A DNA stretch of 64,000 bases, from NCBI GenBank assembly GCA_002633005.1, contig NMRA01000317.1, positions 62,001-126,000 of the forward strand, in the 5' to 3' direction. The position numbers and the translations under genes are program-made. The first letter of the stretch is position 1. The number at the start of each line of letters is the position of its first letter. The notes below the pieces were generated by a model. The model worked only from the letters and a program-made list of their open reading frames with translations, was not told the DNA's origin and searched no databases. Positions 1-64,000 of this stretch are shown in pieces. The DNA is from Phoronis australis. Lineage: Eukaryota > Animalia > Phoronida.

Positions 1-143
1 TTGCAAGTCAAAAGTATTCTGACGAAATGACTGGGAACTCCCTTTGTGATACTTGGGTGGGAGCCATATTCATTATCAAAGTACTTCTTTCCTGACCGAA
101 AATGAAGGAAAATTAACAAGAAAGTTATCAAGGTGGCTAAGCG

Positions 144-1020
144 TTTTTATGCGCCCACATATTTATATGTGGACGCATTATGCCGTCAACTGCGTCTGGG
201 CGGAGTCTGTCCAGCGTCCGTTTGGCGTCCGCTGCTCTGTCTCCAAAACCGTTTGACGTACGTTCATGAAATTTTGCTGATGTGTACCTTTTGTTGATGG
301 AACGGCATGAACCAACGTTCGGATGGATCCGACTACTGGTATGCCCCCTAGTGGCAATTTTAGTTTTTTACGTTTACCTCTATCTCTAAAGATCTTCAAC
401 GTATTTTTTTAAAATTTGGTATATAGGCATCTATTAATAAGATGACGGTATCCTCCCGTTTTCAAATGGATTCAACGTAGTTTGCACCACCTAGTGGCCA
501 TTTTTGCTTTTTTTTTGGCGTATACCTCTCTACAAACCAAATCATTCTAAGGATGGTTTTGAAAATTGGCGTATATGTTCTCAGTTTGAAGAGGACGGTT
601 GATGATGACAACTTTGACTACTCTGGCGCTTCCTAGTGGTAGTTTTGTTTCGTTTTGCGCCCATTGCTGCCTCTCCTAAACCCACTACAGGATCTTTATT
701 AAATTTTGTAAGTTCATTTATATGAAGCTAACAGCAGATAATGACGACTTTCAGGCGCATCCAATGAACACTGTGCCCCCTAGTGGCAATTTCATTTCAT
801 TCTGTTTTCCTTTGTTTCTCTGAAGTTCCATGACTGATTTCTATGAAATTTGGTGTTTAGCTTTCTATTAAAGAAGCAATGACATGTTCCCGTTTTCGGA
901 CGGATTATATGTTTTTGTACCATGTAGTGACCATTTTTATGACACAAATAAGCAACCCTAAAAGCACACCATTTGCGATGCATTTGTGGGCGCATTTCAG
1001 CACTCTGCGTTGCTCTTGTT
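144..1020 (+). mobile_element. HINE/DINE-1-type non-autonomous Helentron, copy 1
   Basis: T-run start; 5' subTIR ATGCGCCCAC within the hairpin atgcgcccacata-ttta-tatgtggacgcat; GTCY-like microsatellite; internal ~145-bp tandem monomers; 3' subTIR GTGGGCGCAT (986-995); short stem-loop then CTCTTGTT. Confidence 0.8.
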
Positions 1021-2301
1021 GTAATTAGAATGTTGCGGCCCTCATAATTATTACCCGTTATTTTTGCTGTTAACGAAATTAAACCGTTATGACGGAGAAA
1101 ACGGTATTTTTTCCGATTCCTTTTGTTGTGTACTGTATCTTTTATAAAAAAAACAAAATAGAGTGGAATGACTGTTATTCTGTTGTCTCAGCATGACAAA
1201 CACAGTTGTTGTCCATATCTCAGGTAAACAATAATGAAATGTATTGTTGCTTTGTACTTAATAGCTCATCAATTAAGCACTTGACAACCATTAACAAGTG
1301 GAGAAAACTAAATATGAAGGGATTGCTGTTGTGATCAATGAAGGATACCGAGTGACGGGTGTCCCTCAGGTTGTCATGTCAATCAATGTTTTAGCAGTAC
1401 TCTCCACGCGTTGCTGTGGAGATGGGGGCCCCATGCGTGCTCTCATTTCTACGTCACGCTGATTCCGTCGACATTATTGATCAATTCACAACAGATACTT
1501 CTGTTCAAAAAATATGCAGTTGACAAAGTCTGTTTTATATGTTTGTTTTTGCTTGTTGAGTTGTTCTACACATTTCGGCTATGCAATTGATATGCAGTAA
1601 TTGTTTTAACTGTGGTCAGTATGCACCTGTAAAAGGTTTAGGTTAAGAGACACTGTTGATCACCAAATGTTTTGATTTATGACTTCACCACTGAAACTTA
1701 TCAATAGTCCTGTCTGTTGGTGATATTGCTTTGTTTTATGATTTCATCTCTTAGACTTGTCAATAGAACCCATTTATTAAACCTAGAATATTATAATTTT
1801 TAATTAAAGTTTCTCTAACTCCTTTGTTCCACATAAAGCTGGTTCCAATGGTTGCACAGCGAAGTTAAGAAGTTGTACAATAATACAGACACGACATTAC
1901 TTGCATGTTGATCTGATGCTACAATGGCAAGTTTGTGAAATTGTAAAATTTTGTTTATTTTAACTTTGAAATTTGAGCATCCACATGGCGGACTGGTAGG
2001 CGAATTCACGGAATGTCATGGATTTGATGACGTGTTGTTTGGCTTCTCGTAGTGGGGTCTGGTGTCCTGGCGGGTAACAGCTGGAGCTCCACCTAGTGGT
2101 TGTAAGGAAAGTTAGCCCTTACCAATATTAAGGGCACTCTATTTTCTTCTGATCTGCAATCTTCAAGTCAGCCCATGAAATACTGCAGCAAGAAATTAAT
2201 TTTAAAACTAAGAAGATACAATTTGTATATGTTTGATACATTTTTGATTTCATGTAATGAGAGGATTGAAACAATACTAAAATATAGTACGTAAGTCTGA
2301 T

Positions 2302-2843
2302 CATGACAGCGTTTTCATTTCCTGTTGCTCCCAACTTGTTCGATTCTATAGCCCAACAACAAGTTGGGAAGTTTACCCCTGTAGCCAATATCTTACATGA
2401 CTGATCAATTCCATTCTGACATTCGTAGTTGGAGGGCCAGCTCTCATTTGTTCGATAATTGCTCTAATCTTCGATAAGATCCTACCTAGCCTGACTGGGC
2501 TGTGCTGTTAAAAATAAAAGTTAAGTTATAACATATTTGAACATAAACCAATAGAATTTCTGAAATCTTCGTCAAATGGTTATCATGTTTTTGTTTTTGA
2601 ATCGCCAAAATAGCCCAACTGCAACCGAAGTTACGATAATCTATTCTTTCGGAATGTATCAATTCACTATGGTTTGGCGGGTGTTCACACGTGGTCTGTA
2701 ATAAGCCTGGTAGATAATTGGCCTGCCTGTTGTCATAACAGACAAAAGTCTTCGCTTGGCAGTTAACAAACAGGCCAGATGCTTTCACACGCTCAGAACC
2801 CCCTACGTCTGGTAAAGTCACTGAACGGGAAAACGCTGTCATG
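2302..2843 (-). mobile_element. MITE family A, copy 1 (~540 bp)
   Basis: TIR CATGACAGCGTTTTC...GAAAACGCTGTCATG; reverse-complement homolog of 16315-16850 over its full length. Confidence 0.85.
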
Positions 2844-2934
2844 TACCCGTTGCTTCAAATATTCACAGGCCACTCAACCCGGTCCCTGATTGCTCCGAAC
2901 ACCTTAATCCTTTTCTATTTATTAATATACACAA

Positions 2935-3040
2935 ATAGTACAATACCCACCAATTAAGACAGAGCTGAGGAGATAGAGTGCTTGCTGCCTGAGGGTATAG
3001 CAATGGGGTCCAGTGGGATTCAAAGCTATGGCCTTGTGTT
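2935..3040 (-). mobile_element. Possible decayed tRNA-derived SINE fragment
   Basis: gggattcaaagc resembles a reverse-complement B box, preceded by agtgcttgctgcctgagggta, similar to the common AAGTGCCTTGCCCAAGG SINE core; heavily diverged. Confidence 0.3.
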
Positions 3041-3081
3041 AATATGATGAATATTTTGAGTCATCCAGTTGAGTAAATAAT

Positions 3082-3736
3082 ATGAAACATAAATCAATTA
3101 CTTGACTTTCGGATTGAGATAGCTACGTTGTGTCCTCCTCTCGAGGACTTCAACAGGCCACTGAGATGTCACATGACTCATCATGTGGTCGACAGCACAG
3201 TTTGTGCGGGATCCTCTTTAGCGCCCTATCCTAAGTTTTTGGTAACGGGAATCTCAGGCCCCCTTGTCTGTTTAAACTGGGATTCCCCACTCTCTCATGT
3301 ATAGCCTCCTTAACCCCTCGCCTGAACCAGTTTTCTTCCCTATTTAGAATAGTGACATCCTCCATGGAGAAAGAATGGTCCGTACCAGCCATGTGGGAGA
3401 TTGTTATGATTTGGCAGTATCCTCCCACATGGTTAGTACGGACCATTCTTTCTCCATGGAGGATGTCATTATTTTAGATAGGGAAGAAAACTGGTTCAGG
3501 CGAGGGGTTAAGGGGGTTATATATGAGAGAGTGGAGAATTCCAGTTTAAACAGACAAGGGGCCTGAGATTCCTGTTACCAAAAACTTAGGATAGGGCACT
3601 AGAGAGTATTGCGCGCAAACTGTGCTATCGATCGCATGAGTCACGTGACATCTCAGTGGCCTGCCGAAGTCCTCGAGATGAGGGTACAACGTAGCTATCT
3701 CAATCCGTATGTCCAGTAATTGATTTATTTTTCATA
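3082..3736. mobile_element. Fold-back (inverted dimer) of a Penelope-like retroelement 3' fragment: GIY-YIG endonuclease C-terminus plus 3' region
   Basis: Arms ~3082-3400 and ~3421-3736 are reverse complements; both encode H...HSFSMEDV.IL.REENWFRRGVKEAI.ERV.NPSLNRQGGLR, the characteristic PLE GIY-YIG tail. Confidence 0.85.
3123..3157 (-). ncRNA. Degenerate minimal hammerhead ribozyme motif of the Penelope-like element (second copy 3661-3695, + strand)
   Basis: - strand reads CTGTTGA-A-GTCCTC-GAGAG-GAGGAC-ACAAC-GT: perfect stem II flanked by mutated CUGANGA and GAAAC boxes; probably inactive. Confidence 0.5.
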
Positions 3737-3954
3737 CTATGACCTGGTGAACAGGAGGCAAACATTCAATCCACAAGACCACACTGCCTCTGAGAAAATA
3801 CTGATATCAAATGGCTGGTTTTGCAATCAGATTGTAAACCATAACCATGCTATTCATCACAGTCCCTCTTATCTCTGTCTCATCATGTCTCTTGTATTTA
3901 ATAGCATGGGCTCTCATCATCTGTCACTGTTGGAGTGAGAACAACTTCTAAATC

Positions 3955-4669
3955 ATGAGTACCAGTGATGACCTGTCGAGGCTCTCGTATGACGCCAAGA
4001 TGGAGATTGAACTTGAAAAAGCACTAGCGCAGTCTTCTGTCAACAGCCTGGAGGCCTCGACAACAGGAAGCTACGATTTGATACCATCATCTGACCAGGT
4101 TGCTGTGACCACACTCAAGCCAAGTATAGTACCTCGGACGTCGCAACCCCATACGTATGAAAATGAAGACATTTTCAGGAAACACAAGGCAGAACTTTCA
4201 CATGGAAACACCGGTGATCAAAGCCAGGGCTCCAATGGGAATGACGATGCAAGTAAAGCTCTAAAGCTTGAAGGACGGAATGTTGACACTCCCGATGGTG
4301 GTGGTACCGAGGTACTTCCCATGAAATCTTTGGGAAATGGCGTTAAAATGGACAGAACATCACCACAAACGTATCAACAGGGTTCAAGCTCAGGTGAACA
4401 AGTTACAAGCAAAGATATGGTGCGGGACTGTAGCAACACATACGATGATACTGTCATTGGTACATCGGGTGTTAGTGTAGATGGTAGTGGCTCTGATGTA
4501 ACTGTCTCTCAGGGTGACATAATTACAGCGCCACCTGGCGATGATAGTGGGGAGTACGACGATGTAGCCAACCCGTTGTTAGCAACAGGAGTAAGTGAGG
4601 ATGGTAGAACGATTCCGGATGAAATTTTTTACGATGACGCATTTGTTCCCGAGGAGAATACCAAGGCAG
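3955..4669 (+). CDS. ARHGEF10: ARHGEF10-like coding exon 1 (acceptor at 3904; [12 protein letters not shown]...EENTKA)
   Basis: Long acidic ORF; acceptor tttaatag ends at 3904; donor CAG|gtgagc at 4670, phase 1. Confidence 0.8.
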
Positions 4670-7600
4670 GTGAGCAAACACAAATGGAACTTCTTCTCGT
4701 GAAGATTTCTCACAAAGCACGTGTTTCATGCGTATGTTGTGGTTTTGGAATATTCTTGGATTTTGTTGCACTGGCATCATCGACATCTCAGTGAAATATT
4801 CTGTGTCATTTTTGATGATTTCCAATAGTTTTGTTGTCTGGGTCATGGTATAGTAGTTCTTAACCTATTGAGCACATACGATGGCCGACAAATGAAAGTC
4901 CGTTTTGTTAGATTTCTCTGCTAGGGTAAACAGATTAAGAACATTCAATAGTCTATTTCAAGCATACTTTGCAGTGTGTAGATATCACAAAACAACATTC
5001 GCTGGAGTTCTCAATGTAAAACAGTAATCAGCCATTGAAAAACGTAAAAATGATCATTTTAGCAATTATTTTTGGGTGAAATAAGGGAAGAATTGTGATA
5101 AGTAGTTGTTTGAATCCACATTTTAGGTGCAAATACGGGAAAGCCAATTACCATAGTACTGCCTGAGCCCATCACATGCCAACAGAGGAGATTGAATAGG
5201 TCATCGTCAGAACTCGACGAACTGTATGACCAGATCGAGGATGATGGCTTGGACACAGAGCCTGCAGGTAATTGGGTTGTCAAAAATGTTTACACTTTCT
5301 CCTATGGAGCTGTCTGGGTGTTTGTATGAATATTTAGACCTGCAAACAAAATAAAGGGTACGGGAAAATCCTGTGGTTTAAGACACGAATACAGTTTATG
5401 CCATCGTCACTGTATGGATATCCAGCATACGGTACAGTATCTCCTTAACCCCTTGCAGGGTCTCAATGAGATTTGGCAGATGTGGTCCTATGATATGAAG
5501 CTGATGACTTTTTGTCTTGCGTGTGAGGCGATATCTCCTTAACCCTTACAGAATCTTTGTGAAATTTGACAAGTGTATTCCAATGAATTTGACAATTGAC
5601 AGGTGGACCCGAGACTACTGTGCCTTTGAATGGCAATTTGATGATTGTTTTTTACATTTTGTCTCTATATGTTTGGAGTTTCTTGATATGTTTTTATGAA
5701 ATGTGGCAATTGCCGTTTATTGGGGAAAGTGGGACATATTTTGCGCCATCTAGTGACCATTTCTATGGTACTTATAAACACACCTAGAACCATACCGTTT
5801 GCTCTGCAGTCATGTTCACTTTTTAATGCTCTGCATTGCTCTTATGTAAGCTTTTAGCATGCATTACATCTAATACATAATACACTAGTTGCATCGTCTG
5901 TGAAAAAGATAATTATACTCACCCATGTTCTAGACATTGCGTTGTTCAGTCTGATTCAGCTTCAAATGAAGATAAACGTTAGTTTGAGATGGCTTAACTA
6001 GTCTGATGTATCAACCCCAACATTGTAGAACTTTTTTGAAAACTGGAGATGTGCACTTAAAAAAAATCTTTGCTTGAATTGTTCCTTCTGGCAAATGGAA
6101 AATCAAAATAAGAAAAAATCGTAGAAACTAATACACCTTCCAACGTGTAGTAACTTCAATAGATTGTCATACAGTGGTCTTTGGTTTGCAATTCAAAGGG
6201 TTTCATCTGTGGCCCTGCTGTCGTTTTTCAACTGCATTGTGGGACATTTTCCGTCTTGTAAACATCCAGTGATATTTTTGAAAACTTGGAGACGTGTCAC
6301 CTGATTTTATTATTTTTTGCGTTTTAGGTGGTGAGATCTGACTTCAGTGTGATCAGATGGCACGTGCTTCAGGAATTTCTTGCATAAAAGATTGCTCAAA
6401 GTATTCCTTTGATGCAATTTTTTATTTTTGTACGGCTGGTTGTTAAGTCATACTGTCACCTAAAATGATGTTGTATTGTATGCTTGGTTTCAAATATAGT
6501 GAGCTGACGTTATATGTGTTTCTCTGCCATATTGTTCACAAGTCACTAAGTTATCTATGATGTCATCAGATGCTTACAAGCCGACAACCGCCCCGCAGTG
6601 CATTTTAGAAACTACAGCAGTGCTGGGTGAAGTACCCCAAATTAGGCACCTCAGTATTAATATATGACGTTTGCAGATGCCAAGACCGCATCATTAGCGA
6701 CCTCTGGTGGTTACGACCACCTGTGGAATCCCAAGTCACCATCAGGCAGTGGTGTCTACAACTCCGTGTCATCGTTAGAGATGACACCTGACGACGACAA
6801 AGGTAAATGCTTTCTTCATCACGATGCCATTGTTTGACCACAGCACACGGTTGCCTTTTTTTCTGCACAGTTCGAAAGTCTTTATATTGTTGGGCAAGAG
6901 TTGTCCCACTATGTGTAAACTTGTAATTTTGCCTCCTAATTATAGATGTAGACCCTTGGCGTGTGTTTGCTATGCTTGCTGTAAGTGCACTCCGTGTAGC
7001 CTATTTTTGTGAATATTGAACATTTGAACTGGAGTCAAATAATTTTCATGATTTCCAAAAGAAGGCGCCACCAATTAGTGAGGATTTCCAGAAGATTACA
7101 CGTGTACATTATGTGTTTAGACTTAGGCTTATATGGACTAAGTTTGTGGGGGGAAGTGATCTGAAACTTTCACCATTTTTGACTGAATCTGGCGGGACAA
7201 ATGCCCATCCCATCCCTGCCCTCTGTTTAATGAGCCTGCATTTCATGAATCATATATCATACATACGTACATTGGTCGGTGTCCCTAATTTTTTTAACCT
7301 TGGACATAGTTGAGAGCCATTTTGTCCATGTACTTAGTCCGTGGTGATGGTGGCACGTTTGTCTACTCAACTCCACAAGTGAGTCTTATCTCTTTATTTC
7401 CATGCTCAGCGGTGAAGGACGAACCATTGTATTTTGATTATGACGACGCTCCCCTGCATCCTGACGCATGTGAGTGCTGTTTGCTTATAATGCTGTAGCT
7501 ATTTGTTGGTGACTGGATTGATTGTGAGTTATTAACTGGTCTAGTTATTGTTTGAATTTGTGCAAGTAAGTCAACGTCCTCGGCTTATTTCATGCGTCAG

Positions 7601-10600
7601 TATTTTATTGAATGTGTCATATTGATATATGAGATTTGCCAAATCTGTCTATCTATATTTCTTATCTATTTAGTCAGAATGGTTTTGTTTGATTTATTCA
7701 TTAATAATGCTTCAAATTAACTAGCTTGATGCTAATTTCCGGTGTACATTACCTACGGTATGCTAAAAGTAACTATTGTTATTAGTATTATTTGTTGCTG
7801 AGGCTGCTGTTGTAAAATTATGGTATGTGTTTAAAAATCTATTTTCTTATTCTTATTCTTATTCTTGTAAGTTATATTATAACAAACCTTGAATCATGTA
7901 CTCAGCACTGACATCTACAGTTTTCACAATCTGAAAAAGTCTGTCAATTATTTTAGACGATTTCAATGGATCGCAGCAGTTTTTGATGTTACATTTAGTT
8001 ACAATACAGATCCCTGATCTTGGAAATATTATATTTTTTGGTAACAGTCACTTACAGTAGTCTAGGATTTTGAGAACTGGTTTTCTTCACTGAGTATTGT
8101 GTATCAAACTGATTGTCAAAATCCAGATCCCCTGTAAGTGACTGTAGTCTATTTTTCTTTGTTAACAAATGTTGCTTTGGTATGCATTTACTGCAAAACA
8201 GTAGAAGGTGACATGAACAGGCCAACTAAGACCTGCATCTTTGTTCTGCATTCACTTCTATTGAAAACTCACTTGCTTTTTAACACAGCCTGTGTCAGTC
8301 ATTCGTTTCTGTTCAGTGGAAGTGAATACAGAACCAAGATGAAGAGCCTTTTGTCTGGCCCGTTTACATCATTTCCTGTTGTGCCATGGATAGTAACTAG
8401 TGCCAAGCTGACTAATAATTATGGAAAATGTCTTTTGAAGATAATAAAGGATCGGTATTTTTAATAAAGGGTAAGATGAAAAATCAGTTGATTTCCCTTT
8501 AAGGGGAGTTGGCTAGTTGAGCAGTGGTAGAACTACCGTAGTGTACACTATGGACACCAGGGGAGCTGTGAGGCAGTGGTAGAATTACACTATAATTTCC
8601 CATTGCTATGAGAGGTAGCACTGTGAATTAATCATATAACATGTTTTCTTGTTGGTTAACAGAAATAAGTAAGATTCAGACATTCCAATTGTTTGGAATA
8701 TAACATTCAAACATTTGGATTGGTTGGTGTTGAAAAGTGCATTGGTATGATAATGCTCCGTCTGTTGAGAATTGGCTTTGTGTCTCATGTTTTTTGGCAC
8801 CCACACAAGATTACCAGGCGCCAAACTAAATAACAAAACCACTATACTTTCGCGGCTTATTCCCATACCATATATGTATGAGATACGTCCAAACCAAGAC
8901 ATGCACACTGATACCCACTCATGGAATTCTGCCTGTCATTCATCTTTATTTTACACATTCACGTTACCGTGTAGGTGGCGCTGTGACAGAGGGTATAGTA
9001 GAACTATTATCCACTCTGGGCTGTGATGCAGTGGTAGGGGTTCAGGGGTTCAGTTGCTGAAATTGTACTTACTGGTATCTTCAACTGAGTACCAGACAGT
9101 CTAGGGTAAAATATACGACTTGAACGATAAGAATTGTGTGCCTGTATTGGCTTATCATGTTTTACCTTTCCCTCAGTGAGATATTAGAGGGGTTGTTCAG
9201 TCTTACAACACCAGTAAGAGCTGAACTTCCTTCCCACATGCTATCCATCAACTATGCTAATTAGGCCTTTCAACTTGGACGTAAACATTTCCGTGGCATA
9301 ATGACATCTTTGTTTTCAACATTCAGAATATTTAGATATTATAACGATTGAATAGAAACGGTCAAATATTAGAAGGTCATTTTTTACTTGTAAATTCCCA
9401 GGATAATTGTGTTTAACACAAAAACTATTTGATTTATGGGGTAAGTGGTTTAGTTTTGGCTTTGCTCTCTGCACAGCAATACAGTAGTGACATTTCGATT
9501 TTAGTTGTAGCCTGATGATGTAGGAAGTATTGTATTTCAGTTCGTGTTGTTCAATCAAATTTCTTGTTTTCCGATTTTCCACTAGGTGACGCCGGTGAGC
9601 AGAATGGAGAGGATGAGCCTCTGTATGAACCAATTGGCAATAAAAACTTGGAGTCAGACTCGGACGAGTCGTGGGGCTCAGAAGAGTTTGAAGAGTATGA
9701 CGAGATTAGTGAAGGTGCACGCAAGGAACGTAAACCTCTGGCAGAGCACGTGTTGGTATGTTGTACGGCTCTGGGAATATGGAAAATTGTACGATTTCTA
9801 GTCTTCATGTGATAATGATTTTATAGGAAGTAGTGTGTGAAGCTGTGTGTAGTTGTTGATGCTCTTATTCAATAAACGAAGTACTTAAGGTATGGTTATG
9901 GAATTTATTAAGTGTTGTAGTGGAAGTTATGATAGAAACTAATCGGAGAAAGACAACAAGTTGGTGAATGTAAACACGGCGCTAAACACCCCCCTGCCCA
10001 AAGTACCAGTAGCGCCCTCTTTTATTCTACATTATTTACCCACAATTTTGGCATGGAAATTACTATTTTTCACAAATATTGCTTCTTCATTCTACTCTCA
10101 ATTAACTTTTACTGTCGCATAGGGTGTTACAATGGCAACACTAATTCTAAAAGCTGAGTAGGGCACTATAAATCATTCTTCATTTGAATGTCCAACTCAA
10201 CTCAAAGTGTGTTAGGGACATTACCTTTTGAAAAGTAGGCCACTCATGCTCTGCATTTTTCTACCTCTGCTAGATAGGAGAGCTGAATTTGTGATTTGGT
10301 AATTAAGTAATGCTGTGCTTATGTACTGAAATGAAATGTGCCATAGGCAACTGATTGCCTTCTGCGTCTGTTTACTTGAAATTCGTCCAATATAGCATGA
10401 AGATTCCTATTGCATCTTTGCATGTGTAGCCTCTGCTGTGACATTCCACAGTAATGTAAACTGTGAGAAATAAGACTGTTTTGCGAATCCTAAAGATGTG
10501 TCTTCTCTTGTACTCGTCAGAACACTACTTTTCTTGGTCGTCTTGGTAACACTTTTCGTGCTAGTAAGCGTGAACCGTCCCCAGAGGAAGAGGGCGTTTA

Positions 10601-13600
10601 CAAGGATGTCGACATCAACTCCACTAAGCACCCCCCTCCAGCCCTTCCACCGATGCCTGATGGACTTGACTCTAAACAGGTATTGCTAAAGGATTGGCCT
10701 GCATGTGTTGCATGATCGAACAGTTGTAACATTAGTCATTCAGGTTTAATTAACATAATTAGCATAGCTAGTCTCTTCAAACATTTAGGGTCAATAGGGC
10801 TGTCCCAGATTACTCAGGGGCCCCGAAAATCCATGTGTTCACCTGCAATGTTGCAATATCCGTCGAGCACTTTTATAGACCCATGGTTTAATTTTCACGC
10901 CATTGGAATTCCATTTGGTCTTTGTTGTCATATTCTTTACAAGTTTTTCTTGGTTGCATTACTTTATTCATTCTTCCTTTGCCAACAAAGTTTTACTGCT
11001 GTGGTGTGGGCCTGCAACGCTGATGGGAGAAAGTTTGATACACTTGACAAATATTTGTGGATTCACGATGTTCTTCGCTTTCCCATTATCAATCAAAGTC
11101 CTATAAATGCTGAGCTAATGAATAAAACAAGTTCCTCGAGTTAATTTTGAACCCATCAGAATCCCCTTTTTCGAAGATACCCTTTCAATTCTAGAACTGT
11201 TGAATGTTTGAAATTGCTAATATTTCCACGAACATACACCTTGATGGTTTCTGACATGACGTTGAATATGTGCCTAACATTCCAAAGTGAGTTGCACGCT
11301 TTTTTATCTTCAAGACAAAGGAAAGTTTTATCACTGTGTAATCCGATACGGCCTTATTACATATCAACCTAAACAGTATCTTGTGTGACTTTACAGATAG
11401 TTTTCTACAAAATCGACAAATTTCACTTAATTTTCTCTTCTTGTTTTATCGGCAAAATCATAAAGGGAAACTATCCTATGAAAAATTGCAACACCGTTCA
11501 ACGTTTCACTGACAAATTTATGTGAAAACAATACTGTAACTGGCATGCATGCTAGATTAACTGTTATTGTGGATTTTAAGGGTATTGAGTTACTTTGTGC
11601 TCTGGTTGACCTTTATTTAAGAATGCTTACATTTTCTGTTTTCCTTTGTTCTGTCAATCCACGTGGTTACTAACACGGCTTCCTGTATACTGTAACCTAA
11701 CATGGGTTTAGTTTGAGGTTTGTATTCATCTTCTACCTCGGTGATTTCTTTGCATGTAAATTCATAGTGGGCTTATTTCACCTTAGATTAACGACCCTTC
11801 CCACACAGTGAGTATAGGTTTTGCTGTTTATGGCTGGTTTGTTGTGATTAATTCCAATGATTTGTTTATTTTCTTTGGCAGTGCTTTATGGTTTGTAGGC
11901 GAATTACTGTCCTTATGCGGCTGCTGCATGCCTTTGGTGTCCTGGGTTGTGTGCAGACCTTGTGTTCACCTGCAATAGTTGGCTTAGTAGTTGCATTCTC
12001 TTTACCAATTTGTTTTCCAATTCTTTATTTCGTTCTGTATCTCTGTAGTGGCAAGTCACAATTAATATTATATTTTCTGATTTGTTGGTTGAGTCACGTG
12101 CAATCTTTCTTACGTAAAATTTTAACGGTAAACTGTTCACTCTTTTTCATCTGCAAATTTCAATGTGACTCTGAGTTGTTGAATTTTGAAACAAGGTAAT
12201 CTTTGTCACGTGAGTAAACTTGCAACCTAAAACAAGCTGGCTATGTTTGATGGGTTCCATATGGTCTTACGATTGCTTTGTGTATACATCCTGCCTTTTT
12301 ATTTTTGTGTGATCTCAGTTGATACTAACATGCATTCTTTTGCTGATTAAATGTTTGGTACTAAACTTATGACTTAAGACAGCTCTAGTGTTTGGTCTAT
12401 CGCAGCTGAAATATCTCGTTATATAATAAATACTTACACAATCTGTGGTAAAGCACCTTAGTAACTCTTACTAGGTACATCCGTATTCTGTGTTTTCAGA
12501 TCAAGCGTCGACATATCATTGCCTCTATAGTTAGTAGTGAACAGTCCTATTTGGAGTCGGTGACCAGACTTGTCAAGGTATTAGTTACATTCAACTACTT
12601 TTTGAAAAGCTAAGTTTATTATGGCCTATTAAACTCCTGGCATCTTAATACACGCAAGTAAGAAGTTTGATGTAATTTGCCTGTGGTTATTTACTAATGA
12701 TCTTTAAATCATAGATTCAATGATCAAACTATATAAGTCGATTTCTTTTTTCTAAGGGAATTTTTAAAAACACGACAGTGTTATTTATTGCTATAGTGAA
12801 CACTCACTCGAATGCGGTAATCGTTGGTCCTCCAAAGAGCAGGAGTAGAAAAAAATTACACTAATATATAAGAAGACTGTTATCTTTCATAAATTATCAG
12901 TTCTCATTTGCGGACAACAATAAAAGGACAAAGCTAATAATTATAACAACAGGTGGCATACATTATCGTGTGTGCGTGTATTCTGAGGGGCTGCTAGTTT
13001 TAAGGCGTTAATTCTGCCTTTTTTCTAACAGAGTGCAATTAATGCTACTTGTGTAAGTTCAGTCATGACCCCAAACATGTTCTGGGTCACCCAGCGTGGG
13101 TGGTTGGGAGATAGGTATGTTATCTCTAATATTACATGTAATACTTCATTTAAAACTTTCTTTTCACGTTTTCTGCAGGAATACGAACAACCTCTCTTAG
13201 ACAATCCCAACATTCTGTCTAAGGATAAAATCAGAACGATGTTCTTCAAACTGCGAGATATCCGCCAGATTCACCTGCAGTTTCAGATAGCTCTCAAGGT
13301 CACCATTGATGCCTGGGACCAAAAGGAAGAGATTGCTGATGTATTCATTGCTTCAGTAAGTTTGGCTTTGATTTCAGTCACTTGATTTTCCATGTACTGA
13401 AAAGGGGCAACTTTGTAAAGGCTGGTGCTTGTGAGTGACTTGCAATAAAGAAGTGTTACCTAGCCATGGTATCAATGGTTGCATTGCACGAGCGTGATGT
13501 TTGATTTCTTCAAGCTCACAGACGAATAGCCTTCAGGCTCATATCAGCAGACGCATTCAAGACTCCACTAAAAAATTGACCGTTCACGATGCGTGACAGT

Positions 13601-16600
13601 GTGCTACGTCTGGAATGAAAGTTTAGTGGTCTTGTGGGTGTTATGCAGGGATGTCTGTGTTCTGAGATTGATGATCCTTTTAGGAATACATTCATTACAA
13701 GAAACAGCAACTGTTGAAATTTGATGTTCAAGTTGTGTTCATATTTGCACCAGTTACACTCTCCATCTTTTGAAGTCCTAAACTTAAAGGCATAGTGCAT
13801 GCTGTTTTGGACTCGATCCAAAATTGTCAAACAAGTTTGAGTTCTTATAAGAAATTGTTCCTAGGAACCAGTCCTAGTCATGGTGTAGTTAACTTCCCTT
13901 ACTTTTGTTTTTTGACAGCTGCAATATTGACACAAAAATCATAACCTATCATTAAAATACATTACATGTCCCAAGGTAACAGTCATACTACCAGTGCAAC
14001 ACGGGATTGTTTGTGTGTGGTTATACGCAGTATATCCTTAACTTTTAGCTAGTCCTATGTATTTAGTGTATAAAACTGTATTAAGTTACAATTTGAGTCT
14101 GTTTTGTTTTTTTAGTTTGGAAAGACGATAGTGTTTGACGTGTACAGTGCATTCGTCAACAACTTCTCTCTGGCCATGGAGACAGTTAAGTTGGTCTCAC
14201 GACAGAAGCAGGCCTTCGCTGATTTCGTTAAGGTGACTTCTGGTTATCACCCTGTTAGATTTTGGGGAAGTCATTAAGTACTATTCTCCAGGAATGTAAA
14301 GATCAAGAAATTTCCACTGTCACGATCTTATCTAGAATCGCGCTCGATTAAACTTGTCCAGCAAGTCTTTTGTCTTTGGTACACAATGCTGTGTTAAGCT
14401 GGTCAGAGGTTACAGTCACACAAACGAAAGTTAAGTCTAATTTCTCTGAAAGTCAACCGTTTTTCTCCATTCGAAGTTTTTGGGTGAAACTATTTCATAC
14501 AAAAGTCATCTGCTTTACGACATTTGTTGAAAGTCATTTGCAAATAGTATTTTTAAATATCGGTTATCATCAGGCGCACTGTTTACAACATATTTGGTGG
14601 ATTACATGATCTTATCAGATGAAAGCACTCAATAAGATAGCTGGATTTTGTAAGCATTGGTTTGCCAATGTCAAACTGGTAACGACATGTCTGTAACCCG
14701 ACTGGCCGACCAGTCAATCAGGATACTCATTTCACAGCGCAGGTATGTTAAGTCGTGTGAAAGAGAATTAAAGTGGTGGATGTTTCATTGACTGACTTTT
14801 GTATGACAATTTACAACAGTTATCATGAAGTTTATTTGGAGTGATCATAGAACACATACTTGAATTGAATGCATCACTTTAATCTGGTGTTGAAGCTGCA
14901 GCTGAAGACACTGTGGTATAAAATAGTCCCAACTTCTAACCAATTGCAATGAGCAAAGAGGTCAACGTTTCTTCAATAACCTATGATAGACTATGCATTT
15001 TGGCCTTCGAAGGTGTAAGTAATCTGCATAGTGGCTTAGAATTTTGTAGATGGTTACAAATTATGGATGTCATTCACACACAATAGAAGTTTTCAAAATG
15101 ACATGCAATTTCAATGAAAGTAGTTCTTTGTGAACCTGCTTTTAGTCATACAGCTGTGCCAGTTGGACTGTGTAAGTAAACACAGCTTAGCCAAGACATT
15201 TTGTACCTGGCTGAGAAGATAATGGTTTATTACTCCTTATGGGTTTTGAATACCTGGGCCCAGATTGTGTTCCACCATTGTTTGTTCATGTAACTTCTGC
15301 TAAGTATAGAGACTTAAGAACATTTAAACTGCAGATTAGATGGCTCTCTGGAACATGAATATTATGTCTGACCATAAGTAGATCTATCATCTAGTTGAAT
15401 GGCACAGGTCACATACTTCCTTGTCTTCTACAGCAAAAGATGATGACCAGTACAGACAAGCTGTCCATCTTTGGCCTGATGGTGAAGCCAGTCCAGAGAT
15501 TCCCACAGTTCATTTTACAGCTACAGGTTTGTGAAAAGATAGTTGACTCTAGATTTTGGAAAAGCATCTGCACTTCAGATCCAGTAATGGAGGACAAAAT
15601 GTCGCTCCCTATTTCATAAATCGCCATCAACATATCCATGTTGAAGAGAATGTGATGGAAAAGTGATGTTAATGTCATTTTAAAAAATTTTGTTGCCGAG
15701 TACTGCGCAAGTGTCATCAAATACATAATAGCAGATTGAGCATTAGCAACTAGGTTGTGAAAATGTATGATAAAAGACAGTTTGGTTTAATTCTTTTGGT
15801 TGGAAATTTAAGACCCTTTGCCATAACCAAGTTGCAAGTATTTGTAAACTAGATTGTAAATTATACCACAGTAGATACTGACCTTAGTTACTGAATATTT
15901 CATGACATCTACTGATAATCGACTTTTGTTACCAGGATCTTCTAAAGCACACTCCAGAGGATCATAAAGACCGATTGAAACTGCAGATGGCGCTGACTGA
16001 GCTGGAGAACCTGGCTCACAAACTGAATGAGAACAAACGGGAAAGTGAGCGCAAGTATGCCATAAGGGCAGTTCTGAGTAATCTGAAATTGTCCCAAAAG
16101 GCGGAGGAGCGAGGCATCAGTAGGACACTGATAAGGCAGGACAACATGATGCAAGTAGTACGTACATTTTGGACTTGGAATTTTGCAGACGGTTGTAAAT
16201 CTTGGGTGTCGCTCACACACTGTATGCCACTTGAAATTGACATGCAAGGTCACTGAAAGCAGTTCTTTGTGAACCCTGCTTTTAGTCAAACAACTGTCAC
16301 AGTTGGACTGTGTTCATGACAACGTTTTCCCGTTCAATGACTTTAGCAGACGAAGGGAGTTCTGAGCGTGTGATAACATCTAGCTTCTTTGTTAACTGCC
16401 AAACAAAGTCTTTTGTCTGTTATGACAACAGGAAGGCCAATTATCTACCAGGCTTATTACATACCAGGTGTGAACACCGTCAGACCCAAAGTGAATTGAT
16501 ACATTCCAAAAGAATAGATTATCGTAACTTCAGTTGCAGTTGGGCTGTTTTGGCAATTCAAAAACTAAACATGATCACCATTTGACGACGATTTCAGAAA

Positions 16601-19600
16601 TCCTATTGTTTTATGCTCAAATATGTTATAACTTAACTTTTATTTTTAGCAGCACACCTCAATCAGGTTAGATACGATCTTATTAAAGATTAGAGCAATT
16701 ATCGAACAAAAGTGAGCTGGCCCTCCAACCCTGAATGCCAGAATGGAGTTAATCAGTCGTGTAAGATATTGGCTACAGGGGTATACTTCCCAACTTGTTG
16801 TTGGGCTATGGAATCGATCAAGTTGGGAGCAACGGGAAAACGCCGTAATGTACTAAACACGTCTGAACAAAGGGTTTTTGGTCCTTGTTGAGAAGATAAT
16901 TGATTATTACCTTGTGTGAATTCTGAATAGCTGAGCCCAGAATGTAACCATGGATACTCCTACAATCTGTTCATATGGTTGAATTAACTGTAGTGAACCT
17001 CTCCACATTGATGACAGTCAATGCTGTAGTAAACCATGTCATGGTGTTCAACTTTCTTCATACTCTCCAAACCAAACTCACTGAGTGAGTTCCTTTGCTT
17101 TTCATTGAATTGAAGTTGATTACAAATTACTTGCGCTGGTGGTTGTACTGCCAAGATGGCTGACACTAGGCCGCCATTATAAACAAAGTTATTAGGCCTG
17201 GTTTGGTAAACCAATGAACACTATCAGGTCTTGTCCAGCTGAGAAATTGTTATAATCTGAATAAGAAACAAGATGTGACCAATTTTGTAACAAAGAGTGA
17301 CCTAAATAAACTGTTAGTTTTGACAGAAGGTGCATGTTTATTGTCACTTTTAAAAACTTCACTCGGAGTTTAAGCAACATTCCGTGTCCAGGCTCATGTA
17401 TATAGGGGTATCCTTGGTTATTTTACTAACTATGTCCAAAAAAGGCATTTCACAATCCTACCATGTGTTTTCTAGGAATACAACTCTAATGGTGAAATGA
17501 TCAAATCTAAGCCACGTCGTATGATCATACTCAGTGATCTGTTGATCTGCGCTACGGTGATGCACCGCGAATCTAGTGTAGATGCACCAGAAAGAACAAC
17601 TGAGAAATATAGCATCAAGTGGCGTGTGCCCATACAGGAAGTGGAATACGTCGAGACAGCGGTCACATCACACATGCAAGTGAATATCTTTGGGGGAGCG
17701 GGTAGGACGACGCTGGTACATAAAGGTAAGGAGGTGGGAAGTGGGGTGGGGTATACAATGGAATGATTTGGAGCACTGTATTCCAAATTATGATGCCTTT
17801 CAGTGAATATTTGTTGAACACATAACAATGCTCAAAGATGAAAGTTTGTGAAAAACCTGCGTTTTTATGGGCAACTCACTGGGGTGTGCCGCATGCTGGC
17901 TCTGTGTTCCTAGTATGTGCCATTGCCTTGCATCTGAATGGGTCACGTATTCTTGTAACCCTGTGTTGTTTTATCTATGCCTGCATGTTGATGAGACAAG
18001 AACAGTCACAAATCAAAGTACAGATGTCATGTTATTCATTAGTCATGTCTTTTGACCGTCTGTTTTATTTTTGCACTGCAATCGATTGTCAAAGATACAG
18101 ATAGCTCGAGTGAATATCGTTGAAATTTTTGAATCGTGAACATTGTTGTGTGTTCAACGAATTTTGTCTACAGGAGGGGCTACGGCCAAATTATTCTTAT
18201 TCCGAGGGGAACATCCAGAATGCTTTACTGCTGTTATTTGCCAGAAGCATTGAAACTGAATTGCAGGAATCTCCTTTAGGTTAATTGTGTTCATTGCTTC
18301 AGTTACACCGTCTCTTGTTATTGCTAATTGTGTGTTCTGCGTGTTTCCTCAGAGGTCCACCAGGAGGAGCCAGTTCACCTGCATTCAGAAGTTAGCAACA
18401 TGCTACATGATCGAGCAGTTCTGGCTCAGATTTCTGCGTTATCGAGTTCTCTCAAACTGGCTCACAAGGTACGATCAACTCGATGTCAAATTGCTATGCA
18501 AGCACAAAGTTACGCCTCAGTCATGTCCTTGTTATAGATTAATGGCACGTACCCCACCCTGTATTCATATTGCAGCTCGTTTTTACCTCTCAGACTCACA
18601 AAGTTGGCCCAGTGTGTTATATTTAGATCATGAGTAATTATTTGCCTCTGAGGTACCACAAAAACAAACCTGGGTAAATTTTCAGACATGGTGCCGGTGA
18701 ATGGGAAGTGCATCGGAGGTGGGTTAAGTGGTTCGGTTTTGCCTAGTTGCAATTATTATTCCTTAAACCGTCATCATGACCAGAAATGAGCGTATTATTT
18801 GTTAACAAGAATAAAGATTTGCTTTGACTCTTGCTGTTCATATTAATTTTGGGAACATATCAGGAACCCTGAGAAATGATAAATGTGACTCTGAAAGCAG
18901 GCCTAAATCCATAAGCCCAGGGACCTGCCGTGGAGTCACAATTAACGTAACTTTTTCCTACTGCTAGTTTTTCCAGAATCAGAAATTGCTTCTCGTCTTC
19001 ATAAGGAACTAATTAAGACTATTTTTGTATTCAGTAAGTGGTTTAAATCAAAAATTAGTTTTTGACAGGAAGCTGCTTCAGCTGCGTATCAGTTTCAATA
19101 AAAAAATGAAATATATGTGGGCACAATCAGCCATTAAGTCCTACATTGTCAGTTCACGACCATCAAGTTGATTAATATCAGTAATGATGGCTTAGTGTCG
19201 GCAACACTATGGGGAAGTCTGACTTGTGTGCCTAATGTAACAATAGGACACTTGTCTAAATTATCTTAACACCCCCAGAGAATGTTGTTGGATTCGCAGT
19301 AGGGGAGGGTGTAATGGATTTTTCTAATTGAATTTGAAATAAAAATATTCAAATGTTTTAGAAGTTAGTCAATGTCATAAAACAACAACTGCATTACGAC
19401 TTTTTATCATTGTTGAGCTCCCTTAAATACGTTTTTTGAAGATATGTTATTCTTAGAATTACTTTCAAATGGTCAAAATTATTGGTTTTCCAGAATTTCT
19501 CGGCTGATTTAATAGATGGATTATTGAAGGATTTACAGAAGACCATCTATACCAAGACTGAACAGTTGAAGGTGTTAGAGGGCAGCACTATACAGTTGAT

Positions 19601-22600
19601 CATTCCTGCCAAGTGAGTGAACAAAGCAGTCATTTACAACATACAGTCATTTGGTCATTACTGCTAAGTGAGTGATCAAAGAATGCAATCTTTACACTAT
19701 ACAATTGATCATTCCTGCCAAGTGAGCGATCAAAAATAGCAGCCATTTATGATCAGTTGATGGTTTGTGCCAAGTGAATGAACAGACAGCAGCCAATCGA
19801 ACTAATTCTGGTCATCAATACTGGAAAGTTAATGAACAAACTTGGTACAGATCATATTCATCATTCCTGTCTGGTGAACAAACAAAGATGGCAATCATTC
19901 GCTGTCTATAAAATTGTTCATTCCTGCCCAGAAAATGATCAAACATAGCAGTCATTTACATTGCACAGATGTTCATTATTGTCAAATATGTGAATTAATG
20001 TCACTTACTTTTTGTCTTTCTGTCAAGTAGCCTGTGTGTGTGTTTAAAGGGGAGCGTTACTTTTTTCAGTCAAGTAGTTTTTGTTCAATTTGGCATATGC
20101 TACCTTCTCTAAATTGTGTTTTGAATCTTTGTGTTGATTTTATTGCGCGCTTGTAGGGAATGCAGCTTAGCTAAACAGGTTGAAATTTTAGACAAAAGTC
20201 AGAACTTGTTCACTGTGTTGTCACTTCAGGTTTGAGAATCTACTATTTTTATTAACTTCATTTTGTATAGAAAACATCTGAAAATATTCAAAACACCTGG
20301 AATAGGAATTGAAATATGCCAAATTGATCTAAAAGGCCTTCAAAAAGGTGATGCTCCACATTAATACCTGTTTTGAAAAGTGTGGTTTGCTTTGTATATG
20401 TTTTAAATTGTAGTAAAATTGTAAAAAGGTTACGGAACATTGTAAACACCTAAACTAATTTCGTAAAATAAAGCTGAGAGGAATGACATGAGTGCATTTT
20501 CAGCAGTACGTGAAGAGTTTGGTAGAAAGAAGAATCATACAATGTCCTGAGTTATTTAGCTTTTTGTCATCAGCTCTTCGTTTGTAACTGTTACCTAATG
20601 AACCTGGAATGAAGAACAGTTTTTGACTGCTAGAGGCGTGGCATTGTACTCTTGAGCCTAGTATTGCTTGCTTATGTCGCGTGTTATAGTACGGCATTGC
20701 TTCATATTTCACGTAGAGGTGTTAAGTGTTTTTGGGAATCACGTAGTTGCAAGCAATAGGTCACCGCACTCTCTACTCTCCTGTTGGTTCTAGTGAACAG
20801 AAAAGAAGCAGATCGCACGATCAGACCGCACATGGACCGCACCACAAGAAGTATTTAGTCAATAGGTGATCAACTGCTGTTTCTAAAATTTGTGAAGTGT
20901 TTGCTTGCTTCTCTGTCTGTACCATCAATTCGTGTCTGTTATTTTTCAATGAGGTGGTTGTTTCGTGTTCTTGTCGTCTGCTGCTTTGTCTGTCTGTCTG
21001 TCTGTCTGTTGTTTCTGTTTTCATCTTGTCTGTGCAAGTTTGCTGGAATATTTTATACACACGCTGTGTCATTTAGTTGGCCCCTTCTAAGATAATGTAG
21101 AAGAGTTTACATGAGAAAGATTCATGAATTTCTTAAATGAACTCTCTGATGTGTAATATGATAGTGCGAAAATTGGAAATATTAGAAATCAGTCAATGTT
21201 ATCGCCATCTGTTTATGCCGATTTGGCTTTTATGTGCATCAAACATTTGTTTGGTTCTTTGGATTAAGGATTGTTTATCTGCTAAGCAAGCTTATTGCTT
21301 CAAAGGAGAATATGCCTTTTATGCCTTTATACTTTGCGATTAATTTCTCTACGTCTTTGATGATTGTCTTTGCTGTTGTTCAGTGTTATTTGTTTGTTAA
21401 CCCATTATTACTTCTGGGTCTGTTTCATGAAAGTGACTTCAGACTGAAATTTGGTCTTACGCTTCTATTTCACTATTGCTAAGAAAAGTTTAGCCACGCA
21501 ATTGTGAGCGCTTCGCTGTCCAGAAATAATTTATACCAGTTATCTACGACCGTAACTTGTTATGTGTAACGCTCTCAGAGACTTTGGACTTTAACACGAG
21601 TAGGATTTAATTATTTTTTCGAAAATAATTGTGTGGGACGTGAGACCAAAATAATTTTGATCTTCAGTCTAGTCACTTTTAATGAAAGAGACCCCTGGCT
21701 GCTCTCTCATAGTGTTATCACTGCAGCTTCAGTCCATGAAGTGTGTCAACCTATGGTTTCTTGTGTTTCCCAGACTCTCGCATGCCACTGCTGCTTATAG
21801 CATGTCAAATTAAAGCATCTACACCAATGTAAGTGGACACTTATATGTTTCCCATTTCGCTTGCCTGGTACGGTGAATTGCATGGAGTCGTGGAGGAGAT
21901 TTCAATTCCCTCATTTAATTACTCTAGGCATGTGTAAGAGAAACCATAAAAATGTCCTTGGAACAATTTGTCATTTCTTCATAAAATGAACTTTGCGTGT
22001 TGTGTTCTTAGTTAAGTACTCATCGGCCTAGTTTTACTTGAGGGAATAAAAACATTAATGATTATAATAACAAGTTTGAGCTTGGAATATGGTAAAATCT
22101 CAGTAATTTTGAACTCAATTTGGTGGACAAGTAAAATTAAAGATTTTTGATTTTTTCTATGAAAGATAGCAATAAATTTGTGCTTTCACATGTTCAAGGC
22201 CTGTACCATAGCAACCACCAGACAATAGTTTGAAAAATTGTGTTTGGACATTTACAACATTGTTTGAAGCCTTTGAAAAACAAAAAAGTAATTGGTAATT
22301 GTTTTTGTCCAGAAGCTGTGAAATTTTACCATACTACCCAGTTTGAATTCTCCAAATCTTTTTGTATCAGCGACATGCTTTTAGTAACTTCAGTCGTACG
22401 TTCTTTTCTTCCAGATCAACTAGTACAGTACGCTATTTCTTCCGTACACCCTCTCCTGGCTTGAAGCGTGATTGGGTGCTGGACTTCCAGGCTAGCAAAC
22501 TTGCTCTTGGTAAGCACACGGAGTGGTATTCAGCACCAGGTTGATCTCAGGGATGGGTGTTTTTAAAAAATGTCTACCTCTCTCCATCGATCAATTGTTT

Positions 22601-25600
22601 GTTGTATAACATCAGCGGCATTCTTCAACAATAGCCTACTCAGGATCTCCAAACTAAAGATCCCCCATCAGCGAAGGAACTTTTTCAGAAATACCTAGTG
22701 TATTCTACATAAAACTTTGGTGTTGTTTCAGCATGAAAGGGCTTTCTTTTGTCATCAATTTTTTCTGTGGGCAACGGATTAACAGTTATCCCCGCATGCT
22801 GTGTGACTTTTTTGCCTTTAGTAATCTCCTAAAAATGTGTTTTTTATTTTTTAAATTTTAGACTTGAAAAACCGCCCTGCCTGGGTTTTCCCTGAGAGTA
22901 CAATCACAACTGTCAACGCATTGTCCGAGGTGCCTCTGTTTTTCAAACCCCTGCCAACAGATGTCACTAGGCTTTACACAAAAGTGAGTACCACTATTGC
23001 TAAGAATGGCAAGCTTGGTAACATCTATTAGTCTTGCTTTGGTTCTGTGTTCCTATTTTCTAGTCCCTTCTCAAGACTGTAGGTTGGTTGATGGTTTCAT
23101 GATAGATATTTAGAAAGTGATGCCAACACAGATTGTCGGTCTTTGTGGTGGGCGTAATTACATGGCCAATAATTAGGTAGTCACCAGGCATTCAACTTGT
23201 TTTCAAGTGCATTTCCTAGGTCACATTTTGCTTGTTCATTAAACTCCACTCATTCAATTAATGACATCAATGTGAAAGTGAATTATTGGCGAGCGCAGCT
23301 GTACTCAGAACATCGATTCCTAAATTGCTCTTGACTGTGCTTGTATGATATATTTTTCCAGATCAGCTGTGGCTTACCGTTATACATCGTGAAGTCTGAC
23401 TTGGAACTGCAACACTTGTGGATATGCAGTAGTTTACCTGACAGGGGTCAAGTCACTGTGCTGTCAATGTGCTCCAACAAACCACACATACTGCAATCAT
23501 TTCAAGGTGAGTGGGTGGAGTCATGATGGGGGTGGAGTCATGGTGTGGGTGGAGTCATAGTGGGGGTGGAGTCATCGTGGGGGTGGAGTCAAAATTTTTG
23601 TGGAGTGAAGGTGTGGGTGGAATCAAAATTTGAGCCGTTGGTGAAGTAGCAATTTTTAAATGTATTTTTGTTGTGAGTAAAGTCTTGGTGTGAGTTTGTC
23701 ACAATGCAGGTGTAATCACAATTTGACTGAAGGCTGTCAATGTGCTCCAACAAACCACACATACTGCAATCCTTTCAAGGTGAGTGGGTGGAGTCACGAG
23801 GTGGGTGGAGTAAGAGTGCGGGTGGAGTTGCAGTTTGAATTGTGTGGGTTGTGTCGTGGTGTGGGTTATGTCGTGCGAGTTGAATGTGTTTGGATTGAGT
23901 GTTGTGTTATGAGATTCGGAGGGGTCACAGTTTATGCACCCTTATATACATATGTGGGCACGTTATGCCTTCATCGCTTTTTATTCAGCGTCTACTGCTT
24001 TATCTCTAAAACCCCCGTATGGTTGTTTGTGAAATTTCGCAGTCCTGTTCTTATCTTGAAGGAGATGAGCAAATTTTGGAATGGATTTGACCTCTGTCAT
24101 GCCCCCTAGTGGCAATTCATTTTTTACGTTAGCCTGTATATCTACTGCAGAGTTCCTTCTAGTTGACAGATGTTCGTGAATTTTGGCAAAGAGGATCAAT
24201 GAAACGACAACAATTGCCTTGTTTCAGATGTATTTGACTTATGCTGCACCCCTTTTGTCGGTTTTATTTCGTGCATTAATACGATGTTTATAAACGCCCC
24301 TGGAAGCATGCTTTTTGCGGTTTAGTAGTGGGCGCATTTCAACGCTTAGTGTCAGTCTCCTGTACTTTATCAAACTGGGGTAAATGACCTTTATACTTAC
24401 GGTGAATCATTTTTATAATGCATTCCATTTTGATGTCTGATAACTGAATCTGACAACTACATCATGAGACTAATGGAAGACAGGCTATCACTTTATTGAT
24501 CAGGCTGTGTTTTGACTAATTTCTGATTTGTTTTTCTGTTTTTGTCATTAGGGGCGTATATTAGTGCTATTTCCATTTAGACCAGAATTCTACGGTGGGT
24601 TTAAGACAGATGTTAGCCATGGCGTATCAACGACAGCTCAATTTGGTGAAAAAATAGCCACATTGTAGTTTTAATTATTTTCTTACCATTGGCTTAAAAG
24701 TCTGCGTGCTCGAGCGCATGTTCTTCTATTTTTAACCTGATCAATGTCCTGTTATATCACCTTGTCATAGCATCTGCATGCATTTTTCCTTTTTTCTGTT
24801 CTTCTAAAGATTTTCTGTATGCTTCATTTTTTCTGAAAACATAAAAGAACAAATTTCAACAAAAACTTTTTTAGTTAAAATATGTTACCAAATGGTGTTC
24901 CTTAAACATAATATCGATTTCTTCAAAAGTAAATGTTATCTGTTTTAGAAATTTTAAGTTTAATCCTGAAATTTGTGGTGTTACACCCCAGAGTGTCATG
25001 GGAAGTTGAATGATTTTGAATTTCGATGAATAAACTTGGAGAAATTGATAATAAATAATGCAAGTACATGCAGGGTTATCATTTGATAGGAAATTTCTCT
25101 ATTTTTGTCGTCAATGAATTTTTCTGTGGTGAAAATGAAGGAATATGCATACATTTTTGCCACCTGTTAGTTTTATTTAATTATTTATTAATGTAATATT
25201 TACAATGAGGGTATCCCCCAGGTCACACTGCTTTCCATGGGGGCCCTCAGTTTGTGGCATTGTTTATATGAAGTTATATAGTTATGAACATAAACATTGG
25301 TGTGTTTGTCAGAATATTTTACAATTTGGTTGTTGTGTAAAATGTATCTTTTGTTTTATTGTTCTTTCAATAGCCTTCTTGTGTTTGATCGACCTTATTG
25401 GTTCTTTTCGTAGCATGTGATGAAGCCATTACATGTGCAGAATTAGTTCCCGGTCATGCTGTTGCCATGACGGTGGATGGCTTTGATGATGACACAGTAT
25501 GGATGGGGACTGTGGCCAAGAGGTAAGTCACTGACCAGTGGAGCCATCTAGTGGTGGTTTCACATGAAGGCTGTGTGATGTACTTCAGTTATCTTACATT

Positions 25601-28600
25601 GGGTATATCAGATATAATGTGCACACGTTTGAGAACCAGACTGATGCCGGTTATTCAGTGGAGAAAACTGGTTCTTACAATGCAGACACGTAACATTCTA
25701 CCATTACCTTGCATTGTACATTTTAGTAATCAACAAAAATATGTATTTTAAGTCTTCTCGTAATTGGAAAGTGTGCAAACTAAACAAAAAATACGCGGAC
25801 AGCCATCGACAGGAAATAAATTATGCGTGGTTTCAGAATACGACTATTTTACTTTACAAACTGGCCATTATACATTCTTAGTGACTACAGGCGCTATAAA
25901 CTGGACGTGCTATTATCAGCGATTTGAATAGGTTAATCCAGTAAAAAACAAAAAAGTGAGAACAAATGTCTTGATTCAGTAGGCAACTCTGATCTTTTCT
26001 TGACTGCATCGTCTTTTTGGTGTGAATCTCATGCAGTTTGCTGAACAAAGACTTGCAGATTGCCCAAGAATTTTGACCGCCCCAGGTGAGTTGTACAACC
26101 TCACTTTTAGGGAGGTAGAAATGTTGCTTTTTTGATACATGCAAAATTTCATTATGTAGCGTGTTAAACATGACTCAGAAGTGGAGAAAATCGAAGCAAA
26201 TCGTTTGTGAGTAATTTAATGTTTCTGATATTTTTGATTTTTCAAATGTTACCATGACCACCGACACACCATATAGAAATTTTGAAGGTTCATATCTTAG
26301 GCTTACACAGGTAAACTCTACCGTATATTGCATTTTTCTTTGATGAATTACTTTTGGCCGCGGATGCAGTTCCACTTACTGTTTGTTATTCATTCTCCTT
26401 GAATAAAATCCCAAGGTCATTTCTATTAGATTTCAAATTGTGTGATTTTTTTAAAAATATGAATATAGGTCAGAGAAATAAACTCAAGTGTACTGTCACC
26501 ACTATGAAATTATGAAGACCTCTGAAGTTTTATCACGCGCTACGTTTGGTCAAGTTTCATTGAAAATGTGTGCATGTAATGCTCCTTGTTCTACTGTACG
26601 GAATAAAAAGATGGCCGACAGTGAATTCTGTAGAATAACTAACTTATCTGTTCGTGTGCAGATGCACTATGATCTTTTTTGTACCTTAATATATAAATGA
26701 AGAATTGACGGCTAAAATGATACAAAAATTTGAAAGTGGTCAAAAATTCTAAATTCAATTATTGTATAATTATGCAGTAAAATTTCACCAATTTAGGACA
26801 CAATATGGACGAGAATGAAATTATTTTTTCTCATTTTTTTCATAAAAGATGCGTAGCTTCAAATTACTGCTTTACCATGTTCAAGTGCTGTACCATAGCT
26901 ATAACTAGGAAACATTTTGATTAATTTTGGATATTCACAACAATGTTAGAAGGCGTTGAAAAGTGAGAATAAGGTCAATTTTGCCAATTATTTTTGTCCC
27001 AAAATGGAGAGATTTTGCTTTACCTTCCTTACAGTTTTCATCCTGAGAACAAAAACCTAATATGAACTTATTTCTTAATCATGAATTTTTATCAAAATGA
27101 GTTACCAGGTAACCCATATCTTCTAGAATATTTTTATTGGCTTGTCATGCCGCACCTTGTGACATTTAAGGTAACCGATATAACTGGGCTGTCGTTATTT
27201 CCCGCCAGTTGACCGAATTCAGATAATGACACCTGTAAGGATTTTATTATTTTATAATTATTCTTACTGAGAACGACAGTTATGAGGTTATTTCCAGCCA
27301 GCCAGGCACCTGATAGTTCTGCATGACTAGTCAATAAACTGTGTTAATTGTTATCATGGCTTCTCCCCAATGGAGGAACACATCACTAGGGAAAAATAAG
27401 TTAAACTATCATATCAATAAATCATCTCAAATATAATATACAGATCCGTGTAAGCGTTTAGAATTAATGAGCCTGGTGCTACAATTTTGTGTGCTGATCT
27501 TGACATGGTCATGTTACAGTACACGCCAAAAGTATTAAGACAAAAAGGCACAGAATTCCCCATCCTGATGATTGGGCTGAAGTATAATTCATCGTCTTAG
27601 AAGTCTAACTTCCCTCACGACAGACAATGAAGGGATGTTAACAGGGAATGTTAAGGAGGTGGCTAAGTCATTCCGTAATTTGAATTCTCCCATCATAATA
27701 GTCATTCCCAGCTTTTTATGCGCCCACATATTTATATGTGGACGCATTATGCGGTCATCTCCATCAGTCCGTCTGGCGTCCGTCCAACCGGCGTCCACTG
27801 CTCTCTCTCCAAAACACCTTGACGTATGTTCATGAAATTTTGCATGTGTTCCTCCTGTGGTTGGGACAGCATGACCGAATTTTCGGACCGATCCGACTAC
27901 CGGTGTGCCCCCTAGTGGCAATTTTAGTTTTTACATTTACCTCTGTATCTTCAAATGTCCTGAACGGATTTTCATAATATTTAGTATATAGGCACCTATT
28001 AGTGAGATGACACTATCCTCCCGTTTTCAGATGGATTTGACGTAGTTTGTGCCACCTAGTGGCCATTTTTACTGTTTTTGCGTCCACCCCTCTATCAACC
28101 AAACCGCTCAAAGGATGATTGTGAAAATTGGCATGTATGTTCTTACTATGAAGTGGACAGCTGACAATGATTTTCCGATGACTTCGACTACTGTGGCATC
28201 TCCTAGTGGCAGTTTTTTTTTTCGCCTATGGCTGTAACCCCTAAACTTTTCGCAGGATCATTACTAAATTTAGTAAATATATTTATATGATGTTAACAAC
28301 GAAGGACGACGACTTTCAGACGGATCTGACTACTGGTGTGCCACCTAGTATGTTCAAAGGTCCTCAAGGCAAACAGGCATCTGGTAATGAGATGACGCTA
28401 TCTCTCCGTTTTCAGATGGATTCGACCTAGTTTGCACCACCTAGTGGCCATTTTTACTGTTTTTGAGTCTGCTTTTTGGCGTCCACTCGTTTATCAACCA
28501 AACCGCTTTCAGGATAATTGTGAAAATTTACATGTATGTTTTTATTATGAAGTGGACAGCTAACGACGATTTTCCGATGAGTTCGACTACTTTGGCGCCT

Positions 28601-31600
28601 CTTAGTGGCAGTTTTGTTTTTTGTGCTCATGGCTGTATCTATTGAACCATTTGCAGGATCTTTACTTAATTTAGCAAGTATATTTAACTGATGTTGACAA
28701 TGGATGACGACGACTTTCGGACGTATTTGACAAGTGGTGTGCCCCTAGTGGCAATTTTAGTTTTTACGTTTACCAGTCTGTATCTTCAAAGGTCCTCAAC
28801 AGATTTTCATAAAAATTTTAATATAGGCATCTATTGGTGAGACGAGGCTATCATCCTGTTTTGGGATGGAATCGGGGTATTTTCACCACCTGGTGGCCAT
28901 TTTTTGCTGTTTTCAAATCTTGTTTTTGGCGTTCACCCCTCGATCAACCAAATCATTCTAGGGATGGTTTTGAAAATTGGCGTATATGTTTTCAGTGTGA
29001 AGAGGACGTTTGATGATGGCGACTGTCTACTGTGGCGCCTCCTAGTAGTAGTTTGGTTTTGTTTTGCGCCCATGGCTGTATCTCCAAAACCCACTGCAGG
29101 ATCTTTATTAAATTTAGTAAGTGAATTTAACTGAAGATAACAGACGACGACTTTCAGGCAGATGGAATGGACACTGTGCCCCACAAGTGGCAATTTCATT
29201 TTGTTCTATTTTCCTTTGTTTCTCTGTAGGTCCTTGACAGATTTTTCTGAAATATGGCATGTTCCCATTTTTGGATGGAGTGTACGTTTTTGCGCCATCT
29301 AGTGGCTATTTTTATGATACAAATAAATAACCCCAAAAGCACACCATTTGCGATGCATTCGTGGGCGCATTTCAACGCTCCGCGTTGCTCTTGTTGTTGT
29401 TAGTAGAATTGGTCGTCATGACGTGGAAATGATAGCTAGTCTGATTACTTTCGTCTTTGTGTTGTATGTGCTGACATCTTTGTGTTGCACACTGTGGGTG
29501 CATATCAACACTGTCTTGTCGTTTCTCTAGCTCGTGTCGTTTCTCTAGCTCGTGTCGTTTCTCTAGCTCATGTTTTTGTCTTGAGTTATATTATAGGCAC
29601 TTAAATATGTCACCTCAACTGAGCTGACACAAATATTGCGAAGGGTGTATAGAATTAGTGAGTTTCAAAATTTTATTTTTCTGGATCCTTTTTCTGATCT
29701 AGACATAATCACAGGGATATATCTAGGTTTCAAAACCTTGCTCGCCAGCTGGGCGAGTGAGCCAGAAAATCTACTCACCCAGCCCAAATCCAGTCTCCCA
29801 GCCGTTTGCATCACTTGCTACCAATGTAAATAAAAATCATTGTTTCGTGCGTTGATGCCACCATCTATTAGGGCTAGTATCGTTTTTAGAAAATAAATTC
29901 CTACTAAGAAACTTTTGACGTCGATGAATTCCCAGCAACGCAAGACTTTGCCTTGGCGCAAAGCTACAACAGGCTACAGCTACGGTGCCGATGTGGGTAA
30001 AAGACTGACCAGATAAAATCTGATACAATAGTAGTTTTATTAAAAACTGCACTCTTCCTCACTCCTGACACCAAAATGGAAGCCCCCAACCAAAAGCAAC
30101 AGCGCAAGAAATAAACTTATCATTAAGCGCAAGTCAAACATTTTGTCCACATCCACGTGTTCAAAAACTTATTCTTTGAACTTTTGATTTGCCTGGTGAC
30201 TTTTTACATGATGTGTGTTTGCTTCATTATTTTGGCAGCCTACAAAGCACCCCAATGCATAATAGTAATATCGTGGGATTGTTGAGGATGTGCTTTGAAC
30301 AAGCGCGGGTTTTGGCTTTGAACTAAAAAAGAAATAGACAATGTATATAAAATGTTACATTGTTCAAAGTATTCAGTTAGAAAATCTGTCAATCATTAGC
30401 ACGTGTTTGGTTGCCTAGGTGTCCAGCAGGAAGCAAATCTTTACAAATCAAGTGCTGCCCATAAAATACACCACGAAGTAGCGGAATCTTGCTTGATCTG
30501 TCTTTTCTCTCAAGAAACTTGCCCTACTGAATACACGCCTACCTGTATGAATACCTTAGTTCCAGGAAATGACGAATAGCCACCGAGGTACGTAAAAACC
30601 CAATCACGCTCAGGATCACGACGCCACTGTATCATGCACTACAGGCCGTCGGAAGTCCGTTACTTCAATCCCCCAACCTATCTTTTAACTGATATGCTTG
30701 AAGTCCGACGTCAGCGTAGCTCCGTGATGGTAAACTCAAGTCCTTCCCGATCCCTTGCATAATCAGCCAGTGTTTCATATAATCACCCTATTACTGTCGG
30801 CTAATATGACCATTTTCTGTCATAAACTCATCGGTTCGGCATGGAAAGCTAGATGTGAATGAGGTCATAATGGCTGGGTTTTGATGCCAATGAAAAGTAT
30901 AATAAAAAGATAATCAAGATGATGAAAGCCAGAAATAAAGGTTGCTTCTAATAAAACTGATGACTTAGACGTTAATATTTTGGTACTTCATAAAAGTGGA
31001 CAGACAGACAACTAGTCGAGGTGAAGATATGAAAAGTGAAGGGAGGTTTTCAGGCAATTTGCCTACAGTAATTCTCCACTTACTTTGCACACTCACTTGA
31101 TTTCGCACACCCAAAATTATTAGGAATATAACATTTTGTTCCGCAGTTATTTCACATGAGACTACTTGACAGGAATTTCTTGCCTCAACTAATTTCGCAA
31201 AGGGTCCGTTTTGTACCTGGGAAAATGTCAGCACCAAGTCCTCACTTTAATCCTGGGATCCTTTTCATGGTCGTACGCTGTTTCTGAAAAATTATTACCT
31301 GGGCAAAAGTGCCTGAGAATAAACGCGTAGCAGCTAGTTGGAGATAACTTCCATAACTTATCTTTAGACTGCGGTGCGCTTATAATTACTTGACCATTGT
31401 GAATAATGGGAGCATAGGGTAAAATGGTGAAATATCTGTCTTATGTCTTGAGTCACTTTTCATGAAACAGACCCCTCCCCAGTGTTAAAATCTTTTTATT
31501 TATGTTGCTAAGGTCTATACATTGTATAGTCACCACTTAATTCGTGTGGAATAGCTCATTAGAAACTTGGCCACACACAGATTGCAGTACAATGGTTGAT

Positions 31601-34600
31601 AAAATCTTTCAGGAACACTGATCTAACTTAACTTGACTTAAGGGCAATAAAGTACTGACTGAAATAGATTAAACTATTGTGGACTAAAACTGTTGATTTT
31701 TTATGTTTGATGTCTGAAGTTGAATTTCCTGTTCAACGTTATGATAGAACCAGTTTTTTTTTCAATGAAATGCGATAAGTGTTAGCCAAATACGATCTCA
31801 TTATTGCAGTTTTGTTGACCAACGGATGTAGTAATTGGTTTATGACATGTGAGCTCTTACAAAGGATTGCGAGAATGCTTCACAATTGTTCTTAAACTGA
31901 TCTTGGAAACCTGTTTTTGTCAGGAGTTGAAACTGTAGGGTGTGGGGTGGTGTTTGTAATGTCATGCTGTTGTAAACATGCAGTAAAGGGGTTGATCAAG
32001 ATGTGTATCGTGTGGTTCAGAGGTACGGTATTTGTTGACTAGAACATTTCACCAATGAGGGGGTAAACTGCATTATTATTAGTACAGGGTAACTTCTGTT
32101 AATAAGGTTTCATGTCGAGTCATATCAGTAATGTGTGAAAAACACCAGAAAAAGGTAACATACCTGCAACATGCTCTGCATGTTGTCAGTGTTTCAAACA
32201 TGTCATCACTTCAAAAAACCTTGAATAGTAATTGTGAACATGGAGCTTGTCTTGTGATAAACTTTGTTACAACAAGGTTTTTGTTGAAGTTGATGACATA
32301 CTGTTCTTAGGAACACAGCCACAAAAAATATACATGCATTATTATGATGCCTCCAAGCCATGATGGTTGTAGAGCTGTACCCCTGTACGAAGAGCTGTAC
32401 CCCAGTATAGGTAGAGTTGTACCCCTGTATGAAGAGATGTAGCCCGGTATGTAGAGCTGTACCCTGGTATGTAGAGCTGTACTCCACTATGTAGAGCTGT
32501 ACCCTGGTATGTAGAACTGTACCCTTGTATGTAGAGCTGTACCAAGTAGGTAGAGCTGTACCCTGGTGTATAGAGCTGTACCCTGGTATGTAGATCTGTA
32601 CCCTGGTATGTAGAGCTGTATTACGGTAGGTAAAGCTGTAATCTGCTATGTAAAACTTTACTCATGGCTGTAATTTTGATGCCACCATGCTTACATATTG
32701 AATTATCCATTAAAGTGCGAGAGCAACATTTGGTGAAAGTGAGTTGCTGACTGATTGTCCAGCAATGTTATAACTAGAATTCAGTACGTGAAATTTGTGT
32801 CTGCGTAACAATGGGGTCAATACTTTCATATTGAAACACAATTACTATTTACTAGATCAGATAACTCATAAGCTGCGTTTTATTAAATTCATGCTTAGTC
32901 AGTTGGAAGCCTTATGCATGGTTACTCGGCTAATTTTTTAGTGAACCTTGGACTACAAAGTCTGTATTTTCAGTTTATCCTGCCTGTGGGAAAAATGTAT
33001 ACTAACATATTTTGTGCGAAATAACAATCGTTCAGTATCCTTCAAGACCCTAAATAGTGCACCTGTAGTCTCAGTGGTATCTCCTCCTTATAAATAAATT
33101 GATGAAAACTTGTCAAAAAATACGCGAAATTATGGTAGTGTTTTTAACAAATTAATTGAGTGACCTCAATTGGCCAGCAAGTGAATTGTTGTTGAGGTAA
33201 CCAATATTGCACTTTCAAGCAGCAGAAATACATTGCAATGACCATTTTGTTCATGTGGTTGAAATTTACACTAAAGAGTTCAGACTAAGGTTACGCCCAC
33301 ATTGAGTGCCATCTGCTTCTGGATCCTGTTGTGTGAAACAGGTCATTCACTATATGAACAATGACTTTACAGTAATAAAACATTGGCTAAACAAGTTGAT
33401 AAATCGTTGACTAAAACTGGTGATTTTTCTGACAGTTTGTCTTCTGAAGTTGAACTCCTGGTAAAAAGTTATGTTAGGATCATTTTTAAGACCAGGAAAA
33501 TTTGCCAAAATGGATGCGCTATGTCTCTGTGCTCATTGAGCCATGACAGATAATTGGCTTGCGAGTGGTGATGTCAGACAAAAGCGTCTGGAGTTTAAAC
33601 CAGATGTGAGGTTTTTGTAGTGTCTAATTCCAACGCAAGTCAATTCTTAATTCTGTCTTGTCGAGCATTCTGTCACTTAAATGGTTGTCCAACACTCAAA
33701 TTTTTATTCTTGTTCCTGTACGCAACAAGTTACGAACTTGGTATGAGGGAAGAAGTGTTTGTCTTCCCTTGAGTTCTGCTGGCATCTGCATAAAAGTCTG
33801 GTGGGTATGTACATAAACATGTTATGCAATATATGTGATGATAGCTGTGGGTTATTATATTTTGATTCATGCTATGCAACCAAATCCCTGACTTTAGGCT
33901 TGCACATCATGGATATTGACGTACAGTAAAGTTTCCATAAAGTCGAACCAAAATAATGGCCAAAACTGTATTTTTTTTAAATTTCAAACTCTCATTGTAT
34001 TGCCAACAATTCCATCTTGTGTTTGTTGATGACAGTCGTACTACATGAAGTTTTCAAGTAGTAAAGTAAAATGGTCTTCTTGTTTACCCTAGATCAAAAT
34101 TTTGATCAAATAAAAGTTTTCTGTTCCGCCATATTGTGTTCTAATTTTAAAGATATTCAAAAACTCAGCACACTTTGATCTCTTGATCCTTACATGTGTT
34201 GTGTAGAGTGTAGTTATAGTACATTCACACTTCCTTGATGGCTAAACCTCATGAGCAAAGCCACTGACACCTGTACTTTTAATAAAGAGATTGTTTTTGT
34301 TCTGAACAGCTTCGTATATTTTTATGCGCCCTCATATTTATATGTTGACGCATTATGCCGTCATCTCCATCCGTCCGTCCGGGCGGCATCCGCTGTTCTA
34401 TCTCCAAATCCCTTTGACATACGTTCATGAAATTTGGCATATATGTTCCATTCATGAATGGTATGTAGGCACTATTAGTGAGATGACGTTAACCTCCCAT
34501 TTTCGGATGGATTCGACGTAGTTTGCGCCACCTAGTGGCCATTTTTACTGTTTTCGAGTCTGTTTTTGCGTCCACCCCTCTATCAACCAAACCACTCAAG

Positions 34601-37600
34601 GATGATTGTGAAAATTGGTATGTATGTGCTTACTATAAAGAGGACAGTTGATGATGGTTTTCTGACGATTTCGACTACTGTGGCGCCTCCTAGTGGCAGT
34701 TTTGTTTTTGTTGCGCCTATGGCTGTATCTCTTAAACCGTTTGCAGGATCTTTACTTAATTTATCAAGTGTATTTATATGATGTTGACTACGGATGACAA
34801 CGACTTTCGGAAAGATCTGACTACTGCTGTGCCCCCAAGTGGCAATTTTAGTTTTTAAGTTTAACTCAGTATCTTCAAAGGTCCTCAACAGATTTTCATA
34901 AATTTTGAATATAGTCATCTATTGGTGTGATGACGCAATCTTCCTATTTTTGGATGGAATCGAGGTATTTTGCACCACGTAGTGGCCATTTTTGCTGTTT
35001 TCAAATCTTGTTTTTGGTGTCCACCCCTGTATCAACCAAATCATTTGAAAATTGGCATATATGTTCTCAGTGTGAAGACGACCTTTGATGATGGTGACTG
35101 ACTACTGTGGCGCCTCCTAGTGGTAGTTTTGTTCTGCGCCCATAGTTGTTTCTCCTAAGCCCACTGCAGGATCTTTACTTAATTTAGTAAGTGTATTTAT
35201 ATGAAGATAACAACAGACGACGACGACTTTCAGGTGCATCGGACGGACACTGTGCCCACTAGTGGCAATTTCATTTTATTCTGTTTTCCTTTGTTTCTCT
35301 GAAGTTCCTTGACAAATTTTTATGACATATGGAATGTATCTTTTTGCGCCATCTAGTGGCCATTTTTATGATACAAATAAATAACCCTAAAAGCACACCA
35401 TTTACAATGCATTCGTGGGCGCATTTCAACGCTACGCGTTGCTCTTGTTAGTGTTGAAATTGTTGACTGACGTAATTCTATGTAAAACCTAAGAACGGTA
35501 AAAATTCTCCAGTTTGGGATGGTGAAAAATTATCATTTTGCTCGAGGTCAGAGCTTGTACCAAATTTTAGAAATTGGCAATATAGGGCGTCCCAAATTCA
35601 AGCATTACAGTAAATGACAAATGATAACTAATAACATGAATGACAAGCTTGAGTTGGCAGCTATTTTGGACGATTTTACGCTATTGTCAAGTCTATTTTC
35701 AGGCTCTGTCCTTACAGAACACAGTAGTCTTAGAGTAACCACCCATAGTGTCCTCATAGGGGACCTAGAAATTCTTAGCAGTGTAAGATTTTTTGGTTGT
35801 TTCATGTTGAGGTGGCCCCCCTGAAGCATTTAAGCTGCGTTGTAATAATGACAACTTTGAGCATTTTTAAATATGCAAATTAAAGCTGCTCTTATATGCA
35901 AAACTCTGTTTTTGCTCTTAACTTCGTTCCCAGGTTCTGTAGGTAAATTATTTTGGTGTTTTTACTTTGTTTCCTAGGTCAGAGAGTTCAATGGAGCTAG
36001 TTTACAGGTGGATAAATCGTGACATTGCATAATTTTTGTGAGTTAAAACTGGCACTGTTCAAAAACCTACTTGTGCTTATAGCTTGCACAAAAACTCCAC
36101 AGGTAAATTATTCTGATATTTTCTCCCATGTTTCTATGGTCACTTAATTTAATTAAATCGGTGTGGAAGCCCTTGCGAGGTGATAAATTTCCATAATTTA
36201 TGCAAATAATGACCACCATTATCTGAACGTCTGTTTCTATTCGTGACGGCCTTAAGTCTCTTTCCCAAGAGGAAACGTGTCACAGGGGCGTTCTCAGCTG
36301 ATACATAATATCACAAGAATTGTTGTCAGGGTTCCATATCAGTTTGTTTTAAACCTTTGAAATCTTTTGACTTCTTTGTTTTGATACATGTTTCAACAGA
36401 TATAAACAAAAAATATGATTTTGAGATTACAGTTGCATTTTGCCCTGTGTTTAGCTGGCCAAAAACAAAGATCGAATTAGGAATTTTACTTTCAAAATAC
36501 TGGTCTCGTATATTGCTTACCATATGACAAGATTCCATTTCATTACCAACTTAAGTCACAGAGAATGTGTATATGTGCCATTGGTTGGGGCCGAGATGCA
36601 GCAGCCTAGTCACATTTGTGATGATGTGACAATGTAACTGACTAGATGCGCAGCAGCTAGAATGAGCAAACACAGCCATTGTCTTGATGACAAGTATCTT
36701 AACTTTCGAGAACAACTTTCCGACAATCAGGTGTTTGTTGAACTGATGAAAAAAGAAAATGACATTTTAAATATGCCAGGTTGTGTATCAGTTGTTGGCT
36801 GTGGAAATTTTCCAAGCAAGTCTTTAAAATTTGGCTTAATGCTGTAGTGGTGAAGGTGGAGGTATGTATGAATAACTCGACATTTTCTAAATTACCATTT
36901 TGTTTACTGTAACTTTTGAGTCTTGTTGAAAATTGTAAAATTTCTATTTTTGATAGCCCCTCATGCAAAAATGGATCCTTATGAAAACAATTTCTAAAAA
37001 CGTTTTGGAGAACATTGCACAAAGCATATTATCATACGAATCCGATCAGCTGTTTTTTTTTTTTGAGATAGGATGTTCCGAATTTTGTCAAATTTTGACA
37101 TTTTTCTAGTCAAGTACTACATAACCTTAAAAGGGTTTTGGTTTATCATGCTACCACAACAGGATAGTGTGATGTCAGTTATTTGCTATAGTAAAAATGA
37201 TTTTGGCACGGACAAAAAACTAACCACTGTAAAGTTTCAAAACATTTGAATAAAAATAATTGCAAACAATGACATTTTCCCATTTTCCAAAAGCTCACTT
37301 CATTGTGAAAATGGTCAAAATTTCACGTGTGTTTGTTGATGACGGCTGTATAATATAAAGTGTATGAATGATGAAGTAAAATTTTCTTCCTCTTTTGGCT
37401 TGTTCAAACTTCGTGAAAATAAAATTTCACTGTCCCGCCATAGTGTGTTGTAAATTAAAACAGCTTTTCTCTATATTGTGAAACTATTTACAAATCACTC
37501 GGTGAGGGTATTATGCAAAAACACGAATGCCACAGATTATATTAACTCTGCTAAACCATTGACCTGTCATTTATTAAAGTTGATATTTCAAGTTTGGCAA

Positions 37601-40600
37601 TACCTGTGGTTAATTGTGCAATATTTAGTAATAAAATATGGGTGTATAAACTTATGCTGGTGAGATAACAATGTTTTCTCATTACATACAAATCAGTTTA
37701 GTGTTTGATGTGTTGAATGCATTCAGAGTTCAAGGAAATGCTTTTTGCATTGTTTATTCAACATCAGTATGATAAAATCTCACAATTTCGTACAAAAATA
37801 ATTTCCAAAATTGTCCTTTAAAGTGTCTTTCAGTGTCAAAAGTAATATTCAGTTTTGTAGAATAAGGAAGTTAAGGCTGTTGAATCATAGATGACTCTCT
37901 GTTGAAGTTCCCGGATTCATTCTATCAGCGCAGTAAGATATGCATCCATTTGTTTGGAAATATTCTCTTGACCACTTGAGGCAACAATCATGAAATATGC
38001 AATGCAAACTGCAGTGACAGAACAGTAATGACATTAGTCTAATACAGTGCAGGCCAAAAGTATTTAGATAAAATGACCTGGACTTCACCTTTATGATGGC
38101 TGGCCTGAAGCCAAATCGTCTGGGTAATCTTCCCTCATGGCCAAGATTATGAAGGGGAATTAACTGGAAAGTTGATAAAATGGCCATAATAAGCTATTCT
38201 GCAATTATAGTTTCGTCCCCTATATCATTTTAATTAGCCACCATGACAGGAAAAAGTTTTTTGTGTGGCTGATTACTTTTGTCGTGTGCTTTGTATCCAT
38301 GTAACTATTATCTAGGAAATGCTTTCATCGTGACATCACAATGCTCCCTCAGTACAGTTACCTGAGTGCTTTTCATTCATGAGCCATAATTGTGAGAATG
38401 CCACCATTTGGCAGAATTTTTACTGCATTGACTCAAGTATGTGTTACTTGTTCACAGTCATAGCCCTGGAACAGTTTTGTCTAAGGTTTGCCTGATCATA
38501 TCTACCATGACTGAGGCACATTCTTCTGCATTATTTATACAGTAAAATCTCCCCACTTTCGCACAAAAATAATATCCAAAATTGTACTTTTTCATATTTC
38601 AAAGGCTTCTTGTATTGTTGTTCATGCCCACATTTTTTTCAAAATATTGTCTGTTGGTAAACAATGTTACAGAACTTGAATAAGACAAAGCATTAGTTCG
38701 GAACTATGTAATTGTTTATGAAAACATGAAAAAACAAAGTTTCAAGGATCCCCTATATTGTGTCCTAAATTGGTGAGATTTTAATGATTGACACATGAGT
38801 ACATTTTACATGACATTCACAAATCAGTTTTAATGAACTGTAGTCAGTGAAATTCAAGACATACAACTGACTTAGCGAACACAAGGCACAGGACCATTGA
38901 CAAAACAGTGTCCTGCATGGATATTGTTTTGGCTTAACTAAAGTGCACATTTCCATTATTATGTTTTTAAACACATTGTAAAAGCCATAACATGGGGGAT
39001 TGTCTGCAAAATCCGATTGATTGATCATCGGTGACACATTTTTCACCTTCCTTGAAAATTCTTCTACAACCATATTTTCTAGTTTAACTGCTTGCAGGTT
39101 CTGATGGCAAAGTTTTCTCCTAAGGCCCTTTCATATTGACTTAACTCCGGTCTGAGCGGAGCGTCGATGTAGACAGCGCAGTTAACTGGACTGTTCATAC
39201 TGGCTTCGGTAGTTAATGACCATCGAAGTAAAGGGTCGGTGACGCTGACGTCATCGAAGTTATCGCAAGGTAGCACTGCACGCTAAGATTTTTTTTCAAT
39301 GTGACAATTTGGGAACATTTAAATGTGCTTAATGACATTAAACTCATTTTTAAATCCATTGGTTATCATTAGAGCAAAAATAAGTAGTTATTAGTGACGG
39401 CACTACTCTGTAACTGTTGACGATAACAGTGGCACCTAGCAGTAACTTCGACTGGACCGGAGTTAAGCGTTCATACTGCACCGCAGCGTCGACGCTGCGG
39501 TCTTAAATCCACCTGTTAACTGCGATGTTAATTGGAGCTGTTAACTGCGATCCAGGACCGGAGTTAAGCGTTCATACTGACCACAACTCCCCAAACCATC
39601 GACGCGTCGACGTTAGTATGAAAGGCCCTCTAAGGCCAAAAGAAGACTTTGAGTTAAGCATCTTCTGTCTGGATCATTGCGTTTTGCCTAATCCAGTTAC
39701 ACACAGTAAACATCTGGGGTGTCATGTTTCCCTAGGAAGCAATTTACCAACAGAACACTTTAGGACTACTTTCCAATGAATGAATAAATCAGTAATGTGG
39801 ACCAGTAAGATTGTTCATTGTTTTAGTTTATAGGTTGTTTGAAGCAGGTACCTTTTTTAATTTTTACATGTAATTTAATCAGTTGTTGAGATTTTAAGGA
39901 ATTCAAGTTTGAAGCAGATACCTTTATTTTAAAATTGTCACGAGGAATGTAATCTTTGAGATTAAATCGAGTGCAGTTAAAGAGGGTTTGAGGAAAAGTT
40001 TAATTTTTAATTTTCAATCGCAACAGTGTAGCAAATAATAATCACGGGGGCTAAAATGGAACAAAGACAGAGTTTGCAATGCGTACTGCACTATTGAAAA
40101 AGTCTTTGGTAGTCAACATTGATACACCGAGACGAAATTTTGTTTTAGAGCTTTACACTAGTTTTTATTAGATAAGAGATCTAATGTATGATAAACTATT
40201 GGCAAATAAAATTGGTCTGCACGGTAGGCCTATGTGGAAGGAAAATTACTCATATTTTATAAATACTCATATTTTATAAAACACTCCTGTACATGACTTG
40301 TTGTGTCATAAAAAAATCACATGTAATCGTCTGTTGCCATAGATAATAATGTGGAATCATCTGACGTTTTGCCAGCAGATATTTGGCTAATTGCACACAC
40401 TTGTAAGGTCCCACCCACTTTTAAGTTATAGTTTACTGAAAATACACTATGGTGAATTCTCGCCTATCATTTGGACAAAAATGATTACTGAAATTGCTCT
40501 TTTTGTTATGAATGAACACATTTTTCAAAATATTATTTGATGGTAACTGCGGTAGAGATTAAACATCTTTCATAGAAAAAGTGAGAAAATACGATTTCAC

Positions 40601-43600
40601 GTGCTGTCGTAGTGTATCCTTTGTTGGTTAGAAGTTACCGTAGGCAACAGACAGAACCCATCATCTGTCCTTCAGGTCATCCTTGTCATAGATGTCCATC
40701 GTTTCTTTACAGTATCGTTGTCCACTCGCTGCCCAGTCAGGATGTCCAGGACAGCACTAGTCGACCCCAGCCTAAACTGACTGTTACACTACCCAGCGTT
40801 CCAACTCGGCTCAAGTTCACATGTAACAGGCTTATCGTGGGCACGGAAAATGGTACATTGGTTATTTACTCCAGAGCAAAAGGTAAATAATTACAGTAAA
40901 ATTTCCTTGAATTTGAACAAAATAATGGCCAAAATTGTCGTCATTTATTCTTCAAACGCTCATTACCAAAAACGAAAAAAATTCACCGTTTGTTTATGAC
41001 AGTCGTACTACGTAATGTTTTCAAGGTATCAAATCAAATGTCTTCTTGTTTCCTTTTGTAGTAAGCTTTGTTAAAACAAAATTTAATTGTTTTGCCATGT
41101 TGTGTTCCAATTTGAAGACATTTTATCGTATTGTAACCAACTTCCTCTGTCACATTCAAATGGTCACCTGATGGTACAAGGAGACAAAACATTGTGTCAT
41201 TCAAATCTTCAGTCCAGTAAAATGTCACCAGTTTAGGTCAGAAAGTTGTGGACAAGTGAAGTTTTATTTTACCACTTTGTCATAAATGATATACAGTACT
41301 ATAGTGACGCTTTGACATGTCTATATGTTCTGTATTGAAGCTATCAACAGAAAGTATTTTGAAAAATTGTTTGCATTTACAGCAATGTTAGAAGCCCTTG
41401 AAAATAGCTGTGAACAATTATTATTCTCAAATGTTGAGATTTTATCATACTTTCTTGGCCGGCCGCTAACATTTGACTGGGTTTAGAGAGCCACCAAGGT
41501 CTGGGGTCTATGCCCCAACATTTGACTGAGTTTAGTGAGCTACCGAGGCCTGCGGCCTATTCTTCTTACTCAAAGTCGAACTAGAAAGCATTTTTGACAT
41601 TTTCCCTTGTACTTAACTACCAACTCAAGGTAATTATCTATAATTATATGTCTAGATAATGGTTTACTTACAAATTCACACTTGAGGACTCTTAGATTCC
41701 AGTTAAAACTCCTGCATAACAGGATTTTACAATCATCCACATTATCTAGCATAGAATTTGAGTCAATTATCTTGAGTTCCTTTTAAACATGACTTATAAT
41801 TTGCAATTACAAATTACACGCCACTCACCCCTATCCGCCTGCAGATAGGGCATTACCATACCCTTTGTGTTTCTAGTGCAATACACCTAGTTTGGTAGAA
41901 ATAATTACAGGTGCAGTACTTTCTAACAAAGATTTTATACAGTACTCATGCCTGTCTAGGGACTACCTGGCACCATGCCGAGAATTGGCATACCTTAAAA
42001 ATCCAGCTGCTGTGTGGTGGTTTGGTAACAGTCCCAATTATATTGCACACCCACCAGAAATGGCAACATTATAGAAACATTTCTGGTGGTAAAAGTCACA
42101 TTTCTTGTCCAATTTTCAAAATTCAGAAACCTAAATCATGTGTACTTTTCATGAATTATTCAAATATGCTATTTACAAACTTTCAAAACGCAAATTTAAA
42201 AATACTATTGTCGCTCCCAATGTGTTTATGATGGATCTCATTATTTAGAGAACGATAACATCAGCAGCCAGAGGCGATTTAATTAATCACAAAAGCATGG
42301 TGCCTTTGATCTAAACCTGCAGATTTTGTTGTCCGCAATCTGGTCAAGTTGCCCAATGTCGACCGGTTAGGGTGTCAAACATAGGATTCTTTTCGTGACA
42401 GTTTATGCCTCTAAACCTCCTTACACGAATTTTTTGACTGCCAGTGTTTGCAAGGCCGCGATTGTGAACAGTTTGATTGTTTGTCCAGACTCCTGTTTCA
42501 TGTTAGCAATTTTCCACCCTTTGCTGTCCCTTTCAGTTCTCAAATCTGATAGTTTGCCCATACCAAGTATTGCTTGACATATACCAATATATTGGTTCCT
42601 AGCATACATTAAGGAACTAATTCTGTTCTGTTTTGATACCACCCTTTGTCCTTTCTTTCATAGAAATGTCCTTGTCAAACTATTTGTCTTGAGTTCTGTT
42701 GCAATGAAAAGGGCAAATATTGAAAATAGGCTATCAGTAACCATGTGATCTGCTTATGTATTGTTACCACTGATATATATCTTTGTTAAATTGTCGTATG
42801 AAATGTCATTTCCTTATGACTGTTTTTATTTAAGCAACAAATAGAATCTGGGTTACAAACTTGAAACTTTTGGCGCCACTGGTCCAGAAAACTTAAAATG
42901 TTTATATTTAATAATGTTACTCAAATTTCCTTATCTTCTTGTGTTGATTTTACCAATTGGAAAACTTTTTTTGGTTGCCTTTTAGTGCCAAGTATTTTTT
43001 TTTTTGCTGCAGATTCTTGTTTACTGTTGTGTATTACTTCTCAAGTTTTGTCTACTTCACTCAACTGAGACGTTCCCCTATTATGTATTTATCTCTGATA
43101 TTCGCTCAGTTTAGGTGGTTGCAAAAGTTGATTTGGGGAAAGTCTCAATACTTAAGTAACAATTTAAATCTTGCACTTCTTTCTTCTATTAATACCGTAA
43201 ACATTTGGGTTATCGCCTTTAGCGCTTTAAGCCTGTATTTCACTGAGTGGGCGCTTATCCCAGAGGTAGGCACTTTAATCGGAAATTTCAAGAAATTGGG
43301 GATGGGCGCTTATCCTAACATGGGTTCTTGACCTGTGCCAGGCAATGACCTGACCACCTATGGCCTTTAGAATTGAAGTACACAGATCCAAAGTTAAAAA
43401 ATTTGTCACAAAGCTAATTGCTAACACAAAAATTCAATCAGTGCTCTCTAATTGACACGTGTGTTCGAGTAGTAAGTTTACGAATTGAAAAAGGTGGAAA
43501 TACACATTTAAAGATACCTGCCAAAATTCTACTTGCCAATGTTTATGAATGTCATTTGAATCTTTGAAGATCCAAAGTTGGATAAGTCTAAATCCAAACT

Positions 43601-46600
43601 CCCTGCTTTTGTGCGCAGTTCGAATTTTGCTACAACTGCCAGAGTGGACGCTACATTGGAATTCTCAAAAATTTTCAAAAGCAGGAAGTGAATGCTTACG
43701 TGGGCATTAACTCGAATGTTTGCGGTGGTATATTACGAGCAATTGAAGAAAATCAACTTCTGTTTTTTTACAAGCAGTGGCGGATTAAATTCTCCCAGAT
43801 TCCATTTGGCAGTTCGGGGGTGCGAATGTCTGACAGGCAAAATCCTGGCTAACACTCTGCCCTGGCCCCCCTAACTCAAAATCCTGGATCCGCCTCTGAC
43901 AAGTGTGCCAAAACAAGGGTGATGTTTTCCCTGTTTAAATCATGACATCTGTTTGTTAGAAAATCACATCAGCTTGTGACTGGTCTATCAGTGAACTCTA
44001 CAGTATTCAAATCTGTGTTTGATTGATTATGTCCTAGGGTTTCACAGACAGCTGTGGCATGGTTTACAGTCAGTTCACTGTGTAAATTAACCCACATTTC
44101 TACTGTCAACTGATTAACGATGCCGTTTTTGCATTTTTTGAGCTACTTTCGATACATTTCATGAAGTACACAGGCATCCTTTATTCAAATGAGTCACTAA
44201 AACACTAACTTTAATTTTGTGGTCTGATTTTGTTCGCTTGTAGGAGGTTATAAATATCTAGATGTTTGCAGCTCAAGTGAATTGTTTGACTTAATAGGTG
44301 TTTGTACAGCGGAACAGTTGTCATGGTGCGAGTTGTCACGGTGCAACTTGCACCACATAAGTCACAATTGCATGGCATTAGATCACAAACTGGATCAGCA
44401 TGAGTCATTTACCCAAAGACTGTCTGTGCATGCTCGCATAGACAATAGCGAACGTCCCAACCATGTGGAATACCAGCGGATCACCTGTATATACGCTATT
44501 GCACAAGCGCATTGAAAGGTGATCCCTTTCCGCCCTGCCCCAGCTGTGTTTAGCCGTGTAGATGACACTGGAGCAACTGATCGAGTGCAACTGACTCAAC
44601 CTCTCAAACTAGTGTCAATAATGACCACCGCTGTGTCAGCTTGCTCTGTGTCAGTGGTGCTTACACACACACTTGCTCCCGATCAGCTGTTCCCTGTTAG
44701 TTACTCCTTGACAGATGTCTCCCGTCTAAATGCGGCTAATGTCAATGTAGACAGCCCTGGAAGTAGATTGTGTGGTGGTAATAAATGTGCCCATTTGAAT
44801 CTCTCTGTAGTCAGTTACTGCCAGTTTCCATGACAATAAAAAGTGCATCATGCCTGCAGGTGGTGTTCTAATTTCTGTGAACTTTGATTTGTTAGTCATA
44901 ACAATACTTCCCAAATAGCCTTAGTCAAATTAAAGTGTCAAAAGCTCCCCTGCTGTTTATTGAAATCCCCGAAGACTTCCAAAATAATCAAAGTTCAATG
45001 TCTCATAGTCTAAAATTTGATTAGATATCTTAATATCCATATTCAGAGCGGTACATTCCTCGTTTTCAAATACACACATGTATACTACTGTAATGTCTCA
45101 CCGAGTTGGCAACTCAATATGGCCGACAAGTAAAATCTTATTTTCCCATAATTCCATAGAAGATATGTTGCACCAAATAAGCACTTTTCCGTGTTCATGC
45201 CCTGTACCATAGTTACCAACAAACAATATTTTGACACACTGTGGACATTCATGTTAATGCTAGAAGCCCTTGAAAAAGATCAATTTTGGCAGTTATTTTT
45301 GTCTGAAATTGGTGAGAGTTTACCACAGGAATCTAGTTGGTCAGCAATAACTGTGACTTGACATGGTTGTATCGATGATAATTTCTCAAAGATATCAAGT
45401 GATGGTGAAAATTCTTAATTTTGGACAAAGATAATTAAATGCTAAAGTGGTATTTTCCTTATTTTTCAAAGGTTTATTATGTGGCAAATACTCAAAATTT
45501 TATCATAATTTTAATGTTGGATGACACCATACAAACCATGTTTTAAAAGGATATACTTTTCCAATGTTTATTTTTTTGAAATTAAACAAGAAATCCACTT
45601 TTCTGCCATATTGTAGCCTTGGCTAGAGAATGTTTAGCGTGTCCGTATTCAGACTCAACACTGTCCACTGACATTTCATACTTATAATAAAGCTCACCTT
45701 CTTTGAATCGAAGGGTTTGTGTAAACTTCTTTTAAATATCCTACTATGCCTTTGCTTGTATTTTTCTTGCGTAACACACCATCCTAGTGGGTTTAGGATA
45801 CAGAAATCATTGGTAGTTCTGTTGTATTTGCCCGATTTTCGGTAAAAATTTTCCAATTTGGTACAGTCTTTAGAATTTGGGACACTGAAATTCCCACAAA
45901 AACTGAATTTTCTTGATTCTGGAATTTGGGACGAAGGAGATTTTGTCATTCACATTATTTCTCAAATTTCAGACAAAATGTTTTTAATCTACAGAATGGG
46001 TAATTTTCCTGTCTTTCCAGTGGTTCTTGAACTTGTGACGGCCAATATTGTTTTTTTTAGAATTTGGGATGTGCTACGCCCTGGAGCAAAATAATTAATT
46101 TTTCGCTGTTCCAAATTGGAGAATTTTTACCGTAATCACCCATGGTTGTGAATTTATTGATCTTTGTTCTTATTCCATTCATTATTTCCAGACGGAGGCT
46201 GGAAGATAAACGAGTCGCGTCTGTTTACACTGGGTAGCGAGCCAGTCACGTGCTTGCTCCCGATTGGTGAAGATATCTTTGCTAGCTGTGGAAATGTAGT
46301 TCATGTGATCAGTTTGAAGAATTCTGAATACAAAATGGTAAGAGTAAATTTGTGAAGTTAAGAATACGTTTTATCATTTTTGGTATTTAAAGCTACATGT
46401 CGCCAGTTGTAGCTGGCTAAAAACAAGAATTAAAGTGTCGCTCGGAATATTCCCTTACAATGATAGGATTTCATTTCCGTTACCAGTTCAAGACACGGGG
46501 AGTGCCTATATGCACCATTTTCAAATAAGCAATTTAAGAGTTGGCCAATCAATGAGATTTATATAACCTTGAAACATAATCAAATGACTGCATGAAATTG

Positions 46601-49516
46601 GGTATTGCAAAATGGTGTTGGTCCCGTGAATTCCAGTTTGTTCTTTAAAGTTATGTTAGGAATTGAAGCATGACAAACTTAGTTATCCAGTTGCCAATAG
46701 AGGGTGTACAGCTTATTTGGTTCATCAAAATCTTTGCTTAGTCAATGCATGTTTCGATGCTTAGATGGATTCGATATGCAATCTCGTTTTCCAAGGAATA
46801 ACTGAAAAAAGAAGTCATGGATTCCGTATCAACTGAACAGAATATTCTGGTAAAATCTCACCAATTGAGGACACAATATTTTCTCATTTTTTTATTAATG
46901 ACATATAATGCCAAAACGATTCTTTGCCTATTCACGGTCTGTACCATATTACCAAAAGACAATATTTTCGATGTTTGAAGCCCTTGAAAAAGTGGTATTT
47001 CGGCAGTTATTTTTGTCGGGAATTATTGAGATTCCACCCTATTGATTTCAGGTGAACTTGGCATGCGACTATGTTTGACATATGTTAATGGTTGATTCGT
47101 TGACTTGACGTCATTTTCGACCTCCTGACCTTTGCTCAAATCAGGGATTCTCATTTGTGTTATGTATAAGCTGTAATAGTGAATGACATTTTCGCAGATT
47201 CTGATTGAATTAATTACTTAATGTATATATTTGACCATACTCTGATACGTATGACCTTGTTCTACCAAGCGAAAATCTTGAAACTTGTCAGGTTTGGTGA
47301 GCTGAGAAACTAAAATTTGAAGTCTCCTTTGACAAGTGAAGCTTGGGTTGGAGACGCCACTGGCAATCTGGTATTTGCCAAATTGGAAGCTGTATGTTAA
47401 CTTTTTGTTTACCATACTCTTCTTTGTTGGCCGCAGCTGCCAGCTTTGAATTGACCGACTAGATAATTAAGATATTGTAGTTTTTAAACTAAGGCTGCTA
47501 TAAAACCACCTTGCACGCAGAAGACTTCAAATTTTAGTATAGACCACTTCCTCTTATCAAGTTGGTCTCAGCGAGTTGGAAGTGATTTCTGGACTGGAGA
47601 AGAACTTATGGTTTGTTGTAGCCAACTTAGTTGAACTGTCGGCCCATCCCAAGTTCAGACATCCTTGTTTCATCTTCTCAGGAAAAAGTCAAGAACAGTT
47701 TTATAACAGTAATTTTTTTAAATGATAAGTTAGTCTTTTTGATAAAAGGTGGGGTAAGAGCAGCTTTAAGTGAATATCGTGCAAAAGAGGCCGGTGCCAC
47801 GTGTGTTTTCTTACTCCTGATTTACAGTCTGTTAATGTTTTGTTATCCTGCAGACTAGTCACCCTTTAGATACCTGTGGCCCTATTCAAGACATGGTGAG
47901 GGCCGGCGTAGGCCTGTGGGTGGCTGTGAAGGACAAGCCCACACTGAAGCTTTATCACCTGGAGACCTTTGAGGGCCTGCAGGTCATGGACATTGACCGG
48001 GCCGTGGCCAGAGCTGTTGCTGGTAAGTGACCCTAGGTGGCGCCAGGAGGCCCGACAGGTAGCACTGCTAAAGACCTCTTTAAAGTTTTTTTGATGTTTT
48101 GAATCGCTTATGTTGTGAATGTTGAGTATTAGGGGACCGCAAGCAATGAAGGCTGAGGTAGAAGTCATATTGGGTAAAATCCAAAAACGTCTCTTGCTTC
48201 TTTTGCCGTTCACGTGTAAAAGACATTCTACTACGTGTTTTGAAGACTTACTACAAGTATGATAAATATCACAAATTTCACGGAAAATAATTGTATAAAA
48301 TCCTTTTTTCATTTCTCAAAAGCTTCGAGCATTGTTTTGAATCCCCAAAATTTCTCAACATGGAAAAGAACTTAAAAATTACAAGCCTTTATTTGGTATC
48401 TTTCATGAAGAAAATGAAATGAAATTTCACTTGACCATCATGTTGTGACCAAAACTGGTGAATTAGTGTCTGCTTTATGTTTTTATAGCTAAAGAGAAGT
48501 GTGTGGATGCAGCTGATTACTCCAAGAATGTGAGTATCACGTGTCTGCTGGTGACCCGTGGCTTGCTCTGGATTGGCACCAGTAATGGCATCATACTGAC
48601 CATCCCCCTGCCCCGGCTGGAGGGCGTGCCACGGATTCACAGCAGCCCCACCGTCGCCTGCCACGCCCACAACGGACCAGTCAAGTTCCTGGTTCCTATC
48701 TGCTGCGGACTGGGTGTACCGCATATTATCGACCGTCCGCAGCCGACAAACTCGGACACTGTACAGACCAGTACCCTGACCCAAGACACAAAGTCGCCTA
48801 CTCAACGACTGACTATGTCCTTGGAAGTTGATCGGTCACAGCTTAACCCAGGAACATCCATTCGACGGCATAGCTCTGGAGACGATGTCACAAGTGAATC
48901 GGATGATGTGGAAGACAATCTATATGATGACGCTGTGACTATTTCAAAAGCTCAGTCCACACCAAATTTGTTGGATGTTGATTATGGCGGTGAATACATT
49001 AACTTGCTCTATGGCAGTCTGATGCGGCGATACAGTGAGGTGGAGTTTGAGAGTAGCCTGAATGAGAAAGGAGATTACATGAGTGTGCAAGCCACTAAGG
49101 CTGATGTGGTGCAGTATAGGAAGTCCATGAGTATGACGAGGGCTAAAGGTTATCTGAGGAGTTTCCGCACCAAGAGCGTGCCGGTCATTCCTGAGAAGGA
49201 TGAGACAGATGACGCATTGTATGAAAGTTATGTCAAGCAGCATACTGGGGCAATGGATACATATCGTAGAGGTCGTCCAGATCTCTCACTGGCTACTGCA
49301 ACTCGCAGTAAGACAAACGTTAGGGAATCTATGGGCAGCGAGGAGATCTCTAAGGGGCCATCAACGCATGGACCTCTCTGTCGATCTGTTACCGTGGTAA
49401 CCGGGGGTGAAGGGTATTGCAATTGGAACAAGGTGAAAGCAAAAGATTTGAAAAATTTGGAATCCTGCTTGCTGCTGTGGCAATGTACCTTTCCATCATC
49501 TTTGTCTGCCATGTAG
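3955..49516 (+). CDS. ARHGEF10: Rho guanine nucleotide exchange factor 10-like (ARHGEF10/ARHGEF10L family), 22 coding exons, about 1508 aa
   Basis: Manual model join(3955-4669,5127-5267,6677-6802,7410-7469,9586-9755,10521-10679,12500-12577,13179-13355,14116-14232,15434-15526,15936-16157,17476-17725,18353-18468,19494-19612,22415-22509,22862-22983,23362-23506,25414-25522,40713-40882,46192-46337,47854-48022,48489-49516). All introns are GT-AG, phases match and the total is 4527 nt. Family motifs: [96 protein letters not shown]...LLLWQ. Confidence 0.92.
5127..5267 (+). CDS. ARHGEF10: ARHGEF10-like coding exon 2 (GANTGKP...[16 protein letters not shown])
   Basis: ttttag acceptor, CAG|gtaatt donor; 141 nt, phase 1-1, open frame. 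Confidence 0.82.
5395..5845 (+). mobile_element. Diverged HINE-family relic
   Basis: Shares gcgccatctagtgaccattt, the pre-terminal block and the 3' stem-loop aatgc-tct-gcattgctctt with the other copies; 5' boundary uncertain. Confidence 0.55.
6677..6802 (+). CDS. ARHGEF10: ARHGEF10-like coding exon 3 ([20 protein letters not shown]...TPDDDK)
   Basis: ttgcag acceptor, AAG|gtaaat donor; 126 nt, phase 1-1, open frame. Confidence 0.75.
7410..7469 (+). CDS. ARHGEF10: ARHGEF10-like coding exon 4 ([20 protein letters not shown])
   Basis: Pyrimidine tract plus ctcag acceptor, gtgagt donor; 60 nt, phase 1-1. Confidence 0.78.
9586..9755 (+). CDS. ARHGEF10: ARHGEF10-like coding exon 5 ([16 protein letters not shown]...[12 protein letters not shown]...EHVL)
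   Basis: ccactag acceptor, TTG|gtatgt donor; the WGSEEFEEY segment resembles the ARHGEF10 N-terminal WSSSEFESY-type motif. Confidence 0.87.
10521..10679 (+). CDS. ARHGEF10: ARHGEF10-like coding exon 6 (NTTFLGRLG...[17 protein letters not shown])
   Basis: cgtcag acceptor, CAG|gtattg donor; proline-rich pre-DH motif typical of ARHGEF10/17. Confidence 0.87.
12500..12577 (+). CDS. ARHGEF10: ARHGEF10-like coding exon 7, DH domain start ([26 protein letters not shown])
   Basis: DH conserved region 1 (SExxY); ttttcag acceptor, AAG|gtatta donor. Confidence 0.93.
13179..13355 (+). CDS. ARHGEF10: ARHGEF10-like coding exon 8, DH domain (EYEQPLL...IADVFIAS)
   Basis: ctgcag acceptor, gtaagt donor; DH sequence. 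Confidence 0.93.
14116..14232 (+). CDS. ARHGEF10: ARHGEF10-like coding exon 9, DH domain ([18 protein letters not shown]...FADFVK)
   Basis: T-rich tract plus ag acceptor, AAG|gtgact donor; YSxxVNN DH motif. Confidence 0.93.
15035..15300 (+). repeat. ~270-bp intronic direct repeat; second copy 16173-16990 interrupted by MITE A
   Basis: Shared blocks gaattttg-agat/c-ggtt, tgacatgcaa, tgaaag-agttctttgtgaacc-tgcttttagtca, agttggactgtg, tgagaagataat, gcccaga. Confidence 0.8.
15434..15526 (+). CDS. ARHGEF10: ARHGEF10-like coding exon 10, DH domain ([31 protein letters not shown])
   Basis: DH conserved region 3 KPVQRFPQF; canonical splice sites. Confidence 0.95.
15936..16157 (+). CDS. ARHGEF10: ARHGEF10-like coding exon 11, DH end and linker ([13 protein letters not shown]...DNMMQV)
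   Basis: LLKHTP and [11 protein letters not shown] motifs; accag acceptor, gtacgt donor. Confidence 0.93.
16315..16850 (+). mobile_element. MITE family A, copy 2, probable TA target site (Tc1/mariner-like)
   Basis: TIR CATGACAACGTTTTCCCGTT...AACGGGAAAACGCCGTAATG; a paralogous empty site ctgtg-TA-agtaaacac is present at ~15168. Confidence 0.85.
17476..17725 (+). CDS. ARHGEF10: ARHGEF10-like coding exon 12, PH domain ([25 protein letters not shown]...KWRVPI...)
   Basis: PH-type strands; ttctag acceptor, AAG|gtaagg donor; TACTAAC branch-like site at 17424. Confidence 0.92.
18353..18468 (+). CDS. ARHGEF10: ARHGEF10-like coding exon 13 ([14 protein letters not shown]...LKLAHK)
   Basis: cctcag acceptor, AAG|gtacga donor; phases 1 to 0 fit neighbours. 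Confidence 0.9.
19494..19612 (+). CDS. ARHGEF10: ARHGEF10-like coding exon 14 ([16 protein letters not shown]...IQLIIPA)
   Basis: tttccag acceptor, AA|gtgagt donor; phases 0 to 2. Confidence 0.88.
19586..20000 (+). repeat. Degenerate ~52-55-bp tandem array (~8 units) whose first unit spans the exon 14 donor
   Basis: Unit cactatacagttgatcattcctgccaagtgagtgaacaaagcagtcattta recurs with decay. Confidence 0.8.
20043..20364. mobile_element. Decayed TTAA-flanked inverted-repeat element (Kolobok/piggyBac-type MITE)
   Basis: ttaaaggggagcgttacttttt...aaaaaggtgatgctccacattaa plus inner pair caatttggcatat / atatgccaaattg. Confidence 0.5.
20794..20850 (+). CDS. ARHGEF10: Probable in-frame cassette exon ([19 protein letters not shown]) between exons 14 and 15
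   Basis: Long pyrimidine tract ctctctactctcctgttggttctag, 57 nt, phase 2-2, no stop, purine-rich; donor AA|gtattt is weak. Confidence 0.5.
22089..22333. mobile_element. MITE family C (~240 bp); further copies at about 26776-27020, 33950-34150, 38541-38782, 40894-41130, 41215-41450, 45088-45327, 45403-45620, 46848-47040
   Basis: Imperfect TIR GGTAAAATCTCACCAATTT...AAATTGGTGAGATTTTACC and shared internal blocks (ctgtaccatag, aatgttagaagcccttgaaaa, ttatttttgtc); boundaries approximate. Confidence 0.7.
22415..22509 (+). CDS. ARHGEF10: ARHGEF10-like coding exon 15, PH C-terminal helix ([31 protein letters not shown])
   Basis: Conserved PH Trp (KRDW); cttccag acceptor, gtaagc donor. Confidence 0.92.
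22862..22983 (+). CDS. ARHGEF10: ARHGEF10-like coding exon 16 ([12 protein letters not shown]...RLYTK)
   Basis: ttttag acceptor, gtgagt donor; phases 1 to 0. Confidence 0.88.
23362..23506 (+). CDS. ARHGEF10: ARHGEF10-like coding exon 17, propeller start (ISCGLP...[18 protein letters not shown]...LQSFQ)
   Basis: LWIC...GQV motif of ARHGEF10/17 propellers; ttccag acceptor, gtgagt donor. Confidence 0.9.
23507..23625 (+). repeat. G-rich 18-bp minisatellite (gtgggggtggagtcat..) starting at the exon 17 donor
   Basis: About 5 clear units plus degenerate ones. Confidence 0.85.
23734..23796 (+). repeat. Near-identical duplicate of the exon 17 3' end and donor (23461-23523)
   Basis: 63 bp, one mismatch (tcat versus tcct). 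Confidence 0.95.
23931..24362 (+). mobile_element. Short diverged HINE-family copy
   Basis: 5' tttatgcaccc...tatgtgggcac hairpin, one gccccctagtggcaatt monomer, 3' gtgggcgcatttcaacgc. Confidence 0.7.
25414..25522 (+). CDS. ARHGEF10: ARHGEF10-like coding exon 18 ([14 protein letters not shown]...TVWMGTVAK)
   Basis: TVWMGT WD-like motif; tcgtag acceptor, AG|gtaagt donor; followed by a ~15.2-kb intron. Confidence 0.92.
27713..29395 (+). mobile_element. HINE/DINE-1-type non-autonomous Helentron, longest copy (~11 internal monomers)
   Basis: Same termini as copy 1; subTIR GTGGGCGCAT at 29361; perfect stem-loop CAACGC-TCC-GCGTTG; T-rich flanks, no TSD. Confidence 0.85.
29514..29570 (+). repeat. 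18-bp tandem repeat x3 (ctcgtgtcgtttctctag)
   Basis: Directly visible. Confidence 0.9.
32368..32662 (+). repeat. 20-bp minisatellite (tgtagagctgtaccctggta), ~14 units
   Basis: Directly visible; explains the GVQLY/YSSTY repetitive ORFs in the track. Confidence 0.95.
34319..35449 (+). mobile_element. HINE/DINE-1-type non-autonomous Helentron (~7 internal monomers)
   Basis: Same termini; ccgtccgtcc microsatellite at ~34371; stem-loop CAACGC-TAC-GCGTTG then CTCTTGTT. Confidence 0.85.
39123..39629 (+). mobile_element. MITE family B, copy 1 (PIF/Harbinger-like termini)
   Basis: TIR GGCCCTTTCATA...TATGAAAGGCC, TAA near both ends; full-length inverted homolog at 51824-52309. Confidence 0.82.
40713..40882 (+). 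CDS. ARHGEF10: ARHGEF10-like coding exon 19 (SIVVHSLP...[17 protein letters not shown])
   Basis: WD-like GxxNGTL motif; tttacag acceptor, gtaaat donor; phases 2 to 1. Confidence 0.92.
43775..43898. mobile_element. 124-bp mini-element with CAG...CTG TIR and 5-bp target-site duplication
   Basis: ACAAG|CAGTGGCGGAT...ATCCGCCTCTG|ACAAG. Confidence 0.75.
45840..46132. mobile_element. MITE with ~27-bp TIR, related to family C termini
   Basis: CGGTAAAAATTTTCCAATTTGGTACAG...CTGTTCCAAATTGGAGAATTTTTACCG, followed by TA. Confidence 0.7.
46192..46337 (+). CDS. ARHGEF10: ARHGEF10-like coding exon 20 ([23 protein letters not shown]...YKM)
   Basis: DGxW...LG..PV motif; ttccag acceptor, gtaaga donor. Confidence 0.92.
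47854..48022 (+). CDS. ARHGEF10: ARHGEF10-like coding exon 21 ([24 protein letters not shown]...[15 protein letters not shown]...)
   Basis: GVGLWVA and LYHxET motifs; ctgcag acceptor, gtaagt donor. Confidence 0.93.
48489..49516 (+). CDS. ARHGEF10: ARHGEF10-like terminal coding exon 22
   Basis: ttatag acceptor, phase 1; contains the 337-aa ORF with ITCLLV...LWIGTSNG...[10 protein letters not shown] and the terminal GGEGY...LLLWQ; TAG at 49514-49516. Confidence 0.95.
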
Positions 49517-49981
49517 GCATTTGACGTGTTTTGTGCAGTCTTATAGACAATTTAGTTGCCAGTAAGTGTGTTTCTAAGTTTTGTAACTTACTGTAAGTGC
49601 ACTTTGGTTTAGCTCGCAGTATGACGGAAAGGTGGAAGTTCGTCAAATGGGTCGTCACAAGTAAACAGAATTTTTCTTTATTTTTAGTTTGGTCTGTGCT
49701 GTGCAATTATGGTTAAATCTAATGAGCGTTGAAATTCGACTATTTTAATGAGGTAGTCAGTCCAGTAAAAGATGGACAATTTTTAATTTTGGCCGTCATT
49801 TTTGTGCAAAATTGAAGAGGATATTGCAGGGTTTTGGGTAAGAGCATTACTGTTACAGTACTGAATAAAAAGTGGATGCGAATATGAATATGTTATGTTC
49901 GTTATAAGCTGATGTGAAATATTGAATTAAAAGACTTGTAAAATATGTCATAAACAGTGAAGGGTAAAATATATATAAGTT

Positions 49982-50419
49982 CTGGGGTCCGTTTCATGAA
50001 AAGTCACTTTAGACAAGTCAGAAATTTCATCTTATGCCTCGCCTCGCCTAAACTACAAGATCTCTGAAATTACATAATTTTTTTGTTTTTCAAACAGTTT
50101 TTATAAATTATTTCTAAACTGGTGTGCTAACAATTATGTGGTAAAAATGTCATAAATGAAAGTGAATTGGGAGCCTACGTCAAAATTTCATCAAAAAGTC
50201 CCCTGAAGGCTGCGTCATGAAATGTTACAGAAGACGTCTTAAATTTGGTCTTGCGCTCCACACAACTGTTTCGGAAAAATAAAACTAAACTCGCAGCAAA
50301 AATCTAAAGTGAGTTGAGACCCATAATTGCTAGTTACTGAGAAAATTTCTTTAAATTATTTCTAGACTGTGATGCGATTAAATTTCTGTCTTAAGTCACT
50401 TTTCATGAAAGAGACCCGG
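49982..50419. mobile_element. MITE downstream of the ARHGEF10-like stop codon (related shorter copy ~31252-31476)
   Basis: TIR CTGGGGTCCGTTTCATGAAAAGTCACTTTAGACA...TGTCTTAAGTCACTTTTCATGAAAGAGACCCGG. Confidence 0.7.
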
Positions 50420-51823
50420 ATTGTAATTTCTTTTGATAGATTGGCTTGCTGTTCCAAAACTGAGGTTGGGTTTGTTTGCATGTCATGTTTTCTAGACAGA
50501 GGTCGCACAGTCATAAAGAAATTAACCAACTATTGTTGGAGTTTTTGTCGTGCTATGTCATTTATATATAAGTAGCTTTATTCTATGAAAAGATATTTTA
50601 CCTTTTCATCGCAGTTACCCGGTAGCTTTGGGTATGAGAAATTTCATAAAATGCGCATTGTGATCATTTTATTATTTTCATCAAAATCCAAAGAAAAAAT
50701 AACTGTAAATATGTCTTGAAGAAATGTTTTTTATTAAAAGATGATAAATCCAAAATGGTTTCCTTGAGATCACATGACAATTTGATCATTCAAATTTCAA
50801 AAAAGTGTATTTTTGTTTTAGCCTTTCCTCTTGCTTGCTCCAGCAAAAAAAAGAATTTCCAAAAGTACTTTTGTAAGTATTCTTTGGCATTTATTTCAAA
50901 ATTGCCTTTTTTCAAAAATAAGTGTGGCACGTGGTGGATCTACATCTGGCAATGAAAGGGATACAAATAGTTTGAAAATGTTTTAAGAGTAAAAGGTTAC
51001 GCATTGTCAGTGCTACATTTAAAGGTCGCGCGTAGTGTTTTCCTGGTTTTCTATCAAGCATCAAGCAAACCTAGCCTTGCATTAAATATTTGTATATTTT
51101 GTATATGGTTATGCCCTAACTGGACAAATGTTGCTAATTTTGTGTGTGATGCTTATTACAGTTTGCCTTAATTGACCAGAGTTGCAATTAGCAGTTTGGC
51201 TCTTGAATTTGTGTATTTAACAGTGCGCCATATTCTCGTTGTTTGTTGCAGTTGCGGGGTTATGCAAACTGCGCTCTCAGGCAATTTTAGGTTGTTCGTA
51301 ATTTATCATAAACGGCTGTTTCTATGAATTCATATCAATCAGAGAGGACGTGTAACAAGTCTTGCCAATCTATTTTCATGATATCATCTCGTTCACTTCA
51401 ACAGGGTATTTTGGAAGCACAATTGTGCTAGTGAGCGTTGCTTTTATCATGATGCAGAGAAAATTTAAATCTCAGATTTTTAGGTATTGACTAGATCATT
51501 TTTTAAAAACATTCCTGTAGGGCCAGCCGACATTGCCTGGATTATTTGGTTTGGTATTAAGATGCTTGTGCAGTGCTTTGTCATCACAATGTGCCAGCAA
51601 GAATTTCAGTGTGCCAATGTCAAGGGAGCAAACAAAAATTAACCTTGTTTGGTGCATTTTCACAGGTTAACCCTACCGTTCAGTGTTGCCTCTAGGCAGT
51701 GTTAGTTTCATGCTTTTAAACCCTTATTTAGTGGAAATAATTACATGGAATAGCAGTTCAGACTGGGAAAATGTTGATAACAACCCAGTTTGTAATGCTT
51801 GATTACTTTGACCTCTACCATAC

Positions 51824-52309
51824 GGCCTTTCATACTAACGTGGACACGTCGATGGTTTGGGGAGTTGCGGTCAGTATGAACGCTCAACTCCGGTCCTGGA
51901 TCGAAGTTAACAGCTCCAGTTAACATTACAGTTAACAGGTGGTTTTAACAGCACAGCGTCGACGCTGCGGTGCAGTATGAACGGTTAACTTTGTTCTAGT
52001 CGAAGTTGTCGCCGTCAACAATTACAGGGTAGTGCCGTCATTAATAGCTGCTTATTTTTCTCTAATAATAACCAGTTGATTTAAAAATAAGTTTAATGTC
52101 AATTAGCACATGTAAATGTTCCCAAATTGTCACATTGAAAAAAATCTTAGGGTGCAGCGCTACCTTGTGATAACTTCGATGATACCAGCGTCACCTCCCG
52201 TTTACTTCGATGCTCATTAAAACTACTGAAGCCAGTATGAACGGTCCAGTTAACTGCGCTGTTTATGTCGACGCTCCTCAGACTGGAGTTAAGTCAATAT
52301 GAAAGGGGC
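51824..52309 (-). mobile_element. MITE family B, copy 2
   Basis: GGCCTTTCATACT...ATATGAAAGGGGC; reverse complement of 39123-39629. Confidence 0.82.
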
Positions 52310-54125
52310 TTTTAACACTGACAGGTAAAAATTCCCCTCCTGGAAACAGTGTCTTGATTGAGACTACATGTTCTGGACTGAAAAAAAATCAATATAGAGA
52401 AAAGATTTGGAACTTTACTTTTTTCAAAATTGTCATCTTAAGCATTTAAGAATACATTTACTTTGTACCGCAAAGCTGCAATCAAACAAAATTTGGGAAA
52501 ATTATGAGTATGTGCGGCAATATTAGCAATTTTGTAGGATTGTTTTTCATAAGCCTGGCCTTTACAATCTTCTGTAATAACACATTGGTACTTATTGAAC
52601 AGATACATCGCCCAAAATCTTGGGCCATACTCGTACGACTTGTACCCCTTGCTTGGCAAAATTTTCAAGAATTTCACTTTTAAATGCTGGTGCTCGGTAA
52701 TACTCCCACCCTGAGTTTAGTAGACATTCGTGACATTCCTGTCCTTAAAAATACCCATCAACAGAGAATTCAATGTCCTGTCTAAAACCCACATGATTTG
52801 CTTACTAAACAGTGCATTGCTCACATATCCCTCTTCCACCTTCATTCAGCTCTTAGATTGTCACGTTTTTCCTGTTTTGATGCACTGCATCGTCTGCCTT
52901 CTAACTTTTTAACTTGATTAGAGGTTTTTGGTTTCTACAGCCTGTAATTGATCTGCTCTTCATGAATAGTGACATCTGTCATACGCGTAGCTTGAAAAGT
53001 GAAATTCCATGACTAGCTAGCTGGCACCGTGTTGGTACTGTGTTTTAGCAAATAGGGAGGGCTGAAGTAACTGTGGCTGTCATAGTATAGTAATTTTTGT
53101 TGCATGACCACTAATACTTTTGCCCTCTGATTGACTGAAACTTAGTGTAGTAACTTGTTACAAGGTGATGTTGACCGACTAACCATGGAATATCTTTTAT
53201 CATTCATGCCACCGGATGTCAGATGTTACTCTTCCTGGTCTGACCAATTACACCTGCAGAAACCATAAACCCCTGAACATGTAAACAAAGTGAGCAGACG
53301 ATGGTAGTACAAAGTAGACAAGAACATGTCATTCTAATAAGAAACTAATATAATCAGAGGAAAGGATTGTCTGTGGTCAGATAATAAACCAAATATGTGC
53401 TGACCCCTGGGGCATATTTGGATGGCATGGACTTCAGAAGGGCAGTGTTCGGCTTTGGGCCACATTGCTTTCCCACAGTCTTTGTGACTTGACATCACCC
53501 TCAGGATCAGACCATGTTTGCTCTGGAGTAGTCATTCTAACTAATCCATCACAACTGATGCTTTTGAAGTTGTAAATGAATACAACACTGGCAGAGAGAT
53601 GGAACCAAAAATTTTGAGGAATAATATTCTCTACTCCCCAAAAACGGCATGCTGATGGCATTTCTTTTTTGTTGTGCCTGTTGCGAGCCGTACCCGCCCA
53701 GGTCTCACTCTAAATCTACCTATGCAGAAGTTAGATATTTCTTTTCAGTGGATTAAGAAGTCTGGTTTCAGTCAAAGTCAGATTTTTGGCTCTTAGTTAT
53801 TATGATATGCTATGGATATTGTATTGTATTTATGATGCTGAAAAGTGTAGATGTGGTTCCCTCAGCACTGTGGTCCATTTCAATCAAATACTTTTGCACT
53901 GATGTAAATTTCATCCGAGTATCACTGAATTAATGCATATTTTAACAAACTGCTGTATTTTTGCGTCTGTGCCATTCATTTTTGTGGGTGATATTTTTAA
54001 CATGTTAAGAGATATAATTATGTTGTTCTTGTATATTTTGATCATATATTTGTAGTTCTCACTTTCTGGTATGCCAAGGAAAGCTTAGTGCTTCCAGGTA
54101 TGTTGAGCTGCGTGATGATACTTGT

Positions 54126-54131
54126 AATAAA
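54126..54131 (+). terminator. Candidate distal polyadenylation signal of the ARHGEF10-like gene (proximal alternative at 49864)
   Basis: AATAAA at the end of a T-rich, TGTA-rich stretch typical of 3' UTR ends. Confidence 0.4.
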
Positions 54132-55273
54132 CCGAATATTCTATGCAAGTGTTGTTGTTAATAGCACTGTGTGAATGTGGACAGGATTGACAACACATTG
54201 TAGCTTGGTAAGTACTGGTAAGTAATGCCCATTTCTGACAGTTTCCAGGCATTGTACATTAGCGTGTCTGACTGCCAGTGATATTGTGGTGAACACATCA
54301 GTAGTGATGCTGTCATATCTGATGTCCATCTAGTCCCATCTTGAACAAGACAGGTCAATAACCGGCAGGTACCAGCTCTAGGTCAAACATTGGTCATTGA
54401 CCATGTAGACTAGACACCTTAGAAATGCCATTCATTGTGTACTACATGGCACAATGGAAATTGGTGCATTCAAAATTCACTAGGGGTCACTAGTGAAGCA
54501 AGGTACCTTTCCTTAAAATACCTGTATTCATGTAAACAGAATGGAACCCTTTTCACACTAACATGCCCATGATCTGCTGTCTGCTCTCGATCTAGTCGGA
54601 TATTAGACTGTTAATATGCACTAAGCATTGATATGTACACAGAGTGCACCCCAATCTAGGGGTGCTCATCAGTTCATGCAAGGTACAAGGAGACGATTCG
54701 AGCACAGCTGTTGGTACCTTATTGCCACACTAGACAAAAAATAGCATGTCTGGTCTACTTCATAACATATAGAACATTCGGGAACATACAAGATATGTAA
54801 CAGGGTAAACAGACAAAATGACCACTAGGGGATGCTGAAGAAATAGAAATCGCACCTATGGCAAGCTTCATTGAAATTCGTCAGTTCACTAGACATCCGG
54901 AAACGCTATTTCCACAAAAAAATAATGAAACGTCCCAGCCTTGGAGTGCAGGGCACCATTCTAGTGATGCTCTCAACACTTGTCAAATTTCATTAAGTTT
55001 CAACCAGGGGTTTTTGGGGTATCGAGTAGAGAGATAAACAGGACGACAACATACAACCACATATGTGAGCGCGTAGACAAAGGTACCATTAAATATTAGC
55101 ACTACCTAATAAATGGTGTTGCTTTTTACTGTAATACAATTGGTTATCGACTGTGCCAAGTGGCACACTCCTTAGAGCTATTCACGAATTATACAATATC
55201 CATCTCCAGTCACCTTTGAGTGCCATGGTGATGGAAAGGTAGAACACAAGAACACCAGGATTTAGCGCTTTAG

Positions 55274-55283
55274 TTTATTTATT
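55274..55283 (-). terminator. Candidate polyadenylation signal (overlapping AATAAA x2) of the - strand gene
   Basis: tttatttatt on + strand, located near where strand compositional skew reverses. Confidence 0.5.
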
Positions 55284-58200
55284 GACAATGAGAAAATTCT
55301 GACTGCATTACGAGTTGCATCAAACCCAGAAGACAAACGTACCAAAATATTACACAGGACTTTCAATTTATGTGTTTGTATATTACACACCCGGAAATGT
55401 TAATCCCAGTTTCTGGCTTCCAGGGAGTCATCTACGAATGCAAACCTTTGTCACAAAAAGCCAAAAGTTATTCGCAGGGATTAATCATAATGAAATCAAA
55501 ATGTACAAGTGTATTAATATAGTACAAACAATAAGAATTTGAGGTCCTCTAACTATCAGTCGCTTGTGTTTCCAACTACGCTGTGTATACGCAATACAAT
55601 ATACAGTAGACCAGGACAGCAGGACATGCTGCCGTGAGGGAAGACCGGGATCTGATGTTGCCAACAAATGCACTTTGAAAAAAAACAAAGTCAAGAAACT
55701 CAACTCTTAAATGTACGTTTTAGAGTGACCTTAACCCGCATCCTTTTGAGTTTGTGAATAATTTGCACAAAATTAACATCAGAGTATGAACAATTTCAGA
55801 ATTATTAGGCTTTTAGATAACCATGGCAGAACACTCCAGTTGATCTCTTCGTATATTTCAGATATTTTTTCACATATTTCACCCTGAGTAAACAAACAGA
55901 CACTGACATCAGATCCCCAAATATCAGCAACTTGGGAAGGTAAACATGGTAACACATAGTCCCAATCTGTTTTGGCAAAACTAGAACTTCACCATGGACT
56001 AACTCCATACAATATTGTTCATTTTTTGAAAATCGGACTCTAAGCACGAGTCACAAGATGCAATGCTGAACAGGGACGAGACAAAAATCGCACCGTTCCG
56101 CGCAATGCACCTATTCGTGTTGCCCATGCATACCAACCCAAGCTCGACGGCAGAAATGCACAGAAAACACAATGGTTCAAGACGGTACAGCAAATACTAC
56201 AGACTCCATTAAATAAACCACGCTGTCGTCTACATTTGGCGGCACCATTAACCATTTAATGTCCAGTACTTAATACTGCTTCCAACTACACACAAATAAT
56301 CCCTGAGCATAAAAATGGTTAAGCAGCACCGTCACACAAACAAATACCCGTATAATTAAAAGCTACTCAAGCCTTTATAACAGTACACACAGGTTGAACA
56401 CAAGGGATATACTGCTCACTGGAATTTTCATGGTTTACAGTTAAAAATTTCCCTGTCTTGCTTCTATGGTAAAATCTCATAAATTCATACATTTTTTCAA
56501 TTTCAAATCCTTGCCACATTCGTGAAAATGTTTACAATTCTTAAAATATTGTACTATTGCTATGGCAGAGAACTTGAACTCTTACAAAGTACTCACACCA
56601 CGCAACTCCTAAAACGAGAAAATAACCTCTCAGTAGTCCATCACTGTGGTCTAAATTAATGAGATTTTACCCCAGTAGTTGAGGTAGCCATCAGAAAACC
56701 AGTAATCAAAATAATCATAACAGAAACATTTTTAAGACATGCTTGAAGCCTCATATGGAGATAAATAGGCCAAATCAGGCTAAAATCACCAACGTTTAAC
56801 CAGCATAAAACGAATTTACACAGCAAATCTAACCTCAGAAACAACTAACGAACTGCACTGTGTCCCTTGAGGAATTGTGTAAAACTGGGAACAATAACTC
56901 GACCAGTCAAAGAAGCTGTAAAACGTATCCGGCTAATGGTATGGGCCTGTAGGTGGCATCACAATGAAACAAATAAACAGTATATCCCTCAGACAGCCTG
57001 TAGCTCCAAGTAATTTACCAAGGACAATTGATAACAGCGGTACAGAAACACCGGATTAAACAACAGCACAGATACAAGACTCCTCGCAGTCAGCCGCATG
57101 CAACCAAACAGCCCTGCAAACTTTGGAGCTGCTCTAAGTTAAATGCTTTAAAGATACACAACAATATATAATTAATATAATCTTTGTCACAAACATGACC
57201 TCCCTGACCCAACTCGACATTCATACATATGTACAAGTCACAGACAAGAGCATGCTGTGTCAGAGAGTGTACAATATAGACCCTATAACAATTAGAACAT
57301 AACACCTAGATATTCTCTACAAATACAACAATTGTGTAATGTAAATCACTGACCATCTCATTTTGTGCACAAAATCTCTTTCTAAACTTCGTGAAGTTAC
57401 ATTCCTGAACAGATCAGTTACAGCACAAGCAATATTACACTGGCGTGGTAGAATGAAGCACAGTACATTTTAAGTCCTACATAAGACCTACTATATTATT
57501 CTGACTCAGGTGTGACGCACACCAATTTACAGACAGAATGTCCAGGGTAAAAACAGCATATACGACCCATGTATATGTCACTCTAGGACCCCAACATAGT
57601 GCTAACTATGACCCCCGTACATGTCAATCTAGGACCTCCACACTTCTTCCAACTACAATGTCATCTGAAATGAGTCACAGTTAGGCTTCAATTAATTGAG
57701 TCGTATGATTGGTCACTACACAGCCATACTGGCGTCGGGAGTTACCAGTGGTACCGAAGACATATCCGTTGAAACACTTATCAAGCGAACGAACTTCCAC
57801 ACCAACTTAACTCTGGAACTAGAGGAGCATCAAAGTTAACTGTGAAGTTAGTTGAACCTTCACACTGCCTTCAGAAAATAACCGAAACCAAATATCAAGT
57901 AATACTACAAGACGCCGTTGAGAGCAACACCTGACAATAACTCTGACGACGCAGGTGTTAACCCTTCATACCCCATTTATGAGTTGACGCTCCAGTGTTA
58001 AATCTACAAATCAGAGTGGTTTTATTTCGAAGGACACCTAAATCCAGTATTGGCACCTCTAAACACAAATTTCATGAGGTAGAAATCGAATAATTGTAGC
58101 AGCATTAACCTTCTAATGGCTGCGTAACACTATGCCATGGCATAACTAATGCTATCACCAATCAAACCAGGTGTGCATTCCATAGACGCGAGAACCACAC

Positions 58201-58393
58201 GAAAATGCAAGACTTCACTAGATGTCGCCGTGTACAACACGGGAAACACACAATCACACCAGCTTTCTCAGCCAGATTCTCACATCTGTGAAACTACCTA
58301 GGTTGTAGTTTTCTAATATGCACCAGTTCATTTTTGACAACAGATTAAGTCCCGGGGGGGTTACCCATTCTAAAGTCAATCTTTCATCCAACT

Positions 58394-58615
58394 TCAATTG
58401 TGGTCGTGTCCGGAAGTCATGTCTACCGGGGCCACCTGGTCCTTGCTTCTCTGTTTGATCTGCGCCAGGGCCTTCTGGCGGGGAGACATCACCCCCGTCA
58501 CTGGAAGAAGAGGGTCCCCAACCGTTGTGCTGAGTCGGTCCAACTCTGCTTTGAGGTCCGATATTTCAAGGCGCATTCGCACATTGTCCTGCTGGTATTC
58601 CTCCAGCATGTGATT
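58394..58615 (-). CDS. Terminal coding exon of the same unidentified gene (NHMLEEYQQDNVRMRLEISDLKAELDRL...GHDHN*)
   Basis: cgtttcag acceptor, 222 nt to TGA, heptad-like pattern; followed by ~3 kb of T/G-rich - strand sequence typical of a 3' UTR. Confidence 0.8.
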   Translation of the reverse strand, partial: NHMLEEYQQDNVRMRLEISDLKAELDRLSTTVGDPLLPVTGVMSPRQKALAQIKQRSKDQVAPVDMTSGHDHN

Positions 58616-58942
58616 CTGAAACGAGGACCAACATGTGAATGAACTACAGCCACTAAGCTCCTCTGAACGAGGACCAACATGTGCATGAACTACAGCCGCT
58701 AAGCTCCTCTCAACGAGGACCAACATGCGCATGAACTACAGCCACTAAGCTCCTCTGAACGAAGACCAACATGTGCATGAACTACAGCCACTAAGCTCCT
58801 CTGAACGAGGACCAACATGTGCATGAACTACAGCCACTAAGCTCCTCTAAACGAAGACCAACATGTGCATGAACTACAGCCACTAAGCTCCTCTGAACGA
58901 GGACCAACATGTGCATGAACTACAGCCACTAAGCTCCTCTGA
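58616..58942 (-). repeat. 46-bp tandem array (7 units) abutting and including the terminal-exon acceptor of the - strand gene
   Basis: Unit ctgaacgaggaccaacatgtgcatgaactacagccactaagctcct on the + strand, highly homogeneous. Confidence 0.95.
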
Positions 58943-60305
58943 GGTCTTACTGAAACAATATGGTTCAACTGCAGACACTCTACAGTATACAAATTTAGCA
59001 ATAAATTAACCCCAGCATAAGTGTGATCATTCCAAACTCCAAATAATGACAAACGAGGGTACACCTAACCCTAATCAGGTATAGCTTGAAATTGCAGATC
59101 TCAACAGCATATTCTTGAAGTAAAATCTAAGTCCTGGATTAAAGCACCAATGAGAAAGGACTAAGTAAGGAGGCTAATAAGAGATTGTTGCAGCCAGTCT
59201 TCGGATTTCTGATGAGGGTAACTACTGCCTGGCCAGGACAGATGGCCTTTATAACCTCAAATAAAAAAATGCTGCCAGTAGTCATAAGACTCTGACTGGG
59301 CGTTATCAGTTCAACAAAAGTGGGTTAGAATCAACCAATACCAATATACATAATGCAAGATAAAGTGTTGTTAAGGTGCCTTAAAAACAACAGGGTACTT
59401 TAAAATGGTAGAGTTGAACTAATATCAACACAGATTTGTAAAGGACATCTAGCCTTGTGACTACTGAGTGCCTGGGAATAATTAAAGTGACCAAAGACCA
59501 ACTCATTAATCAGCAGCTCTTTGCAGGAAGCATTGAGGATCAGTCATAAAACCACCAGCACAAAGTAATGCATCTAATGTGACAACAATAAAGCATATTT
59601 GCCGACTTCTACTGTATTTTTGAACTTGCAGAGTGTTACACTTGATTGCATAACCAAATTAAATGTTAATATCTATGATCTGATTAGACACAGGAATTAA
59701 GCAATGCAATATTGATCATTAAGTCTGATTACTCTAGCACTCACAGATGAACAGCCCAACATGCTTAAGAGGGTACCAGGCCTTTTGTAGAGAATGTTTT
59801 CAGAAAAGGTACCGTTTCACACCGATTTTTTGTCAAAAAAGGCACCTTCTGTAGGNTAAAACCACCAGCACAAAGTAATGCATCTAATGTGACAACAATA
59901 AAGCATATTTGCCGACTTCTACTGTATTTTTGAACTTGCAGAGTGTTACACTTGATTGCATAACCAAATTAAATGTTAATATCTATGATCTGATTAGACA
60001 CAGGAATTAAGCAATGCAATATTGATCATTAAGTCTGATTACTCTAGCACTCACAGATGAACAGCCCAACATGCTTAAGAGGGTACCAGGCCTTTTGTAG
60101 AGAATGTTTTCAGAAAAGGTACCGTTTCACACCGATTTTTTGTCAAAAAAAGGCACCTTCTGTAGGGAAACTGGTCGTGAAAGTCATTTTTCTGAGCGCC
60201 ATGTCCCATATACCTCTTCTACAGATGTATACCCAGCAGGCAACAGCCACTCCACTGCGGTAAAGTTTAGAAAACAGTGCAGGTCATGTGCTACTGAATA
60301 CGTAA

Positions 60306-60420
60306 TGAGACCCCCCCATGTCAGTGAGACCCCCAGTGTCAGTGAGACCTCCAGTGTCAGTGAGACCCCCAATGTCAGTGAGATCCCCCATGCCAGTGAG
60401 CCCCCAATGTCAGTGAGACC
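60306..60420 (+). repeat. 18-bp minisatellite (gtcagtgagacccccaat), ~6 units
   Basis: Directly visible; explains the VSETP repeats in ORF 60104-60502. Confidence 0.9.
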
Positions 60421-61326
60421 TCTAATTTCGTGGCTTTGCAATCATATGTCTCCCAGAATGCAACACTCAGAGGAGTGGTCCAATCACATACTTGCTGGCT
60501 AGTAATGTCTTAATGTCTCTGGAATGCTAGTAAATTCTGTGATGCTCAACTAATGCCAATTATAAACACAGACTTCACCTGTCTACTTCCTCATAAGATG
60601 ACTTCAGCAATCAAGTTGAACCATTTAGAATACACAACAGACATTCACAAGACTTAAATATTTATAAATAAGCAATAACACTAGGCACTGGTCAGAAGCT
60701 CAAACAACATTTTCCCCACTGCATAACAGTTGATGAGGGTGTATGCGTCCTGCAGAAGTTTCTAGCCAAAAGTAAGGGGGAGAAAAGAGAGCTCCCACGA
60801 ACATACTTGAGACATAACTAGCATAACTTACCAAAATGAGTCACTGAAGCGATTGGTCAGTGAGGTTGGAAAGTTGAATTATGGGATAGAAATTGTGAAT
60901 TATGGGATAGAAATCGCTCTTTCCGTAAGCAAAGATTTCTCGCCACAAATGCAAGGCTAATTTCTTGGATCTATGGACTGCAGACCAGACCAAGGATGTA
61001 TGCATGGAAAGACGATTAAGCACAGACCAAACTGACCCCCACAGATAAGTTTCCCCCGTACAAAATGGACGGCTATGTGCCTGAACTAGGCCAGGAAGTA
61101 GACACACACCAATACCACTACTTCAGTTCAAAAATGGACATTTTAAAAGAAAGACCCGTTTCAAACAAAAACTGACGAAAACCTACCCACAACTACATCA
61201 AAATCAAGATAAACCCAACCCATACTAGTGACACAAACGCACCCACACCCACACCCAACCACACACCAATCCTTATAGTGTGAGAATAGACTGAGCTAGT
61301 GGGCCATATGTCTAGCCAATACTTAC

Positions 61327-61461
61327 ATCAGGCTGATGGTGTGCTGGGGGAGGACTGGTCAGAGCAGGGCTGCGCTCACCATTCAACCTCATCAGAGCCG
61401 TCTTCATACTGGACAGCTCGCGAAACTGGTCTCGATTGGTCAGCCGAAGGACTTCATTCTC
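61327..61461 (-). CDS. Penultimate coding exon of an unidentified coiled-coil protein gene (ENEVLRLTNRDQFRELSSMKTALMRLNGERSPALTSPPPAHHQPD)
   Basis: On the - strand: ttttgcag acceptor, GAT|gtaagt donor; 135 nt, phase 0-0, GC-rich codon-like sequence; splices in frame to the exon at 58615. Confidence 0.8.
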
Positions 61462-64000
61462 CTGCAAAAACAGTTCAAATTGTTACTTTCGGTTTGTTAG
61501 TCAAAAATTTTCCATATTTAAAAGCACATCTCATATAGCCATCACAATTGCATTGTCTCAATAAAATTGAAACCCGAATAGAAGTTCAGCCAGAATTTCA
61601 AAAACAGTGCGTATCAAATGGGTTTTCCCAATTTCTCAGGTCATCCATGACCAATAACACATGACAGTGTTTTCAAGACATCAAGTCAAATTGCGATTAC
61701 AATGTTACTGCAGAGACATGGCTCTGCAATAAAGGTTTCCTATCTTACATCAATTCTAAACAAACTTTTTACTGTCAGGCCAATGAATTCCAGTAGCTGC
61801 TGCCACAAGTTAAAAGAGACAACAAAGCCTACTTTACTTGGGTGTCCAAATGCAGAACAGGGCCTCCTAGTTAGATGGTCTAAATTTGAGTCACGGTGTC
61901 TATATTAAGTCCTCAACATACTTTACATCAAGACCTAGCAACAACATGCACATACACTAGATCTACAAATATTAAAGGAGCTCCAAATTCACCAGGTGGC
62001 ACCACTGAACTACCAGTTCTATCAAAGCAATAGTAAAACTGGGATTCTGTTCCCAAACTATTCTAATAACACAACAAAAAGAGAACCTAAGCTCCACTAT
62101 CACCACCTAATAACACCAATCACATCAGTTAAAACAGGAGGGTTTTCTTAGTTTCACTAAAGCCAGTGTGTTTACTAAACAATCTTTAGATGTGCTTGAG
62201 ATTAGATTTACACTGGGTGAAATAACCGGCTCTACATTCAATAAGGAGTGTTGAGGAGGATGGAGACAATGGCTTCCTGAGTGCATGACATATGAAGGTT
62301 TTTTATTGCTAAATGAAGGGCAATTCACACAAACCGAATTCAAGCATCTTCTTTCATGGAGGTAGAAAAAAGGCATTGTATGATTGATCTAGCTTACATC
62401 TGAAATGAATAATGCTGTATCATGGCTCATTCCAGTTTCATGATGCCTGCACATTGTAACTCAGAATGCAGACCCCTCATCCATGAGGATAAAGGTACCT
62501 GTGCTTTCTGAGACGGGAATCTTATTGGATGAGGATGTGTTTAACAGGGATGGAAACTGAAATGGGTTTCAACCGAAAGCAATCAATTAGATAAAGATTT
62601 ATTCTTTACTTGAGGTACACTTAAGTGTCTTCAAATACCTAATTTCTCAAGAAATGTGAACAAGAAGAAAAGTTTACTTATTTCTTAGAATTCTCAAAAA
62701 GGGGGGGCTATTTTCCACAATTTTGTAACATTTTCGGCAAATACTTTTATTCAAATTTGAAAAACTGTGTAATCAAGAGTCCATTAAGAACCCCACCAGC
62801 CAGTACCTATTCCAGTTGTCTGGCATAAGTAGTCGGTAACAAGGCTCCACTCCAAAGCCAGCCAAACTGAGCATTGTGGTCCCAATTGATAGTCCTATGA
62901 TGGATAGATCTAACAACTGCCCTCATCAAACACCCATACCTCCTGGCTTACATTATGCAGGACTCAGCTGAAAACATCTTTCATTACATAAGCTTCACAT
63001 GATCACCTCACCTGAACTGAGGCAAGGCAACTCAAGCTCAACCCTTTCAAAATCACCTGGTTAAAACTAATGACCTAGAGCCCACTTCATGAAACTTGTT
63101 TTTAATGCAAGCTCAACAACAGGTAGCGCCACAGCAACTACATTCATTGTCCAACATTGTAATGCCGTGGTGGACTGGTTTTACATCTTGCGTTTTTCCT
63201 TGGTCACAATTCACAAATGAAACTCGTCTCCACAAAATCAGGTTCCACATTATAGAAATATCTTTGCCATCTTTTGATAATATTATTGTCTACTCTCTAT
63301 TACACAAACTCAGTTCAGTGAAAAGGACTTGCAGTATAAAAATAGCACTTGTAAAGGTAATAGCTAACCTCTTGCAAGTATAACAACTTTCTATTTTGGT
63401 CTAGGTATTCAAAAACTTGGTATGCGCACACTTACATAACTTGAATGTTACATAATCAGACTTCCAACGATGATTTTTCAGTCTGCAGGGAACTTGTCAC
63501 TCACTGCAACATTTTGCAATCTGGTCGCTTTTTCCAGTATACCAACATTATTTTAAAAAAATCAAAATCAAGTCACAGCTGAGGACAAAAAATAGCAAAC
63601 GATGTGTATCCCCCCCCTTCCCTTCCCCGTTGTCATATAAAGTCCACTTGTTCTTTTTAGCTCTTGACACACAAAGGTGCAGCACAATGTCATGAACCAG
63701 ACAGAATAAGTATGTCATGACCCAGACAAATGGGAAGAACATGTTAATTCCAACACATAGATCTCCCACAAAAATCACCCAACTCAGCACGGCACTTAAG
63801 GGAGTGCCAAGAGGAACAGTGATAAAATGCAGCGGGTAAAAAAAATGGGAAAACATGCTANAAACTCGTCTCCACAAAATCAGGTTCCACATTATAGAAA
63901 TATCTTTGCCATCTTTTGATAATATTATTGTCTACTCTCTATTACACAAACTCAGTTCAGTGAAAAGGACTTGCAGTATAAAAATAGCACTTGTAAAGGT

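Follow-up and report, generated by a model that had tools for sequence, protein, structure and literature searches.

An array of same-facing CTCF-type motifs in a non-autonomous Helentron of an invertebrate genome

Introduction

The closest described relatives of the element considered here are the HINE/DINE-1 elements (Thomas et al., 2014, PMC4067079) and the oyster Cg_HINE (Vojvoda Zeljko et al., 2020, PMC7492417), which share with it a 5′ subTIR with its inverted repeat, a GTCY microsatellite, a central array of 140-180-bp monomers, a 3′ subTIR, a 3′ palindrome, and T-flanked ends without target-site duplication. Within the available portions of these sources, a CTCF-type core in the monomers and a fixed trimer array belong only to the element of our window (the whole 64-kb stretch of DNA that was analysed), and its subTIR measures 10 bp against the 11-15 bp reported. 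Both files of the oyster array table (PMC7492417), 3.37 million characters in all, contain four CTCF-core 7-mers at 11-54 occurrences each, and a CTCF core is therefore not a per-monomer feature in the oyster; as oyster HINEs spread well without a CTCF-type core, it is not required for transposition. Six short motifs had no match in 42,774 characters of the supplements of PMC4067079, which may lack element sequences.

It is already known that transposable elements can carry CTCF sites and that Helitrons can carry arrays of factor sites. Rodent B2 SINEs and others spread CTCF motifs, and a survival advantage for the element has been proposed for such retrotransposon-borne sites (Schmidt 2012, PMC3368268); the lamprey hAT-Tip100 #274 (PMC5504073) and zebrafish TDR13B, along with other non-autonomous DNA transposons (PMC7182764), likewise spread them. 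Among the 40 repeat types of the zebrafish Table S3 (PMC7182764), none is named Helitron or Helentron. The vertebrate sites, as far as these sources describe them, are ChIP-validated, whereas those in our window are predicted sites in an invertebrate host; the window element is furthermore a rolling-circle one, with 2-11 sites that face the same way within a higher-order repeat, whose monomer divergence appears to record selection on the motif.

Ellison and Bachtrog reportedly described in 2013 that Helitrons spread MSL sites. To our knowledge, C. elegans lacks CTCF. Nematodes with compact genomes are described as lacking CTCF. Caenorhabditis Helitrons with clustered heat-shock elements also bring many sites for one host factor, and an original benefit to the element has been suggested; there the factor is HSF-1, its binding is shown by ChIP, and what is affected is the induction of nearby genes, not chromatin architecture (Garrigues 2019, PMC6927752). 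Helitron minisatellite (PATC) insulators of C. elegans similarly tie internal repeats to insulation and protection from silencing, through a mechanical 10-bp periodicity unlike the protein-binding motifs of our window (bioRxiv 10.64898/2026.08.08.743475). Our literature search found no paper on a Helentron combined with a CTCF-site array.

Anatomy and mobility of the element

The element, which the sequence-only reading had called a HINE, is one: its ends are exact, and subTIRs, palindrome, microsatellite and array are all present. Its parts are as follows.

27713..29395, + strand: entire copy of the non-autonomous Helentron (HINE), about 1.68 kb, without visible coding capacity
27713..27747, + strand: 5′ end, with T5, a 10-bp subTIR (27718-27727) and its inverted repeat, a 30-nt near-palindrome
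27767..27796, + strand: degenerate GTCC/GTCT microsatellite, read from the sequence
27791..29318, + strand: central array, built from 11 monomers of about 143-147 bp and delimited with nhmmer; the types run a0 b c / a b c / a b c′ / a′ b′
29361..29395, + strand: 3′ end, with subTIR 29361-29370, a palindrome with a 6-bp stem (29373-29387) and terminal TT, without target-site duplication

The subTIR pair is perfect over 10 bp. The stretch 27718-27747 is 86.7% identical to its reverse complement, with a predicted hairpin of -10.1 kcal/mol; the 3′ palindrome was read by eye, and the minimum-energy fold picked another pairing. The features that define a HINE are thus found together: subterminal inverted repeats, an inverted repeat adjoining the 5′ one, a palindrome after the 3′ one, a microsatellite with central tandem repeats, and interspersed copies with defined, T-flanked ends. 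Contigs of other copies break exactly at 27712/27713 (86 and 256 loose ends, run X1) and at 29395 (476 loose ends, run X1), where the flanks are unrelated; the loose ends at both sites come from four runs of two samples in one study. Summed contig depth is about four orders of magnitude higher over the element than over its flank, and the family is very abundant in the genome.

The copy lies inside an intron of an ARHGEF10-like gene, whose top-scoring homologs are annelid, gastropod and nemertean ARHGEF10, by narrow margins. The ARHGEF10 homologs place the host among the bilaterian invertebrates, and no more closely. Open reading frames of at least 80 aa across the element resemble repeat read-through. 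An Rfam search of the window returned no match, and exact-pattern scans of metagenome contigs and prokaryote genomes, which carry little weight for an animal repeat, found neither relatives nor an autonomous partner. Four further copies bring the family to five within 64 kb, all inside or close to one gene.

144..1020, + strand: second full copy, five monomers, four cores of at least 13.1 bits
5395..5845, + strand: older degraded copy, two scored cores, one of 18.1 bits, the other lost
23931..24362, + strand: older diverged copy, two monomers, one core of 18.0 bits, the other lost
34319..35449, + strand: third full copy, seven cores, six of at least 13.1 bits

When the termini of all five were compared, no target-site duplication was present in the three full copies, and no empty site was seen.

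The monomer array and its cores

The sequence-only reading had described a phased array of monomers of about 140-150 bp, each with one core. There are indeed 11 monomers, with 11 cores on one strand, but the array is not one repeated monomer: it is a trimeric higher-order repeat of types a, b and c, and in a tree of 25 of the 27 monomers these cluster by array position across copies rather than by copy. The array of 11 monomers escaped Tandem Repeats Finder, because the types are too diverged. Co-orientation stands, while the phasing is loose, with core-to-core spacings of 144, 147, 142, 96, 161, 143, 145, 152, 141 and 116. Near-nucleosomal spacing also entered that reading, but it is no evidence for it. 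A nucleosome needs 147 bp, and the approximately 126 bp between cores are therefore too short for one to fit between bound sites. Nucleosome phasing is rejected on this geometry and on the oyster HINE monomers, which measure 140-180 bp without the core (PMC7492417, as far as available).

27903..27921, - strand: CTCF-type core 1 (a0), 21.2 bits
28047..28065, - strand: CTCF-type core 2 (b), 22.9 bits
28194..28212, - strand: CTCF-type core 3 (c), 13.1 bits, with a change at 28199 private to this copy
28336..28354, - strand: core 4 (a), shortened by an internal deletion, 2.4 bits
28432..28450, - strand: CTCF-type core 5 (b), 19.9 bits
28593..28611, - strand: CTCF-type core 6 (c), 12.9 bits, with a change at 28602 private to this copy
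28736..28754, - strand: core 7 (a), 1-nt deletion, 5.9 bits
28881..28899, - strand: CTCF-type core 8 (b), 17.8 bits
29033..29051, - strand: CTCF-type core 9 (c′), 11.0 bits, with a change at 29047 private to this copy
29174..29193, - strand: core 10 (a′), 1-nt insertion, -2.2 bits
29290..29308, - strand: CTCF-type core 11 (b′), 21.3 bits

Scores are against an approximate copy of JASPAR MA0139.1, a vertebrate matrix, and are to be read with that in mind. On a uniform background, p<1e-6 is reached by five of the 11 cores, at least 13.1 bits (p about 1e-5) by six and p<1e-4 by eight; three (cores 4, 7 and 10) are broken. The six cores originally quoted are all present at their positions, and their asserted match to the CTCF consensus lies far above chance: in a scan with this matrix, 2000 dinucleotide shuffles of the element gave a mean of 0.013 matches and a maximum of 1, against six observed. 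A matrix-free pattern built from the invariant CTCF bases of Holohan 2007 (PMC1904468, as far as available) matched 16 times in the window against 2.23 expected, with 12 of the 16 inside HINE copies. The tract that flanks the core at the upstream M2 position is T-rich, and by eye it shows no clear match to the M2 motif.

Over the five copies, 18 of 27 cores score at least 13.1 bits, and both old copies retain one such core; these cores make up 18 of the 29 strong CTCF motifs in the window. The other 11 lie outside the copies, where 0.4 would be expected, an excess that fits a host possessing CTCF.

Conservation among monomer types

That the core is better conserved than the rest of the monomer holds between the monomer types (0.77 over the 19-bp window, 0.51 outside). 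The types are about 51% identical outside the core, and the best-conserved windows of 10, 14 and 19 bp fall within it (0.82, 0.81 and 0.77), the best non-core 19-mer reaching 0.64; column conservation follows the information content of the matrix (Spearman 0.52, p=0.02). Five of the 19 core positions vary among types a, b and c, yet each type scores 20-22 bits, and the differences, at core positions 4, 8, 9, 17 and 19, use letters that CTCF itself allows. Retention of score among the three types is improbable by chance for each of six directed pairs (P 0.0005-0.004), and together the 13 type-level variants lower the score by 15 bits where 45-49 would be expected (P about 1e-4). Because two small type consensuses contain a tie, costly letters are counted among these variants, which is conservative here and slightly generous for the test of private changes below.

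These figures bear on whether the ancestral monomer simply held a CTCF-like word by chance, copied ever since without selection. All cores do derive from one ancestor and therefore count as a single origin. However, 20 bits was never reached in 20,000 shuffles of single monomers, and at about 31% background divergence per lineage there was no case among 50,000 simulations in which all three types stayed at or above 19.9 bits; such a founder accident was already disfavoured and appears most improbable.

A mechanical role for the core in building the array, as a relic Helitron-type 3′ end or a site of recombination or slippage with only incidental likeness to CTCF, is very unlikely. CTAG occurs in nearly every core, a 5-bp palindrome lies about 15 nt upstream in some a-type monomers, and one deletion breaks directly after the CTAG of core 4; but a perfect 5-bp stem forms in only 3 of 24 folded cores, and among the best-supported loose ends listed none has unrelated flanks at an internal CTAG. 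Conservation moreover extends to both sides of CTAG and tracks the matrix. The notion of a relic 3′ end, in particular, is weak.

Core position 12 is invariant across types although the matrix leaves it free, and other boxes of the monomer at fixed spacing are conserved as well; something besides CTCF therefore constrains the monomer. The core could be bound by another zinc-finger protein of CTCF-like preference, such as the fingers of the Helentron Rep or a host protein, and so help to load the transposition machinery. In favour are the constraint at position 12, stronger than expected from the vertebrate matrix, and the place of the core among several such boxes; Helentron Rep, moreover, has N-terminal zinc-finger-like motifs (PMC4067079, as far as available). 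Against this, type variation matches the letters that CTCF allows at the five variable positions, and the same motif is enriched in host sequence outside the copies. Rep, for its part, probably acts at element termini. We consider this alternative quite unlikely.

Decay in inserted copies

Between copies the picture differs. High-information core bases changed at 15/124 as against 238/1603 elsewhere (p=0.51), and the 22 private changes in the cores were no milder than chance would give (P=0.11), so that these comparisons, drawn from three copies and of low power, reveal no purifying selection on the cores at this locus. Taken whole, the 19-mer is slightly better kept (25/263 vs 238/1603, p=0.02), a difference driven by low-information positions, which leaves room for weak constraint at the copy level. 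The changes at 28199, 28602 and 29047 are private to the copy at 27713-29395; the family majority has the CTCF-type base at each. CpG transitions stand at 48/114 compared with 76/337 at other G/C pairs (p=9e-5), a decay as if the DNA were methylated. As the motif is kept between types but decays between copies, selection probably acted on source elements rather than on insertions.

This contrast weighs on the proposal, central to the sequence-only reading, of a mobile insulator cassette kept for the host, whose insertions would bind CTCF and, under selection by the host, serve as boundaries or directional loop anchors. The many cores still above threshold, one of them in each old copy, and the slightly better keeping of the whole core speak for it, as does the binding of transposon-borne CTCF sites in lamprey (PMC5504073) and zebrafish (PMC7182764). 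Yet the high-information bases are unprotected, the copy at 27713-29395 has three broken cores and three more with private damage, and five copies within 64 kb, all at or near a single gene, would be too dense for one boundary per insertion. In an annelid and in zebrafish (PMC7182764 for the latter), furthermore, CTCF sites are described as without a clear tie to domain boundaries. With unprotected bases, private damage, CpG decay and copy density together, a host-serving cassette is not supported, and we regard it as unlikely.

A possible benefit to the element

We are evenly divided on the reading that we favour, namely that the same-facing CTCF-type motif of each monomer has been kept since CTCF binding helps source copies to stay open and be copied; the motif would likely benefit the spread of the element more than host insulation. 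Rep/helicase would be supplied in trans by an autonomous Helentron, while host CTCF would bind unmethylated cores and, once bound, shield source elements from silencing, such that variants with intact cores transpose more. Most insertions would become methylated and then lose their sites by drift, and a minority could become boundaries by accident. More tentative, and in our view doubtful, is the broader possibility that a rolling-circle lineage evolved a directional multi-site CTCF array as an anti-silencing shield and became the genome's main source of CTCF sites, seeding boundaries and loop anchors where young copies land.

Implications

The proposal that CTCF sites carried by transposons promote the survival of the transposons themselves (Schmidt 2012, PMC3368268) is hard to test with single-site SINEs. 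Three monomer types at about 51% identity that keep the motif while copies decay separate element-level from host-level selection within one family. The architectural role of CTCF is unsettled in invertebrates. If CTCF binds these cores, the family, with 18 of the 29 strong motifs in the window, would dominate the CTCF landscape, and motif-only Hi-C analyses in such genomes would need it masked.

The element and its setting

The 27713–29395 element, ~1.68 kb long, had been read from sequence alone as a HINE, a non-autonomous Helentron, and the identification holds, since its subterminal repeats, microsatellite, array and 3′ palindrome agree with the layout in the anatomical descriptions of HINE/DINE-1 (PMC4067079) and of oyster Cg_HINE (PMC7492417). 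In four DNA sequencing runs (two samples, one study), contigs of other copies end exactly at 27712/27713 and 29395 with unrelated flanks; one run, X1, has 86 and 256 loose ends at 27712/27713 and 476 at 29395, in 41,346 records. Summed contig depth, which is not a copy number, is about four orders of magnitude higher within these limits. Family copies cover 4571 bp, ~7% of the 64,000-bp window. No target-site duplication was found in the three full copies, and no unoccupied site turned up. About 350 bp to the right another repeat starts (29740–29900), where summed depth rises more than 100-fold.

HINE anatomy, family copies and other strong CTCF-type motifs
From 27713: T5, 5′ end (sequence)
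27718–27727: 10-bp subterminal repeat, inside a 30-nt near-palindrome (sequence, self-comparison)
Between the subterminal repeats: GTCC-type microsatellite, then central array (sequence)
29361–29370: complementary subterminal repeat (sequence)
3′ end: palindrome with 6-bp stem, then terminal TT (sequence)
144–1020, 5395–5845, 23931–24362, 34319–35449: further copies, same orientation as 27713–29395 (window self-comparison)
2084, 4526, 6695, 7052, 9576, 18354, 22951, 25539, 54819, 56943, 61986: strong CTCF-type motifs outside HINE copies, both orientations

The element is intronic in an ARHGEF10-like Rho GEF gene, with homologous exons at ~25500 and ~46160 on either side. By homolog comparison, + strand exons extend at least from 12497 to ~49500. 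Annelid, gastropod and nemertean homologs score highest, though narrowly, which places the host no more closely than among bilaterian invertebrates; the multi-exon gene appears to span 3952–49516 (+), where a long open frame at 3952–4794, unmatched to homologs, may be the N-terminal exon. All five family copies point the way the gene is transcribed, an agreement with a 1 in 16 probability by chance.

Other repeats are plentiful. A second interspersed family (~250 bp, 68–72% alike, both orientations) lies at 22092–22331, 26775–27022, 38538–38786, 41215–41404 and 45111–45323, and two ~500-bp inverted pairs, 86–89% identical (2318–2846/16312–16839; 39122–39627/51824–52311), are probably other transposon copies. 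The old HINE copy at 23931 has a minisatellite directly upstream, with a 17-bp unit of GGGTGGAGTC type (23511–23828). Further tandem arrays occur at 32364–32652 (period 20), 58615–58942 (period 46), 60313–60420 (period 18 bp) and 59547–60170 (period 310 bp, two copies 99% alike), and two identical 139-bp stretches in direct orientation close to an N (63220–63358, 63862–64000) are possibly an assembly artefact. A short frame at 3231–3477 appears to resemble the endonuclease portion at the C-terminus of Penelope-like elements.

An array of CTCF-type cores

The array is a real feature of the window. Its 11 monomers, of three types with ~51% mutual identity, run a0 b c, a b c, a b c′, a′ b′. In a tree of 25 of the 27 family monomers (two short ones excluded), they cluster by array position and not by copy, so the trimer order was passed on whole, with copies varying in how many trimers they have.

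The proposed one-strand agreement with the CTCF consensus is borne out. Scored against a version of the vertebrate JASPAR matrix MA0139.1 (column sums 913–908, self-consistent), 6 of the 11 19-bp cores reach the strong-match level of 13.1 bits, all on one strand (top 22.9 bits, p=5e-9), against 0.013 expected in the shuffled element; across the five copies 18 of 27 are strong. Because the cores all have a common ancestor, shuffles of one monomer are the appropriate null; 0 of 20,000 of these got to 20 bits. A matrix-free pattern, built solely on the invariant bases that Holohan 2007 (PMC1904468) names, gives 16 matches in the window where 2.23 would be expected; 12 lie in copies of the family. 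Outside these copies, strong motifs number 11 in the window, where shuffles predict 0.4. Their contexts look mutually unrelated, and several have a CTAG centre like the element cores; such an excess suggests that the host uses a CTCF-type motif.

Constraint between types, decay between copies

Between monomer types, the core is indeed better kept than the rest of the monomer, as the sequence-only reading had it. The most conserved 10-, 14- and 19-bp windows all fall within the core (0.82, 0.81, 0.77), against a mean of 0.51 outside it and 0.64 for the top non-core 19-mer; other boxes of the monomer are also partly conserved. Per-column conservation correlates with motif information (rho 0.52, p=0.02). 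There are differences at 5 of the 19 positions between the cores of a, b and c, yet each core scores 20–22 bits, where random changes would leave ~3–4 bits (P 0.0005–0.004 in 6/6 directed pairs, three cores with indels excluded). The 13 type-level core variants cost 15 bits against 45–49 expected (P about 1e-4), a test that takes the number of changes as given and is therefore independent of choosing the most conserved window.

Inserted copies show no clear selection on their cores, in tests of low power drawn from three copies. Four aligned segment pairs differ at 15/124 high-information (CTCF-critical) core positions, 10/139 low-information core positions and 238/1603 in the remainder (high-information versus rest p=0.51; whole core versus rest p=0.02), and no significantly milder effect than random was seen for the 22 private core changes (P=0.11). 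Among the 40 rows listed of 364, 31 fall in the element, 3 of them in cores against 3.8 expected. At those three (28199, 28602 and 29047), unlike this copy, 94–98% of X1 summed depth carries the CTCF-type base, so the 27713–29395 copy has decayed away from its family. Transitions are seen at 48/114 CpGs and at 76/337 of the remaining G/C pairs (p=9e-5), and around the element the observed/expected ratio for CpG is 0.55; together these form the pattern that methylated DNA would show.

Two proposed explanations: boundary function or selection on the element lineage

The proposal of a mobile insulator cassette, whose insertions act as boundaries for the host, is the weakest part. It requires locus-level constraint, of which none was seen in the three inserted copies compared (low power), and five cassettes within and near a single gene over 64 kb are hard to reconcile with one boundary each. 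Nor does near-nucleosomal spacing lend it support: core-to-core distances are mostly 141–152 bp (96, 116 and 161 where indels occur), and the ~126 bp between neighbouring cores is too short to fit a nucleosome between two bound sites. Monomers of 140–180 bp are described as usual in HINEs (PMC7492417).

Both ingredients are known. TE-borne CTCF sites are well documented in mammals (PMC3368268), zebrafish (PMC7182764) and lamprey, where 489/586 copies of one hAT family lie under CTCF peaks (PMC5504073); clusters of heat-shock elements are likewise well documented in Caenorhabditis Helitrons (PMC6927752), and a 2026 preprint outlines a link between Helitron minisatellites and protein-independent insulation (bioRxiv 10.64898/2026.08.08.743475). 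In an annelid, CTCF is described as present, mostly at promoters. No description of a Helentron with CTCF arrays was found in the literature searched, which excluded subscription journals, Repbase and bioRxiv supplements; the nearest hits were a Drosophila paper naming Helentrons and, once, CTCF, and two papers pairing CTCF with DINE-1 in one or two mentions. The core is absent from oyster HINE arrays: in >3 million characters of the PMC7492417 table, each of four diagnostic 7-mers turns up 11–54 times. This makes the CTCF box look as if it had been added, in a lineage-specific way, to an older monomer.

The simplest reading is that selection acted on the lineage of the element. Source copies with intact CTCF-type sites would be copied more often; we infer that CTCF binds the cores and protects these copies, probably keeping them free of methylation and within reach of a Helentron Rep/helicase that a putative partner would provide in trans, while most copies would drift once inserted. 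Schmidt 2012 (PMC3368268) proposed a similar survival advantage for retrotransposons. The interesting part of the finding is the motif-preserving divergence within the array.

What the first reader, a model, noticed from the sequence alone, without database searches (positions are those of the whole stretch)
34319..35449. Second CTCF-like array in the same 15-kb intron, with textbook matches
Seven cores, including tgcgccacctagtggcca (34524-34541), ggcgcctcctagtggcag (34682) and tgcgccatctagtggcca (35345), in the same orientation as the 27.7-kb array. Intron 18 therefore holds about 18 co-oriented candidate sites within 8 kb, which could act as a strong one-way boundary inside the gene.
Basis: partly seen in the sequence, partly recalled or inferred. 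Interest (0 to 1): 0.7.

Follow-up and report, generated by a model that had tools for sequence, protein, structure and literature searches.

The report
Jumping DNA carrying CTCF-site arrays
The seven motifs are real but sit inside one copy of a very abundant non-coding repeat built like a rolling-circle transposon, whose internal repeats each carry a predicted binding site for the genome-folding protein CTCF and whose RNA reads run almost all one way, so it is likely a family-wide passenger feature rather than a boundary built for this gene.

Summary
Observation confirmed: seven CTCF-like cores (0-2 mismatches to a recalled consensus, all on the minus strand) at 34525-35359; 18 with the 27.7-kb array. 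But 34319-35449 is exactly one copy of a dispersed non-autonomous Helentron-type element (HINE): subterminal inverted repeats, CCGT microsatellite, ~145-bp central repeats, 3' hairpin, T-rich ends, no target duplication. Hundreds of contigs leave its two ends into unrelated flanks; five more copies lie in this window. The host is an ARHGEF10-like gene of a lophotrochozoan. Co-orientation follows from tandem duplication plus a family-wide bias: 95-99% of family RNA reads run in the element's own direction. The core is the best-kept part across monomer types (75% vs 48%), but not among three local copies (p=0.53), and CpGs decay 2.3-fold faster. So: an element-borne motif array, CTCF binding plausible (~0.5), a one-way boundary here unlikely (~0.1); published invertebrate data show little CTCF orientation dependence. 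Ten paper searches found no HINE with CTCF arrays. The scan noted other transposon-borne motif arrays on other DNA, not this sequence.

The parts
34319..35449 (+). One full-length copy of a non-autonomous Helentron-type (HINE) element, 1131 nt
   Evidence: BLAST to sister copies; family ends defined on the sister copy by loose ends at 27712/27713 and 29395; last 60 nt 57/60 identical to the 27.7-kb copy
34319..34353 (+). 5' module: T5, subterminal inverted repeat (34324-34333) and adjacent inverted repeat forming a hairpin
   Evidence: (fold -4.4 kcal/mol here, -10.1 in the 27.7-kb copy)
34368..34382 (+). Short (CCGT)n microsatellite of the left module
   Evidence: sequence; GTCY-type microsatellites in oyster HINEs
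34411..34461 (+). Junction where this copy lacks the first (type A) monomer that other copies keep
   Evidence: joint 34458->27862 in 140/128/210 minus-first-mate RNA reads; loose end at 34461 in X4
34461..35367 (+). Central array of ~145-bp monomers in order B C A B C A B-terminal (three-monomer higher-order unit of ~420-450 nt)
34525..34538 (-). CTCF-like core 1 (type B), 0 mismatches
34683..34696 (-). CTCF-like core 2 (type C), 1 mismatch (A at position 9)
34829..34842 (-). CTCF-like core 3 (type A), 1 mismatch (position 6)
34972..34985 (-). CTCF-like core 4 (type B), 2 mismatches
35110..35123 (-). CTCF-like core 5 (type C), 1 mismatch (A at position 9)
35252..35265 (-). CTCF-like core 6 (type A), 1 mismatch (position 8)
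35346..35359 (-). CTCF-like core 7 (terminal monomer), 0 mismatches
35415..35424 (+). 3' subterminal inverted repeat (9 of 10 complementary to the 5' one here; 10 of 10 and 11 of 11 in sister copies)
35427..35441 (+). 3' palindrome, 6-bp stem with 3-nt loop, followed by CTCTTGTT
   Evidence: -5.6 kcal/mol, DNA parameters
27713..29395 (+). Sister copy in the same intron, 11 cores, 89% identical over the shared 3' part
144..1020 (+). Sister copy, 5 cores, 84% identical over the shared part
23929..24352 (+). Older, degenerate copy with both end modules and one clear core (24099)
5395..5845 (+). Older, degenerate copy with 3' module and one clear core (5743)
54806..55076 (-). Remote relative (5' module E=0.0012, monomer core E=0.0034) on the minus strand, beyond the point where AT skew changes sign
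   Evidence: best hit on the reversed-window control E=1.2
25523..40712 (+). Host intron (GT..AG) of an ARHGEF10-like gene

Best explanation
The stretch is one copy of a very abundant non-coding repeat with the full anatomy of a non-autonomous Helentron (HINE), likely spread by a rolling-circle transposase supplied by an autonomous partner, and each of its ~145-bp internal repeats carries a predicted CTCF-binding core that was likely kept because it helps the element rather than this gene. Shown: element ends, many loci, monomer structure, one core per monomer, the core as the best-kept segment across monomer types, and RNA reads of the family running 95-99% in the element's direction and out through both ends. 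Inferred: one ancestral monomer held the core; tandem duplication made the array and its uniform orientation; copies sit mostly sense to host transcription, which puts the CCA..GGC strand on the template strand; a zinc-finger protein, most likely CTCF, binds some cores and keeps copies partly open (cores lack the methylation-sensitive CpG at position 2), and the reverse orientation is the one best tolerated in introns. Any insulation at this locus would be a by-product. Odds: HINE 0.92; core kept for a protein-binding role in the active lineage 0.6; CTCF bound in vivo at a real share of copies 0.5; strong one-way boundary here 0.1.
For: Anatomy matches the defining features read in PMC4067079 and PMC7492417 (versus 16, 37, 67, 79); in X1, 81+229 contigs leave the 5' end and 389 leave the 3' end into unrelated T-rich flanks (agreement 0.36-0.38); summed depth in three element bins is 4,500-11,800 times that of three unique bins in X1 and 3,200-35,400 across four runs (not a copy number); between-type identity 0.75 in the 14 core columns versus 0.48 in 126 others, best non-core window 0.63, column-shuffle p=0.019 (16 of 19 gap-checked A/B/C monomers; 3 dropped for private deletions); five element bins in three runs have 0.949-0.996 of reads with first mate on minus, like two host exon bins (0.79-0.96) and unlike three bins over other repeats (0.22-0.54); reads cross the ends into varied flanks (228-318 at 27713, 342-404 at 29395). 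T5 runs are only 2.1:1 sense in the gene. CpG o/e 0.85-0.96 in three copies versus 0.55 in the window. All 7 cores start CCA; C2 methylation is the inhibitory one. Outside the six copies the window holds 5 matches at <=1 mismatch versus 0.2 for 1000 permuted patterns. Named best protein relatives are a brachiopod, molluscs, nemerteans and an annelid.
Against: No binding, accessibility or contact data. No autonomous partner, no empty site and no CTCF gene were seen (no genome held; no empty-site joint among the 15 of 4770 joints shown; none in the window). Among three local copies the cores vary as much as the rest (12/68 versus 119/557 columns, p=0.53) and CpG transitions are 14/126 versus 30/630 (p=0.011), a sign of methylation. 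The monomers are related, so p=0.019 is generous. That 3 of the 4 positions differing between monomer types are degenerate positions is not significant (p=0.17), and type C has a non-consensus A at position 9. The motif was chosen after seeing the sequence; some long motif will match a repeat by chance. The RNA bias rests on one study, three runs, about a fifth of each read, and could partly reflect RNA survival; the five same-strand copies in the window give p=0.03, or 0.14 after target composition.
Confidence: 0.6

Rival explanations
1. Neutral passenger: a HINE whose founding monomer happened to resemble the CTCF motif; the conserved box serves something else (transposase binding or nicking, repeat amplification, nucleosome phasing) or nothing, and copies are methylated and unbound.
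For: No local selection on cores and 2.3-fold CpG decay; oyster HINE monomers also keep short conserved boxes without this core (11 'ctagtgg' in 3.37 M characters of array tables); motif picked after the fact.
Against: A 145-nt monomer of this composition holds a <=1-mismatch match in about 0.07% of shuffles; the best-kept segment coincides with the motif; positions 1-7, 10, 11 and 14 are the same in all four type-majority cores; CpG o/e is high.
Confidence: 0.3
2. One reading: the two arrays are bound by CTCF and act as a strong one-way cohesin barrier inside the gene.
For: 18 co-oriented cores in 7.5 kb; transposon-derived CTCF sites anchor loops in mammals (PMC7156512 abstract); amphioxus shows a slight excess (>52%) of convergent pairs; the reverse orientation would face the promoter side (recalled vertebrate rule).
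Against: Hundreds to thousands of like arrays genome-wide; five of seven cores here carry mismatches and one monomer is lost; no local selection; no orientation pattern in sea star, sea urchin, Dimorphilus, and none identified in squid.
Confidence: 0.1
3. The sense bias and motif strand reflect how the element inserts (strand transfer into the displaced, T-rich non-template strand of transcribed genes) and have nothing to do with CTCF.
For: T-rich ends on both sides; T runs are enriched on the sense strand; single-stranded intermediates are proposed for HINEs. This can hold together with the best explanation.
Against: Composition explains about 2:1, the RNA ratio is about 20:1 or more; oyster HINEs were reported in both orientations in the assembly, though not scored against genes.
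Confidence: 0.35

Closest known systems
HINE / DINE-1 non-autonomous Helentrons (PMC4067079: passages and section 6 read, supplements searched)
   Same: Non-coding; subterminal inverted repeats, nested 5' inverted repeat, microsatellite, central repeats, 3' stem-loop, T-rich ends, no target duplication, high copy number.
   Different: [quoted passage not shown]
Cg_HINE elements of Crassostrea gigas, Pearl, DTC84 (PMC7492417: parts 1-3 of 7 read, supplements searched)
   Same: Lophotrochozoan HINE with short arrays of 140-180-bp monomers, fixed array orientation within the element, copies inside genes.
   Different: Here three monomer types alternate at only ~55% identity as a higher-order unit; oyster arrays lack the core; a sense bias towards host transcription is not reported in the parts read.
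Transposon-derived CTCF sites in mammals (PMC7156512: abstract and outline only; B2 SINE example recalled)
   Same: A mobile element spreads CTCF motifs genome-wide.
   Different: There binding and looping are measured; here a rolling-circle element, 5-11 motifs per copy in tandem, an invertebrate, binding untested.
C. elegans Helitrons carrying HSF-1 sites (PMC8896005: passages) and Helitron minisatellites that insulate (bioRxiv 10.64898/2026.08.08.743475: abstract and outline only)
   Same: Helitron-family internal repeats that carry host regulatory information; transcription-linked strand effects in the preprint.
   Different: Different factor; the preprint's insulation is by 10-bp periodicity, not a protein motif, in an animal without CTCF.

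Membership tests
HINE (non-autonomous Helentron) | Subterminal inverted repeats near both ends (11-15 bp in described families) | tested here: met
   11/11 in the copy at 144, 10/10 at 27713, 9/10 in the finding; 5 nt from the 5' end, ending 25 nt before the 3' end; at the short end of the published range
HINE (non-autonomous Helentron) | Inverted repeat next to the 5' subTIR | tested here: met
   14-nt arms, 93% complementary in two copies; hairpin in the finding
HINE (non-autonomous Helentron) | Short palindrome 3' of the 3' subTIR | tested here: met
   6-bp stem, 8 nt from the end
HINE (non-autonomous Helentron) | Microsatellite in the left module and central tandem repeats | tested here: met
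   (CCGT)n at 34368-34382; monomers
HINE (non-autonomous Helentron) | T-rich/TT insertion site without target duplication | tested here: met
   T-rich flank consensus at both ends; flank overlap 0-1 nt in 3 of 3 copies; no empty site seen, so the exact TT split is open
HINE (non-autonomous Helentron) | Interspersed, many loci with the same ends, no coding capacity | tested here: met
   longest ATG frame 111 aa; 0 of 5 frames reach a Pfam cut-off
HINE (non-autonomous Helentron) | Autonomous Rep/Helicase/endonuclease partner with the same ends | not testable with these tools
   no genome held
Functional CTCF site | Match to the 12-15-bp core | tested here: met
   with a recalled IUPAC pattern, not a PWM; CCA first triplet and G/T at position 9 agree with PMC10484683
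Functional CTCF site | Host encodes CTCF | not testable with these tools
   expected for a lophotrochozoan; indirect support from motif excess outside the copies
Functional CTCF site | Purifying selection on the motif | tested here: inconclusive
   kept across monomer types, not among three local copies
Functional CTCF site | Occupancy in chromatin | not testable with these tools
   no ChIP or ATAC run among the 8 listed
Orientation-dependent loop-extrusion boundary | Insulation or stripe in contact maps that depends on motif direction | not testable with these tools
   no Hi-C; literature in related invertebrates mostly negative

The most novel reading that the evidence does not exclude
A rolling-circle transposon has seeded a lophotrochozoan genome with thousands of nucleosome-spaced CTCF arrays (tens of thousands of sites), nearly all pointing against host transcription; CTCF binds them, shields the element from silencing and gives the genome a transposon-built, directional insulator layer, a natural test of whether CTCF orientation matters outside vertebrates.
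Probability: 0.2. Interest if true: 0.85.

Novelty: new variant of a known kind. Interest (0 to 1): 0.5.

Why it matters
Whether orientation-dependent CTCF looping is ancestral or a vertebrate invention is open, and spiralian data are almost absent. A family that drops co-oriented motif arrays at thousands of loci, with copies that differ in core number, gives many natural replicates in one Micro-C or CUT&RUN experiment. It is also a warning: motif scans in this genome will be dominated by this repeat, so motif enrichment or orientation statistics must mask it. The near-total sense bias is unexplained in itself and bears on how Helentrons choose or survive at targets.

Tried and rejected
No whole genome held. 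Rfam on 27000-36000: 0 matches. Metagenome scan with the 18-nt 3' end: 25 of 25 loci were chance matches, 50-72% GC, none with the core. No empty site in the window and none among the 15 of 4770 joints listed for DNA contigs; this is no evidence of fixation. No splice joint across the host intron among the 15 of 213 joints listed for RNA; host exon depth was only 1-4. No RNA holder listed in the index. Coding potential rejected. Classical MITE rejected: no terminal inverted repeats, no target duplication. SINE not favoured: RNA reads enter from upstream flanks, no tail, no duplication. Satellite rejected: fixed ends, short arrays; TRF does not call it. A first monomer table held spurious cores and was redone. 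A DH-exon search found nothing at 1e-10; the ESM Atlas gave no lead for the downstream minus-strand frame, so a gene there is inferred from skew only. An upstream (ZF9-11) motif was not tested. One structural paper recalled by id was not held. Paper searches listed no HINE or Helentron with CTCF arrays; subscription papers and Repbase/Dfam were not searchable, figures and bioRxiv supplements were not seen.
Full report
1. The observation. The three quoted strings lie at 34524, 34682 and 35345. A recalled IUPAC consensus (CCASYAGRKGGCRS) finds seven cores in the finding, all on the minus strand, with 0,1,1,2,1,1,0 mismatches, spaced 94-158 nt. In the whole window it finds 41 matches at <=2 mismatches against 4.75 expected. 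Shuffles of the finding and column-permuted patterns never reach the observed counts. With 11 cores at 27.9-29.3 kb the total is 18 in 7455 nt. The host intron is 25523-40712 of an ARHGEF10-like gene (RhoGEF, PH_19 and WD40_2 matches). The best-scoring relative of the last exon is from Lingula anatina, and of ten top hits looked up the eight with a species name were a brachiopod, five molluscs, a nemertean and an annelid; a DH exon hit only Lineus longissimus. The host is therefore most likely a lophotrochozoan, a group in which CTCF orthologues are reported (passages, passages).

2. What it is. Copies lie at 144-1020, 27713-29395 and 34319-35449, degenerate ones at about 5395-5845 and 23929-24352, and a remote relative at 55076-54806 on the minus strand. 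Each full copy begins with T5, a 10-11-bp subterminal repeat and a nested inverted repeat, then a CCGT microsatellite, then ~145-bp monomers, and ends with the complementary subterminal repeat, a 6-bp hairpin and CTCTTGTT. There is no target duplication and no coding capacity. These are the features that define HINE/DINE-1 elements (PMC4067079, passages and section 6; PMC7492417, parts 1-3 of 7). Public contigs of organism A (four runs, at most two samples, one study, possibly the source of the window) confirm a large family: in X1, 310 contigs leave the 5' end and 389 the 3' end into unrelated T-rich sequence, and summed depth over the element is thousands of times that of unique intron (the tool warns that this is no copy number, and monomers map to several places).

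3. The array. Monomers fall into three types, A, B and C, about 50-60% alike between types (shuffled background 45%) and mostly 65-88% within, plus a terminal variant. The finding reads B C A B C A B-terminal; it has lost the first A monomer that other copies keep. Every monomer has one core at the same place, so uniform orientation within a copy is a consequence of head-to-tail duplication. Across types the core is the best-kept segment: 0.75 identity against 0.48 elsewhere, next best window 0.63, p=0.019 by column shuffling (16 monomers, three with private deletions and the terminal and damaged ones left out; monomers are related, so the p-value is generous). Majority cores of the four types differ only at positions 8, 9, 12 and 13; three of these are degenerate in the pattern, which alone is not significant (p=0.17). 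Position 9 accepts G or T in the human structure paper; type C has A. All seven cores begin CCA and so lack a CpG at position 2, the position whose methylation blocks binding (PMC10325916 and PMC10484683, passages). Against function: among three copies the cores vary as much as the rest (12/68 against 119/557 columns, p=0.53), and CpG transitions run at 14/126 against 30/630 (p=0.011; 5/42 against 5/210 in the finding), so these lineages have seen methylation, although CpG o/e stays at 0.85-0.96 against 0.55 for the window. The oyster HINE arrays lack this core. Outside the six copies the window still holds 5 matches at <=1 mismatch against 0.2 for permuted patterns, as expected of a genome that uses the motif.

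4. Orientation between copies. In three stranded RNA runs (one study, about a fifth of each read) reads on five element bins have the first mate on minus in 0.949-0.996 of cases, the same sign as two host exon bins (0.79-0.96), while three bins over other repeats give 0.22-0.54 (two further bins that overlap element ends were left out of the table and point the same way). Most reads come from other loci (only 222-295 of 6772-8424 laid reads per run are 99% alike) and run through both ends into varied flanks, so they are read-through from many host transcripts, and family copies in transcribed DNA are mostly sense. The five copies in or just upstream of the host gene are all sense (p=0.03; 0.14 after allowing for the 2.1:1 excess of T5 runs), and the sixth flips where AT skew flips (a gene there is inferred, not identified). 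The sense strand of the element is T-rich, so oligo-dT capture would favour the opposite strand (inference). Either insertion is strand-specific, or antisense copies are removed or their RNA lost. In mouse cells Pol II stalls at CTCF motifs oriented with transcription, bound or not (PMC7999233, passages); the family presents the other orientation, if that paper's forward strand is the CCA..GGC strand (recalled). That is a lead, not a test.

5. How it most likely works. Shown: a multi-copy HINE-type element whose central repeats each hold a CTCF-type core. Inferred: mobilisation in trans by a Helentron transposase; retention of the core in the active lineage because a host zinc-finger protein, most likely CTCF, binds it and keeps copies partly open; tolerance in introns in the reverse orientation. 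With 138-158 nt between cores there is no room for a nucleosome between two bound neighbours (inference), so a bound array would be nucleosome-free. A strong one-way boundary at this gene needs orientation-dependent loop extrusion, which sea star and sea urchin do not show (PMC13317027, passages), Dimorphilus shows no directional arrangement, squid was inconclusive and amphioxus shows only slightly (PMC10013865, passages). Same-orientation clusters are common in the human genome while boundaries are marked by divergent sites (PMC7422557, passages).

6. Novelty. The element class is known. Transposon-borne CTCF sites are known in mammals (PMC7156512, abstract), Helitron-borne factor sites in C. 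elegans (PMC8896005, passages), and Helitron minisatellite insulators in a preprint (abstract). The scan's notes hold nothing like this sequence but, on other genomes, a HINE-like repeat with RFX/NF-Y arrays and a P element with four CTCF-type sites; I did not check these and had set my reading before the look-ups.

7. Verdict. Real motifs, ordinary carrier, unusual cargo and orientation. New variant of a known kind; interest 0.5.

Noticed in passing
window 25541, 2086, 6697, 9579, 61989: Five solitary CTCF-like matches (<=1 mismatch) outside the repeat family, against 0.2-0.3 expected; the one at 25541 lies 18 nt after the donor site of the host intron. These are better candidates for host-selected sites than the arrays.
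   Followed up: partly
window 25631-25675: Fragment of a second expressed repeat family; RNA reads from other loci extend it with ends resembling this family's subterminal repeat, so possibly a related HINE or small derivative; reads lean to the opposite strand (about 70-78%).
   Followed up: no
window 3077-3740: A 660-nt near-perfect palindrome (arms 88-93% complementary) whose frames recall the end of a Penelope-like element endonuclease (recalled; no Pfam match).
   Followed up: partly
window 29750-30800, 31440-31800, 35500-35600: Further repeat families in the same intron, summed contig depth roughly 50-150 times unique.
   Followed up: no
window 2318-2846 / 16312-16839 and 39122-39627 / 51824-52311: Two pairs of ~500-nt repeats in inverted orientation, about 90% alike; the second shows RNA on both strands.
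   Followed up: no
window 59547-60170: 310-nt exact tandem duplicate split by an N at 59856: probably an assembly gap artefact.
   Followed up: no
window 54000-64000: AT and GC skew change sign, suggesting a convergent gene on the minus strand; a candidate coiled-coil exon near 58394-58620 next to a 46-bp tandem array was not identified.
   Followed up: partly
window 32364-32652 and 23511-23632: 20-bp and 17-bp minisatellites in host introns.
   Followed up: no
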